Shown here in pieces: positions 1-64,000 of a stretch of 64,000 nt of DNA. Positions within the stretch are counted from its first letter, which is position 1. Each line of letters begins with the position of its first letter. This stretch comes from Obrimoposthia wandeli (lineage: Eukaryota): contig CDROCS010006332.1 in NCBI GenBank assembly GCA_977020255.1, positions 1 through 64,000 on the forward strand, written 5' to 3'. The notes below the pieces were generated by a model. The model saw only the letters and a list, made by a program, of their open reading frames with translations. It was not told the DNA's origin and did not search any database. The position numbers and the translations under genes were made by a program.

Positions 1-1816
1 ATATCAGTATTATATTTGAATACATTAAGACTCAAGGTGCAGCCGATGTTGATGGCCCTGACATATAAGCAGTAGCCTTCCTATTCCGCGGAGCTTTCTT
101 CTGTTTCTCCTCCTTCGGCATCATGTTGCCCACGCGTATCTGGAAGCATTGCCGGTGTATCCAGTTCCGCCAGGAATTCGTCCAAACCAGCGTCATCCCA
201 GGCCATCTTCAAGTTCTGGCTGGTTGTTGGACGAGGAGAAGCCGTCTCCTGCAGGCGTTGTTGACTCGAGGGTGGACTTATCTCGATCGGTGAGACTGGG
301 ATCCTCTCGTATAAAATTGGCCCGTCGTCCACTGGAGGAGGGAGAATCTCCTGCTGGCCAATCATAGCCTCAGAATAATGGCCAATTGAGGTGCGAATTT
401 TTCTCTAGCGCCTCGTCTTCTTCACCTCTGCCCTTTGTCCCTTTTTCTTAGGGAAAGGGAGTAGCTTCTCCCAAGTCTCCTCAATTATCGAGACAGTTCC
501 CGGCAAATGAAAAACAAAAATAAAATTTTATTTAAATAAAAAATATTTAAAATACCAAAATTACCTCAATAATCTTATACGGAAGTTTTCCTGCCGCTCA
601 ATCGTTATTTCACTTGAATTGATCAGATGGGATTTCCTTCTTTCTAAGACGCCGTGTCTTCCGTACAGCAGCCTGCCTCGTTCGCTTCGGCGGGAAAGGA
701 GAAATTTTGGCCCATGTCTCCTCAGTTAATATTATTGGTTCCTGCAAAAAAAAAAACATTAATAAAATTTAAACATATAAATAGATTTACCTCTGATGAC
801 GGGCAGATTAGCCTGTTTCACCAACTTGGCCTTCTTCCGATGGACCGTATTGGTTTTGATTCGATGACGTCAAGGGTTCTTAACTGCCGCTTGCTTCCTA
901 TCGACAGGTAGTCTCCGAGATGCCTCCTCCCAAATTTCCTCCACCAATTCAGTTTCCTAAGTGAATAATTAAATAAATTTACTAATTTATAATAATATAC
1001 CTCAATTTTGGCCGGAGTCGGTAGGTATCTCTGATCACTCTGGGATCATCCTGGCTACATTGACTCGCCAAATGTGCGGTTCAATTACCCTCTCAATTGT
1101 GGTCACTGACGTTGCCAAATCAATAGCAGTTTCTGAAAATAAAATTAAAAAACATTTTTAAATAAATGATGTCTAACCTCATTCGTCTTAGCTATTCTCT
1201 AACAGGACGTATCGGGAGATTGTGGCCTTCTGAATGGATCAGGCACTGCAATGTCGGGTATCAGGTCAGGTTGTAGAGAAGTGAGACCATCATTACGTCG
1301 GTGAACAGATGCCACTCACATCTTCATCCATTTCTGCAACCATGGACTCGTTGGCTCCTGAACCGATGCTTGGCTGTATCCATTCCTCCTCCCATCTGAC
1401 GGAACGTCATCAATGGTAAGCAACTCCTCGTCTGAGTTTGGTGCCCGTATTATTTCCAGTTGTTGAGACAGCGGGATCAATTTCCAGGGGCATTTGATTG
1501 CCGCCTCAAAATTAACACAGTCTTCCCACTTCTATCGAATCCTGACTCGTCAGATCGATATTGGGATTCTGTACCCCACCTTCGCACGCTCATTGGTTCT
1601 TCTCTTGGTGTTGAGCTGGCCAATGGCGGTTCTTCTAGAACAGTTGGCCTTCTTGCTAAGCTTCTCCTTCGTCTCCTTCGCTCACCACGACGAGTCTTGA
1701 CTAAGTAAGTCAATGTAATGTGCTGGTGGTGGCGTTCGCTGCTGTACTGGAGAAAGATCCCCATACAGTTGAACCTCCGTCTCTTCGTCTAGGTCAACGT
1801 TGTTGAAAATAGGCAT
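1..1816 (-). pseudogene. Accessory gene 1, copy A (multi-exon, low-complexity protein), runs off the window edge
   Basis: Homologous to 12919-14746 (MPIFNNVDLDEETEVQLYG start; GPILYERIPVSPIEISPP; DEFLAELDTP). Same GT-AG junctions; stops and frameshifts present. Confidence 0.8.
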
Positions 1817-1849
1817 TCTTGATTCTTGATTTATGAAAAATAATGAAAA

Positions 1850-1907
1850 GAGGTTTCCTTATATACAAAAATAATAGACTTGTTCCTTTTTGCGTCGTCC
1901 AATGAGA
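1850..1907 (-). promoter_or_regulatory. Pol II-type promoter of gene 1 copy A (inverted CCAAT box plus TATATAAG)
   Basis: CCAATGAGA at 1899-1907 on + and TATATAAG starting at 1865 on -. Both are conserved in copy B (12841-12885) while the sequence between them diverges. Confidence 0.6.
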
Positions 1908-2189
1908 AGGGTTATTCAACAATTTATTTGAAAATCAGTAGGCTTTTCTCAATTTTTTAACTATGTTTGAAATGCTGGAATGCTCGATAAACATATTTTA
2001 TTCGAAAATATAACTATTTTCTTAAGATTTTGTTGCATAAGTTTAACGTCCAATGAAAACGTATTATGCAAAGAATTTATGGTATTTTCTTAAATTTTGT
2101 TGATGTTTGAAAACATGTATGTCTTTGGATTTAAAATAGTAACATTTTTTTTGACTGTACATTTTTGGATTGTATAAAAAAATCGTGAA

Positions 2190-2300
2190 CTCATCATGAG
2201 GTCATCATCATGAGGTCAAGGTCATTTAAGGTCATCATGAGGTCAAGGGTACAAAGTTGTATAGGTCATCATGAGGTTAAAATCATTTAAGGTCATGATG
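2190..2300. repeat. Subterminal cluster of AGGTCA-containing short repeats
   Basis: About 7 AGGTCA hexamers in 110 bp (CATGAGGTCA, TCAAGGTCA, TTAAGGTCA). Confidence 0.85.
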
Positions 2301-2669
2301 ACTAATTTGTTGACTTACCAAATAAAAATTAAAATTATTTCGAATTTATGTAGTTGATTATTTAAAATTTTTTGCGACCCTATATATGTATCTTTCTTAT
2401 AAATAAATTTTTTTTTCTGACCTTGTATATATGTATGGATATAAATTTTTATAAGGAAAATTTTTTCGCAAGCCTGTATTTATTACTTGTTGATCCACTG
2501 CGGGCCCGGAGGGCACGCTTTGGCCAATTTTTTGGCCTCTCAGGACCTTAATCAAAATTTTGGGAGCATTATGAGATTTATAAATTTACAGGGAGTTATA
2601 TGGAGTTAATTATTTTTTTGAATGTTTGGGAAGGGGACGGGTAGAAATTTTTTCGACACACCTACACGA

Positions 2670-2748
2670 AATTTCACTCCACACACATGCACGGTTTTAA
2701 AGGACAGTAGGGGGCGGGTGCGGATTAGACCGGATACATCCACATACT
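2670..2748 (-). repeat. Polinton-type terminal repeat (right end)
   Basis: Reverse complement begins AGTATGTGGATGTATCCGGTCTAATCC and contains CTGTCCTTTAAAACCGTGCATGTGTGTGGAGTGAAATTTC. The same motif occurs at 4795-4879, 7960-8030, 29390-29486 and 53660-54055. Confidence 0.7.
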
Positions 2749-2799
2749 GAGGAGAACCCAATTTTAGACATTTTTCCATGGTTTTTACTTCGTAGAAAC

Positions 2800-3010
2800 C
2801 AAATTTGATAATTTTTGTTTAACTTAACTGAAATGTTTAATCCGCTTTCACCTCCTTCACCATGATGCTAATAAATATTTTTGAAACTAGAATTGTAAAT
2901 AGAATCATTTTCCAATAATTTACTTACGAAATGTGTCTTTCCACTTCCACTGGGACCAACTATTTGAAATACAGCATTATTATTTAGCTCCATTGCATAT
3001 ACTCTTTCAT
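2800..3010 (-). pseudogene. ATP: N-terminal fragment of A32-like packaging ATPase (copy A)
   Basis: Manual translation MELNNNAVFQIVGPSGSGKTHFVSKLL has an intact Walker A. Homologous to 23360-23553; truncated next to the terminus at 2748. Confidence 0.85.
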
Positions 3011-3022
3011 TTTTAATATTGT

Positions 3023-3310
3023 TTATATTATCATAGAAGTTTCCTTATTGAGTACAATGTTAGAGCTATTGTAGATGAAATACAACAAATTAATTAATGA
3101 ATATTTGGCTATAATTTTATTTATTTGTGTACGATTTCTAAATTCTCGAATAACGTGTGATCTAACTAATATTTCAATGTTATCTCTTGTTATATCATTA
3201 TTTTTTAATTCTGATAAAATTTCTTTACCCCTAATTTTTCCAGAAAATATTTCGTCGGCAAGACGATCCACTTCATTGTCTCTATTTATAGTATTGTTCA
3301 TTTGAAACAA
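3023..3310 (-). CDS. Accessory gene 6, unknown 95-aa protein between the TBP-like gene and the ATPase
   Basis: Open ORF; homolog in the same position at 23566-23850 carries a stop. Confidence 0.55.
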   Translation of the reverse strand: MFQMNNTINRDNEVDRLADEIFSGKIRGKEILSELKNNDITRDNIEILVRSHVIREFRNRTQINKIIAKYSLINLLYFIYNSSNIVLNKETSMII

Positions 3311-3329
3311 TAAGTTTAAACGTGTTTGT

Positions 3330-3828
3330 TTATAGAAAAGATAACAAGATGTAATAAGATATATTTTCTAAAATCGATTCAACAATGTCTGGATAATCAA
3401 AATTTCTCAATCCCAAAATCATAACTTTACCACAGGAAAATATATTTACACATAGCGGTTTAAACTTCAAATAACTGAGAGCAGGAAACATTTCTGGTTC
3501 AAACATGCATTCTACTTTCATTTTCTCTGCAGTTTTAAAAAGATTTACCTGTTTCCCAAGATTAGCCGAAATCGTGATTGATTGTATTGCTGTGATTCAA
3601 ATTCCAAATGGTAATTCGAACTCAAGCATTGGTATTTTGCATCCCATAACACGACAATTTCTTAAAAGAATTCAATATGAAAATAAAATAAAAAACTAAC
3701 CTGTAGGAAAAATAACAACTGTGAAATTGTCAAACTTTTTCACATATTGTCTCGGCTTCCATTCATTGAATAGGCACGAACATCATCTTGTATATTTTAC
3801 CTTTATAATTTATATTTACGAGTTTCAT
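3330..3828 (-). pseudogene. TBP-like gene, copy A (frameshift and stop)
   Basis: MKLVNINYKG...VVIFPTG|NCRVMGCK...MFEPEMFPALSYLKFKPLCVNIFSCGKVMILG. Has a 39-nt intron at the same position as in copy C. Confidence 0.8.
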
Positions 3829-4106
3829 TAGGACTTTCCAAATTGTATTCTGTAAAATCATCTTTCATATGTCTGAACTTGTTTTTTATTGCACGCTTTA
3901 ATTATCTTGCAAAACCTATTATAATTGGATGATATATTTTTTCCAGTAAAATTTGATTTTTAATACAGATTTAGTCCAATCAAATTCAATGCTTTAGTTA
4001 TATTAACCAATGAGATTCATGTCTTTGTTAGAGATTAGTATAAAAGAATGCGCCATTGAAGGACAAATCACAGTAAATGCATTCATATCAAAGACAATTA
4101 TCAACG

Positions 4107-4566
4107 ATGGATGATAATCAACGGGTATTAAGCGATGAGGAAGATATAGAAATGTTTGAAGAATTGGATAAGGATATGTATGAAGAAGTGAAACAATCCA
4201 GAAAGAATTTCAAAAGGAAAACTATGTAATATATTAAAGAGGCATTAAATTATACGAGTTATGAATACTGTGAAAATATCAAAAGTGGAGAATAAATATC
4301 TCATCGAAATTTTAACAACATCTGATATTGATCATTTGAAAAATATTTTGGGATTTTAGATTCCTTATGGATATGAAGGAAATTCTTTCCAGCTCGAAAC
4401 TGATCCCAGTCTGGCTTTTAAATATGATCTAGGATATTTGATTGCTCCAATTCTAGATGAAGAACTATGGAATATCTCAATACGTCTCAATGGATATTTT
4501 GCTGATGACGGGAAAATGCAGCCTCTCTGGACTTTGAGTGAACCCAATATGATGTTTTATGTTTAA
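4107..4566 (+). pseudogene. Accessory genes 7 and 8 fused by an internal deletion (copy A)
   Basis: Matches 24652-24742 joined directly to about 25278-25647; about 535 bp is missing relative to copy C. Confidence 0.75.
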
Positions 4567-4794
4567 TAAATATTTTGAAAATAATTTTGACTCGTATTTT
4601 GTTTTTTACCTCTAAATTATATAGATCTGTCTTAATTTGTCTCTTATAAATAAGAATAGCCGCCGGGGCCAATATGGATTCCCGTGGTCTTCTCTAATCA
4701 CTTTTTAGATTCATGGTAAATTTCAAAGTAAAATAAAAAATGTGGGGGACACCCCTCCTCATTCTTAGGGTGGAATGGAGACACATATGCATGA

Positions 4795-4879
4795 AATTTC
4801 ACTCCACACACATGCACGGTTTTAAAGAACAGTGGTACCCCTCCCGGGGGGTGGATCAGACCGGACACATCCACCTACT
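4795..4879 (-). repeat. Polinton-type terminal repeat (right end) abutting the intron of gene 3
   Basis: Reverse complement begins AGTAGGTGGATGTGTCCGGTCTGATCCACC; the flank GTAAAC resumes gene 3 intron sequence. Confidence 0.75.
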
Positions 4880-5316
4880 GTAAACCTACCTAAATATTTT
4901 GAAAGTAAATTAAATATTTTATCTGCAACAATTTCCGGAGTATCATCTTTTGAGAAATGATTTTTTTCATTATCTTCCATTAAATCTGGAGATAATTTAA
5001 TGTATTATTTGTTCCAAATTATTTTATCATCCATCTTATAAAAAACATTATATATAAAATTGTTTATATTTAGTAAAGTTATGTAAAATATTTAAAATAT
5101 GATATTTTTTAAATACTTTTTTTGAATACTCTTCAGGTTTAATCTGGGGTATTCTCTTTATTGCAGCTCGGTAATTGTCCTCCATCTCCAATCTTATTTT
5201 TTATCCAGTTTCTTTTTTTCCAATTCAACCTTCCTATTTCAGTCCAGGATCCGTTGTCGTTCTGCTAGACGCCTGTCTTGAATCTCCAACCGATGATTCC
5301 ACTCGGTCACGACAGC
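4880..5316 (-). pseudogene. Fragments of accessory genes 3 and 2 (copy A)
   Basis: Homologous to 15440-15540 and 15065-15270; gene 2 is cut at 5316 by an AGTAGTAGG terminus. Confidence 0.75.
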
Positions 5317-5586
5317 AGTAGTAGGTGGAAGGATGGAGTCTAAGCCACTTTACCCTCTCTTAAAGGATGTCAATCCATAAGGATGTCACATCATAAAAGG
5401 TGTCTTAACATAGTGGGTATATATGCTGCTCTCACCTTCGGTGACCCAACATATACCCTTATGGTATGGCAAGACACTTTTTATGGTGTGACACCCTTAT
5501 GGAGTGACACCCTTTAGAGGGAGGTGGAGGCGGGGAGGGGAGGAGAGGGGTCATGGCTAGACTCCATCCTTCCTTGATATACTACT
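5317..5586. mobile_element. Short element bounded by AGTAGT...ACTACT with imperfect inverted ends
   Basis: Left end AGTAGTAGGTGGAAGGATGGAGTCTAAGCC; right end (reverse complement) AGTAGTATATCAAGGAAGGATGGAGTCTAGCC. No TSD. A related end lies at 43500-43606. Confidence 0.5.
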
Positions 5587-5960
5587 ATGGTCGTCCATAG
5601 TTTAAAGGGTCAAGTGGCTGTCTTTAAATCTCCTTCTTTTGAGATATACCATGAAAGGGTAAAGTGGCTTAGTCTCCAATTCCTTCTTTTGAGATATACC
5701 ACTATGAAAGGATCAATTGGCTTAGTCTCCACCCATCTTTTTGTGATATACCACTATGAAAGGATCAATTGGCTTAGTCTCCACTCCTTCTTTTGAGATA
5801 TACCATCATGAAAGGGTCAATTGGTTTAGTTCCAATCCATCTTTAGTGATCTAGTCTCCACCTTCTTTAGTGATCTAGTCTCCACCCTTCTTTTGGCTAA
5901 CTACTAATTCAAAGGATCAAGTGGTTTAGTCTCCACCCTTATTTTTTGTGATCTAGTCCA
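5555..5960. repeat. Tandem array of about 50-bp units related to the adjacent terminus
   Basis: Repeated GGCTTAGTCTCCA...CTTTTGAGATATACCACTATGAAAGGATCAATT. Confidence 0.8.
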
Positions 5961-6439
5961 TAATGAAAATTTATGATAAAGTTCACACTTTTAACACTAA
6001 GAAATGTATGACGTAATCATACACACTATTCTATGTGAAAATTTAGGCTAAAGTTCACTTATAAGTTAATGAATGCATTACGTAATCACACATACTCATT
6101 TTTATGTGAAATTTAGATCAAAGTTTTTCCTGTATCAAGCATTTATAGAATTATGATAAAATTTCTTTAAATAACTTCAATTATATATTAAAATATAAAA
6201 TAAAATAAGAAAGAAGTCAGAGAATAATACAAAATTAAACACATTTATTATGTAATTTCATAATATCATCTTCAAACTTAAGTGAATAACATTTACAAAG
6301 TAAGAAAGTCCATTCTTTATACATTCTTTTCGTTTCAACGACTAAGTTACAACGGAATTAATAGAAAATTAGTAAAAAAACATTAATTTATTTGAATATT
6401 TGAATGAGAGTTTGAATAAATGAGAGGTAGAATGAAATG

Positions 6440-7370
6440 TAAATGAATAAATTATGCATGCAAAAGTATGAATGTCATTTACAAGTAAGAGTCTTAGCAA
6501 GTGAATGTAATTTAAAAATAAGAGTGTCGATAGTTTGATTGAATGCAGTAATTTAGACTATAAGTAAATTAAAATAGAGTTTTTGTTGAATAAATTATAG
6601 TTAGATTGAATGCACATCGAGCGCGACTTCAATACAAGCAAGTAAGTTTAGCAAGTGAATGTAATTTTAAAAATAAGAGTGTCGATAGTTTGATTGAATG
6701 CAAGTGTTTAGACTATAAGTAAATTAAAATAGAGTTTTTGTTGAATAAATTATAGTTAGATTGAATGCAAGTATGACGAGCAAGTGATTGATAGTTTGAA
6801 TTTCAATACAAGTAAGTGTCTTAGCAAGTGAATGTAATTTATAAAATAAGAGTGTTGATAGTTTGATTGAATGCAAGTGTAATTTAGACTATAAGTAAAT
6901 TAAAATAGAGTTTTTGTTGAATAAATTATAGTTAGATTGAATGCAAGTATGACGAGCAAGTGATTGATAGTTTGAATTTTCAATACAAGCAAGGGTTTAG
7001 CGCAAGAATGTAATTTTAAAATAAGAGTGTCGATAGTTTGATTGAATGCAAGTGTAATTTAGACTATAAGTAAATTAAAAATAGAGTTTTTGTTGGAATA
7101 AATTATAGTTAGATTGAATGCAAGTATGACGAGCAAGATTGATAGTTTGAATTTTCACGTCAAGTAAGTGGGTTTAGCAAGAATGTAATTTTAAAAATGA
7201 GGGTGTTGATAGTTAGATTGAATGCAAGCGTAATTTAGACTATAAGTAAATTAAAATAGAGTTTTTGTTGAATAAATTATAGTTAGATTGAATGCAAGTA
7301 TGACGAGCAAGTGATTGATAGTTTGAATTTTCAATACAAGTAAGTGGGTTTAGCAAGTGAATGTAATTTT
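6440..7370. repeat. Tandem repeat of about 176-bp units, about 5 copies
   Basis: TTAGACTATAAGTAAATTAAAA recurs at about 6553, 6708, 6884, 7059 and 7235. Confidence 0.95.
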
Positions 7371-7499
7371 AAAAATAATGAATATTTTTAATGAATATAT
7401 GATTGTATTTTAATATAACTATATTTTGTAAAAAAATCTAATTTTTTTTAAAAGTTAAAATAAAAACATAACACGTAAAATTATTTTTTATAAATTTTA

Positions 7500-7780
7500 T
7501 TGTTTCTAAAACGCTTCACAAAGTCATCATTGGGATCATCCTCATCGATATCCCTCCGGTTGAGTGGTATAGGAGAAAGCTGCACTGGCTCCTTATACTT
7601 CTTTGATCGCCCTGGCTTCTTTTTCGGCTGCACTGGTTGATGTGCAGCAATTGGCTTTCTCTGAGGTTTTGGAAATAGTTACCGCTACTTTTTGGGAGGA
7701 TGCTTTCGGTGCTGCCGATGTTGTTGTTGTAGCCTTCCTCTTCTGCGGAGCCGTCTTCAATTTCTCTTCTTTTTTACCCT
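7500..7780 (-). pseudogene. 3-prime fragment of accessory gene 1 (copy E)
   Basis: Encodes KKKPGRSKKYKEPVQLSPIPLNRRDIDEDDPNDDF, matching the gene 1 C-terminus. Confidence 0.8.
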
Positions 7781-7949
7781 GAAGCTAGCGTAATTTATAG
7801 TGATATATACATGTGTAATTGTAATAGTGAAAGGGGGGATATGTAAAGATGGATAAAGTTAATGAAAAATACTGTAGCTCTCGGAGGGCGCGAATTTCGG
7901 TGGAGCGTTGGGTTGGCCGCACCACACCACCCCATGCCGAAATCTTTCC

Positions 7950-8330
7950 CTCCATCCGTTCACTCCACACACAAGCATGAAATTTCACTTCACACACATG
8001 CACGGTTTTAAAGGACAGTGGTAGCCCCCCTCCCCTTCGGGACTTAAATGTATTATTTTCAAAGGATGGAAGATAGCAAAGGATATTAAGCGATGATGAA
8101 GATTTATAAATGTTTGAAGATTCGGATTCAATACATTTTTACATCCAATAAGAACGAATTTTATATCCACAGAGCTGATAAAGCATTTTTTAATGGATGT
8201 GGAAGTGAAATAGATGTTGATGCGTTTTTTTGAAAAACAATTCGACTTTAAAATTACAAAAAGAATGAAATTGGAACAAACCTACATATGTGGGAAATTT
8301 ACTGTGCTCATAACCCTATGTTTTGAATAT
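7950..8330 (+). pseudogene. Truncated terminal repeat followed by a decayed copy of gene 7
   Basis: TIR motif at 7960-8030, then sequence homologous to 24652-25096 (AATAAGAACGAATTTTATATCC shared). Confidence 0.7.
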
Positions 8331-9392
8331 TTTTTCTTCTATCTTACTTTATTTTTACCACGTTTCTTTAATTTGTGTATTCCTGCATGTAATAAATTGT
8401 AATAATATTTTTAAATAATAATTGTATCTCATTTAAATATATATTGTTTTTTAATCAATTTCTTAATTTCAAAATGGATCGTTTTCTGTGATATGCAGCA
8501 ATTTTTATTATATAATATATAATATTATTTTAATGTGTAAAAATATAATTTGAATTAAATAAACATTCTTTAAATTATATAACTATGTAATTAATGTATT
8601 TAAACATAATGTTTTTTTTAGTAAATTGTTGCATCTTTTAACAACTTACGTCCAATATTTGACTTCCTTAGTATCACAAACAAATAAATGTATTTACATT
8701 AATTTGAATCCTATTTGCAATAAACATACATCTTACGTACAAGAATAATTTAAATAATATTACTTTAAACAGTAGAGCTACCCTATAGTGAAGAAAAAGA
8801 AAGTAAGTTTGAAAATATGTTACTAAAATAGAATAATGGAGAACAAAAACTATGAGACATAGATAAATCCTCTATGTCTAGTATCCCTAGGGAGGTTTCG
8901 TTTCTGGATATGTACATACCCTACTTGCAGAATATATCCTACTCTATTGATACAGCTTCATCACCCAGATATCGTTAGGCGACAACAGAACAAAGTTGAA
9001 GAAGCTGCTTATTGGTATTATGGTGTCACGCGTGGCAGTTGGCTATTCACCGTCTCAAGAAAGTCAATGTGCTCCTCTGAACAGCACGGTTATTTTTCCA
9101 TCTTATAACAGCATTATTTCTTACATTCCCTTATTTATCTTCCTCCAGATCGGGCTCTACTCTAGGGGCCTTACAAAGGTGCATATGCTACATGGATTCC
9201 CTTACGTATCGAGCAGCCCACACACAACCGCTTCACCTACTCATCTAGAAAATGTTCGTGCTTGATTCTCTGTCTTCTTTAGTATGTGTAAGAACTTTAT
9301 CATTTGAGGTATTTGTCTTTCGTAACAAAGAAAAGTACATCGGTATCTCCCTAGTAAAAATTAACAAAAAATGACTCACTTTTTTAAAAAAA

Positions 9393-10100
9393 TTGTTTTT
9401 AAACGTTAAAAACTATTTTTATGATAATTTTGTAACTGAAATTGGAAGAGACCTAGATGAAAAAATTGCTAATTATAGCGAGTTAAGTAGTGTATGGACT
9501 CTAGTTAGAATTCACGATGTTAGCTTTGTTTTAACAAAGTTCACTGACATGATATATCTTTCGGGGAGTTCATACATTCTTTCACCTAGATCTCTTCAAC
9601 TTTCACGTTTCATTGTTAACATACAAAACAGTGATAACCTTTGCTTTCTGTATAGCGTGTTGGCCATTCTCAAAAGGGATGTAATTATCGAGCATAGAGA
9701 GCGTGTCAGTAAATATATCCCTTTTTTAAATGAATTGCAGTATCATGGAATAGATTTTCTTGTTAAATTAACTGCGATATAAAGACTTGAACACCTTAAT
9801 AACTTGAGTAATAATGTATTCAAATATAATACTGATATTTCAGTTAATGTAACAGATGAAGAAAAATTTTTAAATCCTTTTGTAGATGTAATTTATAGGA
9901 GCAAAAATGAGGAGACTCCAGTAAATTTAATTTTGTTCGAACATAATAATAAATTCCACTATGCCGCAATTCCAAATTTAGATCGTATTCTAAATTTAGA
10001 TAATGGAGCCTTACCGGTTAGGATAAGGTGTAAGTGGTGTCATAGATGTTTGCATGGGTTCCGATCCGAGATCTCTTACAGCAAACACTTGACGCTTATT
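9393..10100 (+). pseudogene. POLB: N-terminal region of protein-primed DNA polymerase B
   Basis: SGSSYILSP...IVNIQNSDNLCFLYSVLA...RVSKY...GIDF resembles the GSSYIPLP...INIxNxDNxCFxWSILA signature of Polinton/adintovirus pPolB N-termini. One stop; cut at about 10097. Confidence 0.8.
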
Positions 10101-10670
10101 TCCCTTTTTATCTCTTAAAGTACGATCTTTCTAATAATGCTGCTTTCTAATGTGAATAAACATTGTAGTAATTTCTAATATTATGTTTAAATAATGAATG
10201 AATTCGTTGATTATAAAATTATTTTCCGTAATCGGTTTGCACATTTTGTGGAATGTCTTATTTAAATATTTATTTAATTGCTTCTAGCATAGCTATTGAA
10301 ACTTTGCTTTAACTGGAACTACACGAGCAAACCTGCTAAATACATCAATACGTGTTAAAATATATCGATATCCCTTATTAATGGAAGAATATGGTATCAT
10401 CTCTCTCAAATCCATTTGCCATAAATTATTAGGACCGCTGGTTTTGTAAGCTCTAGTTGGAAACCTTCTTCTCATCGGCTTGTTCAGGCTGTAAGTTAAC
10501 TGGTCGCTCAGCCATTTCTACGTTTTGTTGTAATTCTGTTTTGCTAATTTTGAGACTCCTGTGTAGCCAATTGGATCTTTTGGGATTGAACCATATCTTC
10601 TCCTTTACAACAATTTGAATATATAGAAAATTTGAATTTAGGTAAAGAACGGTTAGCAACCATATCTTTA
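10097..10670 (-). pseudogene. INT: 5-prime fragment of Polinton integrase (second copy)
   Basis: TSGPNNLWQMDLREM...RIDVFSRFARVVPVK; closely matches 21920-22500. Confidence 0.9.
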
Positions 10671-12840
10671 GGTGATTTTTAAAATAATTTTAAGGCGAAA
10701 TTTTTACATTTTTACGACAAATTAACAAATTATTTATACTTTAAAAATGTTTTTACAACGACATCCAATAAACAACTTAGGAAATGCATTCACAAGTGGT
10801 CCGTCACAAAGGACATCACTAACCTTGTCCTGAAAATCAATTTGTTTACTGCTTTGATTAAAATAGTTTGTGTACCAAAGGCCTATAATATTCCCTCAGT
10901 CAAGTCCCTTTTTGGTTTAATTTTAGTTGTTCAATTTGTAAATTCTTAAAATGTTTTATTGGAAATTTGCAATCCTTAATTTTACATGAACCTATAATAA
11001 TAACAGTAATAGTAATACATGTTAGAAATATAACTATAATGTAATCCTTAAACTTTTCAATGTATTTTATCGGTTTCTATGATCGACAGGGTAAGTAACT
11101 AACTCTTCACTTAGCTGTACCTTTATAATTTATATTGATAATTTTCCTTACATAACTAATAATATTGATGTAGCCATATACGTATATAATTATATATTAT
11201 ACAATGAGAATCAACAACCAATCAGATTCAAGTAGTCAACTATAAGTAACAAACATTTTATTTAAACTTTCATTATTATTTTATCATGTTCACTTTTCAA
11301 AATCCAATTGTGAAAAGCATTAGAAAGAATAATATAATGCTGAATACACATACAATCAAAATCCAATTGCCAAGAAGCACCTAATGATGCAGAAGGTGTT
11401 GATCAACGAGAACTTATTTCAAGAAGCGGTACCTTACTTCAATTTCAAAATAAACTTCCTTAAGATTCATGAAACCTTTGGATTTCAATAACCAGTCATG
11501 CTAACAAAATCCAAAATTGATTATGTTATTTCAAGAATCCACAACTTAGAAATTAATCACCTTAATACTATTTTCATAGGTAAGAAATTGGAAGTCTAAA
11601 TTTAAAATTTCAGTGTTTTCACAAAAGTGGATGAACATATTTTTCTCTGAAACACATGAATTCTCTGAAGAAAGATTTCCCAAAGGAAAATATTGAATTT
11701 TATTTATTCAAAAACAAGGTTTCAAAGTTGATAAACTCGGGAAACAGAAGCATGTATGGAAAATTACTGAAGGTCATGTGAAAGTATAATATATATTTGT
11801 TGTATTTTACTGACTTTTTACTGTCTTTTTACTTTAAACAAAACCAAGTTTTGAATTTTCATTGCCAAACGTGCTTCCCAGTAATGCAGAGCTTTCCTGT
11901 TAGGAAACTCTGTAAAGGAGACAATGGTTTTTAAAACAAAAATTCATAGCCACGAAATCATATAAAAATTTAAAATTTAAATATAGTTTCATTAAGACAA
12001 AATTGTAAAGAAAATAAAGAAAAATATAATATCATATAAAGAAAAATTCCATCACACTTCTCCTCACGAACTTTCTCAGGAGCAGACTCAATTTCTCTTC
12101 TAGTTGATATTTATTCATTTACCCAATTTCCTTAAGAACGTTTGTACCACTTGCAGATCAGCTCAAATAATCTGACTATGGCCCTCGTAACGATGCTTGT
12201 GGTCACCGTCACAGTCGCCATCTCGATCTTCTTCATCAAGCGGATCGTGCGCAGAAATGTGGAAAGGTACTTTAATTATTTATGGACCAAACAAAATGAT
12301 CAAAATCTCAATCAAGTCTGGACCAATTTCTATGTCACAATTAGCGTCAGTACACTCTGTCATTTGAAAAATATTTTTTCTTTAACATTTTGATAAATTT
12401 TGTGTCAGTGAGGAAACTTAATCAAATTTGATTTCAGCTTTCGGGTGGAATTGGGCGAAACTGTAAAATATTTTTAACAAAGGTTGACACAAAAGTCTGC
12501 AAATATTTAATAGAGTTTTAGCTAACACATGAAACAAGAAGAAGAAAATATCCATGGCAATGTCCATTTGTCAAATTGAGTTCTTTCAATCTTGATGGGG
12601 AAGTTAAATGGAAACTTTGTGTGAAAGCCTAAAATACTTTCCTAAGTCACAAAGTTCCTTCACAGGTTAGATTCCACTTTTCATTGTTCCCTAGTCTTCG
12701 TTCTTAATACATTTGTTGTTTGAACGGGTCGTTGTTGAACTGATTGAGATCATTATAGGGATGCGGACTATATCCTATTTTCCTAATATCCAGGCACAAA
12801 AAACATTACAAAAAATAAATTATTTGAATAAGAGGCTCTC

Positions 12841-12910
12841 ATTGGACAATAAAAGAGGGTTAGTAAGATGTTTGTGTATATAAAGACACATCCGTTCATT
12901 ATTTTTCATA
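12841..12910 (+). promoter_or_regulatory. Promoter of gene 1 copy B (ATTGG, TATATAAAG, Inr-like TTCATA)
   Basis: ATTGG at 12841-12845, TATATAAAG at 12877-12885, TCATA about 31 nt downstream, ATG at 12919. Confidence 0.6.
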
Positions 12911-12918
12911 AATCAACA

Positions 12919-14746
12919 ATGCCATTCTACAACAACGTTGACCTAGACGAAGAGACCGAGGTTCAACTGTATGGGGATCTCTTTCCAGTGCAGCAACGAA
13001 CGCCACCACCGTCGCAATACATTGACTTACTTAGTCAAGACTCATCGGTGGTGAGCGAAGGAGAAGCAGCAGCAAGAGCGAACCTGTTGGAAGAAGAAGC
13101 CCCATTGGCCAGCGCAACTCCAATAGAAGAACCAATGGACGTGAGAGGTGGGGTACAGAGATCCCAATATATTGACCTGACAAGTCAGAATTCGATTGAG
13201 AATTGGGTAGACTGTACTCCCCGTCAGAACCTTGAAGCCCCTCGTCCAGCAACTTCGGCAGTAGCATCAAGGAGATCATGGCCATGGAAATTGATCCCGC
13301 TGTCTCAGCCGGAGAAAGTTCTCGCACCAGACTCAGACGAGGAGCTGTTCACTGATGACGTACCATTGGATAGGGAAGAGGACTGGACTCCATTCATAGA
13401 TGAATGTATACAGCCAAGTATCGGAGCCCCAGAAGCCAACGATTCGATAGTGGCAGAATTGGACGAGAACGAGTGGCACCTGTTCACCGACGATTGGGAT
13501 GGTCTCACTCCCTCTGCTACTCCAACTCCGATAGCGGAAAATACAACGCCCGAACCATTCAAAAGGCCGAAATCTCCTGTTAGGAGAATAAAAGCGACGA
13601 ATGAGGTTAGACATCATTTATTTTAAATGTTTTTTAATTTCATTTTCAGAAACTTCAATAGGATTTGGCACTGTCAGTAACCATGGTGGAGAGGCTCATA
13701 GAACCGCAGTACTTGGCGAGTCAATGTAGCCAGGAGCTGCCAAGGAGTCAGCTCCGTTACCTAGCGTCTCCAGATAATTTGAAGGTAAATTATTTAGATA
13801 TTAAATTTAATAATTCACATAGATGGAGAACATTCTCAAAGAGGCAATGCCCATTCAACCGGTGGATAGGATGCAAGCAGCGGTTAAGCAACCGCAACGC
13901 CATCGATTCAAAACCCACACGGTCCATCGGAAGAAGGTCAAGTTGGTGAAACAGGCTAACCTGCTCGTCATTGAGGTAAATTATTTATATGTTTAAATTT
14001 TATTAATATTTTGTAGGAACCCTTCCAGATATTTGAGGAGACATGGGCAGAAATTACTCCTTTCCCGCGGAAACGGACGAAGCGAGCTGATGTGAAGAAG
14101 ACGAAGCGCTCATGAAAATGTTCCACCTCAATTGGCCATTCTTCTGAGGCGGTGATTGGACGTCAGGAGATTCTCCTATCTCCAGTGGACGACGGGCCAA
14201 TTCTATACGAGAGGATCCCAGTCTCACCGATCGAGATTAGTCCACCACCAAGTCAACGACGCCTGCAGGAGACATCTAATTTGGCCAGTGCTTGGGAAAC
14301 TGCATCTCCTCGTCCAACAATCAACCAGAACTTGAAGAGGATCTTAGATGAAGCTGGATTAGACGAATTCCTGACGGAACTGGATACACCGCCAATGCTT
14401 CCATATTTGAGAGGGCAACATGATGCCGTCTCACGTCAGCTTCAGCGTGAGAAGGAGGAGAAACAGAAGAAAACTCCGCGGAATAGGAAGGCTACTGTTT
14501 CTATGTCGGGGCCATCAACATCGGCTGCACCTCCTCCCTAAATGTTGCGGCACCTATTGCCAAAACCTCAGGGAAAGACAATTGCTGCAAAACAACCGGT
14601 GAAGTCGAAAAGGAAACCGGGCTGACCAAAGAAGAATGAACCAGTACCGCTTTCTCCATTAATACTTAGTCGGAGGGATTTTGATCCGGATGATCCCAAT
14701 GATGACTTCGTAAAGATGTTTAAGAATATAATTTATAAAAATTAAT
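12919..14746 (+). pseudogene. Accessory gene 1, copy B: four-exon acidic/Pro-rich protein with a C-terminal AT-hook-like motif
   Basis: Exons 12919-13605, 13650-13784, 13823-13975 and 14017-about 14746. Introns are 44, 38 and 41 nt, all GT-AG and phase 0. Stops in exons 2 and 4, frameshift near 14540. Motif KRKPG(R)PKK reads TGA here but is intact in copy D. Confidence 0.75.
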
Positions 14747-14956
14747 TTCATATGTTTTCTTCTTAATATTTATTTTTTTTTAAATTTTAAATTTAGAAAT
14801 ACTATCTTTAAGTTTATTAGGTTTAAATGCAATGATAAGTTATAGATTTATTAAACTCTCATTTGATAAATAAAAATATATCATTTAATTGGATTAAAAA
14901 ATATCTTAAATTTATATATATAGGTTCAAATTTATTAACCTTTTCATAATTAAAAA

Positions 14957-15270
14957 ATGGAATTCATTAAAATGAAGAGTCTGGTAACGAAGATTGAAGC
15001 AAACATCAGAATAAATGAGAAGAAAGGGGACTTAAGAAAGAGGGTCCTCAATCAGAATCTGTATGCTGCTGTCGCGACCGAGTGGAATCATCGGGTGCAG
15101 ATACAAGATAGGAGGCTAGCAGAACGATGTCGAATCGTGGAGTGGAATAAGAAGATCGAAATGGAAAAGAAGAAGGTGGATGAAAAAAGAAGAAAAGAGA
15201 TGGAGGATATTCGGAGGCAAGCAAGAAAAAGAATCCTACAGATTAACCGGAAGAGTTTAAATTTTTTGAT
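14957..15270 (+). CDS. Accessory gene 2, K/E/R-rich probable coiled-coil protein
   Basis: ORF homologous to 44103-44400, 27844-28130 and 5140-5316 (AAVATEWN motif in all). Confidence 0.6.
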
Positions 15271-15439
15271 TAATTTTTTGTCTTTATTGATTAGGTTACA
15301 TAATTGTCTAAATATTTTACACAATTGTCTAAATATTTTACATAAGCATACTAAATATAAACAATTTTATATATAATGTTTTTGTAAAATGTATAATTAA
15401 ATTTGGAATAAATTATACATAAAATTATCTCCAAATTTA

Positions 15440-15611
15440 ATGGAAGATTATAAAAAAAAATTGCTTTCAGAAAATGATACTGAGGAAATTGTTGGATATA
15501 AATTATGTAATTTAATTTCGAAATATTTAGGTATGTTTACATTTAATATAATTTATTTTAATATTCATAGGAGAATTGACAATATATACCAATCTTAACA
15601 TGAAGGATTGA
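15440..15611 (+). CDS. Accessory gene 3, putative 43-aa two-exon protein
   Basis: MEDYKKKLLSENDTEEIVGYKLCNLISKYLG|ELTIYTNLNMKD with a 40-nt GT-AG intron (15531-15570). Exon 1 is recognisable in copies A, C and D. Confidence 0.45.
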
Positions 15612-15679
15612 ATCCTGAATACCTTGTTATTTTATTTTTTCGTTATAAACAACGAGATTTGCTGCAAATTTAGATAATT

Positions 15680-16169
15680 ATGCAGGAATATATCATAGAT
15701 TTTGAGGCTTTCATTAACAAAAATGGTGATTATATTATAAAATAATTGTGTATTATGGATGTATGCAACGTTTTTCATCCTTTGCATTTCATATTTCAAA
15801 TATATATCCCGTTTAAAAGTTTAGATTATAAGAAAAAATTTACTCATTTATATCTAACTAATTACTTTCATTTATTAAAATGGAAAGAAGGACGTAAGGC
15901 TTTTTGTGAAATATGTATTTTCGATACAATAAAATCTAATTTTGATATTGAAAATGGAAGTTTTTATGTTTTAAATGAAATGGATGGAAAAAATGTATAA
16001 GACTTTAAAAAAATATTTTCCCAAATTGAGATTGAATACTTTAAATATTTCACGTGATCATCTATTAAAAATTCCACGAAATATTTGCTGTTCATATCGT
16101 AGTCATGGTGACCATTGCGCATATAAAAAATGTTTAAGTCTATCTTATTATTACTTGACATGTAGATAA
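15680..16169 (+). pseudogene. DEDD/DnaQ-like (Maelstrom-like) nuclease, copy B
   Basis: MQEYIIDFEAF...YIIK*LCI...YLTNYFHLLKWKEG...CCSYRSHGDHCAYKK; TAA at 15743 and a frameshift near 15990. Confidence 0.6.
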
Positions 16170-16385
16170 ACAATTATTCTAATTCATAATTTACAAAAAT
16201 TTTCATCCAATTACAAATAAGCCTTTTAATGGGAGAAATAAAAAAAAAAATTGACCATTTAACAGATAAACAATCCTTCTCAATAAAATTCAATATTTTC
16301 ATCCAATAGGAAAAGAGCATGTGTGCATAAATTTTAGTATATAAGCAAACACTTTCTTCATTTAAATCCCCTACTATTTGAAATA

Positions 16386-17420
16386 ATGACTATGGTAAGA
16401 ATCTATACTTATTATTTCATTATTAATATTTATTATTTCAGATTACATGTATCCTGTTTCCAGCATATTGTGGTGCTTCAGCTCTGCATGGATGAGAGAC
16501 CTGCATGGAGATAATGTCCGCCTACAATCGGATAAAGTCTTGCGGGCTTCAATTCTTCGTCTGCCCCTTCTGCAGAACAATGGAAGATAAGGAGTTTCGA
16601 GACTTCTTCGGTGAACATCGAGATCACCTATCCTGTTTCACAGCCAACAAGAAGAGGGATATCGTGCAATTGGTGTGCGATTCACAGGTCTCTCCTGCTC
16701 CAATTCTAGTTGCAGTCATTCAACCCGTTTACGGTCCTGCAATTGGTCTCCCGTCTCCTGATTCTGCACCATCCACTCAAATTAATAACAATGAGTGGAT
16801 GAACGACATCTCCCAAGAAGATATAGAGATGGAGCAGTGGAGCGACAACAGCTGGTTGGAGACCACCGAGGAATCCGATGTCGTTGAGTTCACGGATGAC
16901 AGCTGGATGGATTCCGTCAATGAAGAGGACTTCCAACCAGCTACAGTTGGATTGCCTTCATTAGGTACTTTTTTATTATTATTTTTCTGATTATTTTTTA
17001 AAATTGTAATTATATATATTTTATATTTTATTTTTATTCAGGAAATACCGTGATACAGCCGTCGTCCGCTACGACAGCCATGCTTTCCCCATCGCGAGTG
17101 CCTACACGCCTTAGAGGTAATAATTTAATAAAATATTTTTATTTTTTAATATATTTATTTCAGCAGCATCAGCCTCTACACCAGCTGCTTTTTCGTCGGC
17201 AATGTCGGCTACTACCTCAGCTACTCCAACTTCAAATGCAGCCTCTACAACTGCCACTGTCTCATCATCTGCGGTAGCATCTATTACATCAGCATCGTCT
17301 ACATCAGCTGCGATTGCCTCAACATCGGCAGCATCACCAATATCAGTACCTTTCACCTCAACTGTTAATATAAATAGTAGAGGACTTGCGGAAACGTATT
17401 TGTCTACGGTTTTGCAATGA
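16386..17420 (+). pseudogene. Accessory gene 4, copy B: four-exon RING-like/Cys-His protein with acidic and Ser/Ala/Thr-rich tail
   Basis: ATG ACT ATG|GTAAGA...TTTCAG; YCGASALHG*ETC...CPFCR; further GT-AG introns near 16963-17041 and 17116-17163. The 3-prime end is fused to pPolB sequence. Confidence 0.65.
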
Positions 17421-18119
17421 TGAGCGTAAACTAATACATATACTAGCAAGTACATCTTCAAGCGTAGTTTTACAATTGCAGATGACTTGGTACCAGTGTT
17501 ATTAGGAAAACAGAGTATTTGTCTCGATCAACCGAGTTATATAGGTCAAACGGTTTTAGACATTTCTAAACTCAGAATGTACGAGCTTCAATACATAGAA
17601 TTAGAGAAATATCGACGAGAATTCAATTGTGAGATCAAAATCGCAGCTGGGGACACTGACTTTTTCTTTTCAGAATGTAAAAATGTTAGTTTAGATAATC
17701 AATTATTACCGGCAATGTTTAGGGACAACTTACTAGATACCCATAAATATCCCGCTAATCATCCTCTACACTCTATGAGTTTAAAGGACATTATAGGGAA
17801 ATTTAAGGATGAAAGCGAGGGACAGGTTTCGTATGATGATTATATTTTCCTACGCCCTAAATGCTACAGTTTACATGAATCTAATAATACATGTTCAATG
17901 AGAGTAAAGGGTGTGGGAAGAAACAATCTTACACATGAGGCCTACCGGAAAGTTTATGATACTGGGTGTATTGAAAGCGTTGAGCAAACTAGATTTATTT
18001 CAAGAGCCCATCAACTGTATTCCCATAAATCAACCAAAATCGCTTTGAGTAGTAATGTCGACAAGCGCTTTTGGGTAGAAAAGAACGCTAGCCTGGCTTA
18101 TGGACACTTCCGAATTTAA
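17380..18119 (+). pseudogene. POLB: C-terminal fragment of protein-primed DNA polymerase B
   Basis: EDLRKR..., QPSYIGQTVLDISKLRMY, GDTD (motif C), IIGKFKDE, LRPKCYS, RVKGV. Confidence 0.93.
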
Positions 18120-18381
18120 ATGGTTTTCATTTTTTGATTTTTTTAGTTTACTTTTTTTTAATTTTAGATCCCTATGGCACCTTGACTCTAACTTTTTGTT
18201 ATTTCAATACATTTTTTAGGATGGACCTTATTTTTGCTGACAGATCTCATTGTGATGTTGTTTTTAATAAATGTATTAAAAAAAAATTCGTCTCATGTCT
18301 TTTATTATTTTACCCTTATTTTTTAGGGATTTAAAAAAAAAAATCAAAAAAAACATTAAAAATATTTATTTTTATAACACA

Positions 18382-18764
18382 CTAATCGTTTTGCAACGAT
18401 AACCATAAAATACATAAATGTCCACAGTTTCTCGTCGCAGGATCCTGATATTGTATCTTGTTGTAAAATACTCTTCTTCGTTCTTTTTGAATAGTTGAAA
18501 CTAGTTTGTGTGGATAATACATTGCAAGTGGATCAAATACATGTATTGTCCACTCTCTAACATAAATAGCTATCCAATGTTCTCCTGATAAATTCGAAGT
18601 ATGAGTATTGATAATGTATCCTCCAGATTTTGAAAAAATGGAATCATATCAATAGGATAGACTCCATTGAATTTATCACCCAAGACCTTCTCTGCTGATT
18701 CTTGTACTTGTACTGAACTAAATAAAAATTAATAAATATAAATTTAAAAAATGTCTTACTTCAT
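18382..18764 (-). pseudogene. PRO: Adenain-type cysteine protease with an intron in codon 2 (one frameshift)
   Basis: Spliced MNSVQVQESAEKVLGDKFNGVYPIDMIP/GGYIINTHTSNLSGEHWIAIY...FDP...QYQDPATRNCGHLC; catalytic H, D and C motifs present. Confidence 0.88.
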
Positions 18765-18765
18765 T

Positions 18766-19994
18766 CTATAATATGACAGTTCTGTTTTTATTGATTTGTA
18801 TTTCGGAATCAAACACTCCGTAAATAAGCACCGTAGTAGGATGTGTTAAAGCTGCATTGAACTTAATTTCTAGTCGTAAATTTCCATCCCTTGGTAGTTG
18901 GCATTGGTTTATATCAAATGCTGGTGCCAAAACAAATGTGAAGAAGGGGCAGCTACTTTTAAACTCAGTGAAAGAAATACCATTGTTTATATTTTTATCT
19001 AGTTGGCCCAAATTCCGAATAATATATTGCGTATAAGCCAAATCATAAGCGTTACCTTCGAAATCTGTTTTATATGTTTCACGATAATCAGTATTTCGTG
19101 AAAGTGTCACTGAACCTAAATTAAGATAGTCAAATTGAGTTGCATCTGTCGTATAATTTCCTAGATACTTTGCAGTTTTTTGAAAATAAATTAAAATAAA
19201 TTTCGGTAATCTTACATCACCAAAAATTTGATCCTTATTTAAAGCTTGTGTACCCGTACCTAAAGAATAGGATATAAGTTTAGTTTCTCTAATAGGATAA
19301 CAAGCATTGTTTTTTCCATTCCTATATTATGTGCCATTAAAACTGATTACTCGGTTTTAACTCTTCGGACATACAATTTTGCATCCAAAATATCAAGTCT
19401 AGGTTTTAGAACGTTTGTGCTTATCAAAGAAAAATTCCATTTATTACGTTTCAAACGAAGATGTACATTTACACCGGGAATTAAATATTTCAGTCGTTCA
19501 AAGAAATTCAATCTCAAAGACCCACAAATTTCGTAAGCTTTAGAACCTGCAATCCATTCTTTGCGCGCTGCAGCCGTTTTATCATAACCAATGGTTGCCA
19601 AATTAGTATTTTGAGTATCAGTACTATAATTTAATAGACTTTCAATCAAAGCTTTATGAGCAAAGGAAGAATTTCCACCTTCAATTTTGACATTATTAAG
19701 AGTAACAATGGCATCACTAAATAAAGAATTAAAGAGATAATTTACAGGTGTTACATCTGCAATTTCCTCTAAATTAGTACCATCACGATTTAATACTTTT
19801 ATTTGAACATAAAGCAAAGTATCATTCAAATCTAAATACTCGCTATTGGAACCATTAATATTAAATTCTAAATCGGTTAAAGTGGTTCCTGAAACTGAGT
19901 TAACTAGAAATATTTCTTCAAAGGAAGCATTATCTATAACTACTTGTGGAAGTGGTTTATCAAAAATACACAATTCGGTTTTGGCGCAACTCAT
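18766..19994 (-). pseudogene. MCP: Major capsid protein (double jelly-roll, hexon-like)
   Basis: N-terminus TELCIF...LEFNINGSNSEYLDLNDTLLYVQIK; C-terminus GNLRLEIKFNAALTHPTTVLIYGVFDSEIQI. Stop at 19347 and a frameshift near 19310; the middle part can be read manually. Confidence 0.92.
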
Positions 19995-20368
19995 TTTGCA
20001 AATATTGTTCCTTCAACATTCTTACGTGTGTTTATATTAATTTTTTGATTCTTTTTACGTTTAAATCCACTACCTATTTGGCTTTTATTTGATTTACGTT
20101 TTCTAATCAAATTAGTAACTTCAGGTAAAACATTATAAAGTTCATCAAGCGCATGCTTCTTAAAAGTTGGTATTAGTTTATTGTCCTTAGTTGAAAGGTA
20201 ATCCTTTCCTAATTTTGATATAAACCGCCCGAGTCTCTTTAAAAGAGGAAAGGCAAATCTACCTAATTTTCTAAGCCAGCCAGATCCATATTGTTTACCA
20301 ACAAAATATGGTAATTTTCCACCTTGATGGCTTTGACTATAAGCTTCAATTATTGCTGGATTCGCCAT
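19991..20368 (-). CDS. Basic virion core-like protein with QGG/GSG sites and an amphipathic helix
   Basis: Intact 125-aa ORF between penton and MCP: QGGKLPYFVGKQYGSGWLRKLGRFAFPLLKRLG. Confidence 0.7.
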   Translation of the reverse strand: MANPAIIEAYSQSHQGGKLPYFVGKQYGSGWLRKLGRFAFPLLKRLGRFISKLGKDYLSTKDNKLIPTFKKHALDELYNVLPEVTNLIRKRKSNKSQIGSGFKRKKNQKININTRKNVEGTIFAK

Positions 20369-21409
20369 TTTGCTTTCTTAAATGTATTGTTAAACTTGTC
20401 TTGGCCCCGTACTTGAAATCTATTAGTTGTCCGGAATCATCTCTAATATTTACTTCAATATTGTTTATAGAAAAGAGAGAAACTGGAAGATACATTGGTT
20501 GATCTATACACATACCGACAGCGTCCCCATATCTAGTTTCATTTTTAGATATCCATATGGTTCTCAAAAGTGGAACTCGCTGTCCTCCTACAAGCGTTGG
20601 TTCTATTAAATTAGTATAAATATATAAATGATTAACAGCATTTAAAAGTTTTGCCTTATTTTTAGCTTTTATGGTTTTTATTGTATGGGTTTCAAAGGTA
20701 TTACTGTTTAAACCAAGGTTTTTAGCGAGTTTATCATCAAATAAAACTCGTATTATATTGCTCTTTACTGTAAACGTTATTTTACAATTTTTTAATCTTA
20801 CACATTTTTCAAAATATTCACTACATTCCTTCTGTATTAATTTACAGATATTCACTTCACTATCTAATTTATAATCTTTTGAAAACATTTTCAGTTCCAC
20901 TACATACTTTGGTCCCGTTTCAACTAAAAACACTTTTATTACTCTATCAGGAACATTTTTAAACGATTTAGATGAGGCTATATCAGATCTCTTCATACCT
21001 ACTACATGTCCACTGTCAAAACCGAATTGAATAGCTTCTTTTTCAGATCGAAATATAATTTGAATAGGTTTTGAAAAATGTTTTAGTCGATTTTTAAACC
21101 TGACTTTGTTTTTTTCATATATTACTTTCACTTCTTTATCTATACAATTGTAATATAATTTTCCTTTACTATCAAACCCAATCACAACTTCAATTGATTT
21201 TTCATGATAAACTTCTTTTGTAAACGAAAATTGTGAGTTTTTTTGATAGTAATTGGAGAATAATAAAATGAAAATTCTGTTAAAGCCGCTTCCTATTCTC
21301 CTTGGAGATTTATAGGATTTTCCCAATCGATAATAAAGCTACTAGCGTAATTGTCTGGTTGAGTCTTCGGACATCCGTTACTAGGTAAAACCATATACAT
21401 AGACTTCAT
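20346..21409 (-). pseudogene. mCP: Minor capsid protein (penton-like)
   Basis: N-terminus MYMVLPSNGC...F...P.NLQGE*EAALTEF; C-terminus LYIYTNLIEPTLVGGQRVPLLR...MYLPV...IEVNIRDDSG. Confidence 0.88.
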
Positions 21410-21415
21410 ATTATA

Positions 21416-22490
21416 TTAGATGCTGATATCCAAGTTGGGTCTGAATAACCATGCCATTTAACTTAGTATTGTTTATGTTTACCTGTACCCTTAGATTTTA
21501 ATATTTTTTGAATACGGAAAACGCTAGGTTTATTTAATATTACTTGTAGTTCTTGCTCGTCAAATTTACCGTGAACGATATTATTGTCAGCATCTTTAAT
21601 AGTATACATTATTGGATTACTCTTTTGATCAATTTTACTTATACAAAATATTTCATCGCTCCAATTCTGATCAAAGCTTTTAATAAATGGAGGAAAAATA
21701 ATTTTCGAAATTCGAACATATTCGTTTTTCTTATATTTAGCTTTTTTAATATTTTCTTTTTTATTCCTGTTCATCCAAATATCCATAGAGTTTTTATTAG
21801 TAACATTAACATGTCTCATTCCCTTGAGACCTCTATGTTCAGAGTGATTATATGCATGTATTATTTTAGGTAAAACTTGGATCCATTTTTTATTTCCTTC
21901 TTTTGTGAAATACATTTTTATTCGATCTCTTAAAGTACGATTAAATCTTTCTATTACTTCTGCTTTGTATTGTAAAACACAGAGTAGTGATTTATATTAT
22001 TTTGTTTAAATAAAGATTGAACTTACTAATTATAAAATTATTTTCCTAAATCAGTTTGCACATTTTGTGGAATGTCCTCTTTTAATATTTCTTTAATGGC
22101 TTCAAGCATAGCTATTGAAGACTTTGCTTTAACTGGAATTGCACGAGCAAACCTGCTAAATATATCAATACGTGTTAAAATATATCGATATCCCTTATTA
22201 ATGGAAGAATATGGGATCATCTCCATCAAATCCATTTGACATAGATTATTAGGACCGCTGGTTTTGTAAGCTCTAGTTGGAAACATTATTCTCATCGGCT
22301 TGTTCAGACTGTAGGCTAACTGGTAGTTCAGCCATTTCTGCGTTTTCTTGTATTTTTGTTTTGTTCTTTTGGCTAATTTTGAAACTCATGTGTAGCCAAT
22401 TGGATCTTTTGTGTTGAACCATATCTTCTCCATTACAACAATTTGAATAGAAAGAAAATTTAAATTTTGGTAAAGAAGGGTTAGCACCAT
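21416..22490 (-). pseudogene. INT: Retroviral-type (rve) integrase with C-terminal chromodomain
   Basis: QMDLMEM, RIDIFSRFA, QTDLGK, ERFNRTLR, QY*VKWHGYSDPTW; several stops and frameshifts. Confidence 0.93.
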
Positions 22491-22519
22491 TATCTTTATC
22501 TGATTTTTGAAATAATTGT

Positions 22520-22783
22520 TTATGTACGTGTCGCAGCTATAATACTATTGATAATTGAAGCAACAACTGGAATAACAGCCCCTATGAAACCACCATTCTG
22601 TTTAAGAATAATATTTCGTTTCCTTTTTTTACTTTTTACATTAGCAATATCTAGAAGAGTTTTTCTATATTTCTTTAATATATTTTTCCGATTTCCAACT
22701 TTTACTCGACCCAAAACTATATTATACAAAACTTCCAATAAATCATCTACAACAAAGGATGGAAATGCTTTAAGAATAATCAT
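22520..22783 (-). CDS. Small conserved Polinton/adintovirus-type protein ending in QNGGF plus a hydrophobic helix
   Basis: Intact 87-aa basic ORF between ATPase and integrase: LKQNGGFIGAVIPVVASII. Confidence 0.7.
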   Translation of the reverse strand: MIILKAFPSFVVDDLLEVLYNIVLGRVKVGNRKNILKKYRKTLLDIANVKSKKRKRNIILKQNGGFIGAVIPVVASIINSIIAATRT

Positions 22784-22888
22784 TCTCTTATTAATTTTTT
22801 CACTTCTTTTTTCTTAATGATTCTTTTTTTTGATTTCTTAGATTTTACTTTACGTTTTACTATCAACTTTGTAAAAGGCATCGCGAAT

Positions 22889-23553
22889 TTATTTTTTATA
22901 ATTGTTCTCTATTTGTTTATAAACAGTTACTCCATTAGAATTAAATATGTATGTTAAAACACGTAAATCATCTGTGCAAGCTTGTGTAAAGTCAATAAAT
23001 ATATACCCATGTGCTTGTTTAGCAGCATCGTGGAATGAATCAACTAGAAAGTTCTTATCTTGAGGAAATGCCTGTCTGGCCACAAAATCAACAACTGTTT
23101 GATCTCAAGGATTTTTCAATAAAACTAAGTAATGTACATTAAGATTTCTAGTTCTATGGTGACCTCCTTGGTGAAAAAAATTTTGAGTGATAAATATAAC
23201 TGTTACTTCACGATGTCTTGCAATCTTCGTAAATAAATTATTAAAGTCTGATTCCTTGTTAGCTTCCTGATACAAATCATCAATTATTATTACATCTTCT
23301 TTTTTCAATCTTTCACACCAATTTGCATCAAATCCTTCAATAAATTGTATTCTCTTCAACTTGCAAACTTCTGTTTTGGTTAACCCGCTTTCCCCTCCTC
23401 ACCCATGATGCCAATAAATATTTTTGAAACTAGATTTGAAAATATATTCGTTTAACAACAATTTACATACGAAATGTGTGTTTCCACTTCCACTGAGACC
23501 AACTATTTGAAAGACAGCATTATTATTTAACTCCATTACAGATATATTTTCAT
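22889..23553 (-). pseudogene. ATP: A32/FtsK-like genome-packaging ATPase
   Basis: Walker A GLSGSGNT, Walker B VIIIDD, ARH, ITQN, LARQ and GYIFID motifs; one TGA and one frameshift. Confidence 0.92.
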
Positions 23554-23565
23554 TTTTAATATTGT

Positions 23566-23850
23566 TTATATTATCATAGAAGTTTTCTTATTGAAATGTA
23601 CAATGTTAGAGCTATTGTAGATGAAATACAAAAATTAATTAATGAATATTTGGCTATAATTTTATTTATTTGTGTACTATTTCTAAATTCTCGAATAACG
23701 TGTTATCTAACCAATATTTCAATGTTATCTCTTGTTATATCATTATTTTTTAATTCTGATAAAATTTCTTTACCCCTTATTTTTCCAGAAAATATTTTGT
23801 CGGCAAGACGATCCACTTCATTGTCTATATTTATAGTATTATTCATTTGA
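23566..23850 (-). pseudogene. Accessory gene 6, copy C
   Basis: Homologous to 3023-3310, with a premature stop. Confidence 0.6.
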
Positions 23851-23874
23851 TACAATAAGTTTAAAAGGGTTTGT

Positions 23875-24371
23875 TTATAGAAATGATAACAAGATGTAAT
23901 AAGATATATTTTCTAAAATCAAATCAACAATGTCTGGATAATCAAAATTTTTCAATCCCAATATCATAACTTTATCACTGGAAAATATATTTACACATAG
24001 CGGTTTAAACTTCAAATAACTGAGAGCAGGAAAATTTTCTGGTTCAAACATGCATTCTTCTTTCATTTTCTCTGCAGTTTTAAAAAGATTTATCTGTTTC
24101 CCGAGATTAGCCGAAATCGTGATTGATTGTATTGCAGTGATTCGAATTCCAAACGGTAAATTGAACCCAAGCATTGGTATTTTGCATCCCATAACACGAC
24201 AATTTCCTAAAAGAATTCAATATGAAAATAAAAAAACTAACCTGTAGGAAAAATAACAACTGTAAAATTGTCAAACTTTTCCCCATATTGTCTCGGCTTC
24301 CATTCATTGAATGGCAAGTACGAAACATCATCTTCTGTTCTAGCTTTATAATTTATACTTACAAGTTTCAT
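23875..24371 (-). CDS. TATA-binding-protein-like protein, 153 aa, two exons, intact
   Basis: Exon 1 24371-24242, 35-nt intron 24241-24207, exon 2 24206-23875. Repeat 1 VVIFPTGNCRVMG and repeat 2 FEPENFPALSY...CVNIFSSDKVMILG parallel TBP ALIFSSGKMVCTG and YEPELFPGLIY...LLIFVSGKVVLTG. Confidence 0.8.
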
Positions 24372-24399
24372 TAGGCTAAAATTGTATTCTATAAAATCT

Positions 24400-24592
24400 T
24401 CTTTATATATGTCTGAACCTGCTTTTTTATTGCACGTTTCTTGTAATTATCTTGCAAACCTAATATAATTGGATGATATATTTCTTCCAATCAATTTTGA
24501 TTTTTAATATAGATTTAGTCCAATCAAATTCAATGCTTTAGTTATATTAACCAATGAGATTCATGTTTTTTGTTAGAAATTAGTATAAAAGA
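24400..24592. promoter_or_regulatory. Divergent promoter region between the TBP-like gene and gene 7
   Basis: TATATAAAG on - at 24409-24401; CCAATGAGA at 24551 and TATAAAAG at 24584 on +; several more CCAAT boxes between them. Confidence 0.55.
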
Positions 24593-24651
24593 ATGCACCA
24601 TTGGAAGACAAATCACAGTGAATGCATTCATATCAAAGACAATTATTAACG

Positions 24652-25096
24652 ATGGACGATAGCCAACGGGTATTAAGCGGTGACGAAGATTTGGAAATGT
24701 TTGAAGAATCGAATAAGGATATGTATGAAGAAGTGAAACAATAATTCAAATACAAAGTCAGATTCTTGAAGAAGAATTGCTTTAGTAAATCCTGTGACAA
24801 TTGAAAGAAGAAAGTTCAGCTCCTATCTATCAGGTATTCAAAAACCTGATTTTCAATATCTTAAACAGAAAGTTGAAAAGGCAGTTCCGAATTTTACTTT
24901 CAATAAGAACGAATTTTATATCCGTGGACCCGATAAAGTATTTCTAAATGACTATGGAAGATATGTTGATATTGATGCATTTCTGAAAAAGAAGCAATGA
25001 ACTGTAACAATTCGACTTTATGGTTACAAGAAAGATGAAATGGGGACAAAGTTGCTTATATGGAAAATTGAACGTGCTCATAACTCTATGTTTTAA
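24652..25096 (+). pseudogene. Accessory gene 7 (acidic N-terminus, unknown function)
   Basis: MDDSQRVLSGDEDLEMFEE... and NKNEFYIRGPDKVFLND...TIRLYGYKK; homologs at 4107 and 8063. Confidence 0.55.
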
Positions 25097-25242
25097 CTTT
25101 TGTGTGTAATAAATTGTAATCGGTTTTGCTATGTTTCTTTCATTTAATAATCAGTTTTATTTTTTAAATATTTGTATCTTATATGTATCTTATATGTATT
25201 TTTTTATAAACATTGTTTTTTAATCAGTTTCCTTATTTTAGA

Positions 25243-25647
25243 ATGGATAAGAGATGTGTAGCAAATTTTTATTATCCAGAAAGAATTTCAAAAGGAAAAC
25301 TATGTAATATATTAAAGAGGCATCAAATTACATGAGTTATGATTCCTGTGAAAATATCAAAAGTTGAGAATAAATATCTCATCGAAATTTTAACAACATC
25401 TGATATTGATCAATTGAAAAATATTTTGGGATTTTACATTCCTGATTATGTATATGAAGAAAATTGTTTCCAGCTTGAAACTTATCCCAGTCTGGATTTT
25501 AAAGATGATCTAGGATATTTGATTACTCCAATTCTATATGAAGAACTATGGAATATCTCAATACGTCTCAATGGATATTTTGCTGATGACGAGAATATGC
25601 AGCCTCTTTGGACTTTGAGTGAAGCCAATATGTTGTTTTATGTTTAA
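25243..25647 (+). pseudogene. Accessory gene 8 (unknown, one frameshift)
   Basis: MDKRCVANFYYPERISKGKL.../ENKYLIEILTTSDID...LWTLSEANMLFYV followed by AATAAA; homolog at 4200-4566. Confidence 0.6.
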
Positions 25648-25726
25648 TAAATATTTTGAAAAATAATTTTGTCTCGTATTTTGTTTTTTCTCCTCTAAAT
25701 TATATAGATCTGACCGATTTTTTATT

Positions 25727-26742
25727 CTACAAACCTCCCCCTAATTGAACGGGAAGACAACTATTTATATTAACAGTTGACACAAACGCAGCTGAGATTG
25801 AAGGTGCTGCTATTGATGATGCTACCGATGTTGAGGCAATCGCAGCTGATGTAGTAGATGCTGCTGAATTAAGTGCTTTCGCAGTTGTAGATGCTGCATT
25901 TGGAGTAGTAGCCGACATTGCCGATAAAGAAGCGGCTGTTGTAAAGGATGATGCTGCTAAAATAAATATATTAAAAAATAAATATATTTTTTAAAATTAT
26001 AACCTCTAAGGCGTGCTAACATCGATGTAGGCACTCGCGATGGGGGAGGCATAGCTGTCGTAGCGGATGACGATTGTATCACGGTATTTCCTGAATAAAA
26101 AATAAAAATAAAATATATATAATTACAATTTTAAAAAATAATAATAAAAAATACCTAATGAAGGCAAAGCAACTAGAGCTGGAATGAAGTCCCCTTCATT
26201 GGTGGAATCCATCCAGCTGTCGTCCGTTATCTCGACGAAATCGGATTCCTCGATGGTCTCCAACAATGAGTTATCGCTCCATTGCTCCATCTCGAAATCT
26301 GACTGGGATATGTCATTCATCCAATCATTGTTAGTCATTTGAGTGGATGGGGCAGAATCAGGAGCCGGGAGAGAAGGACCAATCGCAGGACCGTAAACGG
26401 GTTGATCGACTGCAACTGGAATTGGCGCATGTGCGGCCTGCAAATCGCGCACCAATTGCACGATATCCCTTTTCTTGTTGTTGGCCGTGAAACAGGATAG
26501 ATGAGCTCGATGTTCACCGAAGAAGTCTCGAAACTCCTTCTCTTCCATTGTTCTGCAGAAGGGGCAGACGAAGAAGTGAAGTCCGCGAGACTTTGTCCGA
26601 TAGTAGGCGGACATTATCTCCATGCAGGTCTCTCCTCCATGCGGAGCCAAAGCACCACAATATGCTGGAAACAGGATACAAGTAATCTGAAATAATAAAT
26701 GTTAATAAATAAATAATAAGTATAGATTCTTACCATAGTCAT
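25727..26742 (-). CDS. Accessory gene 4, copy C (RING-like, four exons)
   Basis: Same exon and intron layout as copy B but without the TGA (HGGETC); ends naturally, convergent with gene 8. Confidence 0.6.
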
Positions 26743-26955
26743 TATTTCAAATAGTCGGAGATTTTAATGAAAAAAGTGTTTGTTTATATACTAAAATTTA
26801 TGCACACATGCTCTTTTCCTATTGGATTAAAAAATTGACAAGGATTATTTATATGTTAAATGGTTGAAAAAATAATTTTATTCCTCCAATCAAAAGGCTT
26901 ATTTGTAAATAGTTGTAAAATTTTAATAATGAATTCCTCCAATTAGAAGAATTGT

Positions 26956-27445
26956 TTATCTACATGTCAAGTAATAATAAGAAAGACTTAAACATTTTTT
27001 ATATGCGCAATGGTCACCATGATTACGATATGGACAGCAAATATTTCGTGGAATTTTTAATAGATGATCACGTGAAATATTTAAAGTATTCAATCTCAAT
27101 TTGGGAAAATATTTTTTTAAAGTCTTATACATTTTTGCCATCCATTTCATTTAAAACATAAAAACTTCCATTTTCAATATCAAAATTAGATTTTATTGTA
27201 TCGAAAATACATATTTCACAAAAAGTCTTACGTCCTTCTTTCCATTTTAATAAATGAAAGTAATTAGTTAGATATAAATGAGTAAATTTTTTCTTATAAT
27301 CTAAACTTTTAAACGGGATATCTATTTGAAATATGAAATGCAAAGGATGAAAAACGTTGCATACATCCATAATACACAATTATTTTATAATATAATCACC
27401 ATTTTTGTTAATAAAAGCCTCAAAATCTATGATATATTCCTGCAT
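26956..27445 (-). pseudogene. DEDD/Maelstrom-like nuclease, copy C
   Basis: Nearly identical to copy B, including the same TAA and the same frameshift. Confidence 0.6.
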
Positions 27446-27514
27446 AATTATCTAAATTTGCAGCAAATCTCGTTGTTTATAACGAAAAAATAAAATAACA
27501 AGGTATTCAGGATT

Positions 27515-28940
27515 CAATCCTTCATGTTAAGATTGGTATATATTGTCAATTCTCCTATGAATATTAAAATAAATTATATTAAATGTAAACATACCTAAAT
27601 ATTTCGAAATTAAATTACATAATTTATATCCAACAATTTCCTCAGTATCATTTTCTGAAATTAAATTTTTTTTTATAATCTTCCATTAAATCTGGAGATA
27701 ATTTTATGTATAATTTATTCAAAATTTTATTATACATTTTACAAAAACATTATATATAAAATTGTTTATATTTAGTATTTATAGGTAAAATATTTCTAGA
27801 CAATTTAACCTAATCAATAAAGACAAAAAATTAATCAAAAAATTTAAACTCTTCCGGTTAATAGGATTCTTCTTGCTTGCCTTAATATCCTCCATCTCTT
27901 TTCTTCTGAAGAAAGATTTTCATCCACCTTCTTCTTTTTCATTTCGATCTTCTTAAAACAAGGTTCCACTCCACGATTCGAAACATCGAAGCATGTATGG
28001 ATGATTCCACTCGGTCGCGACAGCAGCATCAGATTCTGATTGAGGACCCTCTTTCTTAGTCCCCTTTCTTCTCATTAATTCTGATTGTTTTTACTTCAAT
28101 TTCGTTACCAGACTCTTCATTGTAAAACCAAGTTTTTTAATTTTCATTGAAAAGGTGCTTGAACCTAATGCAAGATTTTTTTAAGGCTCCAATGTAAAGG
28201 AGATATATGGTTTTATTTATCAAATGAGAGTTTAATAAATCTATAACTTATCATTGCATTTAAACCTAATAAACTTAAAGATAGTTTCATTTAAAACAAA
28301 ATTGTAAAAAAAAAAAAAATATTAAGAAAAAACATATGAAATTAATTTTTATAAATTATATTCTTAAACATCTTTACGAAGTCATCATTGGGATCATCCG
28401 GATCAAAATCCTCCGACTAAGTATTAATGGAAAGCAGGTACTGGTTCATTCTTCTTTGGTCAGCCCGGTTTCCTTTTCGACTTCACCGGTTGTTTTGCAG
28501 CAATTGTCTTTCCTGAGGTTTTGGCAATAGGTGCCGCAACATTTAGAGAGGTGCAGCCGATTTGATGGCCCCGACATAGAAACAGTAGCCTTCCTCTTCC
28601 GCGGAGTTTTCTTCTGTTTCTCCTCCTTCTCACGCTGAAGCTGACCGACATCATGTTGCCCTCGCAAATATGGAAGCATTGGCGGTGCATCAGTTCCGTC
28701 ACCATCTCGATCTAATCTTCATCAAGGTCGTGCTCAGAAATTCAAGTACTTTGGTTGATTTATGGACGAGGAGATGCAAAATCTCCCAAGCAAGTCTGGC
28801 CAATTTCGATGTCTCCTGCATAAATAATCGTTGAATAATATTTTTCTTGGTGGTGAGACTTAATCTCGATTGGGTGAGAATTGGGATCCTCTCGTAAAAT
28901 ATTTTGAATTGGCCCGTCGTCCAAATATTTAATGGAGATT
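27515..28940 (-). pseudogene. Genes 3, 2 and the 3-prime part of gene 1, copy C (indel-rich)
   Basis: Inverted homology to 14160-15611. Confidence 0.75.
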
Positions 28941-29389
28941 TTTTAGCACATGAAACCCATGGCAATGTCCATTTGTCAAATTGAGTTCTTTCACCCATCT
29001 TGATGGGGAAGTTAAAGGAAGTCTGTGAAAGCCTAAAATACACTAGTCACAGACTATACACCAGCCCATCACTTTTCATTGTTTCCTAAGGAAGTCTTCC
29101 TTCTTGATACATTTGTTGTTTGACACGAGTCCTGAGAGATCATTATAGCACCCAAAAGGGGCTGTGATATACTTTTGGTAATATTTGAAATCTTTGTTAG
29201 AGCGTTCTGTGATTTTTGTTGTAATACCACGCCGGGCTTGAAAATACCTAATCATTAAGAACGTTAATTTCCACTGTGGTCTTCATTCACCGAATTTTGA
29301 GATTCGTGGTAAGTGATTTCAAAGTACATTTTTAAAAATAACACATAACATTTTCCCCGATGAGTATGGGTCGTGGTTTCTATGAAGAC

Positions 29390-29486
29390 ACACATCGAAA
29401 TGAGTTCACTCACACACATGGGTTTTAATTTGTCGAATATCTCCCAGTATGAATGTCGGATTAACCGATGACACATCCGACCTACT
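29390..29486 (-). repeat. Degenerate Polinton-type right terminus
   Basis: Reverse complement begins AGTAGGTCGGATGTGT; TTCACTCACACACATGGGTTTTAA lies upstream, as in the other termini. Confidence 0.55.
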
Positions 29487-32400
29487 GACGTACTCGGGAC
29501 AATATCCTTATAAAATGACTGATTTTTTCTTTTAAATGATTTATTAAGTAAATTTTAAGAACAGATTCTTTTATTTTACCTCTGTAATAAAATTATTATG
29601 AATGGAGAATACCGACTGAGATTTTGTCACTCTAATCTAGATACATAATATTGAAGCTTATTATAAAGACCTTTCTGATGACTACATAGAGTTGGTTTCT
29701 TGGTGGTTATTTGTAAATTAAGTAACGTTCTTTACAGCGATATTTAATGCCCTGAAATATTGGCAGAGTGATCGAAATGAAGAAAATGGAGACGCAACAT
29801 CACCGAGCCCACAACGGAGACAGCGGCACCTACGACGAGGCCTAACAATAATTGATGCTTTTATGAATAAAATATTACCAAATTGTTTCTTCATTTATGG
29901 CATCTTACCTTGTTGTGTAGGGATCATGTAGACGTTTCCCACTTTTTCCCACTTCAATGATGATAAATTTTCTCTTAATTGTAAAATATATCACAGTTTT
30001 GGATTAAAGTGAAAATGACCAATTTAGTGTAGTGTAACAAATCGCACAACGATTCCTTTGTAAGCGATTATTTTGGCTCATTAAGCGCCATTTTGTGTTT
30101 GTGACTTACCTTAAGCAGACGCCTAACCCCGGGTTGCATGTATTGAAACTTGTGTTGTGTATCTTTATATAGGAACTTGATAAAAATTACCACAAAGAAA
30201 ATTTTGATAATACATATAGAAAGTTCGGATAAAAAAATCATCCCGTCATCAGACTCTTTCAATTGACTTAAGGTAAAACCTTTATTGATATTTTGAACGT
30301 TTTATTCTTCAATTCAATTCAAATTTACATTACCAGACTGTGATCCAATTGTTCTAAACGGGAATTTCAAACCTTTTAGTTAAGAGTCTTTGTACCTATC
30401 CATAGCTGTATAATATAAATTATTTATAACAATGTATTTACTTATTTCTGAATAAGTTTTGAATATTTACCACAGATTAATGGGTCTAACCGAATCCATG
30501 CTAAATATAAAGATGAGCATTTGAACTTTTTTAAGATTTTGTACTTTTACAAAATATAAATTTTTAAAACACAAGAATCACAAATATTCTTTTCTTATTT
30601 TTGTTATTTATAAAAAATTACAAATATCTGTCAAAACCAAAAAAAGTAAACTAAACATTGTATTTAATTTTGTTTAAATGCTCTAAAATAGTCAAAATTT
30701 AAAACAAAGCTGGATTTGAACGATTTATGTTTTACAATTATATATGGAGATGAAATAAAAAATTAATAAATAAATTTTATGAATATTTTCAAATTGTTGC
30801 GACTACAGATGTTTTAGTTCTTAGGGAGGCCTCTAGCTCGAGAGTTCTGAAGGGGACATGTGTGTAAAGTCTACTCCTATTTTCTCCATAATTTGTGTTA
30901 AGTATGGCTGTCTGCTTCTTCTCTTCTATAGTACATACACTCTCCTCACTCACCTAAGTGCATGACTAACTTATAGTCAGCACGTGAAATTACCTTGGAA
31001 ACGTCAATTAGTCCCAATCCACTGTTCCCTTTTCGGCTTAAATTTTAAGATAAGACTATCATGGGCATGACTATTTTGTAACCGAAAGTCCTGAATCAGG
31101 ACTTGGTGAACTTTTGGATGCTCAATTAGAAATGAATAACTTTTCAACTTTTTTAAAGGGTCTGCCGAAATCAATACGACATTAAAAAATTATATTTATG
31201 ATGATAAAAAACCTAAAATGATAATTTATCAAATAATGATAAATCTACTTTCAAGATTCAAACAAAAGTAAGAGACCTACGAATAAAAGTTTCATTGCTC
31301 TAGAAAAAAGTATAAATAGGTATTGTGAAGTTTTATAGTCGCACTAGGTTGTCGTGTTAGATATAATACATATGGTTAACCTCAAACTTTCACGGTTACT
31401 CTAAGAGAGCGACTTAAATACTGTCCTGGGTCGGCACATATCCTACTAGACTAAAACATATACTGTTTGTCGAGAAGATTAGAATCGAATACATTCGTCC
31501 GGTTTCTAAATTACCATTTCTTGATATAGGATTTGCCAAAAAATTGAATATAGACCACCATTGGCCCAACCGGACTAACTTTACACAACAATAGTTTTGG
31601 GGATATAATTTGTTTAATTATACACAACACACATACACACCATAAAAATATCAGACTTGATAAACGATGTAGGCCAAGAACATCATTAAGATTCACGTTA
31701 GGGCATTCATATGAGGATTCTAGATAAGAAAAAAGTGAAAACCCCAACATATCAAATTTGTGTCCCTAGTGAGATTCACTCAGAATAGCATATTACAGAT
31801 AGAATATATAGAGAAGTTGCAAATAAATTGTTGAATAAGTCAGAAGTCAAAAAGAACAAGAGAATAAGATAAGATAAGCGAATTTAAGATTATTTGATAA
31901 TAAATGAATTTGATAAATAAGGGTTTATTGAGAAGTAAAAAGTGAATCGAATTGAGCATAATTGAGAATAAGATAATTAATAAGTGAAGACCTGAACCAA
32001 GAATTGAATTAAGAATACCTAAGAGGTCGTAAATAAATAAGTTAAGTGATTAAAACATAAAATTTAAGAGAAGTAAAAAGTAAATTGATTTTTTTGTTAA
32101 TATAGTTGAATACAGAATTGCCAAGATAGCGAATAATCAAGAAGAACCTACCTCTAATACTAGAAGACAGAGTCGAGATGAAAACGTTCCTCGTATACAC
32201 AGAGAATTTATAGAAGTATTCCAAGCGGAATTAGTATCTGAAAGAGAAGTTAATCGGTCAGAAGTTTCAACGAGAGTTTTAATTTAATTTTATCGTTTGA
32301 TGGAGTAAAGGAAGGAGAAATTGAAGAAGCGAATTTATGAAAAATTGAAGAAGTTTATTTGAGCAACTTTGAAGAAGATATAATTGAGGCGATTTAAAAT

Positions 32401-35400
32401 CATTTTTTACATAACTTAATTAAACATAATTTGAAATATTTCTTATTTAATTCAATTTTTCTTTCTTTTTATATACATATCAAGCAAATATTAAGCACAG
32501 ATTCGTCATCAATATTTTCAATTAATTAAGATTGAAGGATCTCTCTTGTGAATATTCCCTTTTCAGTTCAGAACTTTGATTTTATAAATTTGCATAAAAT
32601 GGACTTATATGAGAATTATCCGTTTAAACAAACATCTAAAGAATTCAGGTTTCTTAGCCCAACATACTTCGGTCTCTTTTCAATTATCTCCATTGTTTAA
32701 AGTGCGAAATGTATTTTAACACATCGAATAAACCTTTGTCAAATGTTAATAAATCCCACATTTATTTCTGTCATTTTCCCATTTTGCCTAATAATTTATC
32801 CACATTAAAACGGTGAAATACCAAAAATGTGTAACCTCTTGCCTAATAAATATCAAGTCTAAATGTGATCCCAATAGTCAGTGCTGCTTTATAACATAGA
32901 CAAGTTTTCATACTCGATAGGATTATTTTGTTTATGTTTTTTATATTTCATTTTCCACGTGTATACTACGCCTTCCAAAAAAGACCGATAATTCTACAAA
33001 TTTAAACTCTACTTGTATTTAGATGTACTGAAACTTTAGAAAATTATACCTAAAGAGTTTTTAAGCATATGTGAGTTACCTTTCGATACTCCTGCTCACT
33101 TTTCTAACGGTCTTAAACCTTTCCCAGTTATGTAACAGCTGATGCAATGTCAATTTAAAGTTAAACGCACCGACAAACTTTCTAAATCTGCTCGTGTGAA
33201 GAATTTGACCAGTGTCGCAGCCAAGCCGGCCACTCTTAATTTTAAGGCTCTATGGGGGGTTCTCTTTTACCTATACTGGAGTTTAAATTTGTTGGAGTTT
33301 GTTCAGTTAATAAATTTCTGAACAGTGATTGATCCGGATATTCTAAGAGAAGGACTTTCAAATGTACACTTTGTTTTAATTTTTAAATTAAAAAATTATG
33401 TTAAAATTAATAAGGAAATATTAAAAAACTTAATTCTAAATAAACTCAAACTATAAAAGCTATACTGTTGATTAAAATTGAAATAAAAACATTGAAAAAC
33501 TTAAATAAATCACATGAAAAATCTTTTTATTCGAATACTTATTACTAAATCAAAAAATTATAATTAAATTTTATATAAGTTTTATTCAAAACCAACATTT
33601 AACGAATTTAGGATAACATTTTTTAGTTTATAAAGTCCATTAAGAGGAGAATAAAAATTGTTTCCTTCTGAATTAAATATTATTTACTTAGAAAATCAAT
33701 ATCAATAATTTACACGTTTGCACTGAAACATGTTCGCTAACAAATTGCTTTAAAAATTGCCTCAATCGCTGTTGACTGGGCAAAGATTGTCCCGATTCGT
33801 TTATCGGCGAACCTAATTGATCATTCACCCTCATTATGCACAGATTTTAATGGCCATAGCGGTTAGTACATTAATTTATTGTTGGTTTAGATTTATAGGA
33901 AGCGTTCAAAACGGTTTGAGCAAGCAGATCGTAAAAATGAATTTTTAAGAAATATATAAAAGTGATCGATTAGGAAAAATGAAATTAAATAGATAAAGTA
34001 TTTATAAAAATTAGAAAAACTAAATTGAAGGTTATAAAATAACTAAATTAAAATAAATTAAATGAAATTCTTATTTTAAAACGAAATGTCAGAAATAAAT
34101 TAAAACCTTGGAAAGGTCATATGTATATATTTTATGAAAAAGTGTTAAAAAGGCCGTATAAGAAAGATGGTCGAATTTTTATAAGAGTCAATATCGACAG
34201 TCACTCAAGGTGAGATCTGAGTCAGTCGACAATCAGTCACTAGAACTGGATCAAAATTTTAGGAAAACAGCGACTGAGGAAATCAACGTACAAAGAACGC
34301 CAGGAGATTAGAACGACAAGAGCTAACTCCAGGTGATTTCCTTGTTTAGCGATTAGAAGGATCAGGAATCGATTTAATGAAGCACCGAGCAGAGTAACAA
34401 CAGGACGGACCTCAGCGGACCTGATAACAATATTTAGTGAGGAATTACCATATCATTGTTAGTATAAACGAGTAATTTGGTTTTGATAAACTTGGTGAAC
34501 AATTAATTTGATTAGATAAAGTATACAGAGAATTAAAATTGTAGCAAATGAATATTTGATAAATTAGCCGCGAGTAGATAACAGAGTTAGTAAAATAACG
34601 TTGGGTTTTTGAACGTAAAAGGTCTTGCCGTTAGTTCTTGTAAATTCTATTTTCAGAATAAGTAACTGTTTCTCTTGTAAATTCTTCAGTAGAGAATTTG
34701 TAACTGTATTGTAATACAATATATCATTTAAAACTAAAACGCGAAGATTTAAGTTTTTAAAAGGGATCAGGGGTTCAAATAAGTTTACGAATACCATTAA
34801 AAAAAAATTAACCAGTGAGATGCTAGCCTGAGCTCTGACCTATTCAGAGGTTTATCGTCGCCACTGATTGAACCCGGTTTAATTTTGCCTATTTCTGAAG
34901 TTAGCTTTGACAGACTATTTCTGAATTTCAACTCACATTGGCCTAACCGGCATATTGTTCAGCTCCACACAACACTACAATAGTTTTAGAGAATTTCACG
35001 TTATCCTGCGCACAACTCATTAACAAACCACAAAAAGCCTTCAGAGACTTGAACATGTAAGCTACATCGACCAGTAAGCCATATCGCTACAGAATTCACG
35101 TTGGGGGTCTTCATACGAGGATTCTAAGTTTAAAAGAAAACCCCAAAAAGCACAAATCTCAGCCACTAGCTTTGACAAATAAGGATCTGTTAGGATTGCA
35201 TTTCAGGATTCGGTAACAGCTTTTTATTGCCTGATATGATTTATTTTAATATCTTAATTTTATTATTCCCCACTCTAACTTGACAGTTTTAAAATTTGTA
35301 ATAAAATATCAGAATTGGAAAAATATTCTCAATTGTATTATAACTTCAATACAGAGGGGGTGGGGAAGAGGGCAAGGTGCACTATCAGATGTCACATGCC

Positions 35401-37869
35401 AAATAGGTTGTTCACAGAGTTCTCAGCACTGTCGGGATTGGTTGCTGGTGTGCTCATCTGCTATTGGTCGGCATGCATATGCTCTTCTGATTGGCTTACA
35501 CCGAGACTGACAGACTGAAATTGGTCATTTTCCATCTTTAGCGGTGATTTGTCAATACAGCTCTCCACCACCTGTGATTCGTTCGCTGTTGCGTGGACCT
35601 CGTTGGTCGATCTATGACGAATGCCACGGCGAAGTTCTATGTCTTGTCGTCGTTGGAGAAATCTGAAGAAAAATAAATGATCTTACGCCATTCACTTTTT
35701 GTCTTCTAAGCCATTTTAACTATCTAAGTCCTAGCAATTTTATCCAACAAATAGAAAGTTATGAATTTTGAAAAATTGGGCGATGGTCTCTAAATTTCCA
35801 TGTTCTATTAAAACCATTATTAACTTAAGCAATTAAATATCAAATTAATTCTAAATTTCCGTTGCTATTGCTATCACGCATTAGTTCAGGATTCATAAGT
35901 CGAATTTTCCGCTCCCAGTTCAAATGGAAGAGGGTTCCTAAAAATTAAAATATACTTTGAAAATATGAAAGAAAATTGAACATGTATATCGTAATAGTTT
36001 TAAACAATCTATAAATTTCTGGGAAACCTACGATAATTTTTACAAATCAAATTAGAAATGATTTCTCTCGCAAGGTGGATGAGAAGTACACAAACAAGAC
36101 AAATATTTTGTGAAAAAGATCTTTGAAGATGAAGCTTCCTTTTGTTAAAGAAATTCTTTTGAAAACATGTTGAATTTCTAAAAGGTTTCTGTAACGAGAG
36201 TAAAATCAGACAAAGTCTTAATATTTGTCATGAGAAATTAAAAAGTAGAAAGTTTTAAGTTCGTAATATTCAAATTATTTGCTTATTTAAGTTTAACCCC
36301 CCATGCTAAACCCCCACAAATACTGAAATCCAGTTGAACCCCAAATAATCTGCGCAGTCGCCGCCGCCGCCGTGTAGGTCCCACCTCTCAACTCTGCAGA
36401 CCGCTAAGACGAGTCCACTCAGGATCAGGCCCATGAGCGCTACAACGACCGCGCAACCGAAGATGAGCATCTTTGCGTACGAGACCTAGAGACAATGGGC
36501 AGCTGACTATTGGAGAATTTTACCGTTTCATGAAATGTAAAGCATGATCAATTCACAAATCACACAAATAAAACATTTGGAGAATTAAACCGAGGAAAAT
36601 GAATAGAATAACGTGCCGACGAGCAAAGAATTCGAAAATGAAGTCTCACCAACTCTTCGATATCACCAAACTAATGGTTTGTGGTTAACAACAGAAGACA
36701 AACAAAAGTATGTTAAAAAGTGCAGGTAGAATTTGATCTATACTACAAAGGTTGTATTCGTTAAAATAGACCAATCTAAACAAAATGAATGGAAAAAGCT
36801 GTTGAACCGAATTCAAGTACATGTTTGGTTCTATTTTATAGTGATTCTCGTAGCAATTGTGATATGAATAATGTTAATTCAGGGAGCAAATCAGAAGTTA
36901 TTGTAATATAACAAAAAGAATCCGATTATCGCTATTATAACAACTTCTGTATCACCAAATATGAATTATCCCTTTACAGAAGAACTGATAAAGAGTTGTG
37001 ACTGCTTGCTACAAACTTATATTCTCCATCGCAACTAACGCCGTGTGAAAAATCCTGAATGGAGAAACGATATGAAGTTTTTCTATTTGTTGTGTGAAGC
37101 TTTGGAGTATCATGGAGAAAGGTAATTATAGCCGAATATTCATTGAAACCAACTTTTATTGCGACATAAATCTAGAGAAATATTTGTGTTAGTTGCTTGC
37201 TTCCTGATTCCAAATTAGAGACTGACAATTCATCCTGTTTGTAAGATAATCTCTAAAAGAATGGGCAAACATGTGGCAACCAAAAGTGTGTTGAAGACGC
37301 TGATTAGTGTAATAAATCATTGCCAAAAAGAGGTTATTTGTCTGAAGTCATCGGTGTTCATCCCTCCACTTAGAGATGCGCCTCGTTCTAACCAAGTTAG
37401 CAAAAGATCTAGAAAGAGTATGGAAGATCTGTTGTCATTTGGAAATGCCTATAAGAATTTATCTACCTGATTGATATATATTAACTGATCTAAATTTAGG
37501 GTTTCGGGAACGTTTTTTTACAAAAAAGATTATAAATTATAATACATATTTTTAGTTGTTGAAATTTTCTCATCTTATAATGATACTGGAATCTAAAATA
37601 ATTGAAAAGACATGTTTTTGTCGTGACCCTAATATACCTATCTACGGGATTATTGAGTTTATTTGTGAAAATGGCATTACTGAAATATTTTGATACCAAC
37701 ATAACGATATTCAAAGGTAAATAAATAAAAATATTTGAAATCTGACCGTTTGATTAACAGTTGATGCTAAAGTACCAGGCGCATCTTCATTTGTATCGTC
37801 TTCTTTCATAGACTCTGAAATATATAAGATACAAGTTTACAAAGACAACATAATTTCCCAAGATTGTAG

Positions 37870-38915
37870 TCCTCCATAGTGGATAGCAGTCATCCCAGCC
37901 CCAGTAGTCCTCCCTAGTACCCAGTAGTCCTTCCCAGTACCAGAAACCATCCCCAGTAGCCAGTAGTCACCACCAATGCCCAGCAGTCATCCCCAGTGTC
38001 CAGTAATCCTCACCAGTGCCCAGTAGTTCTCCCAGTCCCAGTAGTCCTCCATAGTGGCCAGTAGTCATCCCAGGAGTAATCGCCAATCCCAGTAGTCCTC
38101 CATAGTAGATAGCAGTCATCCCCAATGCCCAGTAGTCATCCCAGTCCCAGTAGTCCTCCCAGTCCCAGTAGTCCCCAGTGGCCAGTAGTCATCCCAGGGT
38201 AATTGCCCAGTAGTAGTCCTCCATAGTATGCCCAGTAGTCATCCCAGTTCCCAGTAGTCCTCCCAATGCCCAGTAGTCATCCCAGTCATAGTAGTCCTCC
38301 CCAGTGGATAGCCGTTATCCCAAATGCCCAGTAGTCATCCCAGTTCCCAGTAGTCCTCCCCAGTGGATAGCAGTCATCTCCAATGCCCAGTAGTCATCCC
38401 CAATGCCCAGTCATCCCAGTAGTCATCCCCCCAGTAGTCCTCCCCAGATAGCCGTTATCCCAGCAGTAGTCAGTTCAGTATAGAAGTCCCCAGTTCCCAG
38501 TAGTCCTCCCCCCAGTAGTGGAAAGTCATCCCAGTTCCCAGTAGTCCTCCACAGTGCCCAGCAGTCATCCCAGTGCCCAGTAGTCCTCCCTAGTGATCAG
38601 TAGTCCTCCCTAGTATCCAACAGTTGCCCCCTAATAGTAGTACTCCTAATACCTCGTTGTTCTTCTTAGTGCCAGTAGTCATCCCCAATGCCCAGTAGTC
38701 ATCCCCAGTGGATAGAAGTCATCCCCAATGCCCAGTAGTCATCCCAGTCCCAGTAGTCCTCCCTAGTGCCCAGCAGTCATCCCTAGTGCCCAGTAGTCCT
38801 TCCCAGTTCCCAGTAGTCCTCCCTAGTGGTTAGTAGTCCTCCCTAGTGGTCAGTAGTCCTCCCTAGTATCCAACAGTTGCTCCCTAATAGTAGAACTCCT
38901 AATACCTCGTAGTTC
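37870..38915. repeat. Complex C-rich minisatellite (CCCAGTAGTC(A/C)TCC-type subunits)
   Basis: Dozens of CCCAGTAGTC variants; an interruption block is duplicated at 38614 and 38867. Confidence 0.95.
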
Positions 38916-40329
38916 GTCCTAGTGGTCAGTAACCATTCTTAGTAGCCAGTAGTCCTTCGTGGTGTTATGGCCTCTTAGCTTACTGGTTGGTTCTTCAGTA
39001 TAATTGCTGGATCTGGATGACTCTTGAGGACGCTTACAGTTTGCCAGCAAGCCGGTGCCGACAACCTTCAGGTTAGCCAATCTTTGTCTCCCTAGCCAAA
39101 TCCCATTGACACAGCCTTGTAAACTGCGTCCCTCGGAAGTTGAGAAGTGTGACTGTCCACCTTCGTGACTGAGAGGGTATGGACCCTTGTTCCCCACCAT
39201 TATCAGGATCTGACCTCGGTTCACTCGGGGCACTGAGTCAGTCGAGAAATCTGTGGGTAAACCAGACTTACATTCCTGCAAGTTATCCGAGTCTCAGGGA
39301 GTAAATAAATACAAGCTACGACAAAAGACGCGGACTGGTACCTCAGAATCCAGAATACATTAATAAAACCAAACAGCATCGACCAATTCGGTCAAGGACA
39401 TTGAATAATCAGAGTTGTATGAAACAAATATGGAGTCTGTTTCAACTTAGTTCGGGATTTTTAACGTCATAAAAGTACAGTAAGAAGTTATTTTAAATAA
39501 TTTACAGAAAACATTTCAAAATATCTTTACAATTCTATGTGGAAACTTCAAGGTTGAACAAATGAATGTTATTTCATATCAAAGATTATACCAATTGTAT
39601 CTAAATAAATGGAGGTGACAGCAATCCATCTGATCAAATGGCAGAAAATAGAAGAACAACTCACAAAAAGGATCATTGGGAGGCAAGTGGATCTGACTGA
39701 TGTTGAGTTGGGTGTCACTGCACTTGACCTTCACATCATGACCTTGTTCAGGCCCCCCTACTGCCAAGGTCATGTTGAAGACTGAGTCGTCGATACAAAA
39801 TAGGTCACAGCCACCTGCATGCAGTGGAATAGCAAGTGTAAAGGTGGAACACACAAACATGGAAAATGTAGGTCACAAACCCTAAAGTAGGTCACAGACT
39901 CACAGAGAGAGCGGAGGTTGCTGGTACGCACTATGAATATTGCAGTGGACCCGGCAAGAAGGCGATGCAAAAGAAATTCCCCTCGCCTGCTTTGTCGCAC
40001 CAGAAGGGCCAACTCAGCGTCTACCAAAGCCAGAACCACCCCCCGTAGTGAGTGAACCGTCAGGGACACTGTCACCGTCCTCCCAAGTCCGTCTGGGTTC
40101 ATGCTCCCTTTGTCCAGCCAGTAGACGTAGTCAGCACCACCATATTGCATTGCAAACGCTGCACAACCAATCCGGATCTGAGGTTGCAATAATAATAATC
40201 GAAATATTTATTGATATCAACAAAATTCTGAGAAAGCAGGATGAAAGAGAAAGAAAGTAGGAACACAGAACATCAGCCAGTGGTTCGACTGCTCCTTGCG
40301 AAATACCAAGTTAGTGAATAAGCAGGTCA

Positions 40330-40570
40330 ACAAGAACTCAAGAAGCTGACCGAGATTATGTTGACAAAACCGCACATCATCGTTTCATCTTGATCTTAGC
40401 CAACGAAGGCTGGTATTTCTTTTATTCATCTGTGTCAGTCGTCTGACCTTGCCATTGTTGTCATATGGCATCTAAATGTCGATAAGTGTGTACCGCTTCT
40501 TGACCTTGTTGTTCACCAGAAGGTCGACTTGAGGCGCGATGTTTGTCACCAAATATTACTCGCTTCATCT
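40330..40570 (-). pseudogene. Restriction-like endonuclease (RLE) C-terminus of a non-LTR retrotransposon
   Basis: PQVDLLVNNKVKKRYTLIDI*MPYDNN resembles the PD...IIDVxxPxD pattern of R2/R4/NeSL-type elements. Confidence 0.5.
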
Positions 40571-43499
40571 GTATTGATGTCAATCAATAAAGAAATCTCA
40601 TCGAATGTAATAAAAATATTTTAACAAATGATCTAAATTATAACAAAGAATATTTGACTTAGAGAAAATGTAAAGAACAATTATTTAGTAAAATAAAAGT
40701 AAACGTTCTTATAACTTCTGGTTGATTTTTGATGGAAAGATAATGGACCATTTGTGAAGAAGATTTAAAAGAATGTGTCACATTCAATTGTTTGCTTTTA
40801 TTTATTGTTGTATTATCTAAAGATATAATAAATAAATAAATTTAATAAAATATTTAACTAATAAATTTGTACGTCAATTTTTTGTGGATTATTTGGAATT
40901 ATCTGTACTATTTTATTATTTGATTGACAATGTCACCACGGGATCACCAGTGGGTAACTTCTGGTATGTAACGAACGAACCCAGAGATACTAAGATTGAT
41001 GTTTAAATTGCTGATAATCATTTAAGGATAAATAAACTATAAAATCGTAATGCAAAAGAAATAGGTTCAAAGGTAATGGAAGTGGACATAGAGGGAGATA
41101 ATCCAAATTGACACTTTGTTGTTTTCTCATCATCTCAGTTTAGTATCTCATTGCCTGATCTTTGAGACCCAGAGTGACGTTGTCACACGGTGGATTATTG
41201 GGGTTCTCAAGCAAATATCAGCTGGTACGAGATGCCCCACCTTTGAAAATCTTGCCACCCAATTCCCATCGACTCTGTCAAGAAGTAAATGAAGAATATT
41301 TCCCTTCTAGAACTTCGATGATTTATAAAGTCTTCAAAATTTGGAATAAATTGTCAATTTACCTATTCAAGAAACTCCCTGAAACTAAATGCAGTTTTAA
41401 CACTTCGTAGCCCCCAAGATTAATTATAAACCAAGCGCCACTGGTCGAGGTCCCATGGGCACATTTGACTTGCGAGGTAAGCAAAGAACATTGTATGAAA
41501 ACCTGCGAACGAGAACGTTATATTGCAAAATCTAATTTCCCTGTAATTTACATAAAACCCCACTGAAAAGTATTGAAACATAAAAAATATATTCCCAACA
41601 ATTACTTTAACATTTTCAACAGAAACGATTTGTTTTTAAATAATTTAAATATTTATTTCTAGGTCATTTTCCAAGGCCTATCAGATGTTGTGGCTATATG
41701 ACACTCATTAGGGACATTTTTACTTTGATTCCGCTTTTTCTGCCTAATGGCAGAACTATTTTTAAGCTAAATTTCAAAACTGTGTGATGGTAAATTTCCC
41801 AAATAAACTATTTCTGAAACTCGAACTCTTTTTGTTTATCCCTATCTGGTGTATTGGTATATGAGTACATTTATCTGAAGGAAATGTTTTATTTTGTTCA
41901 TATTTGTTGTATTTTACCAATTTTCTTACACTTCATTAATAATACAGACAATTTTAATCCATTAACTTTATAAACAGTTGTATTTTTGTTCTTATCTGTC
42001 CACTGTCGTTACAATTTAACATATTACTTAAAGAGATTAAAAATTAATATGAATACCTAATCTTTTCTTTATTTCTTCAGTTTATAAATATCATTTACAT
42101 TTGTTTTCTGTATATTTTGTGAAGCCTATTTTTGTTTTAACGTATTTTAATTGAAAATGGCTGCTAATTAATGTAAACATCGAATTATATTTCCATACAC
42201 AGTTTCTCCAGCACTGTTCTTCAAAGCCGCTCTGTGACAGTTGTCAAATTCTTGTTTCTGATAATGTTTGCCAATGGAGACGGCAATCCGATGGTGCACC
42301 CTCGCGCCCCCAAAGATGACACTTACCGAAAACAGCGGCTAGAACCAGCAGCGCCGATTGAGTCATTCTTGCAGCTGATTGTTGTACATAATACTGCAAT
42401 GTCGAGCTGCAAATTTTATGGCCGGACGCAAATTGACCTCTGAATGATGATGGATCGGTGTGGAGTGATTGTGTGGTTGGTTGAGACAAATTCACGAAAT
42501 TGAAGGTGCATGGTTGTAGCTATTATCAAAGTCTATTTCAAACCTTCTTACGCACTCCATTTAGACTCCAATTGAGCTAAGAATATATCCAAGAAGTTGG
42601 GTTAATCTACAGCGTAATTATTTCCATGTCCCATTTGAATTATTTCTGAATACATCGAATTTATTATACCCTGTTTTTCAAATCAAATAAGAAATTTTAG
42701 TTTACATCAAGCTCTTGACAGCATTTAACAACGTCGATTTATGTTTTTAAACTTGCAACAAAATCTAAATAATTCAATTTTAAACAAAACATTCCTTTAT
42801 CTATATAAATTTTTGACTATTAAAACTTACAATTGTGATTAAAATACAAAAAATTCATTTAAACCTTTATCATAGGGACTGAGAAATATGAGAAAAATTT
42901 CAATTGGAATGTGTAAATTGGCCAGTCTAATCATCAGACACAGTCAGAGCTGAGGGGAGTCAGTTGATCCCAGAATACAGGGGTTGGATGGTCAGAGCTG
43001 AGGAGTTGGACAGTCAGGCTGAGGGAGTTCAAAATGGACAATAAATGTACGAATTATTAAATGAGGGCAAACAAGGACAAATAAAACTTAAAAAAGTAAT
43101 CGAGAGAAAATTATGCAGGCGATGCAGTTGATGGTTTTAAACACAATGTAGAGAGTCAGTTAACCTCGTGTGACCTAGCCGGACTGTATAAGTCAGTCAC
43201 TGATGCATCACGCCTGCTGTGGATTTTTATAAAAGTATAACATAATTATAAATAATAACTAGTAGAAGATAGTACAAGCAATAAGCGTCTTTAAATAGAA
43301 AATGTTTACTGTTAGGAAACAAGAAGTTACTACAAGCCTGAAAACTACAATGCTACGCATACGATTATTACATCAAGACTTGATTTCTGAAATTCTTCAT
43401 TGAATGACATTTCAGTTTACGGATAAAATCATTAAAAAGAAAATTTTAAAAAAGAAACTTCTTTTCAAACCTTCATAACCTTTCTGAGCCAGACCCTAT

Positions 43500-43606
43500 G
43501 GCGAGTCAACGCCCTATACCCTTATGGTGTGACACCCTTTGACATGTGCGTAGCACATGGAAGAACCCCTCCCGAAAGTGGTCTAGACTCCATCAAAGTA
43601 CCCACT
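43500..43606 (-). repeat. AGT-starting terminus related to the 5317-5586 element
   Basis: Reverse complement AGTGGGTACTTTGATGGAGTCTAGACCACTTT; shares CTTATGGTGTGACACCCTT with 5480-5510; truncates the nuclease gene. Confidence 0.55.
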
Positions 43607-45140
43607 ATAATATAATCTCCATTTTTGTTAATGAAAGCCTCAAAGTCTATGATATATTCCTGCATAATTACCCACATATGTAACCAAATCCCTTTTGTTT
43701 ATAACAAATTGAAATATAAACCAATAATCAAAAATTTATTAAAATATCAAAAGTAAATCTCCGTATTCATTTTTCTCAGTAAAATGGTAAATGTTTTAAT
43801 TCTCCTATGAATATTAAAATAAATTATATAAAATGTAATCTTACAAAACTATTTTTAAAAGTAAATTACATATTTTATCTGCAACAATTTCCTGAGTATC
43901 GTGTTTTTGAGAATTTCTTTTTTCATAATCTTCCATTAAATCTGAAGAGTAATTTAATGTGTAACTTATTCAATTTATTTTATCATCCATATTATAAAAA
44001 AAACATTATATATAAAATTGATTATATTTAATATGGTTATGTAAAATATTTAGTCAATTATGTAAAAATACCCTTAATTAATCAATAAAATTAATAAAAT
44101 AATTAGTTTAAAAAAAAAAATTGAGGACCCTCTTCAGGTTTAAGCTGGAGGATTATCTTTCTTGCAGCTCGGCGATTGTCCTCCATCTCCACTCTTCTTT
44201 TATCAGCCAGTTTCTTTTGCTCCAATTCAGCCTTCCTATTCCACTCCAGGATCCTTCGTCGCTCAGCTCCATCCGTCGATTCCACTCGGTCGCGACAGCT
44301 GCTCTCAAATTCTGATTCAGGATCATCTTTCTTAAATTTCCTTTATTCACATTTCTTCTGATGTTCTCCTCTATTTTTGTCACGACTTTACATTTAAGTA
44401 AATTTCATTTTTTAGTTATAAAGAAGTAAATAAATTTTAACCTATTTATATAAATTTGAAATATTTCTAATACAATCACATTCAATTAAGGTATATATTT
44501 TTATTTGACAAATGGGAGTTTATATTTTAATAAATGTATCACTTATGATTGCATTTTAATATAACTAAATTTTGTACCAAAATTCTAAACTTTTTAAGTT
44601 TTTTTTTTAATAAAAGTTTTAAAAAAAAATTTATAAAAACAAAACACGTAAAATTATTTTTTTATGAATTATATTATTCCAAAAAACACTTCAAAAAGTC
44701 TCATTGGGATCATCTTCATCGATATCCCTCCGTCTGAGTGGTATAGGAGTAAGCGGCACTGGTTCCTTCTTCTTTGGTCGGCCAGGTTTCTTTTTCGCCT
44801 GCACCAGTTGCTGTACAGCAATTACTATTCCCTGAGGTTTTGGCAGGAGTTGTCGCAACTTTTTGGAAGGATGTTCAGCTGATGTAGATGGCCCCGTATA
44901 CAAAGTAGTCGGTTTTGCTGCCTTCCTCTTCCGCAAAGCTTTTTTCTCTTTCTCCTCCTTCTCACGCTCTTCATTCGCATCAGGATGCATTGCCGGTTTG
45001 CGGAGTATCCAGTTCCGCCAGAATTTGTCCAATCCAGCTTCATCGCAGCCCTCTCCAAGTTCTGGCTGGTAGATGCTGTTGGCAGAGGAGAAGCAGTCTC
45101 CAAAGCCCTAGTCAAATTTTGGTTGATGCTTAATGGAGCC
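43607..45140 (-). pseudogene. Copy D of the accessory arm (gene 1 3-prime part, gene 2, gene 3, start of the nuclease)
   Basis: Same gene order as copies B and C; KKKPGRPKKK intact; nuclease MQEYIIDFEAFINKNGDYI cut at 43607. Confidence 0.85.
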
Positions 45141-45580
45141 GGTGCTATCAAAGTCATAAAAGAAATCATCAATGTTTGACCAAAATCAACCGAAATTTAA
45201 AGATTTTATTGATTTTTTTACAAGTTTTTCAATAAAATCACATTTTTGACAAATAAAAATTTAGAAAAATTGGTTCTAGGGGGTTTTGTTCTGAAAGATG
45301 CACATCTCCCTAATGAGGCGGTTATACGATAATTCCACACCAAGAGACTAAATGGGTTAGACATAATAATTACATATCCAGTGACTTAAGACTTTTTCAG
45401 TAATACAACTATTCAAATTATTTACGATGACATATGCACCCCCATTTGAGAACAAGTCAAGAGTGTATCTTAAATTTATGACTATAAAACTGTTTTTTTC
45501 TTATATAATGTAAAACGTTTAATTCTAAATTACATATTACAATTAAAAGAGGTTTAATATGAACCCTTTTTCTATCGCAG

Positions 45581-46401
45581 AGCTCAACACTGACTCCACT
45601 AAAACGGCCGTATTCAAGCTCCGATTCAGCTCATTGAAGGTCTCATGGAATAGCGGCACAAATCATCGCATTCTCCTGCTGCAACTGAGGTAATATCCAC
45701 ACATTATGACCCCATCTCAGATCCGATTTCTCCTGCAGTAACCTCAACATCACTCTCTCTTCACTCAACGATGAATTACGGCTGCAGCAGAAGTACCACA
45801 CAAACTCTGGACATACCATCTCTACGAGTATGACTTGTTGTTAACCTTCGTGTTCTGATAATGTGTGGTCTTTCAGAGGTTCTGCTGCACAAGTACGACT
45901 CCCGAGATTCCCACACCGCCATTCTCCAGTTCCTGGGAACCAGCATATCGATCCAGGTGGGTGCTCGCCGTCCTCTAGAGCTCCTGGTTGATGACGCTGA
46001 TTATTCCCCTTACAGACGCCACTGGACAACAACATCAGCTCTCTCATTCTGCTGGTCCATAGTCCTGAGACGGAGAGGTCACAAGAGGTCAAGCTGACCC
46101 TCTACAGCCTATCTGAAGGAGCTTCCGGTGAGACTTGCAGTATTATCAATATTCTCAATTTCCTCTCAAAACACTTTGTATGTTTTATTAAACATTGACC
46201 TCAGATGAAATCATCAAAGACTTACAATTGCCAGTTCATCACTCGATACCGCACTTTGAAATTTTGAATATCCTGTTCGTTTTGTCAATACAACTTATGA
46301 ACAAAAACTTCGATCAAGGGTGCATTTTTAAACCTCTGCTGAATTATGAAGTGTTTATATTTCCTATTGATGATGAAACATTCGGAACCACCCTCGAATA
46401 A
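45581..46401 (+). CDS. 3-prime five exons of an unidentified spliced gene (about 195 codons)
   Basis: Exons 45581-45689, 45739-45827, 45877-45956, 46016-46127 and 46205-46401; GT-AG introns of 49, 49, 59 and 77 nt. Phases are compatible, there are no stops, and AATAAA follows. Confidence 0.75.
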
Positions 46402-46719
46402 AATCTGAAGCTGGAATATATAATAAAATGCCCATGTGAGATGATGTGAATAAGTTAAGTTGTGCTATTAAGTTTACATTTTTTTCAGTATGGAATGTGA
46501 ATAAATTTATAATATATGTAAAGTTACATTTCTAAAGTTTTAAAAGTATCTTTGGTTTTAAAATTTATATGTCATCTGTGTTGGCTAAGCAATGTTTAGA
46601 TCGAAGTCCTGTGATCATGAAATTTCTGAAATCTCGTTACATTTGAATTTTGTAATTTTTGGAAATGAAAAAATAGACCTCAACCACGGAACATTAATTA
46701 ACCAGATTCATTCCGGTCA

Positions 46720-47830
46720 GTTATCAGAACAACGATGATGTTGATGTGTTCATCAGAGACTACGAACGACAATTCGTCATTGCCAAGATGGAGGAAAGAA
46801 CTCGATGAAGAATGGTAAAATAACTACTGGAATTTGAACTCATACTGCGATACGAAAATGTTTATAGGGAAATAAAGAGCTCTGGGAAAAGTTTCAGTGT
46901 GGCTTACATCACTGTATCAACGATGCAGAAATTCCGAAGGAAATATAAATGAGATATGTAATGACTGTAATGGGGAAAAAATTAAACTATTAAGAAAATG
47001 TCGCGTGCTAAGAATCCAAACAAGTAACAAGTGTTGATCCAAAAACAACAGTACATTAAGGAGTAAGTCAACGAGCTACAGAAGAACAGAGTCACCCAGA
47101 AAAGTCATAGACGATCGCCAAGTTGTGCGATAATGTTGGCCCTGTGGTGAAACAGGAGATAGAAGGAGATAATCTCGTGATAAACCGATTAAATCATTAT
47201 TTTGTGTTATGTGTTGGGCCACAGAAGACAAGAAAGTCCCACTGTCGAAGATGTCAAGCTCGAGGATATAGAACCTCAAAATATTATACGGAATCAGATA
47301 GACAAAGTATTGGAAAGAGAAGAAGTGAGCAGACGTCAAGGAGACATTAGCTGCACGAAGAGAGCAGGAGACAGCAGTCAGTATCATCTAAGCACAAGAT
47401 CAAGCCGAAGAGATTATAAGAGTCACAGATACAAGTGCGGCATCGACAGAGGGAACCAGATTGCAATGCCGGAGTAGGTAGATGTTGCACTTCTGGAACA
47501 AAGACCCCCTTACTGAGGACAAAATGTATTTGTTCTACTTTTTAGGTGACTCATCGATTATGTCATCGATTACTCAAATCCTTTGTTCTCCTACACATGA
47601 CTGATCACGTTTCCTCATGAGTTCATTTGAGGTCATGTTAAGGTCAAATTTCTCCCATGTACACCTGATATTTCAAGGTCCAGGTCACATGAGGTCAAGG
47701 TCATGTGATGTAGGTAAAATTTATCTCTAATGTACCTTATCAGGGGACTTTGTTCCAGAAGTGCCACATCTACCTACTTGCCGGCAATAGGTTTCAGAAT
47801 CGAGAAAATGAGAAGTTGACTGTTTGCTGT
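46720..47830 (+). pseudogene. Decayed LTR-retrotransposon gag-like region
   Basis: DVDVFIRDYERQF... and a degenerate zinc knuckle (YKCG...PDC) interrupted by the 306-bp insertion. Confidence 0.5.
47473..47778. mobile_element. 306-bp non-autonomous element (MITE-like) with Polinton-type ends
   Basis: 36-bp TIRs AGTAGGTAGATGT(T/G)GCACTTCTGGAACAAAG(A/T)CCCC with 2 mismatches; TSD TGCCGG at 47467-47472 and 47779-47784. Confidence 0.93.
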
Positions 47831-49599
47831 TGAATAATATGGAAGAACTAGAAGGCTTTCAGAGGATTTGAGTAATAAAATATCCTAAGAAAGTGTGTAT
47901 AAAGTTTTAAACATAATCTCGAAATTATAGATAAAAAAAGAAAGAAGCCAATCTCAGAAAAGAATCCCAGAAACAAATTCAAATTATTAATAATAAAACT
48001 TCGAAGCATCTCTGTAAACATCTCTTGAAAATGCCCAATCAGATAGTTTGGTCAGTGGGCTCGAAAATGTCGAGATTCGGTGAGGTGAATTAACAATTGC
48101 CAATAAATTTGATCTCATTTCCATTTCCTCAGACGCCGCGATCAAAAACAGCGACTTCCACTACCAATGGACCAAAATCAGCTGGATCCAAGATCCTCTC
48201 TCTTCTCAACGTGCTTTATCATCAGTGAAGTCCGGCACGGTATTGATGCGTATTTTATAGGCGATACATTTCTGGTTTGGTAGAGGCCTGAATCAACCTT
48301 TAATAACCCCTCAAATGTGACCAAAATCTGAAGCTTATATCATCTTTGGGATTATTCTCAACAACTGAATCATTGGAAAATTGTGATAAAAAGGGAATAT
48401 TCTTTATAGTATGTTATATAAAACATGTTAAATTTTCTATTTTATGCAGACTATTTACATGCATCATTTGAAGGGATAATTTGCCTTTCTCACGAATATC
48501 TCACGAATACAAATTTTACGTTCACCTTTTGATTGAAATAAATTTGTTTAATGAATTGGTAATAATATTGACTCGTAATGACTCATCTATTTTATTGATG
48601 ACTTGCATTTAATAGCACTGATTATTTCTATATGAACCAATGAATCAATTCTCTTATCCGCGATTTAACTTAATTTCAATAACGTTCTTCACCAGAGCCT
48701 CAAGTTAATTCTCTCGCCATTCGAAATCCTGCTCTAGAAAACTAGAATTTCTGAGGTTTCATTCCAGTTGAGATAATTTCTGAAACCTTCGACACAGGGT
48801 TCTTTCCGGCTTTAAAAATCTTGAGGAAACATACACTCTAACTCTAACACTTTCTCGACCAACTTTCAACAAATTGATCTACTGTTCTGGGGTACAAGCA
48901 CTTCACCTGCACTTTTCTCGAAAGACACACATACAAGACCCCCTACTTACAAAGTTTATAATCCAACTCCCTTTGTTACAAAATGTTTAATGGATAAAAT
49001 TGTTGCACTTTTTTATTTAAATAACGTCATTATTCATAAAAGTCTGTATCAAAAAACAAGTGAAATGAAACTTGGTATGCTCTAGAATCCCCAGTATACT
49101 AATAAAAATAAAACTACACTCAAAGATATCAAGAAATGTTGTTTTAAGAGAAACATAATATCACCTGAAGAACTCTGGGATAAAGATGGTAGAAGTTTAT
49201 TGTTATCGAATCAAAAGATATTAACTGCTCAAATGGTGTCATATAGGCATAGTAAATCAGAACATTGGCAAAATCGGATAAAAACCTACAGTTATCTGCA
49301 ATACAAAAGACGGAAAGACGGAGTTGATCTTGATTGTAAAGTTTTAAAAAATCTTGTAAATAAAAGACAGCATTAATTAATTAAATTTTGATTTCAATTT
49401 CCTCGGCCATACTGATTTAAAACTTTAGTAAAAGAGAATTAATTCTTGATTTACCATAATAGCTTTTGCGGAGGCAGTCTGTTATTATGCAAACTGGAAT
49501 TACTTTGATGAGGTGTGGTGCTCATTTCTACATTCTGTAAGTTTGTCATTTGTTTCGTTTGAATAATTTAACTTATTTATCCCTGACACATGGACGGAA

Positions 49600-50640
49600 G
49601 AAGCTTAAAAGACCAAGATAGTGTAACTCTTGGCAGCTGACAAAACCCTTCTCGAAATAGCAAAGTTTCCAAATAGACATCCACGAACATTGAGAAATAT
49701 TCTAAAAATGGTCAGAAACAGCGTACTCGACGGGACGAGGGATTAGGAGGAATGTTAGTAGGCGACAGATAATCCTGATGAGGAAATCAGAAAGCAGCCA
49801 TCCGCTCTCTTCAATTAACAAAGTCTTTATCACCACTCGAGTCGAATGTTTGTCCCGTGCTTCAAGGTGAAGAGTTTTGAAACGGTTGCAGATAAGAGAA
49901 CTGCAAAGAAAGGGACACCGTTATCGAATACCAGCGTGGGAAAGCGCCTAGAATGGGAAAGGGAAACTTCCAGACAGACTTCAAACATGTTTTCTTCTCT
50001 GATTTATGCTGTGTCCCCTTAGATGGTCCTGTTGACTTGACAGCAAGGTGGAGCTGAGAAGGGTTTGGGCAGCACTCCATGCCGACATGTTGATTGGACC
50101 GTATAAGGCTCCAGATGGCGGGAAAATGGACTCTGGCAGTTTGATTGAGTTTGTATAATGTACCACTTACCACAGGCCGAACAAAGATGAGCGGCTCTCA
50201 TTCAAGACCAATCAAGATCCGTATGAAACAATGTTGTTGAACGACGACAAGGGTTGGTTGGCTAGAAAGATTTGAGAAGGGTTGGTTGGCAAGAAAGATT
50301 TGAGAAGGGTTGGTTGGCAAGAAAGATTTGAGAAGGGTTGGTTGGCAAGAAAGATTTGAGAAGGGTTGGTTGGCAAGAAAGATTTGAGAAGGGTTGGTTG
50401 GCAAGAAAGATTTGAGAAGGGTTGGTTGGCAAGAAAGATTTGAGAAGGGTTGGTTGGCAAGAAAGATTTGAGAAGGTCGCACGATCTTCTGATCAAACTC
50501 AATCGACAATTACAGAGCAGTGTTTAATAAATCGGCTTAGTCATAATTTGGGCCATGAATACTTTTCACCAAAACAGAAGCAAATGAATTACCGACCTTG
50601 CCCGAATTCATATCAGATTGTGCTCCTTTAATGAAGAAAG
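49600..50640 (+). pseudogene. Tc1-like transposase remnant
   Basis: LEW...TDFKHVFFSDLCCVPLDGP resembles Tc1 W..V.FSDE...LDGPD; MNYRPCPNS resembles W.P.SPDLNP. Confidence 0.5.
50251..50474. repeat. 28-bp minisatellite, 8 copies
   Basis: GGGTTGGTTGGCAAGAAAGATTTGAGAA x8, with one substitution in unit 1. Confidence 0.98.
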
Positions 50641-51610
50641 CCATACCACACATGTTTATACCTTGTTGATTTAATTAAGAATTTCCAATAATCTTTCGCC
50701 TAAGTTTGAAATTTTATATGAAACGAACTTTTTGATGCATTTTAAAATAATTATGAAACTGTCTTTGACCCTTCCTTCAGAAACGTTTTGCACGTTAAAA
50801 GCAAAAGCCTTTCCATTTCTATACCATTTAAAGTTTGAAATTTACTGTCCATTCAAGTTCCCCGCTGCCAGTTGCAGGTGCCGACATTGCAGATGCGAGG
50901 GCATTGGTTTCATCTCGGCTCTACATAAGTCGATTTAAGTTCACATTATTGCGATAAATAACAAAAAATTATTTTTAACATGAATTGAAAATAATCACTT
51001 AAAATAAATAAATAGTAAAATAATTTGTTGCCAAATTATAATTACAAAAATATACAACTATCTTCGATTTTAAAGTTATAAAAGAAAAATGCATTGTATA
51101 AACAAATTCGAACTCGCTTAAAGACCTAAACTGCCACATGCCATACCAAAAGATAGAGGGGAACAGACAATGAGTCGGGCGTCTTGACAAAATTAAAGGT
51201 TGTCAAGTTAGGCATTGGCAGAGTTTCGTCAGGTTTAGTTACAGCGGAGAAGCTGCACGCGCGGTGATGGTCCCAGATCTACTTACTCCACTTGATACAG
51301 TCCACACTCTCACCCGCCAGCCAATCGATTTCACTATTTCTGTTAATATATTTGTTTTATTTCAGAACAAATGGAAAATCATTGCAATCGTTGCAATCCC
51401 TTTAAGTGAGCTTCATTTTTTGTCATTTGAATTTGTTTTTTAGTTCTCATTGCTATGTTTTTTACTGGAGCCGCAATGATTTGTCACTACAAGATCGTTC
51501 CTTGGTTTGTTGAATTTTATGTTAGATGAAGATGTAATACCTTTTTTAATTGCAGTTTAAAGCGAAGTCATAAAGATTATACATCTGTATCAACGGGAAA
51601 TGATCGGGGA

Positions 51611-52972
51611 ATGGCGTCTGAAAATCTCGATAAAGAAAAAGGGAGGCTAACAATCTTGTTAGAACTTTTGAAGGTAAACAAATATGAGGAACACGATAAA
51701 GAATCATTATTGGCAAATTTAATAAAGGTTGAAGACACATATAGCAGCGACGATGTCCAGCTGAATGATTTGGTGCAGAATCTCAGATGCAACGTGGAGC
51801 CCAGTATTGATTGTGAGACGATACGTAAAAATGTATCACTCTTGATGAGCCATTTGTTGAAATATTGGAACCCTGATTGTTCGGCTAACATAACTGTGAC
51901 CCAGCATTCCAACATGGCTTCAACTACGCCTGTGGACGCTAAGGAGCCTTCATCGCCCATATCATCTGTGTTGCAGCCTGGGCAGTTCGTCGAAGCCAAG
52001 CAAACGCCAAGTAAAAATTATGTACCACAAAAGTCAGACCCAAAACAATCAACATCATCAGAATCTCGATCAACAAAAGATGGCACTAAAAAACCTAGGG
52101 CTAAAACTACAAAAAATACAACATATTCAAGCCCTGGAGTAGAAGAAGAAGCAAAGAAAACAAGTTCTGAAACTGCAGAAGAAGCAAAGAAAACAAGTTC
52201 TGAAGCTGCAGAAGAAGCAAAGAAAACAAGTTCTGAAGCTGCAGAAAAAGAAAATAAATCAAATTCAAAACCTACAGAAGAAGCAAAGAAAACAAGTTTT
52301 GAAACTGCAGAAGAAACAATTAAATCAAATTCCGGAGCTCCAGAAGAAGAAAAGAAAACAAATTCTGGAGATACAGAAGAAGAAAGGAATGCAAATTCAA
52401 AGTCTGCAGAAGAAGAAAAGAAAACAAGTTCTGAGGCTGCAGACGAAGCAAATAAAACAAATTCTGGAGCTCCAGAAGAAGAAAAGAAAACAAATTCTGG
52501 AGATACAGAAGAAGAAAGGAATGCAAATTCAAAGTCTGCAGAAGAAGCAACAAGTTCTGAGGCTGCAGACGAAGCAAATAAAACAAATTCTGGAGCTCCA
52601 GAAGAAGAAAAGAAAACAAATTCTGGAGATACAGAAGAAGAAAGGAATGCAAATTCAAAGTCTGCAGAAGAAGCAAAGGAAATAAATTTTGAAGCTGCAG
52701 AAGAAGAAAGGAATGCAAATTCAAAGTCTGCAGAAGAAGAAAAGAAAACAAGTTCTGAGGCTGCAGACGAAGCAAATAAAACAAATTCTGGAGCTCCAGA
52801 AGATTCAGCAGAATCGAGTCCTGAAGTGACAAAAGAATCGATAGTTTATTCTGGTATGGAGACTGACGTAACAGCTGATCAAAAATGCCCCACAAGTGCA
52901 ACAACCTCAATCGGATCCTCTACCCCACAGATGGTGCGTGCTTCAATAAGAAATTCTGAAAGGAAATCGTAG
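51611..52972 (+). CDS. 453-aa protein: helical N-terminal region plus 20 hydrophilic 11-aa repeats
   Basis: Longest ORF in the window; 33-nt repeat units at about 52140-52800; the only indel in the array is an in-frame 6 nt. Confidence 0.7.
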   Translation: MASENLDKEKGRLTILLELLKVNKYEEHDKESLLANLIKVEDTYSSDDVQLNDLVQNLRCNVEPSIDCETIRKNVSLLMSHLLKYWNPDCSANITVTQHSNMASTTPVDAKEPSSPISSVLQPGQFVEAKQTPSKNYVPQKSDPKQSTSSESRSTKDGTKKPRAKTTKNTTYSSPGVEEEAKKTSSETAEEAKKTSSEAAEEAKKTSSEAAEKENKSNSKPTEEAKKTSFETAEETIKSNSGAPEEEKKTNSGDTEEERNANSKSAEEEKKTSSEAADEANKTNSGAPEEEKKTNSGDTEEERNANSKSAEEATSSEAADEANKTNSGAPEEEKKTNSGDTEEERNANSKSAEEAKEINFEAAEEERNANSKSAEEEKKTSSEAADEANKTNSGAPEDSAESSPEVTKESIVYSGMETDVTADQKCPTSATTSIGSSTPQMVRASIRNSERKS

Positions 52973-53659
52973 AAGGAATGCATGTGAGTCACGTTAGAAA
53001 ACATTTTTCTAAATAATTCTGATTAAAGTACAAGTTCCTCTTTTGATCAGCAGTCAGAAATCTTTAACATTTCCTTTGAATGTGAAATTTAAGATTGAAA
53101 TTCATAGTAAATATTATTTAAGTTTCGTCATAAAAGTCTTTGTAAGATTTTATTTGAATATGACTTGAATACGATTCGTGATATGTTAATCTTTTATTTT
53201 ATAGAAATTTTATTTCACACATCTTCTTTCCCAACTGCCAATGTGCCTTACCAAAGCTTTTAAAATAGAGAACTGCGTTATTAGTGATGTAGCATATAAA
53301 GTCATGGTTCCATATATTATTTTTAGACGAAATTCGATTGGTTAAAGGATATTTCTCAATGGTATTAACAAAATCCGGTACAAGGTGACCCTACATTTTA
53401 CTTGAATGAGGATATATAGAGAGACCTTTTCAAAAGACTCTGTCTATCTTTTGACACCGCCCATATTGAATTTGTCACCATTGATTAAGAAGATGGAAGT
53501 GCAAAGAATATTCCACGTATTTTTGTGTTGTTTAAGTATGAATATCCTAGCTCTGCTCTTTCAAATGACGAATCTTTATTTGTTAAATGTATTTATGAAG
53601 TGCGAATTGCCTGGAAATGGAAATATGACGAAAGGTTGAACTGTTGAAGCTGCTAATTG

Positions 53660-54055
53660 GGACGGGTACTCCCATGTCCTTTAATCTTATGCGTGTGTGG
53701 AGTGAAATTCCATGCATGTGTACCCGGTCAAATCCACCCTACCCACCCTGTTAAAAGCGGGGTTCCAAAAATATTCGTGTTCTGTCGGACGCGAACGTAC
53801 GTATCTCATTTAAGTCCGTATTTACTCAAAAAATTATGAAAAGAAATACAAGACAAAATTAATTTCAATACATTTATTAAAAAATATAAGACATCATATT
53901 AGTTTCACTGAAAGTATTTATATATTATGGTCGGTGGAGTAGATTAGACCAGACACACAAGCTCTAAATTTCACTCCACACAAGCATGATTTCAAAGGAC
54001 AGGGCTATCCCCACTTGGGAAGGGGTGGATTAGACTGGACACATACATCATGCTG
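53660..54055. mobile_element. Inverted pair of Polinton-TIR-like sequences (eroded mini-element)
   Basis: TGTCCTTT...TGTGTGGAGTGAAATT...GGTC(A/T)AATC at 53675-53740, inverted at 53940-54000. The right end (reverse complement) begins AGCATGATGTATGTGTCCAGTCTAATCC. No TSD found. Confidence 0.6.
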
Positions 54056-57000
54056 TCGTGTACATTATCGCCTATTCGAAGTAATGTGTCAGCAGGAAGC
54101 TTAAAATCAGCTGCCATCTTTCTTTTCTGCCATCACTTATTTTGATGGTGTAAGTTCTGGAAAATCCCAGTTGATGGCAGCAGCATGTAATTGTTCTGGA
54201 GAAACGGCTGATCATTTGAAAATAAAATATTTTAGAGTTTGAATAAAACGTTGAGAAGGATCTTATTTTGTTATTTATACATTATGAATGAGGAGAAACA
54301 ATAGTTATTCGTTTGGAATCTGCTATCCAGTCTCATCAGCTTCTGGGTGCACTCTTCTGACAATACATCAAAAGGTTACTTCGTGATAAAGCCACGTTTC
54401 ATCATCAGTCCACAGTGAGACTATCGCAATTCCACAGCCTTCCTCAAACAATTATTTTGACTGTTTTCTTTTTAGTCTGCTTTTTAACAATGTAAAGACA
54501 TATTTAATCAAGCCAAATGCTGCAACATTCTCTGTGTACTCCTGGACCAGAAGAAGCGGCAGATAACTGAGTGGTGACTTTGGTATTCCTGTATACGTCT
54601 CAATGTCACGTACTGGAGGATTTATGTCCTATCTAAAGTGTAAAAATTGGCTGCTTCTTTGTTTTATTCCAGAATGTAATAGGTAAAGAATGTAGAAAAG
54701 TAGAACGAGTTAATGACGTGTGAAATCAATATCATGAACAGGCTAGTAATTGCCACTTCCAAAGAATTAAAGTTAGTCATCAAGTCCCAATACCCTTGGA
54801 ACAGAGAACTATCTATGGTGTTATTTACTCTACTGCGGACATCTATAGCCTTGAATAATTGATGGATGTCATGTAAACTAAGACTGCTATGTACGTAGAG
54901 GTTTAGCACCAGACCTAACTCCGGGTAACGATGCTACAATCCCAGCGATGCTGTAATCTTGAATATGAAGCTGGAATATTTAATATGAATACAAAGCACA
55001 ACACAAATCAGCTTCAAAATGCAGTCGTAAAGGTTATTTAAAATTGCTGAAAACATTAAACACGGAGAACTTTTGTCTTTCGGAATGTCCAAATTGAACA
55101 TTAAATTCCAAAGTTTATAAAAATAATTAGTTAAACAATCCAATTTCACACTTTAAAAATCTTTTATATAACCCTGTTTAGATATGTAAGGCTGATTCGC
55201 AAAGTCGAAGACAATATTTATATTTGCACAAATCCATAAATGTTACAAATTGCGACATGTGACAAGTGGATATCTATTTAAATAAACACATTCAATTTAG
55301 ACCTTTTTGGTGGGGGTATTCAGTAAAGATTATTGTTTAAAGTACCATCACAAATTTCTATGGAGGATACTTATTATTTGTTCAGATTTATAAATGTTTA
55401 AAACCCTCTCTGGTTATTTAATGAAGCTTAGAGGATTTTTTCTGGTTGCATATTTGAAATTGACAGACAGAGAGTGAACTATGGTGGGCCCTCCATTAAA
55501 AGACATATTTGAACCTTTGTATAAGTTAAACAACTGGTACTCTGAGAAGTGAGTCCAATTTATACTTTGTATGGGTATTTTTATGGTTTGGTATGACCAA
55601 GGTGCATCATGGTCAATATAATATTGAAAGAGGCTAAATAATTCTGTCATTTCTATTTCAGGGAGGGTCCGGAACATTCTCATATGGTCATGTAATTTTA
55701 TATCTAATCAGAGCATTTTGTGTGAAAGATTTTATGTCATTAACTATTTTTGATGATGCCTCATGTGATTTATTTGTTGTCTACATAAACATTTACAATT
55801 CTCAATCTGACTTCTTTACTTTAATAAATCATTTTGTTTTCATTTATTTAAGACTAATATTTAGCTTTATACTACCAGTCACCATTTTGGGTACGACTGT
55901 TATCTTTGAAACTAATACAACTATTTGGGAAACATTGGATATTTATAAACAGATAATTAAGGAAAATATTAAATAAAAGTTTTTTCTTGCACTTCTTTAT
56001 TTATATTAATTTTAGAACCAAAAAGGTCATAAAAATAAATAAATTTTAATTTGTTAACGTTTCTTTTGTAGAATTTTATTTTTGTTAATTATCATATGAC
56101 TAAGTTTGACTTTTTATTTATTAAAGTTAACATAGTTATTTAATCGATTATTTTGAAAGATGTTACTAGCAGTACATGACACCAGAGGACTCAAATTGGG
56201 ATGTATCGCTCCTTATAGGCAAGGAAAATTGTTGAGGAAATATTTCAGATTGAAGTGAAAACTTCAGATATATTTTGAAATAAATTGTATCTTGAATACA
56301 AAATTATTTTTCAAAGATTGAAACAAAAACAGCAAAACTTCTAAGTCCTTAATAAAAACTTTCTAGTTTCGAACTTCCGAAATTTCTTAGAATTTTAAAA
56401 TCTTTTTCATTAAACTGAACCGACATGAACTCGAGGGTTGTCTGTAAATGCACAGGTTCTTTTCCGTCACAAGTCTGTCACACTTCACCTGACCTCAGCG
56501 AACTCGAGGGTGTTGTTGTAGAGGTGCACATGGAAGGCCTGCAATTACAGTAAACATCCGACTGCAATGATTATTCGTGTGAATATCAAATTGGAATGCG
56601 ATAAACATTGGACATCAAAGGATAAACCAACATAGCCCTTCCATGGTTGACATTTTGTGCATTAAATTCTGCAAATATTTCTTGTGCAGTGTAGAGGATG
56701 TTCAAATGGGCGACAATTCTTGATTGATTCATTAAATGTTACAAGAGAGGCTATTCCCAAAACTGTGAAAAACAAGGAAATATTGCAATAAGTAGATCTT
56801 CATTGTTATTTGAATATGCGACATTTTTAATTAGTTTTATCAAACAGAGATTTGGCACTTTAAAACGAATAAATGTTTTAATTAAAAACTGAAATTACTG
56901 AGAACATAAAAATATGAATGGAACCATTTCGTAAAGTGTTGTAATTAAATATTGGCTATTTGTGCAAATTTTTTAAAGATTTTTTTTCTTTAGATTATAA

Positions 57001-58949
57001 ACCAGTTTTTAAGAAATCTGTAAATTATAACGCTGATAGTTCATTTAAGATGAAATTTATCACAAGAATAAATATACAATGTGTACCAGCTTATAAAAAT
57101 CTAAATTAAATTTCATATAAAATGTTTAATAAAAAAATTGTATTCATTTTCTAACCAAATTTTAAATAATATATTTGCTATTTTTTTCAAAATCATTTTT
57201 ATTTATTAAAATTCTTTTTTCAAATTAAACATTTTACATAGATTTTACTACACCTATATTTTTATTACCCTACAATAAATTTTTATATTTCTAAAACAGT
57301 TTTAATGAGTAACATTTGTCTGCACCACCGAACAACCCAAATTAAGGCAGATTTTTAAAATTTTAATTGCCTTATAATTATTATGCAAACTTAAAATAAA
57401 TTTTATGAGCAAAATTATTAAAAATTTTATTTTAAATAAAAACACTAAAAATTATATAAATGATGTAAAATATTTAATAACAATAATTGAAATAAAATAG
57501 CACTTTGTGTAATTTATAAAAAAAATGTTCAAAAATAAAGTGTAAATTATAAAAATATAAGTTTAACTAACAAAAAATGGCAGTATTCGATAGTCTTATA
57601 CAATGAATTTTAATTTTTTAATATATAAAAAAATGAAATAGGTGACCTATTTTATTAATTTAAAATTTAATATATAAGCGTTACAAGTATTCCTTACATG
57701 AAGCAGAAGGATAATACAAAATTAGCCAGTAGATTGCGGCAGGAGAGTTGGACGACGCCCAGTTACAGATTTAATTTTATAAATTAAATAAATCAGGATG
57801 TATTTCATTTGTACATCTGCTATTCGTTCCCATTTGATGCAAACTTCTGATCAAGAACCAAGCGTCTGATAGTTCGCGAATACTTTGGGTTTGAAAAGAC
57901 TCCGGTATCTTGTAATATGGTGTCCTCCACATGATATCTACCCGAGCAGTTTTGTTCCAAGAACTGTTATCAAAAGTTCCACTTTTCAGTGGTTATATAA
58001 TCAAGAGCCATATTGACAGATTAAAAAGCATATGACTATTTTAATGCATTTGGATTATTATCATACAAAATGTATTCCAAAAATTTATAAACTTTTTCTA
58101 AACTTTTTTTAATGATTTTACACATAAAATTGAGATAAAAATAAATGGTAAAACATCCAAAAATAAAGTTTTAACTTCTTTTAATAATACTTAATTTTTT
58201 TTGTGAGTTTTTAGCGGCAAATTTAAAAGTGGGAATACTTTCGAATACTGCCCAGAAAATTAAAACTTGAATTTTAAATGTCATTTCAAAAACGGGTAAA
58301 AGTCAAATTTAAATGTTAACTAAAATATGCGGTATATGGAAACTTTTGCAATGCATCGTACATCCAAATAAGGCACACGAACATGATCATCGCTTAAGAT
58401 GTTTATTAAATAAATTACATCGCAAATTTATTAGAAAATGTTGCTGTGAAAATGGGAATTCTATACAAATAATCATTCAATTTAAATTACAAACAATCTG
58501 GGTGCAATGAAAGTCAGCATTCAACATTAAACCTTCAATTCTTCTAGAAAATGTTTAAGCCTTTTCTTATTTATAATTTTTCAGAATCAATTACTAATTG
58601 TTCCTTACTTAGAGTTTTAAAATACTTGCTCTGAAAACATTCTCTGATCTGTGTGTTCATTTGTCAAATGAAACTTTTGTCTGAAATGATCGATTTTTTA
58701 ATTCTAGCTCCTATGTGAGAAATAAATCGATCCTCGGTTACATTTTCCTTATTAAAGGGTAGAAAAATTGCAGGGTTTATGTTCCCCGCCTGGAGCCATG
58801 TTCAGGTACTAGCTATTACATATTAGACTGTCTCATAAGTACTTTCGTTTTTTCAAGGACATTCTTCAGACGTTTCTTAAAATACTTTCAAATTATTTAT
58901 CATTCGAAAGCGCAAAAAAGAAAACATTATGAAAATTAAATCAAAGGTG

Positions 58950-59655
58950 TAAAGTTGAACCATACGAAATGTCAGAAAATCAAAAAGGAAAAGTGTAGAA
59001 ATTTGTGAAATATTATTGAAATATCCATTGGATGATAAATTTTTTTAAAGAATTATTACTAGTGAAAAGAAATGGGTTTATTTATGTAACTCAGATAAAA
59101 GAAACCAGTGGTTAGATGTTGGTCAGTCCAAACAACCGGTAGCTAAATTCGGAAGTTTCGACAAGAAGTACTTACTGTGAGTTTGGTGGAATTTTGAACT
59201 ATTAATTCTGATCTCTATTGTGAACAATTAGATACAATGCATTCATATCTGTAAGATAAACATCCTTATTTAGTTAACCGAAAGAAAGTAGTACTGCAGC
59301 AAGATAACATACGTCTAAAAACGTTTGAAACACTATAAGGGTTTGACGACATCGAATTGTTACCACATCCAGCTTATATCCCAGAATTAGCTCCTTCAGA
59401 TTACCCCCTGTCTAGATCGATGGCATCTTTTCTGAAAGGCGGGTGTTTCAATGATCTAGATGGTGTGGAAAAGTGGAGTCTGGAGTCTAAATCCAAGGAC
59501 TGGTATTTTCGTGGAATCAGACAATTGGCAGAAGGGTGGCAGAAAACCACAGATCATGATGGACTTTATTTCAAATGTTGATCTGTTTGTGTTTTTGGTA
59601 ATTTTCATTTAAATATTTTCTGCAAAACCCCAAAATAAATGATACACCTCAATAC
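58950..59655 (+). pseudogene. Mariner transposase remnant with probable right TIR
   Basis: FLKRIITSEKKW and LPHPAYIPELAPSDYPL...GIRQLAEGWQK...DGLYF match mariner FL.RIVTGDEKW and HPPYSPDLAPSDY. Confidence 0.9.
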
Positions 59656-59657
59656 TA

Positions 59658-59811
59658 TTGGAGAATACCTACTTTTATCCTCTACATGGGTGGGAGCTAG
59701 CTTGGAGAATACCTACTTTTATCCTCTACATGGGGGGAGCTAGCTTGGAGAATACCTACTTTTATCCTCTACATGGGTGGGAGCTAGCTTGGAGAATGGG
59801 GGGGAGCTAGC
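59658..59811. repeat. 44-bp tandem repeat, about 3.5 copies
   Basis: TTGGAGAATACCTACTTTTATCCTCTACATGGGTGGGAGCTAGC at 59658, 59702, 59745 and partially at 59789. Confidence 0.95.
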
Positions 59812-60546
59812 TGAATTTTAATTTTTTAAATGAGAAGAAGCAAAAAATTGATTGATGATTTTGTCAATGAGTACGCAGATTGAGAAATGTTAAAAAGTAC
59901 AAAAAGGGATATAGAAAGTCTGGGTCGTATTGTTGCAAATCGGAAGTGTACACGCAGTCAAATCGCATAAAAGTGCATTTAGGGAGTCCACCTCGGCATA
60001 AATTGGACCAGGGAGTCACAGCCCCCTCAAACTTGCTTGTTAAGATCAAATAAATCTGCCAGACCACGTGAAGACGTTGCTAGTTCTTTGTCCGTGCTCT
60101 TAGCCAGTCTGGGCTATCAGTATCATTGGCAGGCGAGCCTGTGGGAGAAATGTCCGGTGAATTCTGATTATATCAATTAGGGCAGAAATATGGAGTGGAA
60201 AATGAGGAAAAAGGTTTGAAAAGCAGCACAAAAAGATATCTCAATTTGAGTCTGCTGCTGAAGATTCAAACCTATGAAATCAGAGTTCCTACCATACCAG
60301 ATATCCCCCAACTGACACCATGCAGCTGAGACGGGTCTAGCAAATCTCGCGTCCTAGACAAGAACCAAAGTTTAGCCTTTGGAAAGAAAATTGTATTCAC
60401 GTAGAAAAAAATGCAGTAAATAACAAATACCTCAGTCTTAGCCAATAATTCTTATTACAGAAAATAAATAATTGTTTTAGAAATTCCTTTTACTTGGTTT
60501 TAATCCGCAAAATTGTCAAAGATTTCATCAAAACTTATTTTGTCTG

Positions 60547-61255
60547 CTATATCTGCTGCAAGTGAGAAGATGCTGAAATCGTCATTGGCGCTAATTTGAT
60601 CTCAATTAACAAAAATGAGCCCCACGCAGATGTCACTGATTTTGTTAGAACAATTTGTAGCACTATTTCAAAATCCGGAAATATTTGTCGAAAATGCTCT
60701 GCCTCTTGGTGCTCAAAGCTGCACATATCAGAGCAAACCTCTTGAGCATTAAAACCGCAGCTAAACTTTAGTGACTTGTCTTTTGGTGTTTTAACAAGAT
60801 CGCTCAAGTGGGGTTCGACATTTCTTCTTTCGTATAGGTCTAACGTTTTTCTATTCATTGACATTATAAAAATATTTTTAGATCCGTAAAATCTCTTTAC
60901 CAAGAAACATCCAAGGAGGCTAGTGAGGACAACCGCTCTGAAATCGGGTCATGGGACCGCATGTGCTCTGAGTCGAGATTGTAACGAGGAAACCCCATTT
61001 TTGACTAGAACAAATCTGTGGTATGACTCAGCTGCTGATTTTGTAAGATGAAGCATCGCGTTTTGATATAATTGTCAAAGTTTCCATGTCTCCTCTACCT
61101 GTGGAGAATTGCTGCAGCCAATGTCTCTTTTGCTCCCCAAGCTCATAATCATGGAGCTTGGCATATCTAAACTGACTTTCATATTGCAATATTATCAAAG
61201 AACGAGAATCAAGTCTTTCTAAGTAATCTTTCAAAAATATGCGAAATGTAGCCAA
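60547..61255 (-). pseudogene. hAT transposase C-terminal remnant
   Basis: FPDFEIVLQIVLTKSVTSA resembles the hAT dimerisation motif FP...A....LT.P.TSA. Confidence 0.5.
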
Positions 61256-64000
61256 GTTTCCTATTCCCCAGTCTCAAGGGAAATGCTGCCGAAAACTTGG
61301 CAAAGAGTGTGTATGTGGAGGTTTGCAATTAATTAATAGATAATTATAGAGTAAAACTCCCGACCTGGCGTATCACTGGTGTCGCCTTGCCGAACACGCA
61401 CGAATCCGAAGAGAACAAGTGAATAAAAGTGAGGTAAAGATGTAAGGGAGAGTCGAAGCAGATCGAGTAGACCAATGAGGGCGATTAAAGCAGAAGTATA
61501 TCTTATTCTGACCCATCACACCCGGGAAAGTATTTTGTAACGCCGTTCGAACTGCTGGATTATTCACTTCCATTATCCTCACCATTATCCCCGTCTATTA
61601 CCGCTCGGATCGAGTGACGACCCAATTGCCCTTATTTCTACTCTCGCTTCTTCTTCTCGTTCCTGCGTTGATACCTACTGCTGATACCTCACGTTACTCA
61701 TTGTTTTCCCCTCTGCTGGTTGCCATACGCGTGGTCGGCCTTCCTCTAATTATGATAAAGAGGACAAGTACAAAAGCACGTATTTGAAATCTGGGCACTG
61801 ATCGTGCTTGTGTGAGGTTGTTTGTGTCGATTTGATCTGTGCACTTGTGGATTTCTTTTCCCATCTGATATTTTTACTTCCTGACACATACTTGAAATGC
61901 TAGCTTTCATAAATCTAAAATCCCATCAGGGGTAGGCCTTAAAATACTTGAAATTCTCCAGACGAAACCCTCAAGTCATTTATCATTTACTTCTACACAA
62001 ATGAACAGAATTTATATCACTGGTTGGGCAGAAGCACATTCTTACTCCCATAGCACGCCTTCTCATGTAAACCCTTCAGTAATGTTGGGGCTTGTTGTAG
62101 ATCTTGCTTTAAACTGAAGCGTGAAAGTTGTAAATATAAAGGAAGAATAAACTGCGAATTATCTGTGAAATAATTGCAGAATTTGTCGTATTAAGTAATT
62201 GTCGAAATGGCTGCCTGCATTCTAATTACTTCTGCAAACTGCAGTTTGTCGTGTCCCCTGCCGGTTTTGCTGAGGCAAACTCAGGACTGAGGCCGCAAGG
62301 TCGACAGTGTTGCCATAGCAGCGCTGCTTTATTCGCCAATGGAGAGTCAGCACTCTACTCGGAGTCTGTGACAAACTGAAGCGCTGCTGCCATTGGATTT
62401 CTCGAGTCTAAGTCACAGAGTCACGGAGTAGCAGAGTCGCAGAGCCCAACAGTCATTCTGCTTGTGACAAAATCAAATGAAGATCAGTTTCTTCCTCAAG
62501 GTGAGATTTGTTGTCCCTCTTTTGTAGTAACAGCAGTCACCTTCTATGACCTGAAGAATAAAATATGTATCCCATTATCAACCTTAATCGTATTTTAATT
62601 CACCAAAGATTCTTCGATATTTGCATTAGTTGTTTCTTAGAAATTCTTAAATTAATATTTGTTCACATCCATTATTAATCAATGAACATTTACATCAAAT
62701 CGAGTAGCTACTTAAGAATACAAATAATTTGAATATAGTATTAAAAGTTATAGCAAACGAAATAGCGTTACCAATTTTATGGAGCTGATATTTACGCTTG
62801 TTGGTGAATGGGTAACCAGAGGAAGATCCTTTACTAAATACAGCAGATAAATTAAGAGGGATTTATAAAATGTTATCAAATTCTTCTTACAGTGACCGCT
62901 ACAGCTCCAAATGAACATAATGCAGAGCTGTTTATTTAATGCAGAGATCGTTCCTCAAAATCGAAACATCGATGGTTGAGTTTCTTCAGAGGGTGCACCG
63001 TTATTTGTCCACCTCGCTCAGAGATTGGTTGGTAGCTTGGTAGTGTAAAGATAAGGGACTGAATTTCTCACCTTGTCCGATCTCCAAGATATGCGAGATC
63101 AGCAGAAATTCCTTCATACTTAATCATTTTAATTTTATAGATTAATAACATCAAATTTGCGACGAATATTTGCTTAAAATTTGCTACATTTATATATATA
63201 AAAAGAGAAAACAAGTAATATAAACTGTTTAACACTCTTGCTCTAAGTTTGAAGTTTTTCAGATTAAATGCGCATTTAGGTTTCTTAAAAATGTTATTTT
63301 ATATAGGTTAAACAATGTTGAATTTGAAAATAAAATTAACTATTTTAAAAATTATAATATTGGTTAAAAGATAAATGTTACCTCCAAATATTTCACATGC
63401 ATTGATATTTTTAAATAAAGCTTTATTTATATGAAAACATGAGTATATTTTATTTATAAATATAACCTACATAGATAATCTTTAAAATATTTCTTTCAAT
63501 TGCAGTTTTGTTTGAAATTTGGACTATTTAAAACAATTTTTAAAAAATTATAAAATCGTTTAGTTAATCTTTTCATTTAAACCTGATTATTTAATATTCC
63601 GAGGTCACAGTTGAGGCATTTCCTCAAATCGCTTCAAACAATACAGAATAAGAGGCGTATTTTATAAATTCCTCTATTTGGATAAACTATTTGAGTTTGT
63701 TAATTAAACTTGTTTTGCTTCATATTTTTTTAGGAATTTTATATTTGTTAAAAATAAGCTGAAATTATAATTTCTTCAAGCAACTCTCTTCTTGACTTTG
63801 TTAACTCTCAGTTGGGCACCAGAAAATCTACATCAAACATTTAACAGAAATAATCATCAATGCTCTCCCAAACCGTTGAAATTGACCTATTTATTTTTAA
63901 CACAAGATTACCCTGGAACCAACATTGAAACTTCATCCATTCGTAAAAGTTCGAAAGCATCAATCTGAAAATGTTCAGCTCTAAATAATAATATGAACTG

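Follow-up and report, generated by a model that had tools for sequence, protein, structure and literature searches.

How a maturation protease can be produced from a gene whose reading frame, as it stands in the DNA, closes after two codons is the question raised by a locus of Obrimoposthia wandeli. The window, i.e., the whole stretch analyzed, comprises 64,000 nt (positions 1 to 64,000, forward strand, of contig CDROCS010006332.1, assembly GCA_977020255.1). On its minus strand the protease ATG occupies 18764-18762, and the unspliced frame reads Met-Lys-stop. The stop codon of the capsid (MCP) gene, TAG, ends at 18766 on the same strand, and the arrangement TAG-A-ATG leaves a gap of 1 nt between both genes, not the 2 nt given by a first-pass annotation of this DNA, which had proposed a spliceosomal intron at this place.

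The proposed intron (18718-18759, minus strand) starts with GT at 18759 and ends with AG at 18718; these bounds, its length of 42 nt and the Met-Lys-stop reading are all confirmed by inspection of the sequence. The donor reads GTAAG and the acceptor is T-rich (TTTAG), while the GC content of the segment is 9.5%, vs. 23% and 37% in the 30-nt flanks. The coding part of exon 1 (18760-18764) is thus limited to 5 nt, the ATG and two bases of codon 2, and the intron is in phase 2, splits codon 2 and brings in an in-frame stop if retained. Among the 11 AG dinucleotides between 18757 and 18600 examined as partners of the donor at 18759, the one at 18718, chosen by the first-pass annotation, alone gives an adenain-like N-terminus; the remaining 10 were rejected, their frames being short and non-homologous. 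A pattern formulated post hoc (ATG-RA-GTRA ... YAG, 30–60 nt, GC ≤ 15%) has a single match in the window, compared with a mean of 0.04 (maximum 1) in 100 local shuffles. No self-splicing or structured RNA intron was recognized within the window by Rfam at gathering thresholds (0 matches), and 42 nt is too short for a self-splicing intron. Neither a second protease copy nor a repeat of the 42-nt intron was detected in the window by tblastn. On the basis of the splice signals, the base composition and the traces in related proteins described below, the prediction that 18759-18718 is a GT-AG intron of the spliceosomal (U2) type in the maturation protease gene is strongly supported.

Exon 2 (18382-18717, minus strand) encodes an adenain of the Peptidase C5 family (CE clan), as indicated by Pfam PF00770 and by its relatives, and comprises the N-terminal helix and first strand, a frameshift and then the segment with the catalytic His, Asp, Gln, and Cys. 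The spliced frame stops at codon 51; in tblastn alignments with intact relatives the frame changes somewhere between ~18636 and 18633, and the catalytic segment lies in the downstream frame (18633-18385), so the earlier statement that the new N-terminus is in frame with the rest of the gene is incorrect. The window copy is a frameshifted pseudogene that retains an intact intron within a decayed, fossil element. The match of the downstream piece to PF00770 (E 0.005) falls below the curated cut-off, which was passed by three of the five relatives tested.

Judged by its gene content, the element to which the protease gene belongs is a decayed Polinton/Maverick, in which the protease follows the capsid gene and is linked to an integrase, an A32-like ATPase and core-like ORFs. 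Upstream of the protease on the minus strand are located the double jelly-roll major capsid protein (18766-19994; disrupted by a stop codon at 19349-19347 as well as by a change of frame), a basic core-protein-like ORF with two Q-x-G-S-G motifs that is a candidate protease substrate (19991-20368), an interrupted candidate minor capsid (penton) gene recognized by position only, without Pfam match (20346-21409), a retroviral-like integrase with several stops and frameshifts (21406-22433; Pfam rve, E 1.8e-05), an interrupted basic pX/mu-like ORF with a Q-N-G-G-F motif (22520-22881; weak Adeno_PX match, E 0.06) and the A32-like packaging ATPase with internal stops (22889-23536; Pox_A32, E 0.004). 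The capsid gene had no Pfam match; the Atlas look-alikes of its N-terminal part (score 0.98) belong to DJR-like/F54H12.2-like clusters. Capsid, integrase and ATPase each carry stops or frameshifts. Convergent with the protease, on the plus strand, a 229-aa fragment (17430-18119) without Pfam or PDB match contains a GDTD motif, presumably that of family B DNA polymerases, and is probably the C-terminal portion of such an enzyme. The unit is flanked by the arms of a 3.2-kb inverted repeat, the left one carrying accessory genes (14186-17378, plus strand) and the right one at 25760-28923 (minus strand), which share 86% identity; neither an end motif nor a target-site duplication (6 bp in Polintons) was located, and the inverted-arm ORFs tested had no Pfam match. 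The left arm adjoins the truncated polymerase-like fragment, which suggests a rearrangement.

Several additional features were noted in the element and its surroundings. The morphogenesis genes overlap stop-to-start in ATGA fashion (21406-21409, 19991-19994, and 20346-20368, minus strand), an arrangement that coupled translation or nested transcripts would lead one to expect. The motifs Q-x-G-S-G and Q-N-G-G-F (in 19991-20368 and 22520-22881) are candidate cleavage sites with Gln where adenovirus has M, I, or L; the adenain cleavage motif is quoted as (MIL)XGXG in the accessible part of 10.1101/341131, and the likeness of Q-x-G-S-G to such motifs is inferred from sequence. A partial second element (~35-10700) lacks the protease region; its segments at ~2834-4629 and 9375-10689 are 87–93% identical to the ATPase-TBP and integrase regions, and polymerase-like N-terminal pieces are joined to an integrase fragment there. 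Further copies of the inverted arms occur near 35-1871, 4879-5318, 7457-7786, and 43606-45118. Outside the element, a Pfam scan of 137 of 157 ORFs matched only the TBP-like and ATPase pieces of the second copy. The window also contains a 480-codon open frame (51530-52972, plus strand), largely made of a 33-nt repeat, rich in Glu, Lys, Ser, and Ala and without Pfam match, and tandem arrays at 37842-38973, 50218-50525, 6511-7357, and 5681-5944 with units of ~20, 28, 176, and 52 nt, respectively.

The check proposed with the first-pass annotation, an alignment of the 5' ends of related protease genes, was performed on proteins. Where ORF callers translate across an unspliced intron, read-through residues remain in the predicted protein, and the junctions of relatives were back-inferred from such residues instead of being read in DNA. 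A total of 257 proteins were examined (one, the best 150 of 521, and 106 new ones among the best 120 of 289); a first classification sorted 121 as having Met in place, 30 as truncated and 19 as carrying a long leader but no Met; these 170 are the classifiable proteins, the other 87 offering no anchor. A stricter anchor reduced the long-leader proteins without Met to 18. In 13 of these Ser occupies the codon-2 column, as predicted for read-through of AG/Y (the slash marking the junction), the residue before it can be encoded by a codon ending in a pyrimidine and the preceding stretch is rich in F, Y, I, L, and N; by comparison, Ser is present in this column in only 1/34 relatives whose Met is exactly in place. 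The five without Ser are four distant proteins and P0173, in which a short deletion has shifted the register; P0017 escaped the anchor and fits the trace on visual inspection.

The donor side is also represented. All eight proteins with leaders of at least 15 residues, which are among the 13 with Ser, carry a trace of ATG-RA/GT 35–47 nt upstream, either as Y, N, or H followed by E-V (xAT GAR GT) or as x-W-S (A TGG AGT), implying ATG-AA/GT or ATG-GA/GT; the third frame of the window reads N-E-V at the same spot. As controls, 159/7876 window segments (2%) carry the donor trace, and of seven long-leader proteins that have Met in place a single one does, its trace falling on the protein's own start Met at the edge of the range. 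The implied introns measure 35, 37, 37, 38, 38, 38, 40, and 47 nt and, together with the 42 nt of the window, fall in all three frames, so that no retained-intron product is conserved. The position is kept across proteins of only 45–60% identity. Taken together, the acceptor trace (13/18) and the donor trace (8/8) point to an intron that is most probably old and conserved in position, with an interior free to diverge. P0155 begins with MNSVQ and has no leader; it may derive from a spliced transcript or from a copy lacking the intron. The spliced N-terminus of the window matches P0155, P0163, and P0164 at 13–14 of 25 residues (P0155, 13 of the first 25), and the tblastn alignments of intact relatives start at residue 2 (window position 18719). 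For the two closest relatives, P0001 and P0003, the called start is an internal Met, and the trace is not scorable. A micro-exon or trans-splice arrangement, in which the capsid stop TAG, 1 nt ahead of the ATG, would serve as acceptor, was also considered and rejected, as it fits only one of five scorable relatives. P0004, P0006, P0153, P0159, P0160, P0167, and P0170 display hydrophobic leaders that resemble signal or membrane segments; these most likely represent intron sequence that ORF callers have translated.

A total of 121/170 classifiable relatives start with Met in place, thus the intron is a trait of a sub-lineage and not of the family. Of the earlier proposal that the family relies on host splicing for a morphogenesis gene, the part concerning a sub-lineage is supported by sequence comparison, and its extension to the whole family is not. 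The related claim that ORF-based surveys would miss such genes is not supported: because exon 1 contributes no more than 5 coding bases, these proteases are still picked up by ORF callers, although their starts are truncated or preceded by false leaders. No relatives were recovered by a scan of bacterial and archaeal genomes (0 loci) or by a search of a phage collection. The trait clusters on phylogenetic trees beyond what shuffling produces (12/500 shuffles in the first tree and 1/500 in the second, from which P0017 was absent for want of an anchor). The trees are poorly resolved, the window sequence being placed with P0001 and P0003 in the first and with P0166, which has Met in place, in the second. 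A single clade of the intron-bearing set was not rejected by the AU test (p 0.67). As several proteins with Met in place sit among those with intron traces, and as the group submitted to the AU test was chosen after the first tree, a single origin is not established.

Short introns are not restricted to the protease. A TBP-like gene (23875-24371, minus strand; Pfam TBP, E 8e-10) contains a 35-nt GT-AG intron (24241-24207); when this segment is skipped, the frame stays open for 153 aa and is colinear with P0258, a homolog uninterrupted at this point. In the TBP-like gene of the second copy (~3330-3830, minus strand) the segment measures 39 nt and the acceptor is out of register. Only two TBP-like homologs were found (47–52% identity). 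A literature search retrieved no paper on TBP in Mavericks; in the accessible part of PMC8502044, the legend of a figure dealing with viruses that have adinto-like genes lists TBP. The accessory genes of both arms combine GC-rich exons with short, AT-rich GT-AG segments that are candidate introns (in the left arm, e.g., 16395-16441, 16965-17041, and 17117-17163), and in the right arm the ends of these segments are kept at 26733-26687, 26154-26091, and 26003-25957. Short, AT-rich introns of this kind are reminiscent of nematodes. In a DNA comparison, these accessory segments (41–77 nt, AT-rich, GT-AG) keep their ends between diverged copies and differ in length.

The explanation we consider very probable from these comparisons is that an intron arose in codon 2 of the protease gene in an ancestor of one Polinton/Maverick sub-lineage and has been inherited since then, the window copy being a fossil of this lineage. 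The capsid-protease region would be transcribed by the host nuclear RNA polymerase II; no AATAAA occurs between the capsid and protease stops (the first ones are at 18370 and 18306), hence a common 3' end for both genes is probable. ATG-RA would then be joined to exon 2 by the host spliceosome and, as seen for intact relatives, the product would begin with Met-Asn/Asp-Ser/Thr followed by the N-terminal adenain helix. Exon junctions trigger mRNA decay according to a 50–55-nt rule; a junction situated 6 nt after the capsid stop would spare a co-terminal capsid-protease transcript from this pathway. Ribosomes may reach the protease ATG through a promoter of its own inside the capsid gene or by re-initiation. 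Splicing is most likely constitutive, and the intron could persist without any special function because the loss of either splice site would kill the protease, while its interior drifts.

The first-pass annotation went further and suggested that splicing could gate virion maturation. The intron would in this case act as a regulated switch whose retention would keep the protease off until late in the cycle or outside permissive tissue. The conserved position among proteins that are 45–60% identical would suit such a role, as would the loss of the protein upon retention in the window copy and, in the accessible part of 10.1101/341131, the control of adomavirus late genes by splicing. However, donor and acceptor are strong and canonical, the interior is not conserved, similar introns occur in the TBP-like and accessory genes and most relatives (121/170) have Met in place; no result points to regulated splicing, and we regard the switch as unlikely.

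A second alternative dispenses with splicing: translation would begin within exon 2, some 12 codons from its 5' end, at an internal Met or a near-cognate codon, the AT-rich stretch being a spacer. P0001, P0003, P0015, P0178, P0181, and others are indeed called from a Met at that place, where the window has TTG. However, in P0167 the internal Met coexists with donor and acceptor traces and with the conserved upstream helix, and a spacer would not hold ATG-RA-GT at 35–47 nt in 8/8 cases. The predicted structure of the intact relative P0155 (mean pLDDT 94.9; best match, adenovirus proteases, E 5.7e-07, TM 0.76) shows a confident helix at residues 3–17, which are conserved among relatives, followed by a strand at 18–23, and a profile of 18 sequences aligns to the human adenovirus protease from residue 6 of the latter. 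The part encoded just 3' of the acceptor is thus a regular piece of the adenain fold, which argues against an internal start and makes this alternative highly improbable. Finally, the window copy could have acquired the segment recently, after integration, as an introner or a product of decay. The heavy decay of the element and the post-integration colonization of polinton-like proviruses by introners in dinoflagellates (PMC12166617, accessible part) could be invoked for this alternative. It is nevertheless hardly credible and largely refuted, as divergent relatives show traces of the same junction with differing interiors and lengths and neither a second protease copy nor an intron repeat was detected in the window.

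If inherited as proposed in the ancestral-gain explanation, the protease intron has several implications. Intronless core genes have been used to define intact Polintons and to argue for a viral lifestyle, a description that this intron would correct; spliced genes are ordinary in nuclear DNA viruses. An intron conserved in position suggests that the sub-lineage has long been transcribed and spliced in the host nucleus and selected to keep making its protease. Reads spanning the junction would prove late-gene transcription and thereby provide a direct activity assay, and the intron itself may serve as a lineage marker. It would also explain the false hydrophobic leaders and truncated starts of these proteases in protein databases. 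Introns of 35–47 nt are not spliced by every eukaryote, and their size may constitute a host-range filter. A broader proposal, which we consider doubtful, is that Polintons of this sub-lineage, residing in hosts with short introns, are spliced viruses in which the protease intron, retained despite great sequence divergence and located just behind the capsid stop, couples maturation to splicing, either as a switch or as a license that protects from the silencing of intronless foreign transcripts, and in which the 35–47-nt size limits hosts and horizontal spread.

The element shares with Polintons/Mavericks (Eupolintoviridae, "adintovirus") and their PRO/adenain the gene order, the integrase, the A32-like ATPase, the CE-clan fold and the catalytic His, Asp, Gln, and Cys. 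The starting premise of the first-pass annotation, that Polinton core genes are regarded as uninterrupted, agrees with the literature: in their accessible parts, PMC8097293 describes intact vertebrate Mavericks without introns, citing Kapitonov and Jurka (2006) likewise, and 10.1101/2022.07.12.499685 reports intronless core genes in nematode Mavericks, with introns only in cargo genes. The accessible portions of PMC8502044, PMC10748475, PMC12220804, PMC11296320, PMC8363768, and three 2026 preprints make no mention of spliceosomal introns in Polinton genes, and a literature search covering openly accessible article texts brought up no report of an intron within the protease gene of a Polinton. 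Whereas PRO/adenain is described as intronless, the coding sequence of the window protease is split in codon 2; this is a point of difference and no ground for excluding the element from the Polinton/Maverick group. The introners of dinoflagellate eupolintoviral proviruses are likewise spliceosomal introns in polinton-like elements, but they are young, mobile, mostly acquired post-integration and selected against in genes (PMC12166617, accessible part), while the window intron appears conserved in position and divergent in its interior. An unusual coding arrangement at the capsid-protease junction also characterizes the predicted Hexon-Adenain ("Hexain") fusions of adintoviruses (10.1101/2024.03.25.586562, section 16, accessible part), for which a ribosomal frameshift has been proposed, in contrast to the splicing envisaged here.

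Further parallels are the adenovirus L3 23K protease and adomavirus LO8, which have the same fold, occupy the same place after the hexon gene and need the host spliceosome. Adenovirus late genes are expressed by splicing. In adomaviruses leader splicing uses acceptors upstream of the LO4-LO7 ATGs (10.1101/341131, accessible part). In both of these virus groups a non-coding leader is joined to an acceptor located upstream of the ATG, whereas the predicted intron of the window protease lies inside the coding sequence.

Follow-up and report, generated by a model that had tools for sequence, protein, structure and literature searches.

The insertion at 47473-47778

The window, i.e., the whole stretch of 64,000 nucleotides that was analyzed, contains a degraded Polinton, a number of lone Polinton-type ends and, at 47473-47778, a non-coding insertion of 306 bp with AG...CT ends that lies between two perfect copies of TGCCGG (Table 1). 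The initial annotation had placed this element at 47467..47784, an interval that includes both target site duplications (TSDs); its 36-bp terminal inverted repeats (TIRs), as well as the TGCCGG duplication adjoining both ends, were recovered as described. The TIR ends sharply at 36 bp, and the two arms are unrelated past position 40. Among the 63,660 segments of this length in the window, 48 (7.5e-4) are flanked by a 6-bp direct repeat, and no direct repeat of another length fits around the element. Parses with a 5-bp or centered TSD, with TG..CA ends or with the CCGG of Ginger1 fail on symmetry.

Table 1. Features of the element and of the Polinton-related DNA in the 64-kb window.
Feature	Position	Strand	Remarks
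Left TSD copy, TGCCGG	47467..47472	.	6 bp
Left TIR, starts AGTAGG	47473..47508	+	36 bp; 34/36 identical to right TIR, blastn E 1e-10
Interior	47509..47742	.	234 bp, non-coding, non-palindromic; negative with Pfam, Rfam and tblastn
Right TIR, terminates ...CTACT	47743..47778	-	36 bp
Right TSD copy, TGCCGG	47779..47784	.	6 bp
AGGTCA half-site array of the element	47620..47703	+	5 exact and 2 near sites, right half of element; spacing 4, 5, 29, 0, 4, 0 bp
Degraded Polinton core	17457..24371		pPolB C-terminal piece (+); protease, major capsid, PW, minor capsid, rve integrase, A32 ATPase, TBP-like gene (-)
Type A end	4780..4879	-	caps fragment 2834-4629; sharp boundary against interrupted repeat at 4880
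Second type A end, accessory-gene side	2655..2748	-	79% over 100 bp to the 4879 end, E 5e-20
Third type A end, right of main Polinton	29150..29486	-	local alignment score 45 to 4630-4890, reached by 0/300 shuffles
Type B end, degenerate, single	45278..45314	-	26/36 to right TIR; 160 bp beyond copy of Polinton accessory-gene DNA (43607-45118)
Subterminal AGGTCA array	2191..2300	+	about 450-560 bp inside the 2748 end

The interior gave no match to Pfam models in six frames, nor in a tblastn search with the 11 proteins of a related Polinton (L001, see below), and Rfam returned no match at E<=1 over 47300-47950. Being short, non-coding and bounded by TIRs and a TSD, the element has the makeup of a MITE, or miniature inverted-repeat transposable element. 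A de novo scan of the window for TIRs with TSDs yielded 217 candidates, nearly all of them artifacts within long inverted repeats, and among the candidates listed, the 306-bp element is the sole one below 1 kb with a 6-bp repeat. The 64-kb window contains a single full copy and no empty-site paralogue of the insertion, and hence neither further family members nor another TSD to compare. The clean insertion described in the initial annotation thus stands as far as the TSD goes, this being its sole basis. When folded as DNA, the element has a z of -8.8 and a strand forms a TIR panhandle, the shape proposed for excised Polinton strands; since any TIR folds in this manner, it provides no independent evidence. 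About 80 bp downstream, element positions 97-113 have an inverted counterpart at 47860-47876 (16/17), which is probably due to chance (E 0.19).

The target had initially been called gag-like, a description that our searches of the flanks did not confirm. With stops read as X, neither the six frames at 46560-47466 nor the six at 47785-51500 had a Pfam match, none of 58 candidate proteins from a word-based homologue search was a hit at E<=1, and HMMER against 1.84 billion proteins retrieved one weak match (E 2e-4), to a repetitive protein. By eye only, there is a degenerate stretch ~250 bp upstream of the element that we take to be zinc-knuckle-like. On the other side, there are broken and Pfam-negative frames at ~49600-50200, the motifs of which presumably resemble a Tc1-like transposase; a tandem repeat with a unit of 28 bp comes after them (50249-50476).

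Polinton DNA of the window

The degraded Polinton core lies at 17457..24371. Among the 126 open reading frames of at least 75 aa that were scanned in the window, Pfam identified rve, Pox_A32, Peptidase_C5 (adenoviral protease) and TBP in this core, with the Polinton rve being the sole integrase or transposase match. The integrase of this Polinton (type A) is split over several frames. A homologue of the core's capsid fragment groups with double jelly-roll clusters; a comparison with PHROGs gave one integrase-related and one weak match out of 15, and a PDB sequence search with the pPolB piece had 0 matches. The core is flanked by inverted, gene-bearing arms of 3.3 kb (14186-17378 and 25760-28923) that are 86% identical overall and 98% over 733 bp; in butterflies, 2-kb Polinton TIRs containing genes are also reported (10.1101/2025.02.07.637071). 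The TBP-like gene is found at 3396-3770, 10939-11145 and 23941-24371 (Pfam TBP E about 1e-9 to 1e-10) and is apparently split by introns in the window, while in L001 it is a single open reading frame (10246-10698).

A search for related Polintons, from which termini could be taken, reduced 85 candidate stretches to three loci, of which L002 and L003 are fragments from the interior. The third, L001 (JANOGQ010000345.1), is an independent syntenic Polinton; its contig stops short of the left end, and it yielded no verifiable terminus. The proteins of L001 map to the window at 28-55% identity and comprise pPolB, ATPase, integrase, both capsids, PW, protease, the TBP-like protein and that of an accessory gene with counterparts at 15695-16160 and 26965-27430. 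As L001 has them too, the TBP-like gene and the accessory region that is repeated in the window can be regarded as Polinton DNA. All three contigs belong to bacterial metagenome-assembled genomes, most likely as a result of binning contamination.

Three type A ends, at 4879, 2748 and 29486, agree up to an identical last base, and the flanks outside them differ. Between the fragment at 2834-4629 and the main Polinton, on its ATPase/TBP side, identity is 91-93%, and the end at 4879 is, as judged from these alignments, a true boundary of a degraded Polinton family. Convincing partner left ends and TSDs were found in the window for none of the lone ends (2748, 4879, 5586, 29486, 31447, 43606 and 45314).

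Several smaller structures accompany these ends. A possible lone end starting with AGTAGG at 31430-31447 (-) resembles the element in the outer 14 bp only. Within Polinton accessory DNA, 5317/5320-5586 and 5604-5960 form a small, largely palindromic element (type C) with AGT-type ends and no visible TSD, the right end of which has apparently been tandemly amplified as a 52-bp repeat and has a relative at 43606 (43490-43606). At 53659-54047, a degenerate mini-element of ~390 bp has type A Polinton arms in inverted orientation, lacks its left tip and encloses a scrap with 81-82% identity to 4531-4599 and 25612-25681, both Polinton DNA; it looks like an old collapsed Polinton. Finally, 37900-38867 and 51530-52972 hold a satellite with 49 copies of a 20-bp unit and an open frame of 480 codons that is made up of a 33-bp Glu/Lys/Ala-rich repeat and has no Pfam match.

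Relationship of the element to Polinton ends

There is a single mismatch between the terminal 13-mer of the element and the end at 4879 (-), as the initial annotation had noticed. Extended to the outer 14 bp of the right end, the match is 13/14, for which 0.02 sites would be expected on both strands of the window. The exact 10-mer AGTAGGT(A/G)GA occurs four times, always at an element boundary (4879, 5320, 47473 and 47778), and AGTAGG or AGTATG is likewise the sequence of the Polinton ends nearby. Farther inside, the comparison with the three type A ends is shuffle-like, both for TIR positions 15-40 (z 0.4-1.3 or lower) and for positions 41-120. The full TIR, on the other hand, matches the degenerate end at 45278-45314 (26/36, with 0.002 sites at >=25/36 expected), and here positions 15-40 contribute as well (z about 4). 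Since the likeness to type A ends at ~14 bp and the full TIR is matched by 45278-45314 alone, the partner of the element is probably a sister family that is not present as a whole in the window. The simplest reading of these alignments would be that several related Polinton families share a 14-bp terminal core and that the element derives from a type B family. What the remnant at 45314 has in common with both ends of the element is limited to positions 1-40, which suggests a functional unit of 36-40 bp, and the remnant may itself be a MITE end.

A chance arrangement or an assembly artifact was considered, given that the window is rich in repeats and that an 8-bp palindrome overlapping the target might obscure where the element begins and ends. 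The joint statistics of the TIR match (E 1e-10), the abutting 6-bp repeat (7.5e-4) and, at 45314, an independent, diverged end of this type refute the explanation, to which we assign practically no weight.

The second link to Polinton DNA is the AGGTCA motif. Exact copies start at 47630, 47641, 47682, 47692 and 47698, all on one strand, and in 5,000 dinucleotide shuffles of the element, five copies were never reached. The initial annotation was right in counting five and in pointing to a similar region near 2190-2300, where seven are present at 2199-2290. Of the 45 AGGTCA in the window, groups of three or more in a 45-bp span are confined to 2199-2263 and 47682-47698. The two arrays have the same polarity toward the nearer end and a 4- followed by a 5-bp spacing in common, and the interior of the element shares with 2191-2300 an exact match of 17 bp (E 0.004); its alignment with 2101-2748 is modest, with 1/300 shuffles reaching the score. 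Six AGGTCA/TGACCT sites are grouped more loosely at 39725-39889, where nothing connects them with a Polinton. AGGTCA is the nuclear-receptor half-site, with the spacings of 0, 4 and 5 matching classic direct-repeat response elements. Going by the motif, the arrays might link the ends of Polintons with hormone receptors of the host.

Origin of the insertion

A TSD of 6 bp is characteristic of Polintons (PMC10045372; PMC8097293), elements whose length is 13-25 kb and whose TIRs and TSDs measure 100-1500 bp and 5-8 bp, respectively (PMC10748475). Vertebrate Mavericks have TIRs of 46-1447 bp and end in (AGT)2, (AG)3 or (AC)3A (PMC8097293). The AGTAGG terminus of the element matches (AGT)2 in five of six bases, whereas its 36-bp TIR falls below the vertebrate range. 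With a 6-bp TSD (from a single insertion), AG...CT ends and a terminus shared with a Polinton of the same genome, the element displays three traits of Polinton-derived DNA. The initial annotation had gone further and called it a parasite mobilized by Polintons, a proposal that is upheld in so far as the TSD, the ends, the 14-bp terminus and the AGGTCA array point to a Polinton-type integrase. On these grounds, we consider it quite probable that a Polinton integrase made the insertion at 47473-47778.

How the insertion came to be 306 bp long is less clear. We estimate about an even chance that the element is a miniature non-autonomous Polinton derivative, i.e., a MITE, of the type B family that moved as a 306-bp unit. 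In such a case, it would have retained two 36-bp ends and one subterminal AGGTCA array, an intact integrase encoded elsewhere in the genome would have recognized the ends and excised the element, and insertion with a 6-bp stagger followed by host repair would have left the TGCCGG duplication. We infer this enzyme, the movement in trans and a helper that would share the outer 14 bp and differ in the inner TIR from the observed anatomy, TSD, motif and array. Because the type A integrase is broken and the type A TIR differs, that family is probably not the helper. Cut-and-paste by the integrase alone would be a simpler route than one requiring the protein-primed polymerase. The sharp stop of the TIR at 36 bp and the absence of a coding remnant inside, as in MITEs, support this origin; against it, no complete Polinton with a type B end is present in the window, and the remnant at 45314 has neither a partner nor a TSD.

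The insertion could also have been made by a large or full-length type B Polinton, with the TSD dating from that event and a later internal deletion leaving the two ends in place. The evidence for the Polinton link fits such a collapse equally well, and truncated Polinton pieces and lone ends are abundant in the window, where the element occurs as a single copy and the mini-element at 53659-54047 combines type A arms with an internal Polinton scrap. Polinton remnants consisting of TIRs only are reported for a C. elegans locus (PMC11414722). However, a single deletion leaves inverted identity over the length of the shorter arm, and so either the parent had a TIR of just 36 bp or the breakpoint fell within ~40 bp of one end. 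The type A ends share about 100 bp, the remnant at 45314 has only positions 1-40 in common with both ends of the element, and coding remnants were found inside neither by Pfam nor by tblastn. We regard in-place collapse as the main rival origin, though a somewhat unlikely one.

Third, the element might be a MITE of an unrelated DDE transposon with a 6-bp TSD (IS3EU/GingerRoot, a 6-bp hAT or an undescribed family), its end likeness to Polintons being convergent or captured. Short TIRs, such as the one of 36 bp seen here, are typical of cut-and-paste elements, and the similarity to type A is confined to 14 bp. IS3EU, GingerRoot and Ginger1 have integrase-related or IS3-like DDE enzymes; the first two likewise make 6-bp TSDs (PMC10045372), and CCGG, the target of Ginger1 (PMC2836005), is contained in the TSD, although just 174 of the 63,995 6-mers of the window include it. 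Yet the ends of IS3EU/GingerRoot are TA..TA, rarely TG..CA (PMC10045372), and were not found on the element, while Ginger1 has 4-bp CCGG or CCGT TSDs and TGT ends (PMC2836005); the sequence fits neither parse. Moreover, an unrelated transposon would explain neither the 13/14 match of the terminus nor the tight AGGTCA array in common with Polinton DNA, the sole integrase or transposase found by Pfam is the Polinton rve, and an exact search of 185,579 prokaryotic genomes for the TIR pattern had 0 matches. An origin from an unrelated DDE transposon appears improbable.

Other assignments were tried and rejected. The CCGG of the TSD does not abut the right end symmetrically, as a Ginger1 assignment would have it; a CCGG target preference has no support from the flanks of the other ends. 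Elements of the hAT group have YA-type ends and LTRs have TG..CA ends. A hAT with a 6-bp TSD or a solo LTR was discarded, given that the element ends in AG..CT and that no TSD is left when TG..CA ends are read across the palindrome of the target.

Relation to known elements

Autonomous Polintons/Mavericks (Polintoviruses) resemble the element in the 6-bp TSD, the AG...CT ends and, in the window, the outer 14 bp of their ends. They differ in their length and in the size of their TIRs (PMC10748475), and in encoding pPolB, integrase and capsid, all of which the element lacks (Pfam in six frames, tblastn with the proteins of L001). That an element may depend on a helper Polinton has been proposed before, and there are curated families of the kind: Polinton-1N1_DR is a named non-autonomous Polinton family (PMC9341505), and Tlr1 elements are sometimes termed non-autonomous polintons (PMC5499653). 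In the anole, non-autonomous Polinton copies are reported to be apparently absent (PMC3014272). With MITEs, the element shares its short length, the lack of coding sequence, TIRs with a TSD, the assignment to a superfamily by ends and TSD, and a TIR that partly matches a candidate helper; it differs in that the probable helper is self-synthesizing and virus-like, and in being seen as a single copy in the window. The named non-autonomous Polinton families run to several kb and Tlr1 has genes of its own, whereas the element is of MITE size. The excerpts of PMC6431247, PMC8504770, PMC12220804, PMC11296320 and 10.1101/2025.02.07.637071 contain no MITE-sized Polinton, and none was listed in a literature search by titles and the beginnings of abstracts. 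Non-autonomous Polintons as such are already known, a MITE-sized derivative would be a small variant of them, and a short curated family may exist in Repbase.

Implications

If the element is only a collapsed remnant, it would be ordinary transposable element debris. If, instead, it was moved by a Polinton integrase, it would be a natural minimal donor, ~36 bp per end would suffice for integration, instead of hundreds, and some of the unclassified MITEs with 6-bp TSDs in animal genomes would be Polinton satellites. The Polinton transposition model is based on sequence inference. Experimentally, the life cycle of Polintons is still unsettled (PMC5499653). The initial annotation had expected the element to define the minimal cis requirements for replication and integration. 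As a MITE can be moved by the integrase alone, the element represents, at best, an upper bound on what integration needs; the part on replication was an overreach, since there is no sign of polymerase-dependent replication and the data have no bearing on the use of a polymerase.

A broader set of propositions, taken jointly, is unlikely, namely that the element belongs to an active, high-copy Polinton MITE family of ~300 bp, that a 36-bp end, with a 14-bp core that several Polinton families of the genome have conserved, is sufficient for transposition by a Polinton integrase, that the element may be a mini-replicon and that AGGTCA is a binding site. Were they true, the AGGTCA array would be a binding site for a host protein of the nuclear-receptor type or for a protein of the element, inherited from the end of the parent. 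An element copied by the protein-primed polymerase may then be a defective-interfering satellite of an endogenous virus-like element.
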